A stretch of 58,092 bases of DNA, filler included, from Sphacelaria rigidula (Eukaryota), in assembly GCA_964200075.2 (NCBI GenBank). It is 6 parts of 6 records of this genome, joined end to end, with 100 filler letters (N's around TTAATTAATTAA, not from the genome) between each part and the next. Parts side by side here need not be neighbours in the genome. Positions count along the whole stretch, not along the records: positions 9,701 to 19,300 come from CAXNAA020008124.1; 5 more parts are not named here. One strand, written 5' to 3'. Positions 1 through 58,092 of this stretch are shown one piece after another. Below the pieces are notes generated by a model, which searched no databases, was not told the origin of the DNA, and saw only the letters and a list, made by a program, of their open reading frames with translations. Positions within the stretch are counted from its first letter, which is position 1. Every line of letters starts with the position of its first letter. Made by a program: the position numbers and the translations under genes.

Positions 1-3000
1 AATCCCCAAGCGCGAAGCGCCGTGGTGTGTTCGGCAAGTCGCATGAAGGGTGAGCTGCATCCTGCCAAGATTGTTCTGCCGAAAGCCTGCTCATTATCTT
101 GCACTTGGATGACAGCCTCGAATGAGTCGCTTCATTATATGGTATCACCACTTCCAGAGACAGCCACGGCTTATACTCTGGCTCATGGGTGTCTCACCAT
201 AACATACCAGGCTCGAGGGGGAGGGGGGAAGAGGGGGTAGGTAATACAAGAGGGTTATAAAACAAGCCAAGATAAAATGAAGGTAGCATCAGTAACGACG
301 ACGGGGCGCACGGATGGGGGAGCGACAATCCAGCGCATGTATGAAGCACAATTATGCATCAATTAATGTGGTGGTAGGAGTTATTTTGAATCAATTGGCA
401 GTGCGATTGCGAGTGCTGCAGATGATTCGACATACTGCTATGCGCACAGTGTAAGCGCCGAGCGTATACTGGCATGGTGCCACTCCGTGAACGCGTTAGG
501 AATGCCTGCATCGCGTTCATCTTTAGGATTTGCAATTTTCTTGGCTCACACTGAACCCTCGAACTTCTTCGGGACGAATGCGTGGTTTGGTGTAAAGGTG
601 TAAAGGGATCAACCCATCTCTCCCCCGGTACATGACTTACATTCTTACATTCGGGTATGGCAAATTGATTGGATCATGACCCTCTGTAACGCCCACATCG
701 TGTCGACTCTTTCCAAATTGAACATTTTCCTCCTCACATCATGTTCATGTCCAAGTTTTCGACGACGAAAATCAGATACTTTCTGAAAAAAAAAAAAAAC
801 GTATCTTCTGGTGAATTGTGATTGTGATGTAGGCCAACTCACAAAGTAATGTGTTCGAAGTGCCATGCATAGAGTACAGCAGCGATGCATTCCAGATCAA
901 GAAGCGATACCTCAATACCGCGATGCCCCCTGTACAGGTTGAGCTACAATAGTCGAGCATGCTGACCCCACGACGGGAAGTGAAGCACATGAACAAAAAG
1001 ACGACACGCGCACACAATCGAAGCGCCGAGAAAAAAGCGAAAACGAACTCGATACCGCAGACCAGCCTTCTCTCCAGTTCCTCCCGCTCTTCCCGTTCCT
1101 GTCTTTGCCAATCGAAGCACGAAGAACAGTTTCATCGTAATTGGACTCATGCAAGGGGATGCAAAGCCATCACGAAAAACCTTCCGGCAATGCAACATTC
1201 GACTTTCAAACATTCCACGGTTAGGACGAATCAAATCGTGATTTGACTCATGTTCATTATTTCAACGAATTAATCATACGATTGGCATATCATTTGTAAT
1301 TTATACAGGTTTTGAGCTCTTGAGTCGTGCAGTACACCGTCAACGGTACCTGTTTCCTACCTTCCGTGCATACGGGGTAAATCGTGGGCACATATTCATC
1401 CCCTGTGAAAAAACGTGGAATGAATCGATTGTACATGCCACCCACACTTACCATGAGGCGTGAATGGCATGTACATCTTATGCCATGCGTGATTCGTGCG
1501 GGACGAAGAGTCGGCACATGGTTGAATCCTCTCATTTCATGGGCCTTGAATCAGGCTTACTTTTCTCCCATCTGTAATGCGGCTGAGATGACTGCACTGC
1601 CCATGTTATCCATCGTCGGGTTCATGCGGAACCAACAGTCGGCATATGGTTGAATCCTGTTATTTCATGGGGAGTCAACTCGTATGAACTCTGACTCGTC
1701 CTAACCGCAAACCCTTCAAGCTGGTTCTCCCACTCACTTTTCCGACTCCGATGACGAGGACGCTTGTAACGGCTCCCTAGCGGCATTCCTACTGTCCATC
1801 CCGTTGGCACCGTTCATTCTATTCATCGCACTCCGTTCATCGGACCTGTGCACGACCCCCATGAGCCATGGGCCATGAGGCATAAGGACAAACCACCGAT
1901 ACAACTAGAAAGGCGATAGCATGACGACGGTACGCACTTTTCTGATGCACGTTTGGAGCCATGCCTATGCCAACTATCGCTACTATCGTAGCTGATGCCA
2001 TTTCTGGGTTCGAAGCTTGCGTGGTGCTATGCTCTACTGTACCCTCTACTGTTTTCTACCTTGTCTTACTGCGTTATCGATCAGCATCGTATGCGTATTT
2101 TCTTCCGTCTGTTATGCCCTTCAAGTGATTTCGTCCCGCTCCTTCAGAACTCGTGGGTGAGAGTTTATGTTAAACTAGTGCGGCCCTGAGGTATTTGAGT
2201 CGTGTGGTCATTAGATATCTTAGTCGCAACCTGCTTCCACTGCCTTATTTTGCCTTGTTTTGTTCTTTTACGCACCGTCTTCTTATCTTGACCTCGCCTA
2301 AAGCGCTGTGAAGTAAATGTCTTTTATTATGGGACTGGTACTGTCGTGCTACTACTGTCCTAGATGTCACATTTTAGCCTAGCGTTTGATTCGTTTTCAG
2401 GGTTTCCTCTTCTTTTCCCCTTCTTCGTTTTTCTCCTTTCTGGAGTTTCCTTCATTAATAGCGAGTGTTCCCGACCATTCACCTTGGGTAAGTCTATCTT
2501 CCATCTGATGATCACCGCTGGATTCTCAGCGACAGTGGTTCATTTTCATGTTCTCACGACAATCAATCGGTCAACAGATGTTGGCGGCAAATGGATGTGC
2601 GCCTGATCACATGAGGGTGTCTGTACTCGATGTTGGACATACCCTCCACTAATACGCGAACGTTGGCACCTGCAATCGTTCTGACGGTTACTGGCGAACA
2701 GGCAAGAAATCTATGAGGGTTTAAATCAAAGTGCTCCATACTATCGATTCCAAGCAGGGATGGCTTGGGATCTTCCTACGGCTCAAGAGAGTGAAGGGAG
2801 CTGGGTTGCGATTCAGGCTCGCGGGCCAATCGCAGGATATAATTTCCTTTCAGTTTGGATCTCAGATCAAATTTTGATTTACGAGAACCATTATTCCGAT
2901 TAGAATGCGAAAATCGAACATCGGAAGAAATGCGGTGTGGTGATTGACCCGCTGTCGTGAACCGCAACTGAATTGATTGAGATTTTCCGAGCCTTCTAAA

Positions 3001-5304
3001 GATCCCAGCGCTTGCCCGAAGTAGATAGTTGAACACCTACTACTTGTTACTGGAAGGCGGCATGAAAATGACCCAAGAGTAAACTAGAAGCAAACATCGA
3101 CCGACCAGCAAATGGATGGATCTAACGCTAAATGTCAGCTCGTGTCTTGAGGATGCCGAAAAATTCCAAGTAAAGAACTCAAGAAAAACAACTTGTATCC
3201 CCACAACGCCCGATTCGGATCGTAACCAGAGAATACGGACAGGATGATTTGGAAGAGCGGTGTTTCTTTTGGCGCTGGACGCATCTCAAACAGCAAACAG
3301 CAAGCAGCCCCGAGAATCTCAAGAGGCACTCCAAGGGCCGGAACTGCAACATGCGACTGGAACACGCCACCCTACACGACCGAGCCCCTACGAAGGCGCA
3401 TGGACACCCGCAGCACAAGCGCATAACGCCACGCGCTAGCTCTTGCTCATGTACGCACACTCGTGCTTGTTCCACGGCAATCCGTTCGGTATTGACACAG
3501 GGGTGTGGTGTGCGACAATAAAGTTGCTCGCGGTAGTGCCGTTGACCGCTTTTGGGTGTCTGGGGCGGCGCCCGTCTGCTGGCAGAAATGATCGTGTCTC
3601 TATCGAACCTTGAACCGACATGACTCAAGCCAAGAGCGTCATACTCAGTTGATCAACAGCTGCAGCTCAAGCTATGCATGGTGTATCTTGCCACAGTGGG
3701 ATAACAAGTGGTTCATGTGTGCTGGTGCTTCAGGTCCGGGCTGTGTCGCACCGTGCGCCTGAGGTAATTGCTCTACTGTTCCCTCTTCCTCCTCGAGGGA
3801 AAAGTCCTGCGAACAGCTCATTTCTATTCAAAAATATTTTTTCCATAAAAAGCCCTGCCGCTCTCCAAAAAAATCGCAGCCTCTTTTTATTTCTCTATGT
3901 GTGTGGGGGGGGTGGTGGAATCGCGGTGACCACTCAATAGGTTGCTTTTGGTCCCCTAATCTTCTTGACCTTTTCTTGGTCCCGCTAAGATTGGCACTCA
4001 CAACCTGTCGAGATGAAAGTGTGTGCCTGTCATTTCAAGGCATGCAGAATCGATCCGATCCAGAGTAAGAGACAGGCACGCGATACAACGTGTACGCATC
4101 CACGGATACGGTAGAAAGCTCGACTCCACTAGATTTACGAGGTGCTGTAATTGAGGGCGTTCGATTCCATGTTGGGCAAGCATCATCGAATACCATGTGT
4201 GCGAATGTTTGTGTACCATGTAGACTTCGCCCGCAAGTGCGGAGTTTCGGCACCATCACCATCACCATCACCATCCGTGCTGTGCGGTTGTGCAAAATCA
4301 GTAATTGCAGCGTCAGTTCTTCATGGTTCCAAGACAAAGCAAACATACAATGCATGGTTGAGTAATACTTCTTTTCCAGGCTATCGGGTAGTGTTTGGGG
4401 TGCAGTGCAACTTTCTTGGTGGTCAGCGTTCCAACCTCTTGGATTGGCAGTGATTCGTCAGCTGATGGTCGCTATCGACCCTGGTCTCATTATTTTGAAG
4501 CGTTTCGCTCCCGGTGCCGACCCAAATGCAACATCCAAAATCGATAAATCGGATTTGATTCCGACCTCGTTTTTGTTTTCAAGATATTCCAAAATACACG
4601 TCTTCGTTGCTTCTGCGGTAGCAAAAACGCCTGCTCAGCCTGATGAAGATTTGGAGAAGCAGTGTTGGGTACAAACTCAAACCGGACTGGAGCCTGTTCA
4701 CGCATACAAAAGAGGATGCGTCATTGTACGATTGTCGCCAGTTGCTTCTCATGTGCTGTTCAGGCAACGACACCGGAACAAATCATGATACAGAGTAAAA
4801 ATGCGCCGTCCCTTCCTGAATTTAACACTATAGCTGATTCGATCATGGTAAGAAAGTGTTAGAATATACGTGACGAATGGTGACAGAATCAGTAGACCTA
4901 TAGCTTCGGGTGAAAACCTATGGTTGACAGGATGAGTACTTGAGTTTAGAGTGGAGAAAGTTCTGACAAATGTTTTGGTTCGAGCAGGTGAGCAGTGGCC
5001 CTAGCTCGTCCACAATGTGGTTCTGTCCAAATGGGCGCCTGCGGCGTCGATTTGAGGTCTGCCAATGCACACTTCGCCGAGGGGAATAATCTATGCACCC
5101 TCTTGCCCGAGGGTCTCGTACGCCTTGGGTCGGGGTTGGTGGTAGTGGTGGTTTGTTCGAAAAAATGAATCATAGATTTGCGCCCAAAGCTACAGGTTGC
5201 CTCAACAGAACGGGACCGTCACTAACCTACTGTTCCGAGAGGAGGTTATGATATATAATATACATCAGTAGTGCACTCGCTGAGACATTCATCATCATGT
5301 GTGA

Positions 5305-5757
5305 CCCACTGTGCTCCGGATTAGGAATTTTTACAACATTATAGCCGCATGCGGCAAGCACCGTAGACCGGGCGTGGTTGCACATCACATCATTAGCGAT
5401 CACCGCAGCACCAGCGGACGGAAGAACGCCAGGAGTACACAAGGCTGTGGGCAAAAGCGATGTGCATTTTGCACTAAACCCCCCGGATACAAGTGGAGGT
5501 CGCCGGAAAATGCAAATTCAAATGTCGAAGCCGGAGCGAGTCGACAGTTCGCTGGAAAATAAATGTGTAATCATACGAAGTCAAACCAACCAACAAAAAA
5601 GCCTCGTTGTTGATCAATCACCAACTCCCGCCGACCGCGCGTCATTCCATCACCACTTGCTACCATCACCCCGCTAACCGAGATACCAAGAACATGGCAG
5701 ACGTCGCACACTCAATGAGGGGCCAGGCATGAGGGGTCACAACGCGTAAACATGGTC

Positions 5758-5798
<41 letters not shown>

Positions 5799-8450
5799 AC
5801 CCACAACCACCCGGCCGGCCGCAGGCCCTTTTTTTTTTTACACTCCTTTTTTTTTAAGCAACGTGCGGNNNNNNNNNNCCCTCCCTCCGCCCTCCGCCCC
5901 CTACAGAGAAACCAACGGGGCCGGAGATTATACTTTTTTTGTACACCACCTTTTTTGTACAACACGACGGGATGTCTGCAGCTGTGGGCGACAAAACCGG
6001 AGGCTACACTACGGGGATCGGACGCGCTGTCCGTGGTCTTATGACATGGTTGGGCGACTCCCAAGCCGGGGATCTCCGCAACATACTTCTCTCGGCGGTG
6101 CTGGTTGGCAACATCAATGCTGCTGGGGTACCACCTAGATCTACCAAGAAATCGATGTTTCTCCGTTTCGGGTCCATCCAGGACGCGTTCCAGCGTCCCC
6201 CCCCGTGGGGAAAAGATCCAAGATCCTCAGCAGTCTTCGTAGATGAACGAAGGTGGCCTTGAAGATGTAGCCAGCCACCTCCTCTACTCCCTTCGTATTC
6301 CCAGCGTAGTCCGCCGGTACAAACCTCGTATCTATTGTGAGCATACAGCAACGAAAATAAGAGGAAATGCAGACAGTGGACCTCTACAACCTCCACGCAC
6401 AGTCTACGTTCCCCCGTTTGACAGCCGCCAGCCATCGGTGTCATATTACACATTACATTTTTCGGGGACACACGCACGTTTCATGAGCACTACATTCGCA
6501 CAAACCACTAGTCCGCTACCTCACCTCGGCTCCAACTCGCGTGCCCGCGCACAAGACTTGCCTTTGCCACAGAAGCCAAATACTTCGCGAGACTCCTGGA
6601 AGAGTTGTGTGGATACTCGAACATACCCCCCTTGACCTTCTGACAGTGCATCAGCGGCGTGCTGAGTCCAGCATCCACGTATCGTGCCGTTCATTTTCTG
6701 TGGAGGTCCAACATTCGTCTCCGTCTTTCGAGGTGCGTCAAGAATAAATGATACTACAGGGGGTACTTCATAGCATGCCCATGCCCAGTCCTCGGGCGCT
6801 CGTAGAATAGTAAGACGTCGAGCCCTTCATCGGCCTGCGCAGACATCGGGGCAGATACGTGCATAATCAACCGTTTCACCGCCCGATACGTCACGATCAT
6901 GACAGATGGAGTACTGCGGGTCCTGCATCGACACCCAGCCCGCAACCACGGTCAGCACGCCACAAGGTGACATACTGTTCAACATGGATGTGGCGTCTCC
7001 TTCCTACATTTGAACACCTTCCGGCGATGTATACCACACCACCCCGTAGCACCCGTAGCACCCGAAGGGGCTAATGCTGTCTATGTACCTCAGTGGTCGA
7101 CGGGGTCTGTGCAACACCGCGATTAGTGAAGGCGTCATGCCCTGCGGGATAAAAGTAATTATTGATATGAGCCCAACATAAGCGCGCGTAGATTCCTATA
7201 TTGTGGTTGTGTTGACAAGAGGATATCATCCGTATTGTCGACCTGTACCCCATATAACACCCCTTTCCCCTGATTTATACTGAAATGTGGCTTGGCAGTC
7301 AAACGGATACGGCTAGATGTTCCGCCACTACATTCGACAAATGAAGACATGGAGTCACGCTGAGTACCGGGGCGTGGGACGAGTCAAGCAGCAAGCGACG
7401 TACCTCTCTCTGAGATACTCCAGAGCCACCGGAGGCGGATTTCTCGCGATCTTCAACCCGCTTCTGCTCCGGCTCTCAATTTCTTGCACTGGTAAAGGGT
7501 GTTGGTCGACTGTGGCCGGCGCCAGCTGCCGTTCCTTCGCGCGGAGTGTTGGGCGCGAACAGGAATCAAGTTATATCCGAAGCTTCCTTCGCGAACCGTA
7601 CGGCAAATTCAACAGTCGTCGCGCACAAGAGAGGGATCCGGCAACGTTGGCGTTCGGCCAGCACAAGGCATTCGCGCGATGGGGCCGCGGGCAACGTGGC
7701 ACATCAGCAGTACGGTGTGGTGAATGTATGGCGGGTCCGCTACCGAGAGGGGCCGATGAAGCCTCAGCCCCCAGTTGGTACTGTACGTGCGGTACAACAG
7801 TCCACTACAGTACATTTGTATTGCAAAGTCGGACCATTGCGCAAGGTAACAGTGCAAACCGTATTCTGTCCAGAAAATATATGCATCGTCGAAAACAAAA
7901 GCGCCGAGTGAATGAAGTGTGTGACAAGCAGTACAGAAAATATGATAGCAAATCAATACGATACAATACGAGAGTGCATAGGGCAAGGCGACTCGTTTCA
8001 CCGTTATACAGGGTCCTCTAGCGTGCAACAAATCCTGGGCGGGTTCAGGCAGATAAAACGTGCCGTTCTCGATGCACCGTGGATCGATCGTCCCCAAAAT
8101 TTGCACAGCATCGGTCGAGTATATCACAAAGCATGTGGCGCCGCTGGTTCTTCAACCCACACCGAGGAACTCGAATACACAGGCTGCACGTGAGGGGTAT
8201 GCGGCTGCGGACTGCTGCGCCCACTTCACAGACATGCAACTGGAGGCAACGCTCTCGCCACTCACCGGATGTATTGAAAAGTTTCCACTTGCCCAATTGC
8301 TTCCACACGTTGTCGCAACAGCCTTGTGCACTCCTCGCGTTCTTCCGTCCGCTGGTGCTGCGGCGATAGCTAATAATGTAATGTGCAACTACGCCCGGTC
8401 TGCGGTGATTGCTGCTGCCATGTTCGAAAAATCCCCAATCTGGAGGAGAG
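5305..8450. repeat. About 140-bp inverted repeat pair (5305-5450 and 8313-8450) bracketing about 3 kb of decayed, coding-like DNA
   Basis: ccgtagaccgggcgtggttgcacatcacatcattagcgatcaccgcagcaccagcggacggaagaacgccaggagtacacaaggctg matches the reverse complement of the 8320-8405 region; the ORFs at 5378(+) and 8388(-) give near-identical peptides (MHITxLAIxAAPADGRTxGVHKAV). Confidence 0.75.
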
Positions 8451-9099
8451 TGCAGTGTTTCGCCGGGGATTTCTTTTTTTCATAGCGAGACAGACGCCTC
8501 CGCGAGAAACGGTGGATGATGGCAAATATCCTGATTTCGCCCCGAGCTCCCGCACACCTTGTGCCTGCAGCTGCGGACCTCGAAGCATCGCCCAAGTGGA
8601 AGGAGTGGGCTCGAATACGGTGGAGGTGTATTGGTATACTGACAAGCAGGTCCTCTCGCGAGTTGCACTGATAATGGTGCTGTCTGCTTCGAGCATTTGC
8701 AGGATCCGTGCAGCCTGAGGCGAACATCACCCCCCCCCCCCCTCGCACCTCCCCCCCCGCCCCCAGACCGACCACCCGCCCCCCCACACCCCCCCGGGAC
8801 AGCCCNNNNNNNNNNTCTCCCGTGCTGGGCGCAGCTGTTCCAGGTGCCGTGGAGCCGGGGGCGAACACCCCCCCCCCCCCCCGTCGAACCTCACCTCCGG
8901 CGTCATGACAGAGCACAGCGCTCGCATGACGCCACCGGTAGAGACCAGGAGGATGTTTTTACCGTCTAGAGAGGTCAATCTTTCCATAGCAAAAGGTCGC
9001 GTTGAAATCCATCGATGCTTCAAATGAAGCGACGTGACTGAAGTGTGAAAAAAAATAAACTTTTCTCCGCACCAGTATATGGGCCATCTCAACTGCCTT

Positions 9100-9262
9100 G
9101 TACTGCACCGACAGCACATAGCAAAAAGATAGAGCACACCACAGCGCAGCGCAGCACAGTACAGTCCATCACAGTGCAGTAGAGTACAGCACAGCACAGT
9201 ATAGTATAGTGTAGTACAGTACAATACTGTACAGCAAAGTCCAGTGCAGTACACAGCATTGT
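9100..9262. repeat. Degenerate pentanucleotide microsatellite (CAGTA/CAGCA/TAGTA)n
   Basis: acagcgcagcgcagcacagtacagtccatcacagtgcagtagagtacagcacagcacagtatagtatagtgtagtacagtac. Confidence 0.8.
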
Positions 9263-9530
9263 GCTGCCGGCGAAGTATATACTGTAGTAATAGCTTTGAC
9301 CTGGAGGGCGTTCATAGCAAGAAACAGGCAATGCTATAAAATGAGGTTGTACGATGAAATGAGGTTCAAGCCCAAAACAATGGTTTCCCCACACTTTCAG
9401 CGATGCTGCCCCATCATGTTTCTGTCGGCCTAATGCCCGCTGATCGCGTTGATACTTCTTCAGCGCATTTCACCGACTCTGTAAGCGCTTACAGCGCTAA
9501 CCGAAACCGTCATTTTCCCTGATTTTTTCA

Positions 9531-9600
9531 GGGGGGGGGGCGTACTCATTTGTTGCTTGCCTTAGTCGTTTGACCATTGACCACGCATCCCTTTCGAGAC
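9531..9600 (-). mobile_element. 3' end of a LINE-like element, ending in poly(C) on the element strand
   Basis: Reverse complement gtctcgaaagggatgcgtggtcaatggtcaaacgactaaggcaagcaacaaatgagtacg-C10 matches the 3' ends of the LINE remnants at 19196-19265 and 26183-26254. Confidence 0.8.
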
Positions 9601-9700
9601 NNNNNNNNNNNNNNNNNNNNNNNNNNNNNNNNNNNNNNNNNNNNTTAATTAATTAANNNNNNNNNNNNNNNNNNNNNNNNNNNNNNNNNNNNNNNNNNNN
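9601..9700. other. Artificial contig linker (N44-TTAATTAATTAA-N44)
   Basis: Identical 100-nt spacer with a core that puts stops in all six frames; recurs five times about every 9.7 kb. Confidence 0.97.
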
Positions 9701-9983
9701 GCCCCTCCCCTCACTACTACTGTTCCGGGCCCTGTCATCCAACACATTCCAGGACTACAGCACCTACGGGGATACGCGTGACGGTGAGAGTGCAGAGCGA
9801 GTGCTGTCCGGCCGTGAGCCCACGCTGTTCGTGTGTGATATATGTGTGTGTTTGTGTGTGTGTATCTTGTGTGTTTTGCCTCCCGGACAGGAGTGATTCT
9901 TAGTGTGACTTCATGTGCAGCCAAACCCCCGGTCTTTGCGCTGTTCTACTGGGTGATGGATCGCCCCTGCCTTCTCACTGCAT

Positions 9984-10200
9984 TGTATTGCGTGAGAGGA
10001 CCGCGTGCTTAGAGGACCGCATCGGAATTGCAACATCCCCATTGCTGGGGTCAGGGTCAGGGTTAGGGTTAGTGTTGGGGTTAGGGTCAGGGGCATGGTA
10101 CCTCCAGGGACTGACCCGATTGGTTTTGAAAAACGTCGATCTTGAGGTATTTGGGACCACGGCGCGGTCCTCCAAGCACGCGGTCCTCTCACGCATTACA
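9984..10200. mobile_element. 217-bp MITE with 37-bp TIRs and internal telomere-like (TTAGGG/TCAGGG) repeats
   Basis: tgtattgcgtgagaggaccgcgtgcttagaggaccgc (9984-10020) versus the reverse complement of 10164-10200: 2 mismatches. Internal ggggtcagggtcagggttagggttagtgttggggttagggtcagggg. Confidence 0.8.
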
Positions 10201-10898
10201 GGGTGACAAACAGAGACGCCGTCCTTTCAGTCAGGAGTCTGTTGACACGAATAACGACGTGTCTTGTGGCGTTCCAGTCTAGGGAGGAATGATGTTCACG
10301 TGTCCAGTTTTTGAAGGACGTGACGAGGGGTGTCAGGTGTAACTCGTCGCGCGGCGAAACACTGAAATCCGTTGTTTTGAAATAGGACGGGTACTCGATC
10401 TTGGAATCGATCGGGACCTCAGCTCAAAAGTTACCTGGCCCGAGAGGTAAGATCGCGACGCGCCTGAGCGGTACTGGCGTCATTCGTCAACCCGTCCGGG
10501 TCATGGAAGCATCGAAGTCGCTGGCGTAGGATGTGACCCCCACCCGCCGTGTAGGTGAAGGTTTTGCAATGAGAGATGGTCGACACACACCCGTATTGAC
10601 GAGGGCGTTGAGCCTATAATGCGTGTTGGGACCGCGCGCTTTCTTCAGCGCATCGTGGACGATTTTTTACACCTCTCGGTCTGGTCAATACCTGCGATGA
10701 CCGCGCTCATGACTTCCACCCCAACAATAACCCTTTTCAGGTGAAGGAAGCATGCGGTCATGCCACACACCACAGAGTCACAGAGCCTCTGCGTTGTGCC
10801 TGGCGAGCACAGAGATGACCGCCGTTTTTCACTTTCCTTTCGGTATCGATTGACCCACAGAGAGCGATCGTCTCGTGGGAGTTCACCGGGTGGACAGG

Positions 10899-13800
10899 AT
10901 GTTGTCGACGAAGAGGCTGTGCGGATGCGCGGCCGGGATCATCTTCTGCTTGGCTCTTTTCGCACGTTCAGCTATAGCAGGTGAGTCGCGCACTTTTTGT
11001 CGCGAATTTGACGGCATTTTGTCGACTGTCGATGTAGGCGTGAGCAAGGTGCTGGATCGCGAACGGCACACATGAGTGTCGGATGTTGTCCAAACCCTGG
11101 ACGTCGATCCCGGCGCTTGGTTAGAGTCCACCTTTGCGGCGCTGACTCCGCTGACGCCTCCGGCGTGCTCTTACGGCGTTTTGTGTTCCCGGCGCATGCA
11201 TGGCCGGGCGATTTTCAGCGCCCGAACCCGATTCATGTTCTTGATCCCACCACCGCCAGGACCAACGGCCGAGGCGGTGGCACTGCGGGAAGAAGGGGGA
11301 CCGACGGCCCTGGCTCCGGTGTCTTTTTCTGGAGGCTCCTCAACACGAGCATCAGGGCAAGGTGAGCCTCTAGGGAGGGTGAGGAGGTTTGGTTGAAAAC
11401 TCTGGTCGTTGCCGTGTCGTGGACGAGTATCGATGGCGCGATCATGCACCTGGCGTGGTCGAGGAGCTGCTCGACGTGGGTGCCGCCGCTGACGAGTGCC
11501 GCCGGTATCGTGTCCCTAGTCGAGGTCACTCCGCTCCGCCGTCGTTGTTGCATCGCACCTCCAGGTGAACAGGATGCCAGAATCCTCCGAAGGAAACGGC
11601 GCAGGAGGGGCAGAGGCAGGCGGAGAAGAAGAAGGGGTAGGAGGGGGCGGAGGAGACGTCGACGTGGGCGCAGAGGGCGAAGATTCCGTGGTGAGTGCAC
11701 CGCCGACCGGGCTAATATCCCGTGCGCCACGTGTTGAGCGAGGCTGATCAACCTGTCACAGCACCTGTAAACGAGGCGAATGACCCGTCAAAATACAACT
11801 CACTATCGTGGCCCGTGTAAAAAATACACACTGCTCAACTGTAAGTAGACACGAACAATCGGTTCAACTTGTGAACCCAGCTCTAACAAGAGAGCTCGCG
11901 GAGGCTGCACAGTGTTGGTTGAACACTTGTTTGTGCGAAAGAGAGGATGCTTGGAATTGCCGCTTTATCTGGGCGACACTTGAATCAAACACATGTAACA
12001 ATCGTTGGTTCCTCATGAAGGCAGAAACAGACTACAAGCTGATGAGCTTGCCTGAGGTGGGTCGCTTTGGAGATTAAATAGCGTGGGGCTATTTCACACT
12101 CATCAGTAAAACTAGAAAACTGTCCATCCAAACTGTCCATACTTGTGGACTCTCAGTACTCCACCCTTCAATACTCGGGCAATATGCTGACTCTCTGTAT
12201 ACGAGCTATACAGTACATGAGCTATTCATTATTCTACGATGAAAATCCCACACACTTCACTACCTCAGTTATTCGGACGATCTTCATTCTAACGATGAGT
12301 CGTTCCTGGTTTTCCCGCTAATCTCGAGTATGTAAATTCGCCGAACTGTCATTTACTGATCTTCCAACACCGTGCCGTAGCCAGCGCTGAAGCTAGCAGT
12401 GCGATTCGTCATCGTGTACCGCGCGTGTAGAGACGAGACGAGCGTCCCACACGTTCCGAAGATGCCGCCGAAGAAAAACGGTAGGTGGACGAGGTTGTAC
12501 CATATTTGTCGCAGTGGTGCGACACACAAAAACCTCTCGAGATTCATGCCTTGACCCGCGTTCGTTGCCCCCACGTCGACCCCGCGCCATGTTGCCGATG
12601 CGTGTGCGGGAACTCTGTCCGCGTCCCTCGCAGGAAGGATCAAGTTGCCTCCGACACCAACGGCGGCCCCGACCGCCACGCCGGCGCCGACAGCCACGCC
12701 GGCGCCGACAGCGACGCCGGCGCCGATTGCGACAACGCAGCCAACGCCAGCCCCGTCGGAGGAAGGCTTCATCATCCTTCCGATCCCTGGTGAGAGAGGA
12801 GTGAAGAATCAATCGTTTGTCCCACGGTGATGCCACGTGTCGCGACGAGTAGCGTGTAATTTGCGGGTTGCGGGAAAATATGATGCCACGCCACCGTCGA
12901 TCGGTGACTCTGCCTCGGCGACTCCTCCCGCAAGATGCTCCCGTGCCCAGTGACCCCGTTCGGCCCGGTCGCTCAGGGGTGTAGTCGTCCAGCCATCGCC
13001 CAGTCGGGGTGTACCGCGTGCTTGTTTTACACGACTGACATGGTGGAAATCCCCTTGTTCTGGGCCGACCGTGTCGTCATTGTCGCTTTCCATTCGCACG
13101 GTAGGAATCCCCGGGCTCGCGATCGGCGGCGGAATTATCCAAATAGCAGATCTGGTGGTCGGCCAGACCATTGTTGTCCTCCTGGTGGACGCGACTGGAG
13201 TCCCGGTTGGGCAGGTCACCGTCGTGGTGATTTTGAATCGAAGGCTGACGGAAACGACCGAAGGAGAGCAAGCCGCCATCTCAGCGGGGAGCGAGGCGTC
13301 CCGCGGTCTTCAGCTCCGGGGGGTGATCAATGTGAGTAACGTGGTGCCCACCGCTGGCTCACCATACGCCAACCATACGCCACGAGTATCTCGATGTCGT
13401 GTTCTGTCCCCCAGGAGCATGTCCTGTGGCCCTCGAGCATGGGTCGAGGCCATGTTGGCGGGAAGGCGTGTACAGGGTCTGATATTTGTGTCGCCGATAT
13501 CGTTGTCGTCGTGCACGTTTGCGCGTAGCATGGGCCGCGGTGCCACCTCTTCTCGTGGAAACCTTGATGGGGAGGACCCAGTACGGTCGCGAGCGTGAAA
13601 AGCAGGGCACAGGTCGGGTCGTCGTCGCTCCCGCTCATCGGTGTCAGCTATTGGGGACAGTAGCAGCCATCGCACTGCCTCTCTGATGGACACTGTTTTG
13701 GACTAGCCGAGCACGCCCGACGAAGCAGTGGGGAGACGATGATACCAACCCCGACTTTTACCGCCTCGCTCACGACTTGCCGTCGACCCGAATGCCGCTG

Positions 13801-14590
13801 TTGTTTTGTCCACGTATCGCAGGTGAGGATAGACATCGTGAGCGTGACGATCTACCGCCGGGGTATGCAGGTGGCCGAATCGAACCCCTTCTTGGTCGCG
13901 ACCGTCAATGGCCAGGTCGTCCTTCGCACCCCGCCCGTCTTTGGCACCTTCACTCCTGTGTGGACCCCGTCGCAGACATTCCCCGTCTTCTGCAGGAGCG
14001 CGACGCGCATCTGTGAGGTACAGCTGCTCCTGTTTAACGCGAACCCTCTTCCGACGCCGGCGCCAACCGCGGTGCCGAGTCCGACGCCAATGCCGTCGCC
14101 AGCCAACACTCCCGGGAATGGCGGTAACGGGCCCGGAAATGGCGGTAACGGGCCCGGAAACGGCGGTAACGGGCCCGGAAATGGCGGTAACGGGCCCGGA
14201 AATGGCGGTAACGGGCCCGGGAATGGCGGTAACGGGCCTGGAAACGGCGGTGACGCACCGGGGAATAGCGGTGACGCACCCGGGAATAGCGGTGACGCAC
14301 CCGGGAACAGCGGTGACGCACCCGGGAACAGCGGTGACGCACCCGGGAATAGCGGTGACGCGCCCGGGAATAGCGGTGACGCACCTGGGAACAGCGGTGA
14401 CGCACCCGGGAATAGCGGTGACGCACCCGGGAATAGCGGTGACGCACCCGGGAATAGCGGTGACGCACCCGGGAATAGCGGTGACGCACCCGGGAATAGC
14501 GGTGACGCACCTGGGAATAGCGGTGACGCACCCGGGAATAGCGGTAACACACCCGGGAATAGCGGTAACACACCCGGGAATGGCGCTTAA
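10899..14590 (+). CDS. Six-exon gene for a secreted low-complexity protein (about 486 aa): signal peptide, RXL sites, poly-Arg/Gly tract, PT-rich linkers, C2-like beta domain, Gly/Asn/Asp heptad repeats
   Basis: Exons 10899-10980, 11260-11361, 11565-11690, 12634-12789, 13105-13331, 13823-14590. All introns are GTGAG...AG, the phases (1,1,1,1,0) match, and the 1461-nt frame is open. N-terminus MLSTKRLCGCAAGIIFCLALFARSAIA is signal-peptide-like; ends in TAA at 14588-14590. Confidence 0.8.
14111..14587 (+). repeat. Coding 21-bp tandem array: 6x PGNGGNG, 1x PGNGGDA, 13x PGNSGDA, 2x PGNSGNT, then PGNGA
   Basis: cccgggaatagcggtgacgca and cccggaaatggcggtaacggg units; variation within each block is mostly synonymous in this frame. 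Confidence 0.95.
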
Positions 14591-17500
14591 CGGGCCGTAA
14601 ACGGTCTCGAATATCCGCCCACTCCACTTCGAGCAGTAGTACCGTAGTAGGTCTCCTCGCGAAGGTCCTGTTCGGCAAGCGCCAACGGTTTGATTTTCAG
14701 GAGCCTCCGCTGTGTCTTTCCTTGATTCCTGGTGCTGATGGGCGATGGTGGGTACTTGTTCCTGACCGGTGGTCCTGGGTAACTGCACATGTGACGAGAG
14801 ATGAAAATTCGGTGCTGCATGGTGGCCCCAAAAAACCGCAGCGATTTTATCAGGAGTACGTGTAGTGATGGTGCCTGCCTGCGTTTCGGTAGAGTCCTTT
14901 CCGAATGGGTATACGTGTGAAGAGAGGTGAGGATGCGTTGACTGGACGGATGTTGGTCGAAAATGTAGATGGTGGCTTGTATAGCTTAAGATACTGACGG
15001 GTGTTGATCGATAATGTAGATGGTAGCTTGTGTAGCGCAAGATCTGTGGTTGCCGTCACAGAGCAACTTGTGAGATTATAACTGACGAAATGTGTTCAAT
15101 GGGGCATTCACTCCCCCCAAACCCCGCCGCAGTAGCCCCCAGGTGTGCCAGATGATGCGTTGTATGGCCCAAGACGTGGGGATTGTCGTTGGATGATCAT
15201 TGGCGGTACTGTAGCAGAACATACAAGGAAGTCCCGCCCCCCCCCCCCCTTCGGACAAAATTGTCTCCTACGGTCGTGCCGGATGATACGTGGGACCCGA
15301 CTTTGATCATGGCAGTTGTCGTCATTGAACAACTCGTACGGTAGAAACTAATCGGATGCAGTCGACAAGCCTCCGTACCCTTTTCGTCTCGTGGCTGAAT
15401 GTTGCCGCCGGGGCCAGTCGTCGTGGAAACAGTGACGGTTCCACGTGGGTGTGCCATACTCGTCCACCTTGAGGGGACATGAGCTGGAGCGTGTCTGTTC
15501 AACGACGTGAACACGCGATTCATTGCGCTATAGATTTGTGTTACACGACAGTGTCCGAATTGGCTGCTACGTGGCACACGACCCGTGGTATACTTGGCCG
15601 AACTCACAGCTCGCACGCATCGGTTCTTTCATGCCTCGTCAAAACGGGTTCCATCTTTTTGATTATTGACGAGTGGGGTCCGAGCTCGCGTCCTCTTGAT
15701 GTTCCACAGCGAACATTGACTTGGACACCCGTCCGATTGATGAATCTGGAAGAAGAAAGAAGTCGAGTGTCGGTTTCATCAAGTTTTCACAAGGTGCAAG
15801 GACGGGAGGCCCTTCAATTTTTCTGGAGGAACAAACCAGGTCCACAGCAAAAAAAAAAGAGAGAAAGGCAACTGGAACATGAAAGGAAGCGAGAAAGGAC
15901 CCTTCACGTCAAAAACACGAAAAAAACAGCTCATGAAACATGAAAAAAGTCAAAAACATAGGACTGATACGAGGAAAAGGATTAGGTCCTACGAAATCAA
16001 AAGAAACCAGAACGGAATAGGGAAGAACAAATGGAATCTAGACTAGAAATGACCGGACAGAAAGAAAAAAGGACGAGGTCCTGAGGAGGAAATCCTGCTC
16101 CGAAGAAACGAGGCAAACAAATCGCGAAGGCGCCCCCCTCCCCCCGAAAAAAATCAAGATCAAACGTTGCAAGGGTCGGACCAATAATGATTCGTCAGGA
16201 AATTACTTGGTTTTAGTATGATTGGTCGACTCGTGACGAATCAATCCCTAGGCTTGATTTCAGCGTTGCAACCCAGGTACACGAAGCCCAGACCCGTGGA
16301 ATGGCGCAAAAGTTGCGTGGATAGTCCTTGGACCAGCGATCAACATGTTTCTCCCTTTTGGGCAATCAGGTCGAAGACATCGTGAACTTGGTGATTTTGA
16401 GTCGTGATGATTTGTCCTAACCGTGAAACGTTGTGAGGTGAGAAAATAAAGCCGGGAACGATACGTAGTAGATAACCGAGCTCATGATCAACGGAAAAAC
16501 ACGAGTGAAAACAGACCCGAAGAGAGTAGAAAAAAGTACGTACTGAACAGCTGTTCCAATAAAAAGAAAGAAACAGTACTGAACTACTGCTCATTACTAT
16601 ATATAAAAATAAAATACGAATACAAAGCGCTGCTCGCTCCTGTAATGCACCACAAAACAGTCTCCAGCTTTCCTTCGTACAACGTTCATGCTTTTCTCTG
16701 CTTCGCTCGCTCAATGCCATCGACTCGCTCGTCTGGGTCATTTGCTGGTGCTCTTCACTTATTGAAGACTCTCCGCAGTCTTCGTCAAATCACTTCTTTC
16801 GAAACGTTCACCGTCATCGAACACTTGTCGTCTATGCTAAGCGTCGTCAATATCCTCTCCGAATGCAAAACCTACGAGGAAACAAGTTCATAACATCACT
16901 GCGCGACAGAGGGACATGGCGTGCTCGGGCGGGATAGCATACTTGATGCCTTGGCTGGGTGGTGCAGATGCCAAAGGGCGTAGAACCCGTCCACACGGGA
17001 AGCATCAGGCTTTCCAGGACTCTGCTTCCTGGTAGCTTTTGACATTGCTCCATCCTGGGCCTTTGCTCGCTATTTCCAACCATTTTTTTTTGTTTTTTTT
17101 AGATTTGGACTCGCGACGGTGTTTCAGGGTGAGGAGGTGGGGTGTGGGGTTTTCAAAGGTTGGCGTCGCCCCGAGGTCTGGTGTTCAACCAAACTAGGCG
17201 GACCCGTCAGCGGTTGAATATCTCAGGTGGGGCAGGTACCGGTGTGTAGTTCGACCTATGGCGGACTATCTTGCGCGTACGTATTTTGTGTCCTCGCATC
17301 ACCACCTCCAGTCCGCATGCCGTCATGAGTCCTTGCCAACTTTCCATGTACCGTGTACTAGTGCTGCAATTTCCTGCCGTGGCCATCCCGACATTGATAT
17401 CTCACCTTCCGGATCCACCACCAGTTTTACCTCGCATAGGTACTATTCGCGCTGTTCTTCGAGAGGGCCCAGTCCTGCACTCGGTTCTGCTTCGCGAAGG

Positions 17501-17766
17501 TCAGCTTAGATATATGTGTGTTTTTGCGTCGACACGGCAACTCGGGGAAGGGAGCAGCGTGTCAAGCAATGTGCGCTTGGTTCAAGGGGCCAATGAGACG
17601 TGTCCCCACCTGACTTGCGAAGCTCTGACAACATATCCAGCACTCATCCTCCTGGTCTCACGACTGCGTTCTTACCGCGTGGGAGATCTGACGCTTCGGG
17701 GAGGATGCCTTCTTTCATTCACCTGCTCAAATGGGTGACTACCTCCACGCTAAACGCTTCGCCTCT

Positions 17767-17838
17767 GTTCCGCGAATCTTTTGAGGGACACAGCAAGTTA
17801 AGGTTCCGCGAATCTTTTGAGGGGCACAGCAAGTTACG
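17767..17838. repeat. 36-bp tandem duplication
   Basis: gttccgcgaatcttttgaggg(a/g)cacagcaagtta occurs twice, back to back. Confidence 0.85.
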
Positions 17839-18284
17839 CACATTCTGCAGGGGCACTGACTACCCCGTTGACTTGTTTTGACGGCTGCGAAAAATCAACT
17901 GGGGATCGAGAAGCGAGGTCAAGTGCCTGCAGATGCATGTGTATGTGAGCGCAACATTACCTCAATTGTTGGCTAGTTGATCACCTCGCCCCATGGGTCT
18001 ACCGCACGCGCCTACCTGATGGCCGTTTCGCGACCACTTGACCTCTTGGGCCTCCTGCATCGGCATGGCGGCACATCTTGCCTGAGATCTTTCGTGCGTG
18101 TTGAAGAAAGGGAGCGGTCCCGTATCGTGGAAAGGGAGGCGCCTACTGCTAATTTTTCGAGTGCTCGTCATTATTTTGGAACCGCCGGCAGCTCCTCCGC
18201 ATCGATTCCCAGGTATCGCTTTTATTTCGTACTCAGATCGCCTCTCACCCACCGTTTCGGCCGTCGTTTTTCCCCCAGGTCCAA

Positions 18285-19268
18285 CGGTTTTGTGGGGATA
18301 TCAGAAACAGTGGAAGAATTGCACAAACAGATAGACAAGGCGCACGAATACACTACTGTAGGCAATGGAGAGTGACAGCGAACAGCGAATGAGAGTGATG
18401 ACGAATGTGAAAATATGCGCGATACTCGTCGGTAATGAGGATGAGAAAAATACACTGGAGTTTAGGTGGAAGTGGGGAGAAGGGAACTGTCGATTCCAGA
18501 CTAATATACATACCTTGGCTTAAAGATCTCAAAACACTGTTCTTGGGATGCACAAATGAACAAGGTAGTATAAAAGGTAAAGTACAGATAGGAAGGATGA
18601 ACGTGATCCAGACACCAGGATTGAGATGTGTATCCTGACGAACTTGATCGTACCACAGCTGGAATATGCAGGAGGAGCATGGAAGTGGGACGTGAAATTG
18701 GTGACGCAAGCTAGAAAACAGTACAGAGAGCAGCAGCCAAGCAGATGTTTGGGTGCACGGACCTGCCGGAAAGATTAATTGATTGATTGGGTGATTGTCG
18801 CACTTCAACTGACCCCCCAGGGGTCTAGCCGTGGTCTCATGATAGACGTACCCACGAAAAACGAAACTGAAACACGCCCTGAGAAAAAGGGGAGCAGAAA
18901 AGAAAAGGATAACAGTAATCGGAAAGAGAAAGTTGATAGACAAACTACCTCTGTGGCAAAGCAGTCGAGAGCAGAAGTCATAAAGTGGCGCAATGTGAGC
19001 TGTACAAGGAGGAGCAACACGTGCTAGAGGGAAAAATGCGGGACGTGAACGAAGGAGGCATGGAATCGTCTGATGTATTAGCTACGTGAAATATGTTTGC
19101 GCAGAGTATGGGATAAACGTGATGAGCTATGGAAGAAGCGCAATGCGCGCCGGAATGTTGAACGTGTCTCTATATTACGAGTAGGAGCGGTGCTCCGTCT
19201 CGAAAGGGATGCGTGGTCAATGGTCAAACGACCAAGGCAAGCAACAAGTGAGTACGCCCCCCCTCAGA
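18285..19268 (+). mobile_element. Decayed LINE (RT C-terminal part and 3' end) with internal deletions and an inserted short repeat
   Basis: Colinear with the 24885-26254 copy (ggatatcagaaaca..., ctggaatatgcaggag..., gaagtaaacgaagg(t/a)ggcatg..., same 3' terminus); many stops and frameshifts. Confidence 0.8.
18775..18940 (-). mobile_element. Short retroposon-like repeat ending in AAGTGCGACAA-(TCAA)n, inserted in the LINE
   Basis: Reverse complement matches about 24520-24640 (gtacgtct...gaccacggct.ga.ccctggggg.tca.ttgaagtgcgacaatca). Confidence 0.7.
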
Positions 19269-19300
19269 TTCGATTGCACCTGTTCTCCCAAAGGGTCTCC

Positions 19301-19400
19301 NNNNNNNNNNNNNNNNNNNNNNNNNNNNNNNNNNNNNNNNNNNNTTAATTAATTAANNNNNNNNNNNNNNNNNNNNNNNNNNNNNNNNNNNNNNNNNNNN
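19301..19400. other. Artificial contig linker
   Basis: Same N44-TTAATTAATTAA-N44 spacer. Confidence 0.97.
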
Positions 19401-19625
19401 TTCCACCGTGGAAAGCGTGAGAACGTGAGTAAACAAAAGTAGTGGACTGGGTTTGTGTGACGTGAGTTGACGCGGTGCGGGAGTGCTGATCCAATCCGCG
19501 AGATCAAAATGAAAGGCACGTGCCGGGGGAGAGATATATGGGTTTATCCCTTGAGACCACGGACGCATCCCGAGGAAGGGGAGGGGTTCAAAGTGTGAGG
19601 AATTATATATATATATATATATATA
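19401..19625 (+). mobile_element. SINE family B, 3' part, with (TA)n tail
   Basis: caccgtggaaagcgtgagaacgtgagtaaac...gcggtgcgggagtgctgat...cccttgagaccacgg...ggggttcaaagtg matches 20187-20365. Confidence 0.8.
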
Positions 19626-19881
19626 TACACCGGTCGCCCCGGTGGCTCAGTCGGTAACGTTGGTAACGTCGGAACCTTCTGATGGTTGAGACGTGGGTTT
19701 CGAACGTTGGTGAAGTCACACAATGTGGGATTTGTTTTCTCAAATTATTTACTCAACAGTGGAGAGCGACTATGTGGTGGGTATACAAAGTTCGACCTCA
19801 CGGTCGACGAGGGAAATAAACCGCCGAACCTTTGTCGCGATAAATAAGGAAGGCAAGCACCGCAGAAGAAAGATGGAGTGC

Positions 19882-21118
19882 TAAGGGCACTTCTTGTGTT
19901 ATCAAAAAACCATTCGTTGCAGATTAAAAACAGCCGTTTTTTTGTCATCGACCAAGTCTCATGCGGTCAGAAAACGCGTTTTTGTTTTTTAAGATTTCTC
20001 CTAATCACTTTTTTTTGATAACCCGAAGTTAAAGTGTTTGAAATCCCGATGCTCACCAACAGGACTCGCACCTCTTCACATCGCCGCCGCGCCCCGGTGG
20101 TGTAATGGTCCGACTGTCGCCATTAGGGTGGAGAGGACAAGGGTTCGATCCCGACGTGCCGGGTTTTTTTTCGTAGTATGTGATTTTCACCGTGGAAAGC
20201 GTGAGAACGTGAGTAAACTGACGTAAGTTGATGCGGTGCGGGAGTGCTGATAGTCATGACCCAATCCGCGATACCGAAATGCAGGGCGTGTACCGGAGAG
20301 AGACGAGTTGATCCCTTGAGACCACGGGCTCGTCCCGAGAAAGGGGAGGGGTTCAAAGTGCGACAAATAATGAAATAAGGAATGGAAAAAACACCCCGCT
20401 ATAGCATCCATACTGTCTTGGTTGTCCTCAAAACTGCTGCTGCTGTTGCTCGTGGGCAGTCAGCGTGTTAAGTCCTCGTCTTCGCCCGCCTGTAGCGCGA
20501 TGGCCCCGTACCCCATGAAAACAGCACAGGGCAGACAGGGTCGATGGCGAGTACGGTCTGTATGTAGTCCGTACAGTAGTGTAGCGCAAATCAGTTCTGT
20601 GCATGCAGCGTGCTCCCAACGGCTGTCGCCATGCAGTACAGACCGTCCATGCTCCCAAGCCTTGTAGAGACAGGACCGTACTGTATACAAAAGACTATTA
20701 GTTAGTGCTGCTACTTCAGGACTAAAGTCAACACATGCAATGCAGCACTGTCTGCACCGTCTGTTTTCCGTACTGTCCGTGCGGTAAAGTACTACCGCGT
20801 GCAGCGAAAAACCACAACGTCAATTCTACAGTCAGCGAGTAGAGCAAGGCAGTGCCCTCATTAGTAACTAGTCTTGAGTCACGCAGCCCATCATGCATTG
20901 CTCACTCAATATTGCCATACAGTACGGACCGTAGTACACCACGACACAACGACAAAGTGCTGTGTCTCTCTCGCGCGCCCCAGAATTCGAAAACTATGCC
21001 CACACGCCTTGTAGAAAACGATGATAACTGCTTTCCCGATTTTGATAACGTTCTGAAAGCCTGTTGGAAGACGTGTTTTTTTTATGAACGGCTTTTGGGC
21101 ACATGAGAAGTGGCCTTA
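19882..21118. mobile_element. Non-autonomous DNA transposon with TAAGG...CCTTA termini (Kolobok- or Harbinger-like)
   Basis: Left taagggcacttcttgtgt; right end reverse complement taaggccacttctcatgt. It interrupts SINE A; its interior resembles that of 53394-54406. Confidence 0.65.
20085..20375 (+). mobile_element. Full-length tRNA-derived SINE family B
   Basis: A-box ggtggtgtaatgg, B-box gggttcgatccc, conserved body, 3' end ggggttcaaagtgcgacaaataa. Further copies or fragments at about 21318-21395(-), 23833-24170, 24655-24725(-), 26835-26905(-), 37300-37550. Confidence 0.8.
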
Positions 21119-22421
21119 AAGAGATAGAAAAAAGAGTCTTGTGCTGGCGTTCCTCCTGTGTAACCCCGGATGATGCGCTAAGATATACGGAAAGGTGTAG
21201 ACCGCCATCCGGAAGAAATGGATAGCAACAACCAATAATTACAACAACAATAATGGAGAGTATCGGAAAAGTGTTTTTTTTCGCATTTTTCAGGAATATA
21301 TATATATATATATATATTGTTTCCTCCCACTTCGAACCCCTCCCCTTCCTCGAGATGAGTCCGTGGTCTCAAGGGATCAACCCATCTCTCCCCCGGTCGG
21401 AAGGCAAAAAAGCCGGTTACGGTATATTTTCCATCACAAAGAAAACTTCAGCATCAACTTTTCAGTGTCAGAGCCCTGTCTGGAGCACTCCGTCAGTACA
21501 GTACTGAAATCCGACGTGCCTTTCCAGCCTTCAGTACGGAACGCGAAGGAACCACCCCCACCCCCACCACCACTGTCACAGCCACAGTTCACGATCAATA
21601 TACCCGAACAAGGAACGTGGGGTATCACAAGTGTCATGCTATCACAGAGGACCAGCCACGAAGTAGCACCGCTGGGCATCGCGAACGTAGCACCGCCTCG
21701 GCTGGAAGAAGACCGCGTGAACGACTCGTAGTCTACAGCGCACAAGTGGTGCTGCATCTGGCTGCACTGGCATTCCGCGTGAGAGGTCATGATGTCTCGC
21801 ACCACCGTTATGTGTGGCATGTTGGAAAATCGTTGATTGTTGTTTAATGCGGCTTCGTCTGTTCTTCGGAAGTGCGGTCGTGCTGTCTGTACGGGTGTCG
21901 CTGTAGTTGATGGTACCGCATTACTGCACGGTTCTGCATTGCACTGTCTTGCACCCTTCTGTGTACTGTCCTGTACTGTATACTGCACGGCACTGCAGTG
22001 CAGTGAAGTCGTGCGAGTGCAGTGAAGCATCGATTGCGTCACGGGACGGTGCGGTGCCGCAGGGTACGGCACAATACAACAATATTTTACCGTCTGTGTT
22101 ACAGACTCGCTATGGTGCAGTGCTGTGCTGATCTAGGCATTTTCAACCGAACGCGGGTCAATCGCACATTTGGCGGGGCAACCTGTGGCCAATCACTGCG
22201 AACAATGAAGTAACGTCAAGCCACGTCACGTCAGATTCCGTCCTTTAGTTTTCACTTTCAATTCTCAAGTTTTTGAAAGCTTCTACTCTGAAGTTCTTCC
22301 ATTCTGATCGTGAAATGATTTGATTTCCCACAAAACTCTCCAGTAGCAATAATTGAAATGGGTTGACGATAATTACAATGGGATCGCAGCACGCATCACA
22401 GTAGGAATCCCGATCAGCATA

Positions 22422-23322
22422 CAGTAGTCAGCGTCAGAAATATGCAGAATTCGTAATTTCTTAGTTTCCCAAAGATTTCCCAGATTTGTTTCGCTTGCCA
22501 TCGCTCATCACAGTGATTGTTGGATGCCAAAAAATGGCCATCTGCAGATATTTTGATACTCTTGACAAATATGGAAAGAAACAATATCCGCGATCAATTT
22601 TGAGTGATTTACGGTCTTCACCGATCTTCGGGGGTCCTGCGAAAGTGCAACCCCAGGTTCTAGCTTCTCGATGTTTTCGGTGGACCGACTCGATCCCGAT
22701 CATGTAAGTGAAGACTCGATATTTTTTTAGATTCCACCTATTCACTGCGCCAAAGCCGGAAAACTGTGTTTCGTGGACCATTCACGGTCAATAACACCCT
22801 CCTGATAAACGGGGTCTTTTCTCCGTATCGCCCCCACAACACCAGCTTGGGCATTGCGATTTTAGCACGGTCTGCTTATTTTGCCAAAACTATCGACGCT
22901 AGCACTTTCGAGTGCTCATGGGAAATGTTGTGCGAAAAAACTCCGAAAAAAGGCCATTCGCAGAAAATGCTTGACTGAGGTCTGTGCAGCATAGGAGGGA
23001 AAGACGATCTCGATCGTTACTTTGAAGAATTGTATGCGTATTCATTTATCTGGATATTCACCGTTTCGTTGCGGAAGAGCTGGAAAACTGTTTTTATTGG
23101 ATCAAAAACGATCAATGACACCCTCCTAATAAACAGGGTATCTATTATAGTCCGTATCGCTCCAAAAACACCAACTCGGGCACTGCAGTTTGAGCGCGTC
23201 CTACGATTTCCCCTAAATTTACCGGCGCTAGCGCTTTCAAGTAGTAATGAAGGATAATAATCGAGAAGAATTCAAAAACTACAACAACTGCGGATTCTGA
23301 AAACTTCTGATGCTGACTACTA
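22422..23322. mobile_element. About 900-bp Tc1/mariner-type MITE (CAGTAGT termini, TA flanks) with an internally duplicated ~200-bp module
   Basis: TA|cagtagtcagcgtcagaa ... ttctgatgctgactacta|TA. Module ggaaaactgt...caat(a/g)acaccctcct(g/a)ataaac.ggg...ccgtatcgc at about 22757 and again at about 23080. Confidence 0.7.
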
Positions 23323-24749
23323 TAGTAACGATTACTTCATGTCTGGCGCCCACTGCCATACAATTACTTCATATTAGTACTCGTGTAGCGGATCGGAGTT
23401 GTGGGGCACATGGTTTTGACCGCACTACAGCGGGATTGCCGCAGTATCTTTTTCTCTGTACCACATCCAGTAGTATTGTTAGGACCTATGCAAACGTATC
23501 GTCGTGTCCAGCTTCGAACCACACGAAAACTCTCACATGACCATCGCTGAACCGGTTGAGAAACAGAAGAAGACACGTGAATATCGACACTCGCGCGAGT
23601 ACTACCGCCAGTCACCTGGAGAAGTCTTGGGGAAATGAATCATTGGTATGGCTGGCCGTGGTGGCTGACAACATCAATATTTCATCTCTCGAAGAGAAGA
23701 TGCGACGGCGAGCGCGGCGGGAGGGGGAGGGAGAAGAGGGGAGGGCATACGCGACGATGGTTTCATCCAGCCTTACCATTTGTGGATAAAGACTCTTACG
23801 AAGTATAAAAATGGGCTAGAATGACGTCCATAACCGCCGCACGCCGGTGGCTTCAAACTGGGCGCACTATTGCTAATATAGTAGCCAGTGAGGCGGAAGG
23901 TTGCTCGTTCGAAATTCCGACATAAAGATCCGATCTTTGTGAGTAGAATCTGTTTTTTTGTTTTTTGCCGTCTTCGAAGACGTGAGGATGCGAATGATGA
24001 CGGAACTTCGCCGCGCTTGGAGTCGACGCGGTGCGCAGGAGTGCCGATCCAATTTCACGACTGCACGAATGTCGGACAAATCATGTTCTACCGGTGAAGA
24101 GGAGCGATAGGTTGATTGACCGCTTAGAAGGACCGCTTCGTCCCGAGGAAATGGAGGGGCTACAAATACAAAGTATGAAGCGAAACAAAAAAATGCACAG
24201 TGCGAGATCCCGTTATAGTGCGGCCATACCAAGCCTTCGGGCCGACGACGCACTGCACTATACCGGGACCCCGACGGTAGTGGTCCAGCCCTTATATTTC
24301 AGCACGTGCTCCCGTCGGTGACAAGCGTCATTAGATGTGCGCGCAAAAGAGAGGCAGCCTTGGAAAACGTCACACCTATGTTTTTTCGTTATTTCGGCGC
24401 ATACTGTATGAGGAACCCTCGACCAGCAGCTCGGGCTGTCATTATTTAAATCTATGTCATCTTCGTTTTTTTATTTTTTCACGTCTTGGTCTACTATATT
24501 GTTCTGGTCTACCTTTTCTGTTTTGTTTTTTTTTCTTCAGCGAGTGTTTCAGTTTTGTTTTTTTTGTCTCGAGTACGTCTGTCATGCGACCACGGCTTGA
24601 TCCCTGGGGGGGTCATTTGAAGTGCGACAATCAATCAATCTTTTTTTTTTTGCCCCACTTTTTACTGCTTCCCTTCCTCGAGACGACTTCGTGGTCTCGA
24701 GGAAGCGATTAATTCTTCTCTCCCGTGGTACTATGTTGATGTTTTACAA

Positions 24750-26254
24750 GGCGTTGCTGAAGGATGCACGTTATCGCTCACTTTATTCAGGGTATTAGTG
24801 AATGACATGGTGGTGGAACTAGAAACAGAAGAGCAAGGAGTCAGGGTGGGGGACGATGCGGTATCGGGATTGATGTTCGCGAATGGTTTGGTGTGGATCA
24901 TCAGAAACACCGGAATGATCGCAGAAACAAATAGAGAAGGCGTTAGAATACACTGGGGAATGGAGAGAGAGCAAGAACGTGAACAAATGCGCGGTAGTTG
25001 TATGTAATGAGGATAGGGAGAGCCCGGTAGAGTTCAAATGGGAGTGGGGGAACAAGAATTTTCGAGTCGTCGATCGGTATACCTACTTTGGCGTAGATAC
25101 ATGCATATATATGTATATATTATATAAACTGTTCATGGGATACACATAGAGTGATGAAAAAGGGTACGGTGCAGATAGGCGAGATACACGTGACAATGAG
25201 AGAGTCGCACGTCAATACTAGGATTCAGACATGTATGGTGATGAACGTGATCGCACCGAAGCTATAGTATGCAGGAGAAGTATGGGAAGGGAGCACGAAG
25301 TTGGTGAAGCAGCGGGAAAGAGTGCAGATGACGTCAGCTAAGAAAATACGGGGGCATTCAGAAAACAACAACGAGTAATACAGCATTGAGAGCGGAATTG
25401 GGAATGTACCCGCTTGAAACAAACCGACACGAGAAAGTTGAAATGAAAATACGAGGTAAGGAACATGCCAAGAAAGAGATTGCCAGCCATAGTTGATACG
25501 GTCGTGTGGGAGGCAGTGACGGAGGGGAAGTCTGGAATAAGGTGGGATAGCGTAGTCGAAGGAGTATAGAAGGGCAGTAGGTGGAAACCAAGACGAGATA
25601 ATGTCCATGGGCGAACATGCGGGGGGTACAAGACAAGAGTAGCAGACATAATAAGAACAAAGGAAAATCAAGCGCTGAGACGGGAAAGTAGAGGAAAAAG
25701 AACAGCTGAAGATATACGGGGGGTTGAGCGACGGGATAGGGATGAAAACATATCTGCACGACCTGATGACTACGCTGAAAAGTTGAAAATGGGATTCCGG
25801 CTTGGGGACCTGGACCTACCAGAGAGAAGAAAGAGGTATACCAGTAGTCGGGTGGAGGGGAAGGAGGCACAGAATTGCCCTTGTGGCAAAGCAGTAGAGA
25901 GTAGACCTCCTACAGTGGGATAATGTGATTTTTTCAAGGAAGAACGGGGAGAGTTGAAGGGGGAACTATGGGAAGTAAACGAAGGTGGCATGAAATCGTT
26001 TGATACATTGGACAGCAGCGAGAAACCGATCGCTTCACTGGGAGATGGATGGTGGCCACAGACGGCGAAACAGGACGAGGACAAGCTATGTAAAACGTTT
26101 TAGTGTCATGTATGGAAAAGACGTATTGGTCGTCGAAATGGTGGAGGTGTCTCTGCTATAATAGGAGTAGGACCGGTGCTCTGTCTCGAAGGGGATGTAT
26201 GGTCAATGGTCAAACGACAAAGGCTAGCAACAAATGAGTGCCCCGCCCCCCCTC
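24750..26254 (+). mobile_element. 5'-truncated, decayed LINE (non-LTR retrotransposon RT domain to 3' end)
   Basis: Translates to xGCTLSLTLFRVLVNDMVVELE...GVRVGDDAVSGLMFANG, i.e. the QG..LSP.LF and (Y/F)ADD RT motifs in degenerate form. Downstream YLGV-like and C-terminal CPC...CE-like remnants; stops and frameshifts throughout. Confidence 0.85.
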
Positions 26255-26648
26255 TGGTATAGTACACGCCTGACATTTTGGTCTCGCGGACTGGATCATG
26301 ATCAGCACTCGCGCATCGGGTCGATTCTCGGTAAGAAAACAAACTATTGTAAAGATAGGGTATTATTGCTACTCACGTTGCTTCTCACGTACGTCCTCAT
26401 GTTTCCTTCAGTGACGGAATATCAGATACTTTGAAGGAAAGACCTCAACACATCTTGATGATTGATTGAGTGATTGAAAGCTGTTTTTGATGTGTTTCGT
26501 GTATTCTGTTGTTACGAGTGTTGTGTTCACTTGCGTTTTGATTTAAAACGTAAAGATACCGGAGGAAAAAAATGCGTGTGTGTTTTTTTTCGTATTTCCT
26601 CAATTCTGTCATCAATAATTTTTATGACTTGGAACAGAAATGGAAATG

Positions 26649-27873
26649 TTCACACGTCGGACAGCTCATGAGCTACCTCAAATAACTATTCCGAGAAGAC
26701 TCTGAGATCCCCTGTTCAACAACACAAAGTACATGACAGCAGGATCAGAGAAGGCCAAAGCTCTACCTGTGCGCTTCGCCGCGTGCTCAGCGTCCAGTGC
26801 TATTTTATTATTGATTATTATTTATATTATTTATTTGTCGCACTTTGAACCCCCTCCCTTTCTCGGGACGAGTCCGTGGTCCCCAGGGATCCACCCATCT
26901 CTTTCCCACTGTTATACCCGTGAATGGGGCCCGATTTTGGGCACTATATACCGGGAAATTGGACCGACCAACTCCACTGTCGGTTGAATGCGGAAGAAAT
27001 AAAACCTGCATGAGTCAATCAGTATCAATCACAAGTACACGCGTCACTTGAAATGACGGTGACGCGCATACAGAATGTACTATTTGCTATGGTGTATTCT
27101 ACAACATACCTGTGACCGACGTTCCTGTACACCTGTACACAGAGTTACAACAACAGGAGGACAGAAGCTGCTGCTCGTGTTGTTGCTGTGCCCTTGTTGC
27201 TGCAGTTTGTTGTTGTGTTTATCTTTCAACGCTACTTTCTCGGCAACGACGCAGAGGATTGGACTGCGGTTTGATGCGTGCGCTTCCCACACACCAGAAC
27301 TAGTGAATCTGAAAAGGTTCCCATTCGCGTGTCGCGGAGGACGCCGTATGCGTGCCGCGGAGGACGCAGCACCTTGCAAACCGCTGCACCAAACACATAC
27401 TGTACTACAAAACGCGTTTCCTGCAACGTTCTGGGGCTTTTCGGATCCGCTGTGGCGATTAAGCAATTGTGCTTGCCAAAATCACTACGTCTAGTGTGTG
27501 TGCGGGGGGCTGTGAAGTTCCAGAGGCCGGTTTGTTTCCTGTCCCGAGATAGTAGCAACGAAAAATTTACAGCTGTCGCATACTAAACCTAGGTAACTTG
27601 GGATGGAGCGTGTGTCATGTTCAGCAGAGGTTCGGCACAGTTTCGGCACAGGCCCGACCAGTCTATGACGTCTTCAATACGTCTTCAATCTTCGCCCGCA
27701 TTCATTTTATTTTTTTGGGGCAAATGATTTTTGGTCGGTAAGGGCTTCATTCACGGGCGTAACTGTCGGGAGAATTTTTGGAAAAAGGCTCCAAAGGAGC
27801 TAGCTCATTATCCGGATCAGCACACTAATAACAAGTAATTTTCAGGTAGCTCATGAGCGGTCCGACGTGTGAA
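26649..27873. mobile_element. About 1.2-kb element bounded by ~40-bp inverted repeats (non-autonomous DNA transposon), containing a SINE B fragment
   Basis: ttcacacgtcggacagctcatgagctacctcaaataac versus the reverse complement of 27835-27873, ttcacacgtcggaccgctcatgagctacctgaaaattac. Confidence 0.65.
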
Positions 27874-28287
27874 AATATTTGTGTGGTTTTTCAGTGTGGG
27901 AGACAAGTTTCGGATCTTGTGGAGGCAAGGAGTGACCAATTTTACTTGAAAAATGTATTGGGAGGATGTCCCGAAAAGGACCATAATTAAAACACTGATG
28001 TCAATATTATTTCATCAGGTGTTTTTTTTTGGGGGTAATGTTAGAGATGTTTTTTCGCAAGCACCACAGTCCATGTGATCGATTTATATCTTGCTCGGTT
28101 GATTTTCCGACTTATTGATCGATCGATCGCTTTCTTTTCTTTTCTTTTCTTTTCTTTTCTTTTATTCGAATTTTGCACGTCAGCTTATTCGCTGAGACTC
28201 CAGTCCTGGTCGCCACAAGACGGACACACCTACAGCATGTACCCGAGGTTGAAAAATAGACGAAGAAAACAACAAACAGTCGCACTC

Positions 28288-28293
28288 GTTGTT

Positions 28294-28361
<68 letters not shown>

Positions 28362-28372
28362 CGTTGTTATTA
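28288..28372. repeat. (GTT)n microsatellite
   Basis: About 25 near-perfect GTT units. Confidence 0.95.
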
Positions 28373-28673
28373 ATGGAATTATTTCCCCAGTCATACATTC
28401 ATTATTCCTTTTTTTTTCGCACGTAAGTCCGATCTCTCGAACCCGTGGTCACGGAGTGGGCTCGTCTTCCCAGCACCGTCACTGCTTTTCCTTGCAAGAG
28501 GTAGTGCTTTCATTGTTTTTTTCTGAGACTGCCGAAAAAAACAAAGAAGATAGCACCGAATAGAAACAATGACAGAGAGAGAGAGACGTAAAAAAAAGAG
28601 AGAAGAAATAGCCCAAATGTGTAACCGTTAAAATAAATTTTTATATCTTTCTACGTTCAATGTCGAAAAAAAG

Positions 28674-28874
28674 GTGCGGCGCCGGAGGGTACGCCCGATG
28701 GTTGTTGCGGCGGAGGAAGGCGACGGTGGCGATGCTGCCTCTGGTGCAGCTGCGAAAGAGGCAACCGGCGGAGTCAGGATCAACGGTGCCGATGCTCCGT
28801 GGAGCATTGCTTCCGTAGAGCTGGTCGGCGCCGCGCATACACGGTTCACGTTCAATTCCTTGGCCGACGCGCAG
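28674..28874 (+). CDS. Internal exon of a probable RNA Pol III transcription factor TFIIIC Tau95/GTF3C5-like subunit (partial gene)
   Basis: aag|GTG...CAG|gtgagt, phase 0-0. Peptide VRRRRVR...SIASVELVGAAHTRFTFNSLADAQ resembles, from recall, the Tau95 N-terminal motif L(R/K)VRRR...E.LG....Y.F..(M/L)ADFQ. A possible upstream exon lies at about 28184-28247 (SLRLQSWSPQDGH). Confidence 0.55.
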
Positions 28875-28928
28875 GTGAGTTCGATATTTTTTCGACGCCA
28901 TGATACTTCGGCGCCCCGTTGACGACGT

Positions 28929-28999
28929 GGGGGGGGGGTACTCGTGATCATGCTTTCCATAGTCATCAGACCATTGACCTCGCATCCCTACAAAGCCGG
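28929..28999 (-). mobile_element. 3' end of a second LINE subfamily, abutting poly(C)
   Basis: catagtcatcagaccattgacctcgcatccctacaaagccgg; near-identical at 38646-38697(-); the cgcatccctacaaagccgg part recurs, reversed, at 58060-58092. Confidence 0.7.
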
Positions 29000-29099
29000 N
29001 NNNNNNNNNNNNNNNNNNNNNNNNNNNNNNNNNNNNNNNNNNNTTAATTAATTAANNNNNNNNNNNNNNNNNNNNNNNNNNNNNNNNNNNNNNNNNNNN
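29000..29099. other. Artificial contig linker
   Basis: Same spacer. Confidence 0.97.
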
Positions 29100-29479
29100 T
29101 GGTCTCTTCCGCCGGGGGGGGGGGTTCGGGGGCACCCAACCTGCTGTCCCTGAGTTTTTTGTCGAGGCGATGATGGGTGCGGTCAGCTACCGCCTACAGA
29201 GATGCTTGGCATGGAGACCGATGAGATGGCGGACACGCCGCCCTCCCAAGCTCATCACTTACCATAATTACGCTTATGGGATCGTCCTCCGTGTTGTGGG
29301 CCTCGAGTACCCACCAGAAGTCCGGGCAAGTTTGGTGAGGCGAGAGATAAAGTTGCCACCTCGGCTGCAGGCTATCGCTACCGTGCGCTCGTGTGCACAA
29401 ATGTGTGTGAGGGGGGCCGGCTGCTTTCCGAGAGCGCTATGCCAGCACGTTATACCAGGTCACGTTTGACCGGGAACCA

Positions 29480-30055
29480 TGCCCGAGCTTTTCTATCCTG
29501 ACATTGTCAACTGGGCGCGACTGGAAAGTATATGTGCTTGACGAAGACGCTTGCGGCAGAAAATGACGTCATGGTTGTTTAAACTTTATGGTTGACGATT
29601 ACGTGCTAGCTGCAAGGGTTATGCGTTCGGGAACAACGCTGACGCTTGGGTGCACGTGCACGGGTCCTTGGCGGATCACGACCACGGAAAAGCAGCACGT
29701 AAACGGGGTAAGGCATCGCGACAGGCGAGGTACAAGACGTACATCTCGCCCGCCTTCGATTTTATGCAGCGAGGAGCTGAAGATTAGCGCTGATCCAAAG
29801 GACGTGCTCCAGCATGTTCTTGCACACGGAGAGATCGAGATGGCAACTATCGTCGGTAAATCTCAGGATAATGCACAAGACGGATTGCGTGTACGAGTGG
29901 AGTGCGTGAGGTTTGGCCAGATTTATAATTTGTGGGAGCCATTGACGAACGTTTTGGAAGGAGCACCTCAGTTTGTAAAATGTGAGCTGCGCACGTTGGG
30001 TTCAAGTACAAAAGGGCGAGCACGTTCTGAGGCAAAATATGGTTTCAAGCTTTGA
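29480..30055 (+). mobile_element. Ty3/gypsy integrase C-terminus plus chromodomain remnant
   Basis: VDDYVLAARV...TGPWRI (GPY/F motif) ... GEIEMATIV...VRVECVRF..NLWEPLTNV.EGAPQFVK (chromodomain WEP motif). Confidence 0.8.
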
Positions 30056-30651
30056 GTGTCGATTCGATGATATTTTCGAGTGCTTCTGCTTGAGACGGTA
30101 TTATCCTCGACGCATTTGCTTTGTGAGTATGCTGTTACTGGCAATTACCGTTGACTGGATTATGGACTTGCACCAAGTTGTAGTGAGACTTTGTGTTTGA
30201 GTGTCAGTGTTCAGGGTTGTGCCAATTACCCGCTTATTTTGAGTAACATGACACTGCATGGTCGGGTGTCACTGACACGAACGTGATAGTCGGTGTCTAC
30301 TGTTCGTCTAGCTCGCTTCCTACTTCAAATAATGCGGAGCTTTGGGGTTGCTGTTGAGTATTCCACCCCAAGTACACGTGCAGGTGCATGATACGCTGTA
30401 TGTTGAGAGCAATTTGAATAACACCTGCATAAGATTAGGTAATGAAATCCAAAGAGTATGGCCATGACTGTTTCATACTGTGTATGCATGAAGGTGCGAT
30501 GACAATTACAATAACGTAGGCTGTGTTTGTGAAACATGTCTTGAAGTCTCCAAGCCCTGCTGAGGGAGCGAGTCCTTGGCGCAGTCCTGTGACCTTGTTC
30601 ACACGAGTCTATAGTCGACATCAGCCACTATCGGTACCTGCTTTTTGCCTA

Positions 30652-31203
30652 CAGTAGTGGGCGGTCTAACTATTCGACGGGTTTTTGAGGGTTTCCTCGC
30701 GTACTACTCTTCGGCAGAAGTCGACATTGCTAGCATCGATAGATTTTCGTACAATAAACAGATCATGGTCAAAACACAGTGCCCACGTCCGTGCTAGTTG
30801 GTTTCGTCTGGCGAAACGAGTCAATACCCCGTTCATCAGGAGGATGTTATTGACCATGAAACACAGGTTTTCCGCTATAGTGCAAGGAGTAGGAAGAATC
30901 AGAAAAAATAAAACCATACATTGTTGAAGAAAAGTGATCGGGATAGGCTCGATAGGCCGAAAATATCGAAGAGTAAGAATCTGGGCTGAAACGTTGCAGG
31001 ACCCCCAATGACTGGTCAGCCCGTGAGTCACTAAATATTGAGTACAGATTATATCTTCTTCTTGGAATGTGGAGGGGATACAAATATCTTCAGGTCCCTA
31101 ATGTGATCAGCGGTGGCAAGCGAAAAAAAAAGCCCAGGAAAATCGCCAATTACGAAGAAATCACAAAATGCCTCAAAATGAATAGTTAGACCGCCCACTA
31201 TTG
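30652..31203. mobile_element. 552-bp Tc1/mariner-type MITE with 24-bp TIRs and TA target duplication
   Basis: TA|cagtagtgggcggtctaactattc ... gaatagttagaccgcccactattg|TA, 1 mismatch. Confidence 0.85.
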
Positions 31204-31559
31204 TACACGTGACACGTGAACAAGTCGTGACTACTCAAATACTCGACGAATGCCCATCCAACCCAGAAGTACGGCTGCAATGTATCTATCGGCACCTATT
31301 GCCGCGATTTGTTTCAAGCAAACGCCATCGCCTGGGTGCCCTAGGAGTTTTCTCCTTAAACCATCTCCTTGTAGCGTACTCGACGTACTCAAGGCATGTT
31401 AATTTCACGCGGTACGTTTGCGGACCAACGCTGCACCACAACACTAATATCGCTTCCGCCACATCCCCCACACCCGAGTCCATCGAAACACTGAATTTGG
31501 TACTAAACGCTGCTGTGCGGGGAACTTCTCACACACGCTACTGTTTTTCCCGATGCACT

Positions 31560-31960
31560 GGAAAATAGTGAGCGGCATCTCGGAAAATGATGACCCGATG
31601 TCGTCGAAGGCTACCCACTGGAAAACAGTAAGTAACCCGTGGAAAAAGGCACAATAAGTGAGCCCCCCCGAGGAACGCTGGATACAATGTACACCAGAAA
31701 TAACCGCACACCGATGTCGTCCTCGCCGAAATCTCAAGCGGTTGAACTCTAATCCCACACTATGATATCGTGAAAGATATGCATTTGCTATGCCCCTCTT
31801 CATGTGCGATGCTCGCTCACCCAGAAGGCGGTCGACTACCGATTGATTGGCAAAAAGCATGAAGCCCCCTTTTCTGCGACGATTCGGGGTAACCCGGACT
31901 GGGATGATCACGCTGTGTGAAAATCTTCCGCTCCAGTTTCGTACGCAGTACGACAGTTGC
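31560..31960 (-). mobile_element. Possible highly decayed non-LTR RT fragment
   Basis: ...EFNRLRFR...ISGV..QR..GG..Y.AFFHGLL...VAFDDI loosely follows the RT GV.QG and A(Y/F)xDD motifs. Confidence 0.3.
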
Positions 31961-31994
31961 ATTTCTAAACATTACACTGTACATCATGACAGAA

Positions 31995-34100
31995 CAGCAA
32001 TAACTCCGCCTCCCCCGCCCGGTACAGTCAAGTTAAACATCTCCCCAACGCGTGCAGCGTATATGATACCTGCACATCCTCCATCCCTAACCTCGCCACT
32101 TAGATCACCGGAGCTCGTAGAAAGACGTACCTCCGCCCCTCCCGCCCAGTTGAATTGAGTCAATCATCTTGCAGCGTGAAGGTTACCTTCACATCCTCCA
32201 TCCCTGACCTCGCCTGCTTGATCACCAGAGCTCGCAACGACAACGCCTCCGCTTCCTCCGCCGGGTTCAGTTACGCCAGACATAGGCAACGCGTGCAGCG
32301 GTTGTGCTACCTGCACATCCTCCATCCCCAACCTCGCCTCCTTGATCGCCGCAACTCGCTGGAACAGCGCGTCCGCCTCCCCTGTCCGGCCCAGTCGAGT
32401 CGAACATCTCGCCAAGTCATGTAGCGTATGTGCTACCCGCATATCGTCCGTCCCTAACCTGACCTCCTCAATCGCCAGAGCTCGCCGGAACAACGCCTCC
32501 GCCTCTCCCGCCCTGTCCAGTCGAGTCAAACATCTCGCCAACGCGTGCAGAGTGTAAGCTACTCGCACATGCTCCGTCCCCAACCTCGCCTCCTCGATCG
32601 CCAGAGCTCGCCGGAACAACACCTCTGCCTCCCCCGCCCGGTACAGTTGAGACAAACATCTGCCCAACGCGTGCAGCGTATTTGCTACCTGCACATGCTC
32701 CGTCCCCAACCTCGCTTCCTCGATCGCCAGAGCTCGCCGGAACAGCACCTCTGCCTCCTCCACCCGGTACAGTTGAGACAAACATCTGCCCAACGCGTGC
32801 AGCGTATTTGCTACCTGCACATGCTCCGTTCCCAACCTCGCCTCTGCAATCACCAGTGCTCGTCGCAACAACGACTCCGCCTCCCCCACGCGGGCAAGCT
32901 GAGTCAAACATCTCGCCAACGTGTGCAGCATAAAAGCTACCTGCACATTCTCCGTCCCCAACCTTGCCTCAATTATGGCCAAAGCTTGCCGAAGCAACAA
33001 CTCCGCCTCCGTCAGGCGGTCGAGTTGGCTCAAGCATTTGGCCAACGCGTGCAGCGTATGCGCTACCTGCACATCCTCCGTCCCCAACTTCGCCTTCTCG
33101 ATCGCCAGAGCTCGCCGAAACAACTCTTCCGCCTCCACTGCCCGGTCCAGGTGAGTCAAACATGTGGCCAACGCGTGTAGCGTGTGGCCTACCCGCAAGA
33201 CCTCCGTCCCCAACCTCGCCTCCTTGATCGCCAGAGCTCGCCGGAACAGTGCCCCCGCCTCCCCTACCCGGTCCAGGTGAGTCAAACATCTGCCCAACGC
33301 GTGCAGCGTATATGCTACCTGCGCATCTTCCGTACCCAACCTCGCTTCCTGGACGGCCAGAGCTCGCCGGAACAAAGCCTCCGCCTCCCCCGCCCGGTCA
33401 AGTTGAGTCAAACATGTTGCCAACTCGTAGAGCGTATGTGCTAACTTCACATCTTCCGTCCCCAACCTCGCCTCCTCGATCGCCAGAGCTCGCCGGAACA
33501 TCGCCTCCGCCTCCCCCGCCCGGTCCAATTGAGTCAAGCATCTGCCCAACTCGTGCAGCGTATAAGCTACCTCCGCCTCCCATGTACCCAACCTCGCCTC
33601 CTCGATAGCCAGAGCTCGCCGGAACAATGCCTCCGCCTCCCCTGCCCGTTCGAGTTGACTCAAACATCTGCCCAACGCGTGCAGCGTATGCGCCACCTCC
33701 ACATCCTCCGTTCCCAATCTCGCCTCCTTGATCGCAAGGGCTCGCCGGAACAGCAACTCCGCTTCCCCCGCCCGGTCGAGCTGAGTACAACATCCGGCTA
33801 ATGCGTGCAGCGTATGCGCTACCTCCACATCCTCCGTTCCCAATCTTGCCTCCTTGATCGCCAGAGCTCGTCGGAACTGCGCCCCCGCCTCCCCCGCCCG
33901 GCCCAGTTGAGTCAAATATCCTGCCAACGCGTGCAGCGCATAAGCCACCTCCACATCCTCCGTACCGAGCCTTGTCTCCTTGATCGCCAGGGATCGCCGG
34001 AAGCACACCTCTGCCTCCCCCGCCGGGTGAAGTTGAGCCAAGCATTCGGCTAAAGCGTTCAGCACTACTGCCACAGGTATCGCACTAGTCCCTAGCCTAG
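31995..34100 (-). repeat. 126-bp tandem TPR-coding array; the last ~3 units (31995-32290) are frameshifted or contain stops
   Basis: Unit EARLGTEDVQVAHTLHALGRCLTQLDRAGEAEALFRRALAI(K/E). The DNA periodicity continues past the ORF stop (e.g. GCG AGG TTA GGG ATG GAG GAT GTG CAG GTA TCA TAT ACG CTG CAC GCG TTG GGG AGA TGT TTA ACT TGA). Confidence 0.92.
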
Positions 34101-36075
34101 TCTCTGTGCTCTCCAGTGCCTGGCGAAGCAAGATTTCTGCTTCTTGAAATCGCCCAGATTCCGTTAGACATTCGGCTAGCATAAACCGCGCATCCGCAAT
34201 CTTTGCGGAGTCAGCATCGAGGTTCGCTTCCTCGGCTGCCTTAAGCGCCCGCCTAAACCACAGCTCAGCTTCGTCCACGCGCTCCAACGTATAGCAACAC
34301 GAACCAATCATGTGAAGAGATTGCACATACTCAGAAGTAGCAGCGGCTCGGCCATCAGACCTCAACCGCTCTTTTGCGACGTCTACCAACGGTTCCATCG
34401 AGCCCCGAAGACGCCGACTCTCCTCTTGATCTCGGTCTCTCACCGATACCTCACAGTGCCAGAGTGCAGTGAGAGAAGCATGCGGATTTGCCACCGGGTT
34501 GCCCTCGCATCGTTCCCATACTCCCCGCATCACGGCCTCAGCACCATGAAAATCACGGTTAATATTATACAGCTCTGCCGTAGCCTCTGCCGAGCAGAAA
34601 TACAACGGATCCGAGGAGTCTAGCGCAGACAAAGAAAAATCGTACGGGTGCAACTCACGTAACCCTTTCCCCCCTACGAGCTCAACCGCCTGCCACAGAC
34701 CCAGAAGGCCGTACACGTCCACTGACCGCACCACCTCCAAAGTGGATAAATGCGCCTGCCATCTTTTCACTACTTCTCGGCGAATATCCTCACGAGCATC
34801 CAGAAGAGTCCTCCTAGCGAATTCCGAACGAGCGTCGTGCATGCGGAACAGACCAGGCCCTGCCGCGGTGATGATCGCCCATCGCTCCAGAGCTGCCACC
34901 ACCTGCCCAGCTTGCTCCAGATCGTGCTCCGAGTGCTCGTGGCCGAATAACAACACGCAAGCCTCGTACACCTCAAAAGCGTGACCGCCTGGCATTACCG
35001 CCAAGGCAAGGTAAAGCCACCGGCTCTGCGAATCCTCAGCCCCAAGGCACTCGAAGCCAGCTCGGAGAATCGCGACACGTTTGTTCGCGCTGGGATCTCT
35101 ATCTGCGCTTACATTATCATCATCACCGAAGTGTTCTTCCTGAACCTTGTCCAAATGACGCCGGATGACGGCAATCGCCTTGGACCATGAGCCTCCATCG
35201 CTCCTCCCGTTTACCACTGTCCACCTTGCCACGGACTCCACATACATGGGCATGTAGTCGCACAGCTCAAACAACTCGTTTACAGGTTCTGGCAAACGAG
35301 CACCCTCGGGAAGCTCGGCGGCACTAGCCACGAGCGCCTCCGCCTCCTCCCGTCTCAACCGCTCCATCACGATCGCCTTGCCCCCGGCGTTATCTACCAG
35401 AACCTGATCTCGAGTCGTCAGCAGCACCCGCATGCCGGTCTTTCGCAGCTCCTGCACGACTTCCGGCTCCCACACGTCGTTCGCTACAAGCAGGCACTGC
35501 AGACCTTGACGCTTCAAGCACGTAAGCATAGCCTCTTGGACATACGCTGTGCCGTTCTTCGGTTCTATCGGCGACTGCCCGGGAGGATAGCCCCTGCTGT
35601 CCAGCACGTCCTCGTACACCCTCTGCGCAAGGCTCTGCATTAATCCTGGCAGTCGCTCGGCTGCATCTCTACCCACGTGGAGCCACACCACGCCGTCTGA
35701 GAACAGGGCTCGCACTCGACTCAGCCGCTCGAAAGCCTGCTGACGTGTCTCCCCGTCCAGGGGTCGGACCACACCTATCCCATGTCTAGCCACCATGGCC
35801 GCAGCGGTGGTCTTCCCTGACCCACTACCACCCACTAGCCCCACCATCCACGGGCTGCCCTCAGCGACAAAGTGATTGTGTACGTCGTCCATCACCGCGT
35901 TGCGCACGACATGCCAGCCCTTGGCTTTTGGAGCACCCGCTGGCACTGCAAAAAGCTTTGGTGACGACGGAGAAGTACGGGCAAGGAGAGTCTTCATGTC
36001 CTCCCGCGTTTCCCGAGTGTCTATCGCCATGCGATGTTGGTCCTGAACCACATGGTTCTGGACAGAACAAAACAA
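32164..36075 (-). CDS. NB-ARC-TPR (STAND NTPase, NLR-like) protein; large terminal exon, 5' exons uncertain
   Basis: Walker A GLVGGSGSGKTT, Walker B CLLVANDVWE, RNBS-B VLLTTR, MHD motif FRMHD, then about 2 divergent and about 15 near-identical 42-aa TPRs. Splice acceptor ttgttttgttctgtccag|AAC puts the exon start at 36057. Confidence 0.93.
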   Translation of the reverse strand: MFCSVQNHVVQDQHRMAIDTRETREDMKTLLARTSPSSPKLFAVPAGAPKAKGWHVVRNAVMDDVHNHFVAEGSPWMVGLVGGSGSGKTTAAAMVARHGIGVVRPLDGETRQQAFERLSRVRALFSDGVVWLHVGRDAAERLPGLMQSLAQRVYEDVLDSRGYPPGQSPIEPKNGTAYVQEAMLTCLKRQGLQCLLVANDVWEPEVVQELRKTGMRVLLTTRDQVLVDNAGGKAIVMERLRREEAEALVASAAELPEGARLPEPVNELFELCDYMPMYVESVARWTVVNGRSDGGSWSKAIAVIRRHLDKVQEEHFGDDDNVSADRDPSANKRVAILRAGFECLGAEDSQSRWLYLALAVMPGGHAFEVYEACVLLFGHEHSEHDLEQAGQVVAALERWAIITAAGPGLFRMHDARSEFARRTLLDAREDIRREVVKRWQAHLSTLEVVRSVDVYGLLGLWQAVELVGGKGLRELHPYDFSLSALDSSDPLYFCSAEATAELYNINRDFHGAEAVMRGVWERCEGNPVANPHASLTALWHCEVSVRDRDQEESRRLRGSMEPLVDVAKERLRSDGRAAATSEYVQSLHMIGSCCYTLERVDEAELWFRRALKAAEEANLDADSAKIADARFMLAECLTESGRFQEAEILLRQALESTETRLGTSAIPVAVVLNALAECLAQLHPAGEAEVCFRRSLAIKETRLGTEDVEVAYALHALAGYLTQLGRAGEAGAQFRRALAIKEARLGTEDVEVAHTLHALAGCCTQLDRAGEAELLFRRALAIKEARLGTEDVEVAHTLHALGRCLSQLERAGEAEALFRRALAIEEARLGTWEAEVAYTLHELGRCLTQLDRAGEAEAMFRRALAIEEARLGTEDVKLAHTLYELATCLTQLDRAGEAEALFRRALAVQEARLGTEDAQVAYTLHALGRCLTHLDRVGEAGALFRRALAIKEARLGTEVLRVGHTLHALATCLTHLDRAVEAEELFRRALAIEKAKLGTEDVQVAHTLHALAKCLSQLDRLTEAELLLRQALAIIEARLGTENVQVAFMLHTLARCLTQLARVGEAESLLRRALVIAEARLGTEHVQVANTLHALGRCLSQLYRVEEAEVLFRRALAIEEARLGTEHVQVANTLHALGRCLSQLYRAGEAEVLFRRALAIEEARLGTEHVRVAYTLHALARCLTRLDRAGEAEALFRRALAIEEVRLGTDDMRVAHTLHDLARCSTRLGRTGEADALFQRVAAIKEARLGMEDVQVAQPLHALPMSGVTEPGGGSGGVVVASSGDQAGEVRDGGCEGNLHAAR

Positions 36076-36153
36076 ATGGGGATATCGGGGAGGAACTGTT
36101 ACAAAAAAGGTGGGTCAACGCTAGGAGTTAAACTTCACCTTTCGGAAACTCAC

Positions 36154-36706
36154 TGTCGTGAGTCGAAGGGCTGCCATCGGTCATCTAGGTGGGCTATCAG
36201 ATGGCCTCAGAGGCAACAGATCACGCCCGATAGCATCTGCTTTTCTCAAGTCGATACGAATGTTCATGTTGAACCTGAAATCGTGGATGAAACAAGTGCT
36301 CTCCAACCTCTGCACACACGCCGTACAAAGTAGCAGTCGACCGAAAAACATTTCACCTTCGTAAACAACGGGGAGACACAAGGCCTGGTTTGTAAGGACT
36401 ACTTCACATGGCAGATGGAGACAAACGTGAATTTGGTCTTTCCACTTGCAGTTTGAACTAGACCAGAGTAGCAAAAGGTTTGTGAGATTTGATGATGTGA
36501 CAGATGGAATGGCTCTCCCAGTATTGTCGTTGCAGATGTCACTGTTCATCTGGACGCCGTCTGCAGAGCGTGCTGTGTGCTCGCCTTACTCACACAAATA
36601 TATCGCATCGTTTCACCGTCGCCTCCCGATGCTGGAATGATTCATATCTGGCTGGCGCGCATGCCGTGCGGTGGACAGAGCTTGCGTCTCTGAGGTCGCT
36701 GGCGAC
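36154..36706 (-). pseudogene. Candidate upstream exons of the NB-ARC-TPR gene (36594-36706, 36154-36274); the second has an in-frame TGA
   Basis: Both have cag| acceptors and |gtgagt donors, with phases 0-2 and 2-0 that splice in frame to 36057. TGA at 36183-36181 is followed by ATG at 36177. Confidence 0.45.
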
Positions 36707-37299
36707 CTGTGAATTAATCATTTGAAAAAATGTTTGCTAGTAGAGCTATGATGTCCCTTACGTCACGCACGTGGTCAAGTGGTGGGTCGAGATGCTTTTG
36801 CCCGATTTCCGCTGCTGGCGTCGTGCCGTATTCGTGTTCCCGTGCCGCAAAAACTCAAGTTCGCCTACCTCTCGCGCAAGGTAGACAGAGCTTGCTCCCT
36901 GCACAAAATGGCTGGTTTCCTTTGTAAGCTCGATCTGCTCGCATTTACCAAGTAGTACCTTCATTGTTTCTGAAGGGCAAAGCGCGACCTTCACAGCCGA
37001 GTGATTCCTTGTCACGGGATCGTCGGTGCTACAAACTTGATCGCTGTTTTTTTGGTTTATAATAATCAACGTCCGTAATGTGTAGATGTCTGGTAAAACA
37101 CTGGACACTATGGCGATGAGTGTTGAGCAACTATTTTCATAGCCCATTGTACTTGTGAGAAAGAGCATGCTCAACAGATGAAAGTATATTCACATAAAAA
37201 ACCCGCAGATGAATCGTAGTGCCCCCCAGACTTGTCGACATGCTCACAATCGGGCCGTGTGAAGACACGTCTTGAGCTACCGCGCTTTTAATCATGGCA

Positions 37300-37550
37300 C
37301 AGTGCCCCACCCCGGTGGTCTGACTGGTACATTTTACTATCGAGAACGGCAAACATGGGGATTCGAATCCCAGCAGATACTGTTCTCCACGAGGATCATG
37401 TTATCATCCTCGTTAAAAGCGAGACGGCGTGAGCCGACGCAGTGCGGGAATGCCGATCTAAATCACGATACCAAGACGCGGGGTATATAACAAACATGGG
37501 TTGGTCCGTTGAGATCTCGGGCTCGTCGCGAGGAAGGGGAGGGGTGGGAA
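37300..37550 (+). mobile_element. Diverged SINE family B-related copy
   Basis: ccccggtggtctgactgg A-box, ggattcgaatccc B-box, gacgcagtgcgggaatgccgat core, gggctcgtcgcgaggaaggggagggg 3' end. Confidence 0.65.
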
Positions 37551-37873
37551 GTAGAGTAGGTAGACGCATATCAAGTATCCCCGACTGACGCATTCGACCT
37601 GCATCAAGAATGATTCCTGTCAGTGCCCCTTTTTTTATGGTGCTTCAGTACATGGAAGGCACCTGTATTGTTGGTACCTTAATATAAACCAAGTTACACC
37701 AGGGCACAACCACACTACTGACGTCACCGTGCTTCCCCTCTCTCCACGGTGGCTAGAGATATGTGCTCGGCGCGCATGTATAATGAGAAAAGCCTATTTG
37801 CTTGATGAGAAGAACCACTTGGTATGGCGTGACCCGTCAGGAAAAGAGCGGTGTTTCATTCCGCTTATACTAG

Positions 37874-38237
37874 CCGGTCGCCCCGGTGGCTCAGTTGGTA
37901 CCCTCGAAACCGGTTGACGGTTGGGTCGTGGGTTTGAACCTCAGAACGACCTGGAATTTTCTTCTCACACACTGCCCAACAGTGGAGAGCGACGATGTCG
38001 TACGTAGACAAAGTTCGACTTAATGGCCGACGAGGGAAAGGGACTGCTGAACCCCCGTCACCATTAAATAGAGGCAAGCACCGCAGAAGGAAGGTGGGAA
38101 ACTGAAACAAACAAAGACGAAAAACCTCCTGTGTTGGCCCTTCTCCTGTGTGACCCCGGCTGATCCGCCCACATATACCGAAAGGTGTAGACCGGCGTCC
38201 AGAATAGGTATGACGACAACACAACAGCACACACAAC
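37874..38237 (+). mobile_element. Full-length tRNA-derived SINE family A
   Basis: ccggtcgccccggtggctcagttggta (A-box), gggtttgaacc (B-box), body shared with the 19630 copy, (CAA/CA)-rich tail. Confidence 0.85.
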
Positions 38238-38697
38238 GGACGAGACGCGCGCGAGACAACCAACGTCGCCAATCATTCCGGTGAACTCTGACAATACAAG
38301 TTGAGGAATTCGTGTTCTCAAGTTTATGGGGCAGGTCATTGACGGTTGTCTGGCGGTTGGGTCGGGTGTGGGTAGATTCTGACTATTCCCAGAAATGAGA
38401 CGGGTACGGTTGGTCATTGTTCTGCTCAACCGTTTGACCGCGAGGGTAGGTCATCCTGTCACGCCATCATTTTTCATGTGAAATTGATGCTGCTTCGACA
38501 GATGAACTATGCTCGCGGTCAAAGGCTCAAAGATGAACAGGGAAGTAAACTATTGATTTCGGGTGTGCGTGAATGTGGTGTATGCTGTCAACTGACCATA
38601 CTCTCGGAAATGAAACGGAACAGGTGTATTCATGATCATGCACGCCATAGTCATCAGACCATAGACCTCGCATCCCTACAAAGCCGGGACGGAGCAC

Positions 38698-38797
38698 NNN
38701 NNNNNNNNNNNNNNNNNNNNNNNNNNNNNNNNNNNNNNNNNTTAATTAATTAANNNNNNNNNNNNNNNNNNNNNNNNNNNNNNNNNNNNNNNNNNNN
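38698..38797. other. Artificial contig linker
   Basis: Same spacer. Confidence 0.97.
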
Positions 38798-38843
38798 GCA
38801 TGAGATAAAGGGCTCCTAACAATTCTAACCTCAGAAAATATTT

Positions 38844-38868
38844 GTGCACCCCTACCGTAGCATCACTC
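38844..38868. mobile_element. 25-bp terminus of a DNA transposon (GAG-terminal) truncating the gypsy pol
   Basis: gtgcacccctaccgtagcatcactc, 23/25 identical to 48347-48371; pol homology (PISSRPYRT) stops exactly here. Confidence 0.6.
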
Positions 38869-41800
38869 TTGTCCGGTATGGCCGAGAAGAGATCGGCGAG
38901 ACGGCGGGTTGGAGGGTAACCTCAAAGGGCAGCGTTTTGCAATGCTCAAGATTCGTCTTGGGTCGGAAAAATCGGTTTTGGTACTGTAACAGGATATCAC
39001 TGAGTTCTCGGATGACTGCCGGTTCCCAGCCGGGCCCATGAAGGTCAAAATTGATGTCGTGCATGTGTGGCGGTAGTTGGTGACAGATTTGCTAGAAACT
39101 ATTCCGAGAATCTGGTGATGAGCGCTGGGGTACTTTAGCAGGAGGGTCGGAATTTGACTGGGCAGGATCCACGATGTGGACCTGGGGTGGAGTCGCAGAG
39201 GCGAGGTCGAAATAAGGTTCATCGATACCATGGACTGACTCCGCCGGAGATGTGGGGTTGGCGCAGCAGGCTCTGTTACGCACGTCTCGAGTGGGATGTG
39301 CATCAGGGGAGCAGCGACGATTCCTAAAATATCGCCGGGTTCCAAATTAGCATGACCCGTAAGAGGGAGGAGTTGTTGTCCCGCCGAGACAAATTATTCT
39401 GCGTCGGCTGGTGCGCCAATACGGGATGCCATTTCGGCGAGATAATGACCCGTAAGTGCTGGCATGCCATTTCGGCGAACTAGTGCTACGTCTAAAAGTT
39501 GAGGATCGCCGGAGAGTGTAATACCAACGCTACCGTTGTATCGTAGGTGGTAAGCAGCTCTGGTTGCTTGAGTATTCTTCTGGTAGGCCAGGGCGCCGTG
39601 GGGAGTACCAAAGTGCTCAAGGTTGAAGTCTCCAAGAGGCGTGAAATGTGGCAATAGTGGTGGAAGCGTGCGGTAGGTTCGTTTATTAAATCGCATATAA
39701 CTATCTCTGCCCAATAATATGGCATGGTGCATTGTGCTGTCGAGGACAATGTATGCCCAGACTGCCAGGCTGGCAGAACGAGTGGTGTCGTCAGGGGTGC
39801 GGCAGAATCACCGAAACCGCCGCATCGAGGTTGGGTGGTGATTTCGCAAGCTACAGTAGCAGCACCAGTCTGTTTCATGTGTTTCCATGTTTATTCTCGA
39901 ATAAATGTTTGCGGGCTGCCGCTGTCAAACAAGGATACGCATTCCGTATGCGTGGTAGCGTTTGAACGAGAGTGGATCGCAACGCGTGTAGCCAAAGTGG
40001 CCGGATCCACAGACGCTTTACCGCCGACAAGATCCAGACCGTGTTCCGGCAAGGTATATTGATCAGGATCAGCGGGGCTGACAGCAAAAACGCATCGCGG
40101 GTGACCCGCCGGTGGGTCAGATTTCTCAACAGAGAAGAGTGTGGACGGTATATTATTTCCAGGTGTGGCACTGTCGGAGTGACCATTAGCGATTTCTTAA
40201 ATGATCTTTTAGGGTTGACAGGGATCGCCGTCCGAGGGGGATCCAGATGGTGCGGGGCTGGAGTCTTCAATTGAAGAAGTAGTGACGTCAGGAATATTTG
40301 ATTTTCTTTCTTCAAAGTCGTCGCATTTTAAAGAGATTGGGGTCGAGGATTTCCGCTCGAAAGAGGTGTACGTGCTGATGCGCGCGCGTCCTTGGGGGCA
40401 TGCTTACGGGACTTTCTCTTTCGCCGTGACAAAGGTCGTGGAACTTCCAAAACATTTTGGGATGGAACCACAACTGCGGCCAGTCGGGTGGACTGGGTCA
40501 GCATCGGGGCATGATGGAGCGAAACTTGTGGGTTGCTTCCCGCAGGCAAGCTTGGCTGGTGGGTCATAGCCGAAGGTATGTTGGGGCGGTTGTTGTTAGA
40601 ACCGGCCGGAGGTAGGTCCGCGCGTGTCGAAAATTGAGGGGAAGGAGCTCGATCCAACTGATTGGGAATTACATGATCCGATGTGGTCAAGTTCAAGTCA
40701 GCAACACTTGGGTCAGCTGAAAAAGGCTTGCTACTACCTGTGCGTGCGGTCGCTGAGGGAAGCCTTTGCCTCAGGGACTGGCGGTTGGTCCTCCCACACC
40801 TCAGACTTATACTCGACTGAAGGACCAAGTTCAGGGCCGGGTGTAGGTCTGAGTCGCGGGGTGACACAACTCTTACGCGGTGTGTGGAGGGGTGAAGACG
40901 GGGGGTCGATATGAACGGCCATCAGTTGCGCTCCGACATAGTGCCGGGGGAGCCGGGCGTACAATCCTAGTCGCGGGCTCTGCGGGCTGTGTTGGAAAGT
41001 GTGTGGGGGTTGGGGACGGGGATCGATTTAAACGGCCGTCTGTAACGCTCCTGCATGGTGCCGGGGGAGCCGGGTGAACAATCTCAGTCACGGACTCCGC
41101 GGGCTGTGTTGAAAAAATCTTCGCGACTGCTGTCGGCGGCGCGGGAGACCGTATAACGCCGGCGTCGGGATGTCATGGGTCTACGCGATCTGTAGCGAAG
41201 GTATCAGGGTTTCTGGTGTTGGGGTTCGAGTTGCGTGTCGGCCCCATCCGCTGATGTCGATCAGGGGATCGTTTGTTGTCGCGAGAATCATTATCGTTCT
41301 GGCGAGGGCTTGCATTCTTGTTGTTCTGTCAGCGACCGCGATGAGAGCTCTTGTGGCCATGTGGATTCGAATTATTACGATAATTCCGATTTGGTGGGCG
41401 ATAGTCGCGCATGAATTTTTCTATCGGCGCCACGCGGGTTCATTGTCCTTCAATTCAGGGTTCATAAGATCAAAGGCATTGATGCATGGACTGTCGCAGT
41501 CACGCATACTGTGGCATTGAACACTACAGTTGATGCAACTGTTGGCATGACTGCTGAAGGCATTGCGTCTACAATAGCAGGAGGCGAAATAAGTGGATTC
41601 CACAAATGGGGATAATCTGTAATGAATGACATTGTTGGAGTCAAATAAAGATCATCACAAGTTTCCTCGGAAAACGACCAACTATCAAAACTCGCACTGA
41701 ATGCATCTCTGTTACTTTGAACATGCATAACTGAACCGGCGACCGAGTCGGGGGTCCATGAAGCGCGAGATGAACTCGACTTCCTGCCGCGAGACCCTTG

Positions 41801-44800
41801 AGCATGAGCGGAGGACACAACCGTAGGTTGTGAACGCAGAGGCGTAAAAGATTTGCCACGCATGGCGGGCGTTAGATTACCCTCTTGGTGTACAAAAGCA
41901 GACCACATAGCATCGACAAAGGCGTAAGGCACCTCGCGATGCGCCAAGACACCCGGAAACAACCACGGCATCAGAGCCGGGTGCTGTTGGGCAACGCTAT
42001 TGCGAACGTAAGTCTGACACATTGCATCGCTCGGTCCGTTTTGGCGTCCGACACCCGTAGTACCAGAGACCAAAAGCTTATATTCGCAATGATAATCCGC
42101 AAAGGGCACATCCGATGCGACAGCAAAAAAACTCAGCCTCTGGATGGCGCTTGCTTGGTCACTTTTGTCAAAATAACCTATCAGACGCCTTTTCAGATCA
42201 GAGAGCAATACCGGGCCTGTCTTCCCCTTGGCACGATCCGGATCCATTTCGGCGAGGAAGCCGTCGAGGTCTGTGTTAAAGAAGCAGCGATGTCAGGAGA
42301 GCGGCGGCTGATGGATCGATGCAATGCTTTATGCAAGGGGGTCTGCCAGCCGTCTACCCAATTGGGATCTTCAAAACGTTGGACGCCAGTTGCATCCGCC
42401 AAGTGAAGGATATTGCAAACTGTACGGCGAATAGATGTGATGAGGGCAGAAGTGAACTGTCCCGGATCTTCGTTATCCGCAGCAGGCATGTTTTTGATAT
42501 AGCCAAATGTGGGGATCGCCATTTGGGCATGTGCGGAGAGATTTTATTTTATGACGTGTAACCTAGTGAACGGCTGTTACAGGGGTAAGTTCGCAGGAGC
42601 CCCGAAACTTCCATATCTGTACAGCCGAATCTGGGACCCCAAGGTAACAGGGATCTTCCCAGCGAACTGCTGGCTATCCCTGGGGATCACTCTTGACCAA
42701 GACTCTCAGACTTCGTCATCGGGCTAACTCGCTCGCACTCGTCGAGCTTTCCCGAGTGATTCACTTTGCCTCAACCCCACGACTTACGGTCAATCCTTGA
42801 CTACATAACCCGAGGGAAATCATCGGCCACCTTCGACGGTTTCTACCGTCACCGGGAGTCTCACGACTTCCACACAAAGCTTTTTCACGCCCATCTGGAT
42901 ATACTGTGTCTGTATTGCAGCTACTCGGGCAGACTCGACCCTATCGGAAGCTGTTTTTTCAATAGCTTCGGAACGTTCTTTGTCGGCCACAGCGGTTGTT
43001 AAAGGGCGGGCTGCAGTAGAAGACAATGGACGGTCTGGTGTGTCCGAATCAGATAAACCCAAAATGCGACCCGAAATATCAGCCAACTTAGGTATCACTT
43101 GCCTGGGTGTCGCCGAACCCGACGGGGGCAGGTCTGTGCTAGACCGATTCCAACTTGGCGCGGAAGATCCGGAAGAATTGCCTCCTGTTTTCTTCCCGGC
43201 CGGGCCGCGGTTATTATGGACCGGGCGGTTCGGTCCGGAACCGCCCGAGGAGGATCCTCCGCCACCATGACGGCGGCGTGGGCCTCCTCCACCGTTGTCA
43301 TCGTCATCCCGCCGGTGATTCTTCTTCTTGCCTCTGCAGTTGGCACTCGTGGGAGTTCAACCATATTCATCCTGGTCATCGTCGGCGATGGCGGCGCCGG
43401 GATCAGAGGGGTAAGCGGCACGTCGTGCCGCAAAAAGATCGGTGACAGTTTCGACGTAATGCTGGTGATCAGGGCTGTCGCCGATGGTCATGTGCAGAAC
43501 AAGTTGGCCCAGGGTGAGGGACGGTACGCCGTCGTCGGGGGAGAATCCCCCCCGGTCCACGTAAAGACCAATAACGTGATGAAGGCGTTGCGACACCAAG
43601 TTCCAAGATTGGTGGGAGCAGTGTAAGTGACTGTTCCGGCGGAACGGGCCGGTATAATCGGCCGCGGAACGAGAAAGCCACGTTCGTTCGTGGGGCGTGA
43701 GTTGCAGGCCTGGTGTCGGGCCGGCATTGGCCGCCGAGCTAGCTGCTCGAAGCGGGGGTGTTGGGGCCGTCTTGGGGACGGCAGCGGCTGCAGCATGCGA
43801 CGGTTGGTCGGACTTATGTGGAATAGTGTAAGTCGACGTACCGGTCTTGGGCTGGGCCTTGTGAGCCGAACGCTGGTGAGAAGGGCAACCACTGAGCGGG
43901 TTGCCGACGGACGGCGGAGAGGCCTGATGGTTGGTCAGGCGGGCCACCGACGTGGCCACTTCGTGAGCGGTCCGTCGGACATGGTCCTCGAGGTCCCGCA
44001 CTCGTCTCTGGGCCGCCATGGTAGCAGTGTGACCTTCCTGCAGGGCGCGTTGAGCAGCGGCATTCGTAGTTTGTGCGTGTGAAGCCTGTCGCTGAAGATC
44101 TCTTTGCATATCAGCATGATCCTCCGCTAGGAGGCGTGCAGCAGCGGCGTCAGCCTCACGTTGTTGCTCTAGGGTGCCATTGGCAAGCGCTGGCGCTTGT
44201 GAGGCGTCATCCTCGATGAGCATTAACTGTTCCGCGCGGGGGCGGTTCCTGAATAGCCTCAAAAGGAGATCGTCCACAGACGGGGGCGGGGGCACACGGG
44301 GGCATCCGTGACAGGACCAGTGGGCCATATCAGCGTCGGTATCGACGGCAGAGGGGGCGGCAACGGTTGTGGGAGCCGTGACTGTAGTCCTCGTGGCGGG
44401 AGGCGCAGCGGTCATGGCAGCAGCGGCGGCAGCGGCAGTGGTGGCGGCAGCAGCAGTGGCGGTAACTCCTTTGTTTTCCAGAGTGGTCTTGGCGGCAGCG
44501 GCGGTGGTTACTCCCTTGTTTTCCATTCTTGACTTGGTCAGTTCTCGCTCGAGATCTGTCAGTCGTTGTTGGAGGGAGCGGATAATCGCAGCATCAGAGC
44601 GGGACAGGGGTCGCGGTCATTGCGGGGTCGTCGGTTGTGCGATGAATTACGGCTGGATCCAGATCCCTCAATTGAGGACTCGAGAGCCGGTGACATGTCC
44701 GAAGATACATTCTGGATGTCGTCGGCGTGTACAGTATTACCATTGCGTAAATGACGGCGGCGTGACTGAGGCGGAGCAGGAGGGGTGCGCGCGGTTGCAT

Positions 44801-45800
44801 GATCGGTGTTCTTCGAGCGCGAGTGAACGCGCGATGAACTTGATCTATGCGGCGAGTTATCCTCGTGAGTATGGTCACGGTCGGCATTCATCGGGCGCTT
44901 CGGAGCGCGATGAATTGGAACTGTTGCGTGAACTACCTTCATATGTGCAGCCATGAGCGACATTCTTCGGGCGTGTGAAAACGCGCGATGAATTCAAGCT
45001 GTGCTGGGAGTTGTCCTTGGAACTGCCAGCGCAGGTGACGTGGTCGTGACCAACTGTCGGTGTGCGGCGCCGTTCAGGAGCGCGAGCAACACTTTGGTTT
45101 GAAGTGGAGGGGCTGGACTCGTGCTTGTTAAATTTCTTTTGAGAGACGAACGGAGAACGCGGTGTCGCTGATCGGGGCGCCAAACGTACGGGTATGGGCG
45201 CGGCAGGTGCAGAGTCATCGTTGAATTGCACGTGAGCAGAAGCCGATTTGTCTTGGAGCGTGGCCTGGCAAAAAGCCGTAAATTCCTCGATTAGAGCTGA
45301 GACTGGCGTGTGCGCCGACGCCGGAGAAGGGCGATGCAAATTATGCTGGGCAGAAAGCATGGCTGCGATTGCTGGTCCGACATTGGACTGCGAAGCAGAG
45401 CGCATTGGACTGCCGAGAGTCGTGCGATTGGGGTCCGTAACGGGAGCAACCCGCGAGAACCAAATCTCTTGCTCCAGAGGCGATACGCTTCGTCGGGACT
45501 GAGTCGTCTCGAGAGTTGTCAACCGTCATTCTACGGGGTGCCACGGTTGAAGCAGCCGTTACAGGGCCATGCTGAACACGTGTGTCCAGGGGCAACGACT
45601 CAGCTGGGGGCACAACCCTGTCTTCGGATTCCACATTGGGATCCGGAAGAACAGGCCGCAGCGAGGGGGGTGCTACGGAATCCACCGTTATGGGTTCACT
45701 AACATGTCTGTCAGGAGCCAATGACTCGGCCCGTGGCACAGTCCTGTTCTCTGAGTCCGAAGCGGTACTGGAGAGAACAGGTCGCGGCGTCATAGTCTTT
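38869..45800 (-). mobile_element. Decayed Ty3/gypsy LTR retrotransposon: long low-complexity upstream ORF(s), gag with CCHC knuckle, aspartic protease, pre-RT segment; RT and integrase absent
   Basis: CINCSVQCHSMRDC (CX2CX4HX4C, about 41495-41540); protease LFDSGSPQTFI (about 39895-39935) and ILLGRD (about 39700); EHCKTLPFEVTLQPAVSPISSRPYR (typical pre-RT). Stops and frameshifts throughout; LTRs not identified. Confidence 0.85.
40895..41115. repeat. About 117-bp tandem duplication inside the gypsy gag-protease spacer
   Basis: gtgccgggggagccggg...acaatc...agtc.cgg.ctc.gcgggctgtgttg occurs twice. Confidence 0.75.
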
Positions 45801-48346
45801 TCTTCAAGCCCCGAAGAACGAGCACCGCTCGAAGGTTGTTATTCAGATCCCGAAGATCGAACAGCGCTCGCGTACGTGCGTCGAGTAGTCGAAGGTCACG
45901 CGATACTCATATCAAGAGATTTCGAACCACCAGTGATTTGGCTCCGTGTCTGGCGAAGCGTTTGGTTTCCCAATTAAGGGGAAGAGCCAGCGATATTTCT
46001 GTGCGACATGATAGTCGTACGCAACTTGTGTGCTTTGCTAAAGTGGGAGCAGTGAGTTGTCGTGGGGCTCTAATCAAAGGGCCGTGACGCCAAGAAATGC
46101 TAGGTGCAACGGCCGAGGCTTGTATCCGGAATTACGGGATAATGAAGCCGAATAGCGCCTGGAGGAACCTTCGTGGGGAACCTGATGAACTCGAGTATTG
46201 CTAGTCAAGCTAGTTACTGTACGTAATAACAATGTCGGAGGTCTCATCTAATACAACTATCCAAGTCGAGGCGGTGATAGCTAGCAACGGGAGCTCGCAA
46301 TCGCGCACAGAACAGACGCACGGCGTCGAAAAATGCACAAATCCAATTGGTTGTATCAGTGGTTGGTACTTGAATGTAGTACAACTTACACGTGCTCCGG
46401 TGGCGGCGTCAAGGGCAGACTACAACTGTATTATCTCAGCACAAGCTGAGAAACGACTGGCGGTGTTCAGAAAAAATATATATGAGCACCGAAGGGTCGT
46501 GCGGCGTAGGGCAGCACAAAAGCTTCTACAAAAGCTTGGAATGGAGACCGTAAGATCGGGCTGCGTAGCGCAGCACGAAGGCTTGTCACACAACGGAGTT
46601 GTGGCAACGTACGCATATGACACGAAGTTGAAGTAGTGCGCAGCAAGGGTAACGCTGAGGGCGTGTTCCGAAAAAAGAGGTACACAGCCAAGGGGCACTG
46701 GTTTCGAGTGCCGTGTGCTCCAAGTGAGCACGTAACGAGGGTCTAGGATGTTACAGGAAAGTATTGTCGCGAACGGAACGGTCTCGGAAAAAATAATTAT
46801 TTTTTTGGCCGAGAGGGGTTCAATGAGAAAACTTCACAGTCGGTTGGGCTGTGTATCGTTAATTACCACGGTGATGTACAGCGCCGCTCTACAGATGTGC
46901 GCAGCACACTAGAAGAGAACAACAACAACAACAAACTAGCTACGGGTGACGTACATCGCGAAGCAGCGAAAGTGCCAAAACGGGTACAAATCTCGTGTAC
47001 AGATGTCCGTGGTTGCCTGTTGGGATAGCACGGGTTGTGTTACGCAACGACCGGTGAACAAAAGATGCAACAGCCGTGTACAATCGATACTGAAATGTCA
47101 AAGCGGCAGATGGCTGGCTTGGCAGAGGCTCAAGTCAGAAACAGCAGGTGGCTGTGAGCAACGATGCACCCTGTGCAGCGTTGTTCTGTAATAAGCCTGT
47201 AGTAGAAATTTTTTCCTGTCAGAAAAGGGGGAGCAACAAGACCAAATATGCGAGCCAGTGATGGCTGGGCGTGTGACCGTGCTGTACCGAACGACCAGGT
47301 AAGGTTGCGTTGTGCAGGCAGCACGTACCACAGTGCAACGTGCAGGTGTGTATGTCACAAATTAGACAAAAACACAGCAAAGCGGGGCTGGCGTGCGATG
47401 CGCGTTGACCCAGCGCGGCACAAATTGGCGGCGGAGTCAAGCGCTGCAGCAAGCAGCAAGCAGCAAGCAGCAAGAATCGCGAGTCACGAGTACTATCACG
47501 GTGTATACACACAGGGGAAAAGTTTTTGCAGTAACTAAGAACTGACTATCAAGCTGTGTAAGCAACGAGAAAGGTTTGACTACCTGTATCAAAAACCACA
47601 AGGAGAAACTTTTGTCAACAAGAGCCACGCGCGCGCAGCTCGACAAGCAGGGATGCAAATCGGTGTCGAAAAGGGAAACGCACTTGCAAAAGAAGAGACT
47701 CCTTAGTCAAACGCCAAATGTAATGAGGTTACGGTGCTGTTGTGCCAAGCACAGGCTCACTAGACGTGGCAAGGAGGTCAGTCCTCAAGACGGAACGGCC
47801 AGGCCCATCAAGAAGGCACCGTCTCACACAGGACGTGGCCAACGAAGAGTAATATCTCACGCGCAAGTTATATCTCCTTCTTTATTGCTTGGTCTCGACT
47901 TCCAGTATCCACTCAAGCAATCTAATCTCACGCTCAGTATATCAGTCTCACTAGTGGTGGACTTCTTGCTGAGAGAGGGGCAGTAGATGGTAGTGACAGA
48001 AGGTGGTCCTCCGCGGTCCTCGCTTGCCAAAGGCACGTTCAAGCCATCATCGTCTCTGCCATATTCAGTTTCACACTCGTACCTGACCAACTCTGAACAG
48101 ACCTGAAGTCTTGGGTTTTAGAATACCCACATTGCGAATGTGAAACCGGATTCATCAACGGGTCTGAGGCGGCATGATAACAGGCTAATATGCGTCCTCA
48201 TGACAATATGAAAGTACGCCAGGATTACTATTCCAATGTGCTAGAAATATCCCGAATGGGTGTGCAAAAGGTGATGCCCTGACCCATATTCTTGTGCATC
48301 TAGAATCGTTAGGAGCCCCTGAACCAAACAAGATTCTGCGCAAAAA

Positions 48347-48371
48347 GTGCACCCCTACCGTAGCATTGCTC
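48347..48371. mobile_element. Second copy of the GAG-terminal transposon end
   Basis: gtgcacccctaccgtagcattgctc. The subterminal motif tagaatcgttaggagccc (48301-48318) is the reverse complement of gggctcctaacaattcta (38810-38827) with 1 mismatch. Confidence 0.6.
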
Positions 48372-48395
48372 GAAAGGTGAATCGGTGGTAAATGG

Positions 48396-48495
48396 NNNNN
48401 NNNNNNNNNNNNNNNNNNNNNNNNNNNNNNNNNNNNNNNTTAATTAATTAANNNNNNNNNNNNNNNNNNNNNNNNNNNNNNNNNNNNNNNNNNNN
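48396..48495. other. Artificial contig linker
   Basis: Same spacer. Confidence 0.97.
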
Positions 48496-49168
48496 AGAAA
48501 CGAGAGGTTCAAAAAAAAGAAAGAATGCGCGGCCAAAGGAACAAAAAACAAACGCCACAAAAAAAGAGTCTGCCCCCCCCCCCCCCCCCCCCACTGGTCG
48601 TTCTGATGTGGTCGATCAATTTCGCCTCGCCCTGATTGGACAGGTCGTGAACGTGGTGTTGGTGAGCTTCAGTCCCAAAATGGTTAATAACAGCCATGAC
48701 ACAGTGACTCGCCCCCGGTTAATCCACTTCGGTCCCGAAAGGAACTGATGCCAAGACGGGCCTCCAAGAGAAGTGGCGGGTTTTGAGAGGGGGAAATCGG
48801 CATGTAATATCAAAATGACAAAAGCCGAGCACACCGAGCAGCTCGGAACTCCCACGCTTGGGATGGTTGTCGCCAATGTCGCCCATATGAGGCGCTTCAT
48901 GCGATCTGAAACCAGCCAACATGCGTTATATAACTATTTTCTTGGATACAGTTTTGGGGCTGGTGTAGGGGAGGCTTTGGCGGCATCACTCGAGGATCAG
49001 AGACGGGGTGTAAGGCACGGCACTAACTACACGTAATATGCACGTGCAATGGTCGATATTAACGTCAACACAGGGACGTTACTAGGCTCGTCCTTTCAAC
49101 TGAGTACCGATACTAGCATCAGAGCGCAACAGTGTGACAGTGCTGTCAAACGGCCTGTGGGGACCTGC

Positions 49169-49408
49169 CTGATATGCCGCTGTAGCGGCGCCGAAGGTAA
49201 ATCCAGGTGGAAGCCCCGCGACGATAGCAGAAAAATCTTCCTCTTCTCCGTGATCTTCATGCTCGTGACCATGATTGTGCTTGGAAACAACGCCCGGGGC
49301 TTCAGAAGCCAAGAGCAAAAGGGTCACGACGGCATGACATGACAGCTTTCGGCAGCTGGAAGAGGAACGCGAATCTTGCCTCCTGCGTCTTTGAGCTTGG
49401 CTGTTCAT
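49169..49408 (-). CDS. Exon 1 of a glycoside hydrolase family 1 (beta-glucosidase-like) gene; later exons not found in this contig
   Basis: Ends in LPPGFTFGAATAAYQ, the GH1 N-terminal signature F.FG.ATAAYQ(IEG). Preceded by a hydrophobic stretch (AVVTLLLLAS) and a His/acidic patch; apparent GC donor CAG|gcaggt. Confidence 0.85.
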
Positions 49409-49901
49409 GATTGAAATTCAAACCTTGCAAACGAAATATTCGCACACGAGGAGTTTCCCCTCAATGGCCACGACGATAACAAGGGTATGCGACTGATTCA
49501 CAGTACAAGCTTCGAACCAAAGACAGAAATTGTCTATTGAAGGATACCGGCACATGAGCCTGCGGCAGAATATATCTTCTTTGCTCAGACCCGTCGTCGG
49601 TACACTAGCCCGCACACATGAAGTATATGTTGATAATCCTTCATTGTTCTACGCGAAGTTAGCTTATAAAAACCTTGCACTGTGCACTCCAAAAAATATT
49701 CTGAAAGATTTAAGCTGTTCATTTAGAGATGACGGGCGTGATATCGTCACGAACACCCGCTCCTCCACGGTCGAGATATTCTACGAGCTTATCATAAATA
49801 TTGGTCATTATTTTTTGCCCGGCCACTACTACTACATCGGATGTGCCGGCTGTTGATCGGCGACTCTGGCCAGACTCGATTTCATTTTTGCGAGCTCGGA
49901 G

Positions 49902-52900
49902 ATGATTCCTCTGGTTGCTGCAATTGTGTTGGCGGGGGCAGCGGGAGCTGGTCCTGTGCTAGTGAGTGATGCGTGTGGGGGGGATACAACCGATAACGCA
50001 GACGCAAGATGCGCTGTGGCAGAGGTGGAACGCGTTATGAAGTCCAAGAAGCGTCCGAAAGAACTCAAGGTGTGAGCAGGTTATACTGGATTGTGTGTAA
50101 TAAAAGCACCTATTTGAAGAAGGCTTTGTTTTGCTTGATATAGACGGAGAGTGGGGAAGGTGGAATGTGCTTGCAACGTGGAGCGCGGTCGGACTTCTGT
50201 AATGCAATATCTGTAGGAAGTCAGCGAGTTGTGTTTGTGTGTCCCTGATTTTGAAGCCCGAGGTCATTCTGTCCTCGCGGACTTTCTCGGGAAATAATGA
50301 CACACCTCATCGGGTTGATTGTGCACGGTTTTTTGTGGCATTACATATTGCCACCACGCCCCCCAACCCCACCGCCTCCCACCGGCAGCACTCTCTCTAT
50401 CTATTCTCGTGTGTATATTGACTTGTGAAGGATAGAGTTACCCGCCCTCTCCAGTGCCACAGTTTTACAGCATATCGAAAGTACGCCTTCCTCTGTTGTA
50501 TTCTACTTACAGTACAGTAATTTAGCCAGCGTATGAGCGGGCAGCTATCCTAGAAGTTGAACACTTTTAATTCAACACTTTTCCACCATTAGTGTGGAAA
50601 CTACTCACAGCGGTCGGACTTTGAACGGTCCCACTATGCACGCCACGATGGAAGATGTGATAAGACGCTATTGTGCATTCGCATCATTCGCGCATACGTA
50701 CTCCGAATGTAGTGACTGTACTGCTGCTTGCACCTACTATGCTTTGTATTTCATACGTGTCCTGTTGCACTAGCAGGTTTCAAGTGATGCACCACACTCT
50801 GTACTGCAGTTGTCTTGATGTGCTTTTCCCTACCGCCTTCCCATGCTCATTTCTGTCCTGGTTCTCTCCGTATCGTAAAACCTGTTCAATTGTTCCGCAG
50901 GTTGAGTCGGACGGTAAGCTGTACTCCGTACCTGCCGACGTGGAAATGGTGTCACCTCCATCGAAACCGTTTTTGGAAGTCTGGTGGAAGGTAATTAACT
51001 CACAGTACACGCCCTACCCTCATCACGATTCGAGATTTTGACAGTTTCCCTTGTTTTTGTCGGGGTAGGGCTCGTGCTATTGTTGCACGTTAGGCACAAG
51101 CTGCTATATTTTGTGCAGCATGGTGTAGTACTTAAAGAGCAGAATTGGCCGGCGCTGTTTTCTTTACAGACTCCTGATGCTTTGGTGATATCCAGGTTCC
51201 TGACCTCTCGGACATGATCACCTACTACTCAAGCGGAAGCTTTGTGAGTCCAGTTCAAATAGCACTGAAGATGCTAGTGCATCTGTCGAGTCTCCATTGA
51301 TGGTAACACACGGCAACAACTCCCAATTCGAACGATTGACGATCAACCCGAAGTGTGCAGACCATGACTGGCGAAGTGGACCCACGTGCCATATTTCATC
51401 TGGTCCGCTGGGGGGTTGAAATAGCCTCATTGCGCGCATAGATGGACAACTAAAATCGCTTGTACGTCATGCATCGCATGAGGAACGTGATGCTGACTCA
51501 GGACGTGGGCATCCTGTACGTTCCACGAGCTAACGAGCGTGTTGCTGGCCCCGACCCCATCGACGAGAGCTACATACAGCCCGTGCCGAAAATTTTCCGC
51601 TCAAGGAAATTTCTTGAAATATGTTCAAAGCCGCTCGGCGCCAAGATTGCCCGTATGAATGGCTGAGAAGTATACGTCGATGGTTCACTTATCCCACATC
51701 GCCCTCGTCAGCCAACAACGTGCGCAAACACGTGGTGTTGGAATGTTACGGCAAAGTGACTGACTCACGAAGCCAATAGAGGGACTCGCAGATAGCCGGT
51801 TGTGGCGCACTCAAGCTCGAGGATGATGGTGGGATTAAACGATGAGCAGGGGTAAAAGGAGATTGGTTCTCCATTCAACTCAAATGAGAAAAAAAGACGA
51901 CAGCGCAGAGGTAAATGGTGACGATGCAAGCCTGACGAGAGTTGGGCATGAAGGAGGTCGTGTCGGGCATGGAGCAAGGTTGAGTTGGCACTTTGACCGC
52001 CAGGGAGGCTCATGTGTGAAATTAGCATAGTTTTCACCTCTAAAATAACTTGAAACACCCAGGTGACCCACCTTTGCGGTCAAAGGTGTAAAGCTCTACC
52101 TATTCACCCAAGTAACCGCTTGGACGGAATATGTTCCAATCACCTGGATATACGCAGGACAGAAGCCGTTCGTCCATAAAACGGAAACTTTCTGCTTTCA
52201 TATGCGGCGCGGCGCTACGATTGTCAAACGGTCACACCAACGATAGTTTGTGAGGTAGATGTCGTGGGTTCGTGGGTTCGTGGGTTCGATTTCCGGAAGT
52301 AGATTCATTTTTTCCTGGTTCCAGCCGTCCCCAGACGTGAGAACGAAATATTATACGAGTGTGGAGGTGGGGGGGGCGAAGAAGTCAACAACAGTTCGAC
52401 GGGCCGAGCTCTATTTGCTGTGTACCTTTCACCTTCTTGTTCTACCCTGTGTGCGCCCACTATCCTGACAAGGCGTAAAGGATCTGAGCGGAGGTTTAAG
52501 CGGCGACCACGCTGAATCCACGCTATTTTGTGTAAATTTCTGTACAAGAAAATCCCGGAGGGCACTGTTCTGCCCGTCGTCCTGAAGATAATTCAGTTTC
52601 CAACAGACTTTTTGCGACGTCGGTGAGAGACGACACACTACAGCATCCCGGATGGAGATTTTGTCAACCTCGACAAGCGTCGAGTGGCGAGAACGACCCC
52701 ATGCGCCGTTTCAAGATCATGTTTTTCTGTAAGATGACTGGATCTGTTTTGAGTATTACAAGCCAATCTCGGCCGCCGCTTGGTACAATGGTTCCCGGGG
52801 GAAAAAAACATGAACGAAAAACATAACGCGAGAAGCGTTGTTCTCCGTCACTCGACAAAGTGTTTTTTTTTCTTCTATAAAACTATCACACCCTGGACAA

Positions 52901-55484
52901 TTAATTATATTGTAAAAAAATGTGCTGTGTACAATATGGAATCTATTGTGTGTTATAATAAGCAGGCGCAATAGTCGATACTTTCGTACGCAGTACACTT
53001 TATGACTGTGCACTCCTCTGTCTAGGGTATGGAAACTATATGCGCTGGGTCTGATGTCGTCAATATATTTCAAAACGTCCTTCGCTCACGAGAGGTACGG
53101 AAGTGAAAGGAGTTTGGCCTGGGGAGTTGACCGAACCGAATGGTGCATTCGTGAAGAAGTTTCTCAGCAGCGTCAGAACCGCCAGCAAGCTGAGTACAAA
53201 ACAGTTGGGTATTTCAACGTGCTGAGCTTCGGAATATTTCATCCCAAGTTTTCCCTGCCGCGGCGTCTGGCGGCTGCGGCTGCGGGTTAGACCGCTTACA
53301 CAAAAAGAGAATGCGACAGCGTCGGTATTACGTTTGTCAACCTCGACCGACGTAAACCGACTATCACGATCCTGCACAACTGATGAAATGCCCTAAGGGT
53401 ATGTTTTAGCGCTTTTTGTTTCGATCGAAAAAGTGGGGTCGATTTTTTTGCCGATCTGATAGGCCCACCGCATTGATGTTCCCAGAAGACTTCAACTCAA
53501 CGTTACAATAAGTGACGCGCGGAGAAGAATTATTGACGGAAAAAATAATCATTTTCGATCGAAAACATGCGGTCGAAAGACACGAAGCGGCACTTGACTC
53601 CTATCTCACAGACCATCACGCCAGATGACACCTGTTCACAGGACCATGCAAACTCCATCCCACTCATTTTCAGCTACTACCACGGCAACCCTGCACCATG
53701 AAACACGAGTTAAGCACAGGGATGGATATTCTGCAGTAGTTGGGTATGCTTTGTTTATTTTTTGTTGGCGATCACTTTTGTATCTTCTTTCATGGTGGTG
53801 ATCAGCGGCGGAACTGCGTGGTACAATGGGCAATCGCTTGTGTGCACGCTTATGGACAGTACATGCATTACAAAGCTGAAAGCTGTACATTGCTGAAGTC
53901 CTTTTCGCGTCACACTGTAAGCAGAGAGAACTGTTAGTCCGGGACTGTCTGCACTGCACGTTGCCCGCTTCTCTTCAATATTTTCCTGTACGAAACACGC
54001 ACACACGCACTGAAGACACTGCTTCCAAGCAGTGCAGACAGTACAGACCATCTGTACTGTACACGAGTGACCATGTAACGTTTCACGAATTTCACTGTCT
54101 TTTTTCGATCGAAACCTTGAAAGTCCATCTGGACCCAACTACATCAAAACGAAATTTTTTCGCTCAGATCGATTTCACCGCCCCATTTTTTCGATGGAAA
54201 GAAAAAGGGCCAAGGCCCTGGAGTAGCACACCAGTTCAAGTGCCGTGGAAAGCAAGAATCCCGATCTGATAGGTCGTGATTCCACCATATTCAAAACTAA
54301 CGATGATGGTTGAAATTACGACCTATTTGATAGGGAGTCTTGCTTTCCACGGCACAATTTTGATCGAAAAGTGATGTGCCAAGACAGGGCCTAAGACACG
54401 CCCTTAATCGAATGATATCTACGAAGGGATTCTCCCCCGAGGATCGACGACATTGTCGCCATGGTCTTTCTGGACAGATCTACCTAGTTGAAAACGTGAA
54501 ACCCTTGTCGTGCAGCTTCAACTTCGTCACATCTCCCTCGTACAGAAGGTATTCATCTGTTCCATCAAGCCGCTTGCTCTTTCTTGACAATATGCAAACG
54601 CTGATTGATTCTCTTGTCACTCAACACTCCTGGAATATGATCAAGGCAGGGCTTAAGAGTGGTGGGGGGGGCGGTAACGACACTAGATAACACCTCCGTG
54701 GGAGTTATTGGCCGACACGCGCCGGCGACAGCCGGATGTTTAGTACCACATTATGGGGTACATGAGACAGAAGGGCTTGGAACCGTCCACAGATTTCTCC
54801 CCCTCATGGTGATCACTGGTGCAGTACTCCCAGCTTGAACGCTAGCACACGGCTCAAGTCTGTGTCCTTCTCGCATTTCCCGCCATGTGCTTCCGTTGCT
54901 TCCAAGAGGAGGTGACGGCGCGGCAACGCTACTCGCAGTGCAGTCAGGTTTTCCAGTGTCTTGGAGAACAAGTATCGAATGTGTTCGAAATGCTGGCGCG
55001 ACTGTGCGTGCCCCACTTCGGCTAGCACTCACGAGCTGTGGCACTTTGCCGAGAGGATGGTACCCGCCCATCCAAACCCTCAGACCACCCGGGCCCCTGC
55101 TTGGACCCCAGCGGATGAACTTTTTTTCGCGGTTTGGGAATACTCGTTCTCTGCGATGGGACAGTGCCTACACAAGAAAATCCGTTGCCGCGCACATGCC
55201 CGGGCCTCATCTATATTCGCTCAGATTTCACGGCCAGCGGCATATTACCGTCTCGATGCATTTGGGACAGTATCGGTGACGATGCTGCACCAGCGGCACG
55301 TTTGGTCGTGCCTGTGCAAACAGTTTGAAGGACACAGCAGGATCGTGCATGAGTATGAACAAGAGCGCATCCTTTTCCCACAACCCTGACAAATAGGGTC
55401 GCTGCACGCCTGTTTGGCAGAAGCTAGTGGTAGCAGATAGATTAGACAGACACGTATGGATCCCACCATGTTCCGGGAACCCCG

Positions 55485-55524
<40 letters not shown>

Positions 55525-56940
55525 CATGACTGGTTTTCTTGTACCACTGCTGATCATTTTTTCAACCCGAGGCAGCCCTACCAAACCCTCGCATTAACTC
55601 CAACCTGTAACCCTTTGACCTCCAGGATAGATCATCTGCTGAATCGGCAACAATTTCACTCGAGCATTGAATGCATGACCCAGATAACCTACTCTCGCGG
55701 TGGAGGGGTTAACCCAACAAAATATAAACCGTGCATACCTCGTTCCAATGGGGATATATACTATGTACAGTCACAGTGTCGAGGAGAGGGCTCCTGCGGG
55801 CAGTGGGAGTCGGGCGCCATGAACAAAAAGTCGGATCCCCGGAGATGATGAACCCGCACGGGTTCGATTAGTAAGGCTGGGGACTGACGCAGCCAGCCAG
55901 CACAATGCGTCCCTCCAGGACCTTGGGTCTGCGGCGAACTCCCGCTGGAGGCGCATTTTCACACGATTTGGTTTCGCTAGAAGAAAAAACGATTCGACTT
56001 CACTTGCGGCGCAAATCAATGGGTTTCCCTTGAATAGTGAAGCGATGTAGTGAGACGTTGGTGAAAAAGGGAAGTTCCGGCAGCACTGGCTGCTTTTTTT
56101 TCAGCACCAGAACGCGGGGGGGGGGGGGGGGGGTACCAGTTGCACTGCCAGAGTGTACTGGTCCTGTACCCCAGCCCTACCAACTAGTGATCATGTTGGT
56201 TGTGCGTCGCTTCTGCCATTATAGGTGTCCATGCTGACTTTGGCGTCCATGTATGCCTGCAAAAGCCACCCTCTCCTCATGAAACTAGCGAGACCGTGAG
56301 CGGGTAAAGCTCATATAAAAAACCACCAGCGTTCAAGGGGTTTGAAGGGCAACAGAAGCACTCCCTACTATCCGGTTGTGTTTTCACGATGATGTGCCAC
56401 ATTAAATGGTTTGTTGTAATTTCTGTCTACCATCCCCTTCCCCGTGCGATACTGATTGTGCCCCCAACAGGAATTCTTGCTCAAAGTTGCTGCCCTGATC
56501 AACAGCGAGAAGCAGGAGAAAAAGGTGCCGAGCTCGGAGTCCGCCTGTTTGACAACCGTGGACAGCGTGAGGTAAGACGGCATACACTAGTACATTCCGC
56601 CTTGGGGCGGCACCACGAAAATGGGGTACCCGAGGAAAAGCGTTGTCCGTTGTGCTCAACTGATGGCACGCACGAAGTACAAGCCATTTTTGACGTCGTT
56701 GCGGCGGGCGGTGATGTCACCTTTGGTAGTGTTGTGAAGGTGGACATGTCGAGCTGTATCTAATCTATTGCATAGCTCTTCCAGCACGGAGGTGACCCAT
56801 GCATGCATAGTGTGTAATCAGCGAGCTTCGTTTTCCCATCTCGAGTACTTGTGGATGAATCAGATTGTTGCAGGTACATGACAAAGACATATAGCAAACG
56901 TCTACGGGATATTCTCGCTGGCATTTACACCATTGCGAAG
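49902..56940 (+). CDS. Putative multi-exon gene of unknown function (partial model)
   Basis: Candidate exons 49902-50069 (MIPLVAAIVLAGAAGAG...KRPKELK|gt), 50901-50990, 51196-51243 (all phase 0, AG/GT borders), and 56471-56571 plus 56874-56940 (phase-compatible). Intermediate exons unresolved; no family recognised. Confidence 0.4.
53394..54406. mobile_element. About 1-kb non-autonomous DNA transposon with TAAGGG...CCCTTA termini and repeated TTTCGATCGAAA palindromes
   Basis: Left taagggtatgttttag; right end reverse complement taagggcgtgtcttag. Subterminal tcgatcgaaa or close variants at about 53420, 53553, 54103, 54358; interior similar to 20480-20760. Confidence 0.65.
54240..54355. repeat. 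116-bp hairpin (about 49-bp arms)
   Basis: gtgccgtggaaagcaagaatcccgatctgataggtcgtgattccaccat versus the reverse complement of 54306-54355, gtgccgtggaaagcaagactccctatcaaataggtcgtaatttcaaccat. Confidence 0.85.
55487..55522. repeat. (GT)n microsatellite
   Basis: About 18 GT units; a shorter one at about 57254-57273. Confidence 0.9.
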
Positions 56941-58092
56941 GTTGCAACCATGTTGCATCTCGAAAGCAGGAAGCCGTTCTCGCGCAAGTCTAGGCTGTAT
57001 GCACTCTCACCCCACATGGTTAACAATCTCGATCGCACCTAGTGTATGTGTGAATGCATTCCAATATGACCCCTCGACTGCGCATGTGGCCGGAAGCCGA
57101 CCTGTGGTACGTCATGTTCAAATGCTGGAGGTTTCCGTACATTCTGATGGATGAGCCGGCTCAAAGGGCACTTGGATTCACCACCGACGCAAGATTTGCA
57201 TATAAAAATATATTCATTCTTGATCACGGGTCGTATGGTGCACATGAGCATCATGTGTGTGTGTGTGTGTGTGCGTGCGTTCGCTCCTCCCAGTGTATGC
57301 AAGGTGCCGTGCCTCGCTTTCGTAGTGTGCATGGGTGGGAGCTCATACTCAAGATAGCGTGACCGAAATAGATGAGCCACAATATTTCTTCATGCCTTTT
57401 TTATATTGGGTATGAATGCGTGTGCTGTTGCGCAAGGCCTTTTCCAGCTGAAGCCATGTTGCTTAGGCCGACCGTATCTAGTTTGATTGTTTATTCCTAA
57501 TCTAGTGTCCTTGTCTGCTCCACCTTTCTGTATTCTTCACTGTCCTTCGACGAGTTTATCCGTTTTGTTTTATCTCACGTACGTCCATCATCTGACCAGG
57601 GCTGAATCCCTGGGAAATCAGTGAGTCTGCGACAATCAATCAATTAATCAATCAATCGAATACAGTACTACACGTGTGGATAAAATGCTTCACGTGTTCC
57701 TGTAGTCCCGTATTTCCGGTCCCCCGGACAACTTCCACGATGATCATCCCCCAGGACCAACGACTTGCTAGCTGTCTGGTCCCTTCGAGGGTGTCTCTCT
57801 CCCAAGAATTTTCTTCCTGTGTGTGCTCCATGCTACATCCACGAACCCAGGCACTACAGTTGGAGCACGACCACTGCCCTCACGGTTGCTAGTCGTTCGT
57901 GGTAGCACAATGTTCTCCGAGAAACCAGGCGATTACGTTGGTTGCGTGTGCTGATTACTCCAGTGAACATGAGCATGAACATCATGCTGGCTTGTTTTCG
58001 GTCGTTATTCCCCCCTCTCCCCCCCTCCCCCCCCCCACGAGCCTGGTCCGGCGACAACCCCGCGTGCTCCGTCCCGGCTTTGTAGGGATGCG

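Follow-up and report, generated by a model that had tools for sequence, protein, structure and literature searches.

C2 domains (PF00168; synaptotagmin, PKC, and Munc13 type) are usually viewed as cytosolic membrane-targeting modules, and the MATH/TRAF-C domain, an eight-stranded sandwich found in KLP-6, SPOP, the TRAFs, and meprin, is extracellular in meprin. Arg-rich polycations bind polyanions, as protamine does heparin, and protamines also have antimicrobial activity; in silaffins the polycationic region follows an R-x-L motif and is Lys/Ser-rich. Cleavage at dibasic sites is a general feature of the eukaryotic secretory pathway, and brown algae are not known to make silica. The two known C2 topologies, type I and type II, are described as differing by a one-strand shift (bioRxiv 10.1101/2020.10.30.361964). 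The RXL domain of diatom biosilica proteins, including silaffins and silicanin-1, is described as an ER signal peptide followed by ∼30 to 40 residues up to R-x-L (PMC5525289), and a list of the wall proteins of brown algae includes AGPs (PMC8307928). The extracellular-matrix proteins of brown algae are poorly known compared to the polysaccharides of that matrix, and the gene described here is a concrete candidate, with an inferred domain logic of polyanion anchor, glycosylated spacers, beta-sandwich module, and disordered tail.

The gene lies on the plus strand of a 58,092-nucleotide stretch of Sphacelaria rigidula DNA (GCA_964200075.2; here, the window), and appears in a stop-to-stop open reading frame list as separate fragments in differing frames. 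Its six exons sum to 1,461 nt, coding for 486 codons and a TAA stop without an internal stop, with GTGAG at all five donors and AG at all five acceptors. Exon 1 (10899..10980) starts at the first in-frame ATG downstream of a stop at 10851-10853 and codes for a predicted signal peptide (aa 1-27). After a phase 1 intron (10981..11259; 279 nt), exon 2 (11260..11361) codes for a Gly/Ala/Ser-rich, slightly acidic segment; exon 3 (11565..11690), between introns of 203 nt (11362..11564) and 943 nt (11691..12633), codes for DARIL and then a poly-Arg tract, and exon 4 (12634..12789) for the first Pro/Thr/Ala stalk followed by EEGFIILPIP. Exons 2 to 4 are each symmetric (phase 1-1). Intron 4 (12790..13104; 315 nt) precedes exon 5 (13105..13331; phase 1-0), which contains three predicted beta-strands and a ∼25-residue loop with RRL and RGLQ. 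Intron 5 (13332..13822; 491 nt) leads to exon 6 (13823-14590), which codes for a five-stranded C2-like half (13823..14050) with SNPF and PVW motifs and a C-x6-C pair, ending in LFNAN, a second Pro/Thr/Ser linker (14041..14110), 22 heptads (14111..14585), and the stop codon (14588..14590), beyond which RNA-type contigs run on to at least position 14900 (3′ UTR). Rfam has no matches in the window, and Pfam has none to exons 1 to 5 taken one by one.

Logan contigs from four public runs (X1, X2, X5, and X6, with X1 and X2 presumed to be of RNA type) were aligned to the locus, and four of the five junctions are seen directly as GT..AG joints. Joint 10980|11260 is present in all four runs (5, 2, 1, and 1 contigs, respectively), 11361|11565 in X1 and X2 (4 and 3), 11690|12634 in X1, X2, and X5 (1, 2, and 1), and 13331|13823 in X1, X2, and X6 (3, 2, and 1). 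Joint 12789|13105 is absent among the 15 of 23 contig joints listed; it is supported by a loose contig end at 13104 (three records, X1), the tail of which is the 19 letters preceding the last G of exon 4, and by the paralogue P0001, which joins exons 4, 5, and 6 at exactly the predicted residues. Word depth in X1 is 3,006 to 38,849 for joint-bearing contigs versus 15 to 74 for intron-internal contigs, those within intron 3 being at 31 to 74. Ten of the 15 listed joints are not GT..AG, including 11691 to 12639 (four letters between), 13336 to 13835 (seven letters between), several in the heptads, and the single-contig joints 12715 to 13235 (X6) and 12755 to 13205 (X2), which do not fit junction 4; these are read as contigs of diverged paralogues or alleles and as repeat collapses. 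The gene is real, spliced, and, with the RNA type of the runs presumed, transcribed in a brown alga that is Sphacelaria or closely related to it. Intron ends, open frame, and contig joints agree on the gene structure and canonical borders given in the initial annotation, its list of segments is present in full and in order in the translated frame, and its brown-algal origin is upheld.

P0001 is recorded at NCBI as 'unnamed protein product, partial [Sphacelaria rigidula]' (296 aa) and is an annotated paralogue with 95% identity. It was the only close relative in a word-index protein search, and the 'longer' mode of that search returned none with the exon-6 query and none with P0003. Each family cluster consists of a single member, word-index and phmmer protein searches found no homologues beyond three family members, and a tblastn search of the window with the family proteins turned up no further copy; by these searches, the small protein family appears restricted to the Sphacelaria lineage. 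Literature searches on the brown-algal secretome and on Sphacelaria wall transcriptomes gave nothing specific, and the papers from a narrow phrase search on C2 domains that are secreted, extracellular, or permuted appear, by title and start of the abstract, to deal with other subjects (for example, immunoglobulin C2-set domains).

The proposal that this architecture belongs to no described family stands for the architecture as a whole and not for its beta core, which groups with C2 domains. When the 76-residue exon-6 half was searched with phmmer in a library of 1.84 billion representatives, 23 matches came up at E ≤ 1e-3, of which three are family members (P0001, P0003, and P0008) and 19 are multi-C2 proteins, with E values down to 1.9e-23 and each with Pfam C2 at E ≤ 1e-48; the remaining match, to a PD40 propeller (E 8e-4), is probably false. 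The exon-6 half aligns to the first five strands of the Pfam C2 profile, with aa 19-59 of the half on profile positions 21-61, at scores below the gathering cut-off of 22 bits (13.9 bits, E 0.066, for exon 6 and 12.2 bits, E 0.22, for P0001). A C2 profile from 166 copies, built from those same phmmer matches, scores the exon-6 half at 36.3 bits. PDB sequence searches gave only the Munc13-1 C2B domain (E 0.28) for this half and low-complexity matches for P0001, and Atlas feature matches are C2 clusters at 0.81, as a lead only.

Homology to the multi-C2 proteins makes the exon-6 half a divergent C2 domain. It keeps the C2 motifs [SD/N]P[YF]-v-v and nPvW but differs in having a signal peptide ahead of it, in its calcium-ligand positions, and in an extra conserved Cys pair. 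The profile's 'ksDPY' and 'VwDsD' read ESNPF and LFNAN, with Asp replaced by Asn, and are LNP and FTAN (Leu/Thr) in P0001; all four family rows have the C-x6-C pair, and all seven of the multi-C2 rows previewed lack it. A further difference is that the chain stops at what corresponds to calcium-binding loop 3 (LFNAN), with three strands predicted to be supplied from upstream.

Those strands would come from exon 5. The exon-5 half scores 0.1 bit against the C2 profile, and in a shuffle test 56 of 1,000 shuffles reach its score; since it has no significant similarity to C2, the strand permutation is a matter of structure prediction, with the exon-5 strands as candidate counterparts of the final three strands of C2. 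An ESMFold2 co-fold of P0001 residues 21-90 with residues 91-184 gave a median of 0.63 versus 0.01 for the best of three controls, passing a mark that 51 of 78 solved complexes attain, as do 2 of 108 mismatched pairs (39/65 and 2/126 for eukaryotes), although the co-fold ignored the supplied alignment and a pass for halves of one chain may reflect memory of solved sandwiches. The runs share at least 70% of contacts with a partner pLDDT of at least 61; the exon-5 half has its last strand (66-73) paired with the first C2 strand (108-117) and its first strand (33-43) in contact with the fifth C2 strand (171-181). AF2 gives three plus five strands (eight) in a first model and three plus four (seven) in a second, at poor to modest confidence (mean pLDDT 46 and 54.6, respectively, with 57 to 63 in the exon-5 half and 57 to 85 in the second-model core) and with C2 proteins in the input alignment of the second; the first model and its Foldseek list are unusable. 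From these predictions together, the two halves look like one eight-stranded sandwich, a C2 domain opened at calcium-binding loop 3. The predicted strand order is neither type I nor type II, the Pro/Thr linker coming directly after the fifth profile strand, and the predicted permutation is deeper than the one-strand shift described for those types (bioRxiv 10.1101/2020.10.30.361964).

Structural comparison of the second model brings in a different fold. Foldseek matches are weak and mixed (KLP-6, E 5.6e-4; Munc13-1, E 0.021; PI3KC2-alpha C2, E 0.078; and many SPOP MATH domains). With VIA-align, C2 domains are 19 of the 50 matches listed (Z 4.7 to 6.4 over 85 to 100 residues, with synaptotagmin-1 C2A matched over 140-236), and most cover only model residues ∼61-185, corresponding to one exon-5 strand and the exon-6 half. 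MATH/TRAF/SIAH domains are 9 of the 50 listed, with all strands in sequence order (model residues ∼24-191), and the best whole-domain match is MATH, not C2: KLP-6 is at the top (Z 9.6, rmsd 3.6 Å, 126 residues), with SPOP at 6.6 and 6.5 and meprin alpha at 5.7. The 150-residue core could be a MATH/TRAF-C-type sandwich, as in the extracellular meprins, acting in oligomerization or peptide binding, and the MATH strand order matches the whole of this modest-confidence model. However, Pfam MATH has no match at E ≤ 10 to exon 6 or P0001, Pfam and PDB sequence searches detect no similarity to MATH/TRAF-C, the similarity in the phmmer search is to C2 only, and a C2 domain opened at loop 3 may simply have the MATH strand order, so that a MATH core in place of a permuted C2 is unlikely.

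The C2 homology and the co-folding as one sandwich also run against the initial annotation's two separate beta half-domains with a cleavable RRL...RGLQ linker; with the exon-5 half co-folding onto the exon-6 half, this stretch is most likely a surface loop of one domain. Under a proprotein reading, cleavage at RIL, RRL, and RGL would set free two arms: a strongly basic one made of the Arg tract, a stalk, and the first beta half, and a neutral-to-acidic one made of the second half, a stalk, and the heptads. All three motifs are present (residue 67 for RIL, 201 for RRL, and 222 for RGL), RRL and RGL are kept in P0001 within a stretch of pLDDT <50 (residues 80-100) that would be accessible, and diatom biosilica proteins are documented to undergo RXL-directed processing (PMC5525289). 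But RXL sites are not an enriched feature: the count of three compares with 2.0 to 2.7 in composition shuffles, of which 32 to 51% reach three, a chance frequency. A cut between halves of one sandwich would nick a loop and leave the arms together, and the RXL protease is known from diatoms only, and there for N-terminal propeptides and silaffin repeats only; release of two arms is rather improbable.

The first 27 residues include two basic residues, a hydrophobic core of ∼15 residues (aa 7-21, with 9-residue hydropathy means of 2.2 to 3.1 over aa 7-14), and an A-I-A end. The protein is probably secreted, the putative signal peptide being judged by heuristics, and the secretory N-terminus described earlier is upheld at that level (hydropathy and A-x-A end). 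Were the N-terminus not a signal peptide, the protein would stay inside the cell and its Arg tract would direct it to the nucleus or nucleolus or bind nucleic acids; Arg-rich tracts are typical of nucleolar signals, but the basic n-region, the hydrophobic core, and A-x-A, together with the conserved Cys pair, the Pro/Thr stalks, and heptads common to exported prokaryotic proteins, make this highly improbable.

Residues 28-69, which follow the signal peptide, end in RIL directly before the poly-Arg tract, and among the RXL motifs only RIL resembles the diatom RXL domain. The proposed processing layout therefore survives in part: signal peptide, ∼40 residues to RIL, and polycation correspond to the layout described for the diatom RXL domain (PMC5525289), whereas enrichment of RXL motifs does not hold. 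Diatom RXL proteins and this gene are both from stramenopiles, although the polycation here is Arg-rich and not Lys/Ser-rich as in silaffins, and protein searches found no diatom biosilica homologues. The RIL-before-polycation layout bears on whether diatom-type RXL processing predates silica formation in stramenopiles.

Of the 38 residues of the Arg tract, 27 are Arg and 1 is Lys (71% Arg, net +28); the tract uses all six Arg codons (AGA 8, AGG 8, CGA 3, CGG 3, CGT 3, and CGC 2), with no tandem-repeat call over it in exon 3. It also contains 19 overlapping dibasic sites (residues 70-100) at which kexin-type proteases could destroy it. These sites are what would be expected of a disposable spacer, removed by kexin-like cleavage and carboxypeptidase trimming to leave a mature glycoprotein of residues ∼107-486 (stalk, sandwich, and heptads), a neutral-to-acidic product with 11 K+R versus 25 D+E. 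However, 27 Arg from six codons without a DNA repeat suggests selection for a long polycation, of a length needless for a cleavage site, and leaves the spacer as a minor possibility. Alternatively, the protein could be the precursor of a protamine-like cationic defense peptide, with the Arg tract freed after RIL to act on microbial membranes or nucleic acids and the remainder serving as a carrier. The 71% Arg content, the far greater depth of spliced contigs relative to intron contigs, and the many variant contigs, suggestive of a fast-evolving family, are in keeping with this; yet no cleavage motif bounds the tract downstream, family conservation sits in the sandwich and not in the Arg tract, and an alginate/fucan matrix would sequester a free polycation, all of which render a defense role decidedly improbable.

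The reading that we prefer, at about an even chance (roughly 0.5), is that the gene codes for a secreted, lineage-restricted matrix protein with an Arg-rich head, a C2-derived permuted sandwich, and a heptad tail, with a function that we infer as follows. The N-terminus would be a cleaved ER signal peptide, and the protein would thereby be secreted; the stretch after it may be cut off at RIL in the manner of diatom RXL domains. The +28 Arg tract would bind alginate and sulfated fucans electrostatically in the anionic wall and hold the protein there, and the Pro/Thr stalks would be spacers, probably O-glycosylated. Exons 5 and 6 would fold into one eight-stranded C2-derived sandwich of permuted strand order, with the three strands located after calcium-binding loop 3 in an ordinary C2 domain placed first in the chain, the ∼25-residue RRL...RGLQ loop closing what are normally the C2 termini, and loop 3 being where the chain exits the domain. 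The chain is unlikely to be cleaved between the two beta halves. The sandwich would be calcium independent, given Asn in place of the Asp ligands, probably disulfide stabilized, and a binding or oligomerization module, and the Gly/Asn/Ser/Asp/Pro heptads would form a hydrated, weakly acidic, disordered tail. The A-x-A N-terminus, the C-x6-C pair, the phase 1-1 exons, and heptads like those of exported prokaryotic proteins are counted as features of an extracellular setting.

A more ambitious version is possible but doubtful. It holds that this is a third C2 topology, circularly permuted at loop 3 and exported to the extracellular matrix with a protamine-like polycation and an acidic disordered heptad tail, and that the protein is self-complementary and could bridge or phase-separate with alginate and sulfated fucans, making it what extensin-pectate or silaffin-type polyelectrolyte assembly is elsewhere, in a brown-algal form, its phase 1-1 exons having been shuffled among paralogues. 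If true, a permuted, exported, calcium-independent C2 would broaden the known range of this domain, and the permutation would have arisen within a gene that has its modules on separate exons.

The exon-4 stalk is 95% P+A+S+T over 37 residues with 10 [AST]P dipeptides and is coded for by an 18-nt repeat (4.2 copies); the exon-6 linker is 78% P+A+S+T over 23 residues with 5 such dipeptides. Chimeric AGPs and extensins, hydroxyproline-rich wall glycoproteins that are reported from brown algae, likewise have a signal peptide, P/A/S/T stalks (>50%) with [AST]P, and a globular module in one chain, but the stalks here are short (23 to 37 residues), the C-terminus (...PGNGA) has no hydrophobic tail and hence no GPI signal, and the protein contains no N-x-S/T sequons. 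The heptads derive from a 21-nt repeat (22.6 copies, 93% matches), run in order from PGNGGNG through PGNSGDA to PGNSGNT, and include 14 Asp and no basic residues. A viral contig scan gave no match, and a metagenome scan gave 15 loci that match the heptad tail only (query residues 174-296) and none that match the sandwich. Near-identical APGNSG[DN] heptads are present in prokaryotic proteins whose N terminus bears a signal sequence, both FecR-domain proteins (L001-L003 and L010) and archaeal Fn3_arc/cadherin-like proteins (L006, L009, and L013-L015). As only the low-complexity tail matches, this sharing is probably convergence; the prokaryotic exported proteins have 3 to 11 copies of the heptad, compared to 22 here.

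The hidden gene proposed in the initial annotation at positions 10899 to 14590 (plus strand) is borne out. In the open-frame splice model, its six exons (10899-10980, 11260-11361, 11565-11690, 12634-12789, 13105-13331, and 13823-14590) add up to 1461 nt, or 486 codons and a TAA, free of internal stops, with GTGAG at every donor and AG at every acceptor; the stop-to-stop ORF list splits the gene into seemingly unrelated pieces in different frames. Phase is 1-1 (symmetric) for exons 2 to 4 and 1-0 for exon 5, and exon 3 holds both the RIL motif and an Arg tract. The protein runs from a predicted signal peptide through a short stretch ending in RIL, the Arg tract, a Pro/Thr stalk, the exon-5 half of a beta region, an RRL...RGLQ stretch, the exon-6 half, and a Pro/Thr linker to C-terminal heptads. 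A 12-codon upstream ORF (10815-10853, plus strand, ATG...TGA) lies in frame 45 nt before the main ATG, and its place in the transcript hinges on the start site. ORFs of 450, 250, 244, and 220 aa on both strands cross a 21-nt repeat (13703-15055 on the minus strand, other frames over 14111-14585); because the repeat has no stop codons, these are a by-product and not separate genes.

The gene is spliced and transcribed, as judged from public sequencing runs whose kind is guessed only: 13 contain the stretch, and none of the 13 is recorded as RNA. Logan contigs from four runs were aligned to the locus, namely X1 and X2 (organism A), X5 (organism B), and X6 (organism C), and four of the five predicted junctions are present directly as GT..AG joints: 10980|11260 (five contigs in X1, two in X2, and one each in X5 and X6), 11361|11565 (four in X1, three in X2), 11690|12634 (one in X1, two in X2, one in X5), and 13331|13823 (three in X1, two in X2, one in X6). 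The remaining junction, 12789|13105, is absent among the 15 joints listed, of 23, and is supported indirectly: a loose end in X1 at 13104 carries the 19 letters before the last G of exon 4, and P0001, an NCBI 'unnamed protein product, partial [Sphacelaria rigidula]' of 296 aa and 95% identity, has exons 4, 5, and 6 joined exactly where the model puts the junctions. Word depth in X1 is 3,006 to 38,849 for joint-bearing contigs against 15 to 74 for intron-internal ones, which fits an abundant mRNA plus a trace of unspliced sequence and gives no ranking against other genes. Ten of the 15 joints listed are without GT..AG ends, which we attribute to diverged paralogues or alleles and to repeat collapses; two joints of this kind (12715 to 13235; 12755 to 13205) are incompatible with the fourth junction. 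The X1 contigs aligned to the locus number 3,583, many just 90 to 99% alike. Over 10600-14900, X1 and X2 have thousands of contigs that are 90 to 99% alike, along with loose ends whose exon-1, exon-2, and exon-4 sequences vary, which suggests several expressed paralogues or alleles with the signal-peptide exon in common and differing middle exons.

P0001 itself is a paralogue or allele from another contig, because its linker length and heptad number differ from those of the window gene. It is the sole match to the first 80 residues of exon 6 in a word-index protein search, and no full-length relatives were found in word-index searches for longer proteins, nor a second gene copy within the window; one family member is thus already in NCBI, solely as an unnamed partial product. 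The 76-residue beta part of exon 6 reaches 23 matches at E≤1e-3 among 1.84 billion representatives (HMMER): P0001, two short unnamed ORFs (P0003 and P0008, 51 to 52% identical, each a one-member cluster), 19 large multi-C2 proteins, and one PD40 propeller (E 8e-4). Pfam confirms C2 in 19 of the 19 multi-C2 matches (E 1.8e-48 to 1e-273), and by sequence comparison the exon-6 half is homologous to C2. Pfam C2 aligns directly with exon 6, below cut-off (13.9 bits, E 0.066), with residues 19-59 on profile positions 21-61; a C2 profile from 166 copies places exon 6 on positions 32-92 of 126 with 36.3 bits, a score that is not independent, the profile being made from the query's own matches. A Pro/Thr linker starts directly after the fifth strand (...LFNAN), and therefore the last three C2 strands are absent downstream.

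Three predicted strands are instead encoded upstream of the C2-like half, by exon 5 (AlphaFold2 [AF2] models), although the exon-5 half has no significant match to the C2 profile (0.1 bit, reached by 56 of 1000 shuffles). P0001 residues 21-90 co-fold with residues 91-184 at a median score of 0.63, where the best of three controls scores 0.01 (ESMFold2, without the supplied alignment), a pass that for halves of one chain may reflect memory of solved sandwiches. Among solved complexes 51 of 78 attain the co-fold mark, as do 2 of 108 mismatched pairs (39/65 and 2/126 for eukaryotes); at least 70% of contacts recur between runs, with partner pLDDT of at least 61. In these co-folds the last exon-5 strand (66-73) pairs in antiparallel fashion with the first C2 strand (108-117), and strand 33-43, the first of exon 5, adjoins the fifth C2 strand (171-181). 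Given which C2 strands are neighbors in the fold, these contacts are those expected of a C2 domain that has been cut open at calcium-binding loop 3, with its usual termini joined. From five sequences the AF2 model is poor (pLDDT 46); with C2 proteins in the alignment it is modest (mean pLDDT 54.6; exon-5 half 57-63, exon-6 half 59-85).

The competing reading of the fold is a MATH-type sandwich. In a VIA-align search of 48,161 chains, the top match is the kinesin KLP-6 MATH domain (Z 9.6, rmsd 3.6 Å, 126 residues aligned; the domain is named as MATH in PMC9314371), and 9 of the best 50 matches listed are MATH/TRAF/SIAH sandwiches spanning all strands in order. C2 domains make up 19 of the same 50 (Z 4.7-6.4), most aligned from about model residue 61-65 to near 185, synaptotagmin-1 C2A being matched over 140-236. 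Sequence similarity thus points to C2, whereas the predicted strand order is MATH-like and not canonical for C2; we favor a permuted C2 over a true MATH relationship, which has lower odds. Known C2 topologies I and II are themselves related by circular permutation (bioRxiv 10.1101/2020.10.30.361964). The beta core would then be a single, calcium-independent permuted sandwich. A narrow search found no published description of the whole architecture, and the matches to a narrow phrase search for secreted or permuted C2 domains appear off-topic by title and abstract start; the protein is akin to two established types, the C2 domain and the Pro-rich wall glycoprotein.

The RRL...RGLQ stretch had been proposed as a linker between two separate beta half-domains, a view at odds with the co-folding of the halves. 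It sits between the first C2 strand and its exon-5 pairing strand, with pLDDT below 50 (AF2), and since those strands pair with each other it is most simply a surface loop of one sandwich. R-x-L occurs three times, against a mean of 2.0-2.7 in same-composition shuffles, 32-51% of which reach three, and only RIL (67-69) is suggestive by position: it closes the roughly 40 residues that follow the predicted signal peptide and abuts the polycation. This layout matches the 'RXL domain' of diatom biosilica proteins, which is removed proteolytically (PMC5525289). Cutting of the protein into a basic and a neutral-to-acidic arm is accordingly the less probable course, with R-x-L no commoner than composition predicts and two of its three sites in the likely loop.

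At the N-terminus, Lys and Arg occupy residues 5-6; a hydrophobic core follows, whose 9-residue hydropathy reaches 3.1, and A-I-A precedes Gly28. Stramenopile plastid signals are of the Phe type, so the Gly that would follow the predicted cut speaks against such a signal here. A C-x6-C pair between the fourth and fifth C2 strands, present in four of four family members and none of seven previewed multi-C2 proteins, fits an oxidizing extracellular setting. A protein that is not secreted is harder to square with this pair and the signal-like N-terminus and has lower odds; we infer that the protein is secreted. The Arg tract, a 38-residue segment with 27 Arg and a single Lys, draws on all six Arg codons, and its DNA gave no tandem-repeat call, so it is apparently under selection for composition rather than a slippage product, and this +28 tract may anchor electrostatically to alginate and sulfated fucans. 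Its 19 overlapping dibasic positions would also suit a disposable dibasic spacer, to which we give lower odds, as we do to a defense-peptide precursor. The stalks (95% and 78% P+A+S+T, with 10 and 5 [AST]P dipeptides) resemble arabinogalactan-protein (AGP) or extensin glycomodules and could be glycosylated spacers; AGPs are listed among brown-algal wall proteins in PMC8307928. The protein contains no N-x-S/T sequon. The 22 heptads (37% Gly, 19% Asn, 14% Pro, 14 Asp) would form a disordered, weakly acidic tail. APGNSG[DN] heptads, 52 to 92% identical to the algal tail, are also C-terminal in metagenomic prokaryotic proteins that all have N-terminal signal sequences, namely bacterial FecR-domain and archaeal Fn3_arc or cadherin-like proteins (loci L001, 5485-6351; L006, 3299-4579; also L002, L003, L009, L010, and L013-L015). 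This is probably convergence and, by analogy, suits an exported, flexible tail.

Elsewhere in the window, N runs (X in translations) at about 5.8 kb, 8.7 kb, and 28.9-29.1 kb are assembly gaps. A run of long ORFs at 38863-45838 (minus strand), up to 419 aa, Pro/Ser/Thr/Ala-rich, and with no Pfam matches, may be the remains of a mobile element or a gene that annotation missed. An uninterrupted 1316-codon ORF at 32164-36114 (minus strand), 18 kb downstream of the gene, encodes many TPR_12/TPR_10 repeats (E 1.3e-90) besides an NB-ARC domain (E 1.5e-13), a gene type whose expansion in brown algae is described in a brown-algal genome preprint.

Follow-up and report, generated by a model that had tools for sequence, protein, structure and literature searches.

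The locus carries a spliced gene of a Sphacelaria-type brown alga, with at least seven exons on the + strand and an open reading frame (ORF) of 486 codons. It lies in the window, by which we mean the whole 58,092-nt stretch of Sphacelaria rigidula DNA that was analysed, filler included. Its exons and the features within them are as follows.

9701 to 9783, + strand: 5' leader exon, its 5' side cut by the piece boundary (spacer 9601-9700); GT donor at 9784; lacks an ATG, and the main frame has no stop
10861 to 10980, + strand: first-ATG exon (ATG 10899-10901, A at -3); residues 1-27; ends in phase 1 directly after Ala27
11260 to 11361, + strand: exon 2, 102 nt; residues 28-61, mildly acidic; first part of the stretch ending in RIL
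11565 to 11690, + strand: exon 3, the predicted polyarginine exon, 126 nt; residues 62-104; 75% purine; joints 11361/11565 and 11690/12634
11579 to 11587, + strand: R67-I68-L69 (AGA ATC CTC), an R-X-L tripeptide
11588 to 11689, + strand: predicted polyarginine tract, residues 70-103 (26 R, 1 K, 6 G, 1 F)
12462 to 12480, + strand: candidate alternative first exon inside intron 11691-12633; ATG, MPPKKN, GT donor, phase 1
12634 to 12789, + strand: exon 4, Thr/Pro/Ala-rich linker and start of a hydrophobic beta-rich region; matches the start of the database protein P0001
13105 to 13331, + strand: exon 5, beta-rich region without a family match; 91% identical to P0001
13823 to 14590, + strand: exon 6, the last coding exon; C2-like domain, linker 2 and heptad repeats; stop TAA at 14588-14590
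14111 to 14585, + strand: 21-nt tandem repeat, 22.6 copies with 93% matches; GNGGNGP then GNSGDAP units; 14 Asp

The predicted protein thus begins with a signal-peptide-like segment, followed in order by a 42-amino-acid stretch ending in RIL, polyarginine, a linker, beta-rich and C2-like regions, a second linker and 22.6 Asp-bearing heptads. The first linker is encoded in part by an 18-nt repeat (12651-12726) of TPAPTA-type units. The calculated pI is 11.2 with the residues of exon 11565-11690 and 4.2 without them, and the net charge at pH 8 about +11 versus -15.

The 5' leader exon was placed through the 21-nt loose end that precedes 10860 in a contig of sequencing run X5, which matches 9762-9782 exactly (0 of 100 shuffles matched). 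The candidate alternative first exon is unsupported, its donor being used by none of the joints listed; one contig of run X1 (depth 31) is unspliced across 12396-12638. A scan of 11400-11800 for bacterial promoters and terminators, which has no bearing on a eukaryote, returned no sites.

Transcripts and reading frame of the arginine-rich exon

The public runs X1 to X9 lack a recorded RNA status ('RNA?'). X1 and X2 were treated as RNA because their contigs show GT..AG joints over all introns; such joints occur at all predicted borders in contigs of these two runs, and at some in contigs of X5 and X6. The joint 10980/11260 was found in six X1, three X2, one X5 and two X6 contigs, and 13331/13823 in three X1, two X2 and one X6 contigs; one X6 contig places 12693-12788 and 13104-13288 side by side. 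For exon 11565-11690, splicing was the check proposed in an earlier reading of this DNA from its sequence alone (the sequence-only reading), and contigs of the public runs indeed join it to both neighbours by GT..AG joints, 11361/11565 in five X1 and three X2 contigs and 11690/12634 in one X1, two X2 and one X5 contigs. In addition, three or more variant contigs, from paralogues or alleles, link this exon to a neighbour, either by its 3' end to exon 4 or by its 5' end to exon 2. The skipping joint 11361/12634 is absent among the 15 joints listed of 32, which is no evidence either way. Word depth, a poor measure of expression, was 0-270 for intron contigs versus 10^4-10^5 for exons; exons 3-4 had lower values than exons 1-2 and 5-6, and contig depth cannot rank the parts of a gene.

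A gene on the minus strand (a 184-aa ORF at 11233-11787) was ruled out, since every joint reads GT..AG on the + strand. Contigs of X5 (matching 11619-11653) and X6 (matching 11607-11643), considered as orthologues, have long loose ends on both sides and were taken as unrelated low-complexity matches.

The first ATG opens the only long ORF, which continues without interruption through exon 11565-11690 as far as the conserved domain; the Met that follows in frame lies at 13865, and a start there would cut into the C2-like domain. The Arg frame is fixed because the exon is spliced onto 12634-12789, whose frame runs via exons 5 and 6 into that domain, exons 4-6 being 91-97% identical to P0001. In this phase-1 frame, with one base supplied by exon 11260-11361, the exon encodes G-EQDARIL-RRKRRRRGRGRRRRRRGRRGRRRRRRGRRGRRFR-G. 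Phase 0 is Gly/Glu-rich, as the sequence-only reading had described it, and the minus strand reads as Pro/Ser-rich and Leu/Pro/Arg-rich; the phase-0 ORF starts at ATG 11574 and comprises 104 codons, with its stop in exon 5. Use of phase 0 or constant skipping had been named as what would speak against the Arg frame; the joints include the exon, and the phase-0 ORF is just that short. The borders 11565 and 11690 and the symmetric 126-nt length claimed for the exon are borne out by the AG and GT dinucleotides that flank it (cctccag upstream, gtgagt downstream) and by the joints. Likewise, the claimed phase-1 frame, GEQDARIL followed by the Arg tract, belongs to the sole long ORF of the spliced mRNA, and our recount agrees with 26 Arg and 1 Lys in 34 residues. 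We consider it very probable that this exon is real and translated as polyarginine.

Arg makes up 76% of the tract (26/34), in runs of up to six with short Gly spacers. It had been argued that the tract is not simple-sequence, and this view is upheld by several observations. All six Arg codons are used (AGG 8, AGA 7, CGA 3, CGG 3, CGT 3, CGC 2), and Tandem Repeats Finder (minimum score 30) reported no repeats in the exon, its five rows for 10800-14700 all lying outside. Furthermore, the tract holds two tandem copies of a unit G-R6-G-R2, identical as peptides (GRRRRRRGRR), although their DNA agrees at just 18 of 30 bases and in one codon of ten; residue shuffling yielded an exact tandem 10-mer in 236 of 20000 trials. 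That both units keep the same peptide despite mostly different codons argues for constraint on the tract at the protein level. Codon position 2 is G in 32 of the 34 codons, and of the Arg codons, AGR accounts for 15 of 26 within the tract and 6 of 16 elsewhere in the gene. Purine-rich low-complexity DNA as a recent source of the tract fits this codon bias and the 75% purine content as well as selection does. The tract has the highest Arg density of any stop-free stretch of 34 residues, whichever of the six frames of the 58-kb window is read; the runner-up (22/34) is off-frame of the next exon, so an Arg-rich frame is by itself no proof of coding.

Predicted secretion and the C2-like domain

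By inspection and hydropathy, residues 1-27 resemble a signal peptide: K5 and R6 precede a hydrophobic core of 15-16 residues with a mean Kyte-Doolittle value of 2.7, and Gly28 is preceded by A25-x-A27, which abuts the exon border. The charges flanking the core favour an N-in/C-out orientation. Linkers with 77-83% Pro/Ala/Ser/Thr likewise fit a secretory product. Judging from this predicted 27-residue signal peptide, the product probably takes the secretory route. C2 domains are usually cytosolic and lipid-binding, and the C2-like domain, the only recognisable one in the protein, therefore counts against secretion. The known leader comprises at least 121 nt without an ATG before 10899; an N-terminal extension or upstream start is possible because the frame is open through the 5' leader exon to the piece boundary at 9701. 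Plastid targeting by a bipartite presequence was considered and rejected, as Gly28 follows A-I-A at the predicted cleavage site; ochrophyte plastid presequences have an aromatic residue or Leu at +1 (the ASAFAP-type motif). The RIL tripeptide (residues 67-69) lies 40-42 residues past the predicted cleavage site after Ala27. Together with R70 it also matches an R-x-L-R pattern, which is expected by chance in so Arg-rich a context, and two more R.L tripeptides occur elsewhere in the protein by pattern. If Golgi dibasic endoproteases are present in the alga, the paired-basic tract would suit them ideally as a substrate and could be lost during secretion.

The domain encoded by exon 6 appears to be a divergent C2-like domain. 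In hmmscan it scored 13.9 bits (E 0.066) against PF00168, below the Pfam gathering cut-off of 22. Its phmmer relatives P0002 (E 1.9e-23, summed over 10 stretches), P0004 (2.6e-11) and P0010 (3.4e-07) carry 5-10 Pfam C2 domains each, and Pfam C2 reaches E 1e-80 to 1e-143 on the bona fide multi-C2 proteins P0002 and P0004. P0001 matched no Pfam family, and P0003 a C2 at 16 bits. An Atlas feature search led to C2 clusters at 0.81, which serves as a lead only. The AF2 model of P0001, built from a five-row alignment, is all-beta, with a mean pLDDT of 45.7 and a pTM of 0.31, too poor for a fold search; a profile search of PDB sequences gave no matches at E<=10.

The gene seems confined to one lineage, a Sphacelaria-type brown alga. 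Its only close database relative, P0001, is a partial unnamed S. rigidula protein without the polyarginine part, and searches of protein databases and metagenome contigs found no divergent orthologue. Among proteins of 162-518 aa, P0001 alone was recovered as its own relative out of 8000 scored. A search with the exon as part of the read-through ORF P0024 (region 67-108) gave nothing at E<=10 among 8000 scored proteins of 67-216 aa, and a search for homologues of the N-terminus among longer proteins scored none of 79 candidates. From the metagenome contigs came 446 pattern matches, of which none was confirmed. Within the 58-kb window, tblastn with the six exon peptides returned only self-matches (best other E 0.098), i.e. 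no paralogues. Among the papers listed in a literature search, judged by title and abstract, there was no relevant report on an arginine-rich secreted brown-algal protein.

The arginine block as a putative matrix anchor

All functional readings of the polyarginine protein are ones that we infer. The main one, to which we assign a probability of about 0.42, is that of a secreted modular protein with the Arg block as its matrix anchor; the anchoring mechanism, taken by itself, is proposed tentatively. The Arg block would act as a polycationic anchor or crosslinker that holds the protein in the polyanionic brown-algal matrix, where its guanidinium groups would make multivalent contacts with the carboxylates and sulfates of alginate and sulfated fucans. 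Alginate and sulfated fucans are the main polyanions of this matrix (PMC11468063), and complexes of polyarginine or protamine with alginate or fucoidan have uses in materials science. A further possible partner of the block is the Asp-repeat region of adjacent molecules, and a block polyampholyte of this kind (+27 head, -14 tail) could condense or assemble in a coacervate-like manner. If the leader were removed at RIL, the Arg block would lie at the mature N-terminus; the mechanism is independent of such removal. The Thr/Pro/Ala linkers are predicted to be of the O-glycosylation type. A bolder version, which we consider improbable, has the Sphacelaria lineage secrete an abundant block polyampholyte whose head, with the Arg density of a protamine, is exposed by a diatom-silaffin-like R-X-L removal; the head would then condense with alginate or sulfated fucan, as well as with the Asp repeats of the protein, to form a coacervate-like cement or adhesive in the wall. 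If true, this would be the first polyarginine extracellular-matrix protein and a natural counterpart of synthetic polyarginine/alginate complexes.

To our knowledge, few brown-algal wall proteins that organise alginate and sulfated fucans are known. A single 126-nt exon that shifts the calculated pI from acidic to strongly basic is a testable candidate for electrostatic wall assembly or adhesion. A natural, very dense polyarginine that passes through translation and apparently the secretory pathway also bears on polybasic stalling and translocation.

Instead of anchoring the protein, the tract might be a processing spacer, a multibasic region cut up in the Golgi by a kexin/furin-type or R-X-L-type protease and then a carboxypeptidase, which would part the leader from an acidic mature protein with loss of the polyarginine. 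Such a fate is unlikely in our estimate, even though the tract consists nearly entirely of paired basic residues, sits exactly between the short RIL-ending leader and linker 1, and leaves an acidic protein when the exon residues are taken out (pI 4.2). Diatom wall-protein leaders ending in R-X-L are cleaved, and RRIL/RRNL ends are trimmed off silaffin units (PMC5525289, PMC4557024). However, 2-4 residues suffice for known dibasic and R-X-L sites, a length far exceeded by a 34-residue tract whose periodic G-R6-G-R2 pattern looks conserved. A role in membrane-directed defence or lipid binding, with a secreted head of the Arg-rich cell-penetrating or antimicrobial type and a C2-like domain acting on anionic membranes, whether those of epiphytic microbes or those at the surface of the alga itself, appears improbable as well. 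It would draw on the match of the exon 6 domain to bona fide multi-C2 proteins (P0002, P0004), on the membrane activity generally known for Arg-rich peptides of at least eight residues, and on the lineage-restricted, variant-rich nature of the family (941 X1 contigs in four likeness classes), as is common for defence genes. Yet the large number of contigs may partly reflect assembly noise at high depth, the domain itself is sub-threshold for Pfam C2 (13.9 versus 22 bits), the AF2 model is too poor to show Ca-binding loops, and the heptad repeats and the long linkers of glycosylation type have a structural look.

The remaining alternatives concern the route of the product and its translation. 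If the hydrophobic N-terminus served to anchor the protein in a membrane, or lay inside a longer protein that starts beyond the piece boundary, the tract could be a juxtamembrane cytosolic binder of anionic lipids ahead of a C2 domain. The order of hydrophobic segment, polybasic stretch and C2-like domain resembles the synaptotagmin-like class, the frame is open upstream to 9701, and C2 domains are mostly cytosolic. We nevertheless regard this as very unlikely, given that the core is just 15-16 residues long with Met and K/R before it and A-x-A after it, as is typical of a cleaved signal peptide, that 121 nt of known leader lack an ATG, that the charge difference of the near flanks predicts a translocated C-terminal side, and that the tract lies 43 residues from the core rather than adjacent to a membrane. 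It is hardly probable at all that the exon, though transcribed, does not yield polyarginine on translation, be it as a leader or regulatory sequence, because of a downstream start or of stalling, or because the phase-0 Gly/Glu ORF is read. The exon is purine-rich low-complexity sequence, ATG 11574 does open a phase-0 frame, and ribosomes can be slowed by polybasic tracts. Against this, the first ATG, in good context, opens the unbroken 486-codon ORF into the conserved domain, and the synonymous divergence of the two peptide units fits the Arg frame; in addition, a study in yeast reports that endogenous highly positive segments are not targets of ribosome quality control (PMC8102910).

Comparison with known systems

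The sequence-only reading had called the exon protamine-like. This holds for composition, since 26 of 34 residues are Arg, above approximately 50%; fish protamines are about two-thirds Arg. It does not extend further: hmmscan of the translation of exon 11565-11690 against Pfam-A gave no families at E<=1. Protamines are moreover small, complete proteins of the nucleus that condense DNA and lack a signal peptide, whereas the tract here is encoded by a single exon within a modular protein of 486 aa and follows a signal-peptide-like start.

Like synaptotagmin and extended synaptotagmin, the predicted protein has a hydrophobic N-terminus, a basic stretch and a C2-like domain in this order, but it differs in its short core with A-x-A, its opposite predicted topology, its Thr/Pro linkers and heptads, and a C2 below the Pfam threshold. 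Oomycete RxLR effectors share with it a stramenopile origin, a signal peptide (predicted here) and R67-I-L-R70 some 40 residues behind; in contrast to them, it has no acidic dEER-type stretch after this motif and no WY-type domain, and it belongs to a free-living alga.

Plant extensins and Lys-rich arabinogalactan proteins combine a secretory signal, Pro/Thr/Ala/Ser glycomodules and a basic module that is thought to bind pectin. The predicted protein resembles such basic hydroxyproline-rich glycoproteins (HRGPs) in having a predicted signal, Pro/Thr/Ala/Ser glycomodule-like stretches and a basic module, here a putative binder of alginate or fucan. By sequence, linker 1 (83% Pro+Ala+Ser+Thr) and linker 2 (77%) both exceed the 50% Pro+Ala+Ser+Thr by which chimeric arabinogalactan-proteins/HRGPs are recognised, and the TPAPTA-type units of linker 1 agree with the repeated AP/TP/SP dipeptides expected of them. 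Unlike the plant proteins, with which it shares no homology and which belong to a different lineage, it carries Arg rather than Lys, at far higher density. Arabinogalactan-protein genes of brown algae are on record in the literature.

The diatom RXL precursors (silaffin Sil1p, silicanin-1, cingulins) are likewise ochrophyte proteins with a signal peptide (predicted here), about 30-40 residues to R-X-L and a charged low-complexity region. None of our searches found sequence similarity to them, and they differ in being Lys-rich (modified) or Asn/Gln-rich and in having silica, not a polysaccharide matrix, as their substrate. R-X-L processing in brown algae is undocumented, and among the matches listed there were only papers on oomycete RXLR effectors or on effector prediction. 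In diatom biosilica proteins, a short region that follows the signal peptide and ends in R-X-L is cut off by proteolysis (PMC5525289, PMC4557024), and in silicanin-1 this region is 30 residues long (PMC5525289). By analogy, the leader of the present protein would be cleaved after RIL, and the case probes whether the leader processing of diatoms reaches the brown algae.

The arginine exon, its gene and its reading frame

The Arg exon (126 nt, 11565-11690, + strand) lies in the second piece of the window (9701-19300), between ...cctccag and gtgagt. Of its + frames, one reads as a Gly/Glu-rich peptide, another contains stops, and the third gives EQDARIL and then RRKRRRRGRGRRRRRRGRRGRRRRRRGRRGRRFR; its minus frames are Pro/Ser-rich or Leu/Pro/Arg-rich. 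The polyarginine tract (11588-11689) consists of 34 residues (26 R, 1 K, 6 G, 1 F), with Arg encoded by AGG (8), AGA (7), CGA (3), CGG (3), CGT (3) and CGC (2). The sequence-only reading had described the exon correctly to the residue, including its borders, phase, RIL motif and Arg/Lys content. Its statement that all six Arg codons are used agrees with our codon count, and its claim that the tract is not a simple-sequence expansion held, as Tandem Repeats Finder detected no tandem repeat in the exon, even at a score of 30.

No other stop-free 34-aa stretch in the six frames of the whole 58 kb is as dense in Arg. The second most dense (22/34; 12651-12760, +) is the Thr/Pro/Ala linker exon read one base off its coding frame, a reminder that Arg-rich frames are easily produced by GC-rich low-complexity DNA. 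In the Sphacelaria rigidula genome, an Arg-rich 'ORF' can simply shadow Ala/Pro/Thr coding, and similar findings call for caution. The tract holds two tandem 10-residue units of identical peptide (G-R6-G-R2), which have 18/30 bases and 1/10 codons in common; 236 of 20,000 residue shuffles gave an exact tandem 10-mer. This identity of peptide with divergent codons provides modest, independent support for constraint on the Arg frame.

Gene model (canonical GT..AG borders throughout; ORF of 486 codons)
ending at 9783, +, 5' leader exon, GT donor at 9784
10861-10980, +, exon 1, ATG at 10899, AG acceptor at 10859-10860
11260-11361, +, exon 2
11565-11690, +, exon 3 (Arg exon)
12634-12789, +, exon 4
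13105-13331, +, exon 5
13823-14590, +, exon 6, ending in a TAA stop

Contigs from public sequencing runs X1 and X2 (both organism A), X5 and X6, none of which is recorded as RNA, were aligned to 9750-14060. The leader exon was placed by a 21-nt contig loose end preceding 10860, which matches 9762-9782 exactly (0/100 shuffles matched).

Contigs supporting GT..AG joints (counts from the joints listed; 17 further joints exist)
10980/11260: X1 6, X2 3, X5 1, X6 2
11361/11565: X1 5, X2 3, X5 0, X6 0
11690/12634: X1 1, X2 2, X5 1, X6 0
13331/13823: X1 3, X2 2, X5 0, X6 1

The exon 4-exon 5 junction was bridged by one X6 contig (12693-12788 adjoining 13104-13288). Summed word depth in the run contigs was 0-270 for bridged introns versus 10^4-10^5 for exons; contig word depth is no measure of expression and does not rank parts of the gene, so that an 'abundant' transcript is an impression only. 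Among variant contigs (paralogues or alleles), one has the final 40 letters of exon 2 exchanged before a join at 11563, two jump from 11691 to 12639 or 12642 across 4 or 7 non-matching letters, and one aligns only from 11651. These contigs contain ends of the Arg exon, which shows that several expressed variants include it on the + strand. Inclusion, which the sequence-only reading had wanted checked in transcripts, is also seen in the joints to both neighbouring exons.

In the spliced mRNA, the ORF is opened by the first ATG (10899, A at -3), there being no ATG in the 121 nt of known leader. Since the main frame is stop-free from 9701, where the window piece begins, up to 14588, a start codon upstream of 9701 is possible. 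The ORF crosses the Arg exon in the Arg frame and continues into exons 4-6. The alternative phase-0 frame, which the sequence-only reading had named as its refutation, has ATG 11574 as its only entry point and runs for 104 codons before a stop in exon 5. These observations establish the reality, inclusion and frame of the Arg exon, a solid and unusual finding.

Two further features lie in the introns. Within the leader intron, a MITE-like element (9984-10200) has 37-nt terminal inverted repeats (9984-10020 / 10164-10200, 95% complementary), and its core consists of degenerate repeats resembling telomeric ones (GGGTTA/GGGTCA); the accumulation of variant contigs and 'opposite strands' joints there in X1 and X2 suggests a multicopy transcribed repeat. 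Within the 943-nt intron, 12462-12480 (+) holds an ATG (MPPKKN) and then a GT donor in the phase of the Arg exon, which could in principle yield an isoform without signal peptide and tract; none of the joints listed from the run contigs supports this donor.

Predicted protein and relatives

Residues 1-27 are signal-peptide-like, given a hydrophobic core of 15-16 residues (11-residue Kyte-Doolittle mean up to 2.7) after Met and K5/R6, A25-x-A27, and the end of exon 1 exactly at residue 27. Loose ends of X1 contigs at 10929 and 10935 mark an expressed variant of this region (10917-10946, +), read as Cys8Tyr, Ala11Val and Ala12Ile, with the core still hydrophobic. Residues 28-69 are mildly acidic and end in R67-I-L69, the R.L pattern occurring 3 times in the whole protein. 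The tract (residues 70-103) is followed by a Thr/Pro/Ala linker (residues 105-146, 83% Pro+Ala+Ser+Thr), about 160 residues predicted to be all-beta and C2-like in their second half, and a second linker (77% Pro+Ala+Ser+Thr). A 21-nt tandem repeat (14111-14585, +; 22.6 copies, 93% matches, Tandem Repeats Finder) encodes 14 Asp, its heptads changing along the array from GNGGNGP to GNSGDAP to GNSGNTP. Including the Arg exon gives a calculated pI of 11.2 and a net charge of about +11 at pH 8; omitting it gives 4.2 and -15.

The exon 6 domain scored E 0.066 with Pfam C2 (13.9 bits, below the 22-bit cut-off). A phmmer search of 1.84 billion representatives matched 23 proteins at E<=1e-3, mostly long multi-C2 proteins (P0002, E 1.9e-23), and Pfam found 5-10 C2 domains in each of three matched proteins. 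Protein-atlas features indicated C2 clusters at 0.81, a lead only. The sole close relative in the searched collections, P0001 (296 aa, partial), is recorded for Sphacelaria rigidula as an 'unnamed protein product'; it is 91% identical to the exon 5 translation and 92-97% to that of exon 6. Its N-terminus falls within the first linker, and it therefore lacks the Arg exon; its heptad array is similar but not identical, which indicates that the copy number varies. P0003 and P0008 are short fragments of about 51% identity. The N-terminal part had no relative in the searched protein collections or metagenome contigs, the window holds no paralogue, and the gene seems lineage-restricted.

Remainder of the window

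The DNA is eukaryotic in type, with GT..AG introns. Its six pieces of about 9.6 kb are separated by spacers (44 N, TTAATTAATTAA, 44 N) at 9601-9700, 19301-19400, 29000-29099, 38698-38797 and 48396-48495, across which contiguity is not to be assumed; the first cuts the 5' side of the gene. Long poly-C and C-rich runs (8720-8890) flank a 10-N scaffold gap (8806-8815), and a second 10-N gap lies at 5869-5878. One open frame of 1316 aa (32164-36114, -) encodes an NB-ARC domain (E 1.5e-13) and, after it, numerous TPR repeats (TPR_12, E 1.3e-90). This is in keeping with a brown-algal source: brown algae carry NB-ARC + TPR genes, and this architecture resembles candidate immune receptors described in them.

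Proposed role and known systems

The signal-peptide features, a charge balance near the hydrophobic core by which the C-terminal side would be the one translocated, and two linkers of glycosylation type suggest that the protein is secretory and of wall type. The brown-algal wall is described in PMC11468063 as dominated by alginate and sulfated fucans. From the sequence we infer that the +27 block would most simply act as an electrostatic anchor or crosslinker in such a wall. With 14 Asp in its C-terminal repeats, the protein would be a block polyampholyte, possibly capable of head-to-tail self-association.

Passages in PMC5525289 and PMC4557024 describe diatom biosilica-associated proteins as typically carrying, behind the signal peptide, a stretch of ~30 residues ending in R-X-L, which a protease of unknown identity cuts off, and silaffin units as trimmed at RRIL/RRNL ends. 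The putative cleavage at RIL that the sequence-only reading had proposed thus has a real precedent, in diatoms. Processing of this kind would also suit a tract that is a multibasic spacer, destroyed during maturation; this is unlikely, as 34 residues in a periodic G-R6-G-R2 pattern far exceed the 2-4 that dibasic or R-X-L sites require. The C2-like domain bears on two other readings. That the tract is a membrane-active head, acting with this domain in defence, is rather doubtful, the Pfam score being below cut-off. A non-secreted protein, with the tract serving as a polybasic lipid binder in the cytosol ahead of a C2 domain, is quite improbable given the signal-peptide-like N-terminus. The ORF runs through the tract into exons conserved in P0001, and a tract that is not translated is very improbable.

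On the preferred reading, the exon supplies a secretory structural protein with a polycationic module of low complexity; no description of an arginine-rich secreted brown-algal protein stood among the titles and abstracts listed from the open-access literature searched. In composition the tract is a match for protamines, but none of that family's other defining features is present. Among the closest architectures are diatom wall proteins with R-X-L leaders and basic hydroxyproline-rich wall glycoproteins of plants, neither of them homologous, and here Arg takes the place of their Lys.

Follow-up and report, generated by a model that had tools for sequence, protein, structure and literature searches.

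Gene structure and transcript support

The window analyzed here (the whole stretch of DNA considered, 58,092 nucleotides from the brown alga Sphacelaria rigidula) carries a spliced gene of six exons, and the segments quoted in a preliminary description of this DNA correspond to its exons 5 and 6. One long open reading frame (ORF) of 486 amino acids extends from the ATG at 10899 to the TAA at 14588, an in-frame stop is located upstream of the ATG at 10851, and the splice phases from exon 1 through exon 6 set the reading frame. The coding features are the following:

10899..10980, + strand: exon 1, coding part, with the ATG and a signal-peptide-like segment (residues 1 to 28)
11260..11361, + strand: exon 2, a short Ala/Gly/Ser-rich region (residues 29 to 62)
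11565..11690, + strand: exon 3, RIL (residues 67 to 69) and then a poly-Arg tract (residues 70 to 105)
12634..12789, + strand: exon 4, Pro/Thr stalk 1 and a short hydrophobic lead-in
13105/13107-13331, + strand: exon 5, the AIGGGIIQIADL...VVVIL segment and the RRL...RGLQ linker
from 13823, + strand: exon 6, VRIDIVSVTI...SNPFLVATVNG...PVW...EVQLLLFN, then a Pro/Thr stretch
14588..14590, + strand: stop codon TAA

The five splice joints (10980|11260, 11361|11565, 11690|12634, 12789|13105, and 13331|13823) are all of the GT..AG type, and all five were found in contigs of the sequencing runs X1 to X3, whereas they were not found in the DNA-like run X10. The assignment of X1 to X3 as RNA is a guess, since none of them is on record as such, backed by the exon-only cover and by the splice joints; the depth in the intron bins is 0 to 4 in these runs versus about 200 in X10. 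The RNA-like cover runs on to about 15600, over the 3' untranslated region. The ATG at 12462 (MPPKKNG) was considered as a start and rejected, since the dominant spliced form loses it with intron 3.

An NCBI protein of the same species, P0004, filed separately and encoded on its own contig, is 91 to 97% identical to the window protein and presents identical exon 4/5 and 5/6 joins; its N terminus falls within stalk 1, in the frame shared with the window ORF. Furthermore, the homologue fragments begin or end at exon borders matching those of the window gene, and a tblastn search of the family against the window revealed no second copy in it. The window thus contains a real, spliced brown-algal gene for a modular protein of 486 residues. 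No point in favor of an erroneous gene model or of faulty assembly emerged, apart from the preliminary description having drawn on raw sequence alone; with GT..AG joints seen in three runs, two joins repeated in an independently filed protein, and exon borders shared by the homologues, such an artifact is hardly credible.

Modular organization of the protein

The central domain is composed of two segments, A and B, joined by a connector and embedded in low-complexity modules:

12651-12726, + strand: repeat of stalk 1 (exon 4), 18-bp unit, 4.2 copies
13119..13235, + strand: segment A (exon 5), three strands similar to strands 6 to 8 of a type-II C2 domain
13236..13322, + strand: connector of 29 residues, with RRL at 13239-13247 and RGL at 13302-13310
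13823..14050, + strand: segment B (exon 6, codons 1 to 76), five strands similar to type-II C2 strands 1 to 5, ending at the loop-3 position
14051..14110, + strand: Pro/Thr stalk 2, from the translation
14111..14585, + strand: 21-bp tandem array, 22.6 copies, encoding Gly/Asn/Pro heptads

The ORF opens with a hydrophobic core (residues 7 to 21; Kyte-Doolittle mean, 2.54) which, judged by eye, resembles that of a signal peptide. The poly-Arg tract counts 27 Arg in 36 residues, with its final residue and part of the penultimate one supplied by the first bases of exon 4. As the preliminary description had anticipated, the translation places Pro/Thr stretches next to both new chain ends of the central domain. 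The 21-bp array (Tandem Repeats Finder score, 635; 93% matches) encodes heptads of two types, with Asp present in the second and commoner one. Beyond residue 17, the only Cys residues of the ORF are a pair in segment B (Cys288 and Cys295; codons 13991-13993 and 14012-14014), which is invariant in the three rows of alignment A6. Neither the candidate signal peptide nor this conserved Cys pair had been noticed in the preliminary description, and the same applies to the correspondence, reported below, between the native order of the segments and a window of tandem C2 domains. From its hydrophobic N terminus together with the Cys pair, the protein is probably secreted.

Similarity of the two segments to C2 domains

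When compared by hhalign with 28 canonical C2 domains, segment B gave a probability of 96.7% (E value, 4.4e-10; score, 54.8). A phmmer search of 1.84 billion representatives retrieved 11 matches, 4 of which are canonical multi-C2 proteins (E values, 2.4e-9, 1.6e-6, 2.3e-5, and 1.7e-4), in each of which Pfam recognizes 5 to 10 C2 stretches. The peptides quoted in the preliminary description occur in the translations of exons 5 and 6 where it had placed them, and the C2 motifs are kept in order in segment B (SDPY-like, T, PVW, and hydrophobic-D.D-like). Thus, the reading of exon 6 as the N-terminal part of a C2 domain is borne out by hhalign and phmmer, yet it lies under the Pfam cut-off: the Pfam C2 model matched segment B with an E value of 0.0049 and 17.5 bits over profile positions 20 to 62 of 104, short of the gathering score of 22 bits, the whole 163-residue domain reached 13.8 bits, and in a Pfam scan of 8 sequences C2 was listed for 4, with none above the cut-off. 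The ten best language-model neighbors with an assigned family were all C2 (score, 0.81), which we regard as a lead only, and a sequence search of the PDB with the A4 profile gave no match at E values up to 10. Homology of segment B with the first five C2 strands appears credible from these comparisons. The hhalign alignment also places the chain break exactly at the would-be loop 3, as proposed earlier. An assignment of segment B to strands 1 to 5 of type I was dropped, as the Pfam model begins at type-I strand 2.

Exon 5 resembles the missing C-terminal part of the C2 domain less markedly. Segment A carries the C2 motifs LG...I.L and G.V.V, and hhalign aligned it with template columns 85 to 136, which is the expected place, with a score of 17.8, a pairwise P value of 0.005, and a probability of 6.9%; none of 150 column shuffles reached this score (shuffle maximum, 14.1). 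The resemblance claimed for this exon is therefore upheld in part: the match is weak but above every control and, taken alone, is not significant by HH probability.

Asn is found in place of Asp, as had been described, at all three alignable ligand positions of the window domain (SNPF for SDPY, and N.N for D.D), where we take the SDPY and D.D positions to be those of the Ca ligands. Among the relatives, all three rows of A6, and P0004 as well, have the loop-1 Asn; the three rows likewise agree in the first loop-3 Asn, for which P0004 has Thr, and the second loop-3 position is occupied by Asn, Ala, or Glu. The window domain thus lacks the acidic ligands in loops 1 and 3 that define a Ca-dependent C2 domain, and any binding by it would accordingly be expected to be Ca independent.

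Circular permutation and tandem C2 domains

The profiles used for the whole domain were built from exon fragments only, with about four sequences for each half, and the input set for A4 was revised after MAFFT had placed segment-B fragments on segment A in three alignments, which were left unused. With the halves in swapped order, the full-length C2 match foreseen in the preliminary description was obtained by hhalign: the alignment covered 114 columns (template positions 9 to 136 of 147) with a probability of 97.3%, an E value of 2.3e-11, and a score of 65.6, versus 54.8 for exon 6 alone. None of 150 shuffles attained 65.6 (mean, 54.9; maximum, 60.0), the five other strand orders all scored lower (54.9 to 60.7), and none of 26 cadherin decoys came up to it. 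In native order, the alignment with a single C2 domain derived from segment B alone (score, 55.8). Therefore, similarity to the whole eight-strand C2 profile appears only when a circular permutation is allowed, and the strand order corresponds neither to type I nor to type II. A C2 domain opened at loop 3 is thus supported.

In its native order, the domain was also compared with a profile built from 20 natural windows running from loop 3 to loop 3 across consecutive C2 domains. This alignment included 132 columns, spanning query positions 7 to 152 of 152 and template positions 6 to 146 of 147, with a probability of 97.1%, an E value of 6.1e-11, and a score of 66.1; segment B alone scored 55.2, and 0 of 100 shuffles of segment A reached 66.1. 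The connector aligns by position with the inter-C2 linker of the tandem arrays. By HMMER, the native-order profile matched four tandem-C2 proteins nearly always through segment B, with one weak colinear pair across a junction in P0013 (independent E values, 0.14 and 0.018). The best canonical sequence relatives are the tandem-C2 proteins P0008, P0009, P0012, and P0013, which include a Diplonema synaptotagmin-5-like protein and a fungal tricalbin-2: their window from one loop 3 to the next runs colinear with the entire domain, including the connector, but they possess 5 to 10 complete C2 domains of their own and belong to distant lineages, and none was recognized as the donor gene.

The family is small, with only P0004 and five exon fragments found by phmmer among the 1.84 billion representatives, and its tiny size suggests that it is probably a lineage-restricted invention. 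In the five homologue fragments (31 to 48% identity), conservation extends to each half, taken singly, and to the exon borders. A word-index protein search with the 163-residue domain returned nothing at near lengths and only P0004 at longer ones, and a metagenome scan with A6 gave 158 pattern matches, none of which was confirmed.

Predicted fold and interpretation of the central domain

Two AlphaFold runs predicted the co-folding of the halves into one beta-sandwich, as the preliminary description had suggested, with eight strands common to both (strand positions were read, not the sheet order) and middling confidence (mean pLDDT of 65.0, with a pTM of 0.64, and 54.5; values of 35 to 65 across the five models from the first run). 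The strands of segment A (model residues 17 to 24, 33 to 39, and 45 to 55) recur in the second run and lie in a block with a pLDDT of 73 to 83 (residues 11 to 50) and 62 (residues 51 to 60), and residues 57 to 83, in the connector, are below 50. In the structure search with the 163-residue model, 13 of the 17 C2 matches start at model residues 41 to 45 and span segment B together with the strand that closes segment A, ending at loop 3 (e.g., residues 140 to 234 of synaptotagmin-1), and a second search gave the same result. This is the pattern that a permuted C2 domain predicts for type-I chains; the Z scores (4.3 to 5.7) are in a range that the tool calls common.

In both searches, the top rank went instead to the MATH domain of KLP-6 (PDB 7wrg; Z scores of 9.6 over 130 residues and 9.3 over 131), well above the next matches (6.3 and 6.6). 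Foldseek against the PDB, one of the comparisons from which C2 matches had been expected, did not return any C2 domain among the matches listed, and only KLP-6 had an E value below 0.001. The domain of this kinesin-3 in 7wrg is identified as MATH in a passage of PMC9314371. Moreover, the 50 matches listed include ten MATH/TRAF/Siah domains and three ToxA-like effectors that span nearly the whole model. It is possible to hypothesize, on these grounds, a MATH/TRAF-like or ToxA-like sandwich in ordinary strand order, with a convergent or merely local C2 likeness of exon 6. However, with an E value limit of 10, neither the 8 sequences nor the translated exons yielded a MATH or similar Pfam family, the sequence evidence points to C2 throughout, language-model neighbors included, and the MATH matches other than KLP-6 (Z scores, 4.6 to 6.0; root mean square deviation, 4 to 6 Å) are no better than those to C2. 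KLP-6 itself shows no sequence signal, kinesin tail domains reside in the cytosol, and a common strand order may be all that lies behind its match over nearly the whole model. The ToxA-like fungal effectors (ToxA, Avr2, and SIX8) are likewise small secreted sandwiches, but their Z scores (5.7 to 6.6) fall in the tool's common range, and they also lack a sequence signal. We take the MATH topology to be a circular shift of the C2 one, with seven of the eight strands in a sequence order shared with the domain studied here, and on this assumption long MATH alignments are explicable without kinship. We therefore judge an ordinary MATH- or ToxA-like domain to be improbable. Equally to be weighed is the reading of the halves as leftovers of neighboring C2 domains, either as unfolded relics or as a domain-swapped polymer in which segment A pairs with segment B of the next chain. 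The native order is indeed that of an exact window across two neighboring C2 domains, and the confidence of the AlphaFold models is only middling; yet conservation of both halves and of their exon borders in five fragments, a gene that is spliced and well represented in the RNA-like runs, and a 29-residue connector that permits the intrachain closure predicted in both AlphaFold runs all argue against relics or swapping, which seem to us decidedly improbable.

The explanation that we favor, and hold to be reasonably probable, is that of one permuted C2-like sandwich, derived from a tandem array and residing in a real gene with flanking modules. The central 150 residues or so would form a single eight-stranded beta-sandwich with a circularly permuted chain order, in which the last three strands of a type-II C2 domain (exon 5) would be followed by the connector of about 29 residues and then by the first five C2 strands (exon 6), with the new chain ends at the would-be Ca-binding loop 3 and both Pro/Thr stalks exiting from this one face. 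Of the permuted and split C2 domain proposed in the preliminary description, the part that stands is hence the opening at loop 3, through the profile controls and AlphaFold. The domain probably originated from a tandem C2 array: most economically, a loop-3-to-loop-3 window would have been excised from it, so that the permutation would have arisen by duplication and truncation, and the connector would be a former inter-domain linker.

Passages in PMC8507603 and PMC2395249 describe the C2 types I and II as a circular permutation, one strand apart. The sandwich predicted here is eight stranded like that of C2 domains (PF00168), with the motifs in the same order within the halves; different from them, its ends are in loop 3, five strands from the type-II start, which corresponds to neither known topology. 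Further departures from C2 domains are the signal-peptide-like N terminus, the conserved Cys pair, the loss of the alignable Ca ligands, and the Pfam score under the cut-off. A literature search for permuted C2 domains, with most subscription journals outside its scope, retrieved zero mentions.

RxL motifs of the connector and candidate proteolytic processing

The linker RRL...RGLQ described between the halves was recognized in exon 5, with both motifs conserved. RRL is kept in the four rows of A5 and in P0004 (with one row offset by one column), R-x-L at the second site is invariant in the same sequences, and the residues between the motifs vary. Only three RxL motifs occur in the 486-residue ORF, all at module borders: RIL (67 to 69) directly precedes the poly-Arg tract, and RRL (201 to 203) and RGL (222 to 224) bracket the connector. 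The arrangement of the N terminus (a signal-peptide-like start, as judged by eye, and a short region ending in RIL, followed by poly-Arg) agrees with that of diatom wall proteins, which, in the portion of PMC5525289 that covers them, typically have a signal peptide plus about 30 residues ending in RXL, whose removal was observed. In particular, the diatom silaffins and silicanin-1, as described there, share with the window protein the signal peptide, the short R-x-L-ended region, the cationic or low-complexity part, and an ochrophyte host. Different from them, the window protein has no sequence similarity to the diatom RXL wall proteins, and brown algae are without silica.

In addition to the permuted sandwich, and not in its place, it is conceivable that a putative RXL protease of the ochrophyte secretory pathway cuts the chain at RIL in the N-terminal region and at the two RxL motifs of the connector, generating a two-chain, noncovalent clasp that would link the poly-Arg and Gly/Asn arms. 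The confinement of the three motifs to module borders, the conservation of the two connector motifs amid varying residues, and the diatom precedent (PMC5525289, in the part cited above) are consistent with such processing. However, the precedent is diatom and not brown algal, and the conservation in the connector equally fits a structural role, with a short helix over the second motif in the second model; moreover, both conserved Cys residues are in segment B, which leaves no disulfide between the two chains. We consider the cleavage unlikely. A complex prediction with the halves as separate chains (residues 1 to 46 of A5 versus A6), run without alignments or controls, gave 0.23, against a mark of 0.34.

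Possible function

The sandwich may act as a compact, putatively disulfide-braced hub, from which the poly-Arg arm would bind polyanionic wall polymers such as alginate and sulfated fucans (the wall polyanions of this proposal are those treated in part of 10.1101/2024.04.23.590721). That this is a secreted protein of the cell wall or matrix is the weakest step in our interpretation, and we put it forward as a doubtful suggestion. A natural C2 topology of a third kind, with its ends in the ligand-binding loop, derived in a single step from a tandem array, extracellular, and cut at two RxL motifs into a clasp of three plus five strands tying poly-Arg to the Asp-bearing Gly/Asn arm in the wall, appears quite unlikely as a whole; if the clasp were real, the RXL processing of diatom silica proteins would be an older mechanism, common to the secretory pathway of ochrophytes.

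To our knowledge, C2 domains are a textbook example of natural circular permutation, for which only two topologies, one strand apart, have been described, and nearly all of them are cytosolic. An opening at loop 3 would place both ends on the Ca- and membrane-binding face and make the canonical way of working impossible. Colinearity with tandem-C2 windows would represent a clear natural case of permutation by duplication and truncation, and the domain would be among the few extracellular C2-like modules, in a lineage whose wall proteins are scarcely known. The three RxL motifs at the module borders offer a direct handle on whether the RXL processing of diatoms also takes place in brown algae.

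Gene structure and transcript evidence

The window, which is eukaryotic DNA, carries a gene of six exons on its plus strand (coding span, 10899-14590). Contigs of four public sequencing runs were mapped onto positions 10000-16000, three of these runs (X1 to X3) being guessed to be RNA and the fourth (X10) being DNA-like. In X1 to X3, the exons are covered at very high word depth and the intron bins at 0 to 4, against about 200 in X10, and their contigs contain five GT..AG joints that are missing from X10.

Exons of the gene, from run joints and junction contexts
?-10980, plus strand: exon 1
11260-11361, plus strand: exon 2
11565-11690, plus strand: exon 3
12634-12789, plus strand: exon 4
13105-13331, plus strand: exon 5
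13823 to ~15600, plus strand: exon 6

Both peptides quoted in the preliminary description can be read straight from the DNA, namely, segment A (three strands, 13119-13235) and the connector (13236-13322) within 13107-13331, and, from 13823 onward, segment B (five strands, 13823-14050), then a Pro/Thr stretch, then a long repeat. The splice joints put segment B in exon 6, as it had been labeled there. A word-index search with exon 6 returned a single protein, P0004 ("unnamed protein product, partial," from the brown alga Sphacelaria rigidula), which is 96% identical and in which the exon 4/5 and 5/6 joins are the same as those of the window gene.

Within intron 3 (stretch 12396-12638), low-depth X1 contigs continue without interruption from 12396 across the boundary with exon 4. 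An ATG at 12462, followed after seven codons by a GT donor, would preserve the Pro/Thr frame. This cover may represent an alternative, minor first exon without the signal peptide and the poly-Arg arm, or unspliced RNA or DNA. Exons 3 (11565-11690) and 4 (12634-12789) are also open in a second frame, acidic and Gly rich in exon 3 from an ATG at 11574 and Arg rich in exon 4, which ends at a stop 13 codons into exon 5 and is probably a by-product of purine- and GC-rich repeats.

Modular organization of the predicted protein

The exons, joined in silico with a script, gave one long frame from the ATG at 10899 to the TAA at 14588 (486 residues), with an in-frame stop 16 codons upstream of the ATG. 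The N terminus is signal-peptide-like, with basic residues at 5 and 6, a hydrophobic core spanning 7 to 21 that averages 2.54 on the Kyte-Doolittle scale, and, ahead of Gly28, small residues at -3 and -1. Plastid-targeted proteins of ochrophytes typically have an aromatic residue after the signal cleavage site; since the residue following the likely site is here a Gly, with no aromatic, secretion would be the likelier route for the predicted protein. A short Ala/Gly/Ser stretch, with RIL as its last three residues (67 to 69), leads to a 36-residue tract (70 to 105) with 27 Arg, downstream of which follow, in order, a Pro/Thr stalk, segment A, the 29-residue connector, segment B, and a second Pro/Thr stalk. 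The C-terminal array (a 21-bp unit repeated 22.6 times) encodes Gly/Asn/Pro heptads, of which the second and more numerous type contains Asp. Past residue 17, the only Cys residues are 288 and 295, both in segment B and both invariant in the three aligned sequences of this segment (A6).

Within the array (14094-14531), contigs of X1 to X3 and of X10 omit 184, 310, or more bases, the skipping joints carry 13 other letters, and the repeat number differs between P0004 and the window; these skips look like copy-number alleles or a paralogue rather than splicing.

Resemblance of segment B to C2 domains

By its sequence, segment B is C2-like above chance, in line with the earlier reading of exon 6 as following the N-terminal part of a C2 domain, yet below the curated threshold. 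The Pfam C2 match, confined to profile positions 20 to 62 of 104, scores 17.5 bits (E value, 0.0049) against a cut-off of 22. When the eight family sequences of alignment A4 were scanned, C2 was listed in four, each time below the cut-off, and none of the eight had a MATH family among its Pfam matches.

An exhaustive phmmer search of 1.84 billion representatives with the 163-residue domain of P0004 returned 11 matches, one being P0004 itself. Five are short unnamed open reading frames corresponding to exon fragments of relatives (three spanning segment A and the connector, two segment B), four are large proteins that align with the query in its segment-B portion (E values of 2.4e-9, 1.6e-6, 2.3e-5, and 1.7e-4), and a protocadherin match was taken as spurious. 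In one of the large proteins, the match extends back into the connector; each of the four contains 5 to 10 Pfam C2 stretches, and the two that have names are a synaptotagmin-5 of Diplonema and a fungal tricalbin-2. Against a canonical C2 profile built from 28 domains cut from these four proteins, the segment-B profile aligned in hhalign over 72 columns (template 9-80 of 147) at 96.7% and E 4.4e-10. The language-model neighbors in the ESM Atlas, a lead only, were all C2 clusters (score, 0.81).

Segment A and a probable circular permutation

Segment A alone matches the C2 profile weakly (score, 17.8; pairwise P, 0.005; HH probability, 6.9%), with its best local match at template columns 85 to 136, exactly the C2 part absent from segment B, and none of 150 shuffles attained this score. 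In the native order, only segment B aligns to the single-C2 profile (55.8). With the halves in swapped order, as suggested by the preliminary proposal of a C2 fold opened at loop 3, hhalign gave 114 columns (template 9-136), a score of 65.6, and 97.3%. Shuffling the columns of segment A 150 times never reached this score (mean, 54.9; standard deviation, 0.9; maximum, 60.0), nor did any of 26 cadherin 45-residue windows used as decoys (maximum, 57.9), and all five other orders of the three strand blocks of segment A scored lower (54.9 to 60.7). The alignment places the break just past the D.D motif position, in Ca-binding loop 3, where it had been proposed, and Asn replaces Asp, as also described, at the three alignable Ca-ligand positions of the window. 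We consider it reasonably probable that the domain is a circularly permuted C2.

In MAFFT alignments (A2 and A3), P0006 and P0011, two fragments of segment B, were repeatedly placed with their first half on segment A, with a V-G-Q turn in common, which could reflect an internal hairpin likeness or a fragment artifact.

Predicted fold and the resemblance to MATH domains

AlphaFold was run on residues 21 to 183 of P0004 with the small alignment A4 and on the whole of P0004 with alignment A7. The former model (mean pLDDT, 65.0; pTM, 0.64; five models ranging from 35 to 65 pLDDT) consists of eight strands, of which segment A contributes three and segment B five, and of a connector below a pLDDT of 50; the latter has the same strands, a short helix at the connector end, and disordered stalks and repeats. 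Structure searches of the two models were concordant, the top row being the MATH domain of the kinesin-3 KLP-6 (Z 9.6 and 9.3, about 130 residues; domain identity from PMC9314371). KLP-6 was also the sole Foldseek match under E 0.001. Below it came ToxA-like effectors, other MATH/TRAF/Siah domains, and many C2 domains (Z 4.3 to 6.6, a range deemed common).

C2 domains account for 17 of 50 rows in the search with the 163-residue model, and 13 of these 17 begin at model residue 41 to 45, immediately ahead of the final segment-A strand, and stop at loop 3 of the matched chain (e.g., synaptotagmin-1 140..234). The last strand of a type-II C2 occupies the place of strand 1 of type I, so a type-I chain would follow the domain from that strand through segment B and have to stop at loop 3; in the model, the pattern is thus as a permuted C2 would predict. 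Judged by its sheet order, a MATH domain would likewise be a circularly shifted C2, with the shift extended by one strand. A MATH domain would therefore share seven of the eight strands in order with the domain, which would explain long alignments without kinship. The KLP-6 domain (PDB 7wrg chain B 626-839) scored Z 9.3 to 9.6, against 4.6 to 6.0 for classical MATH/TRAF domains.

Possible origin from a tandem array

A tandem template was built from 20 natural windows of the canonical relatives, each bounded by the loops 3 of two consecutive C2 domains. The unaltered native-order profile aligned to it over 132 columns (query 7-152 of 152, template 6-146 of 147) at 97.1%, E 6.1e-11, and a score of 66.1, compared with 55.2 for segment B alone and 57.8 for the swapped order; none of 100 segment-A shuffles reached 66.1 (maximum, 57.9). 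It follows from this end-to-end alignment that the domain is colinear with the end of one C2, the interdomain linker, and the start of the next in tandem-C2 proteins, its best canonical relatives. Duplication and truncation is a classical route to a circular permutant, and the domain probably arose in this way from a tandem C2 array, in which case the connector would be the old linker. No tandem-C2 donor gene was found.

Connector, putative function, and novelty

The RRL tripeptide of the connector occurs in all four sequences of alignment A5 (segment A and connector) and in P0004, shifted by one column in one sequence, and a second R-x-L is invariant in the same set, with variable residues in between. 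Only three RxL motifs exist in the whole frame, the third being the RIL immediately N-terminal to the poly-Arg tract. Diatom wall proteins typically have a signal peptide and about 30 residues ending in RXL, and removal of this region by an unknown protease has been observed (PMC5525289). Given this precedent and the conservation and placement of the motifs, cleavage of the connector at RxL, as previously suggested, is a candidate processing step worth testing; if it occurs, the Cys pair would not bridge the two chains.

Our best guess at the function, held with low confidence, is a secreted wall or matrix protein. It draws on the N terminus resembling a signal peptide, the conserved pair of Cys, both Pro/Thr stalks, the strongly cationic arm, and the polyanionic nature of the brown-algal matrix (alginates and sulfated fucans; 10.1101/2024.04.23.590721). 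The sandwich would act as a compact hub, with both stalks exiting from the former ligand-binding face.

C2 is itself a known case of natural circular permutation, with types I and II described (PMC8507603 and PMC2395249). These are the only C2 topologies described, and a C2 opened at loop 3, if true, would differ from both. Phrases denoting a permuted C2 domain did not occur in the literature searched, and when C2 domain, circular permutation, and MATH domain were queried together, the papers examined mentioned types I and II only, most subscription journals being outside the scope of both searches.

Other observations at the locus

Just upstream of the gene, 10000-10200 is a high-copy repeat: X10 reaches a word depth of about 420,000 there, compared with some 200 over other positions, and the stretch shows numerous loose ends as well as a joint to the opposite strand in X1 to X3. 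Runs X5 to X9, from two other organisms, contain 10 to 20% of the sampled words of 11000-15000 and might hold relatives of the gene. The window also includes a neighboring open frame of a kind (NB-ARC/TPR) whose family is expanded in brown algae:

32164-36114, minus strand: open frame of 1316 codons, with NB-ARC (E 1.5e-13) and many TPR repeats (TPR_NPHP3, E 4e-116)
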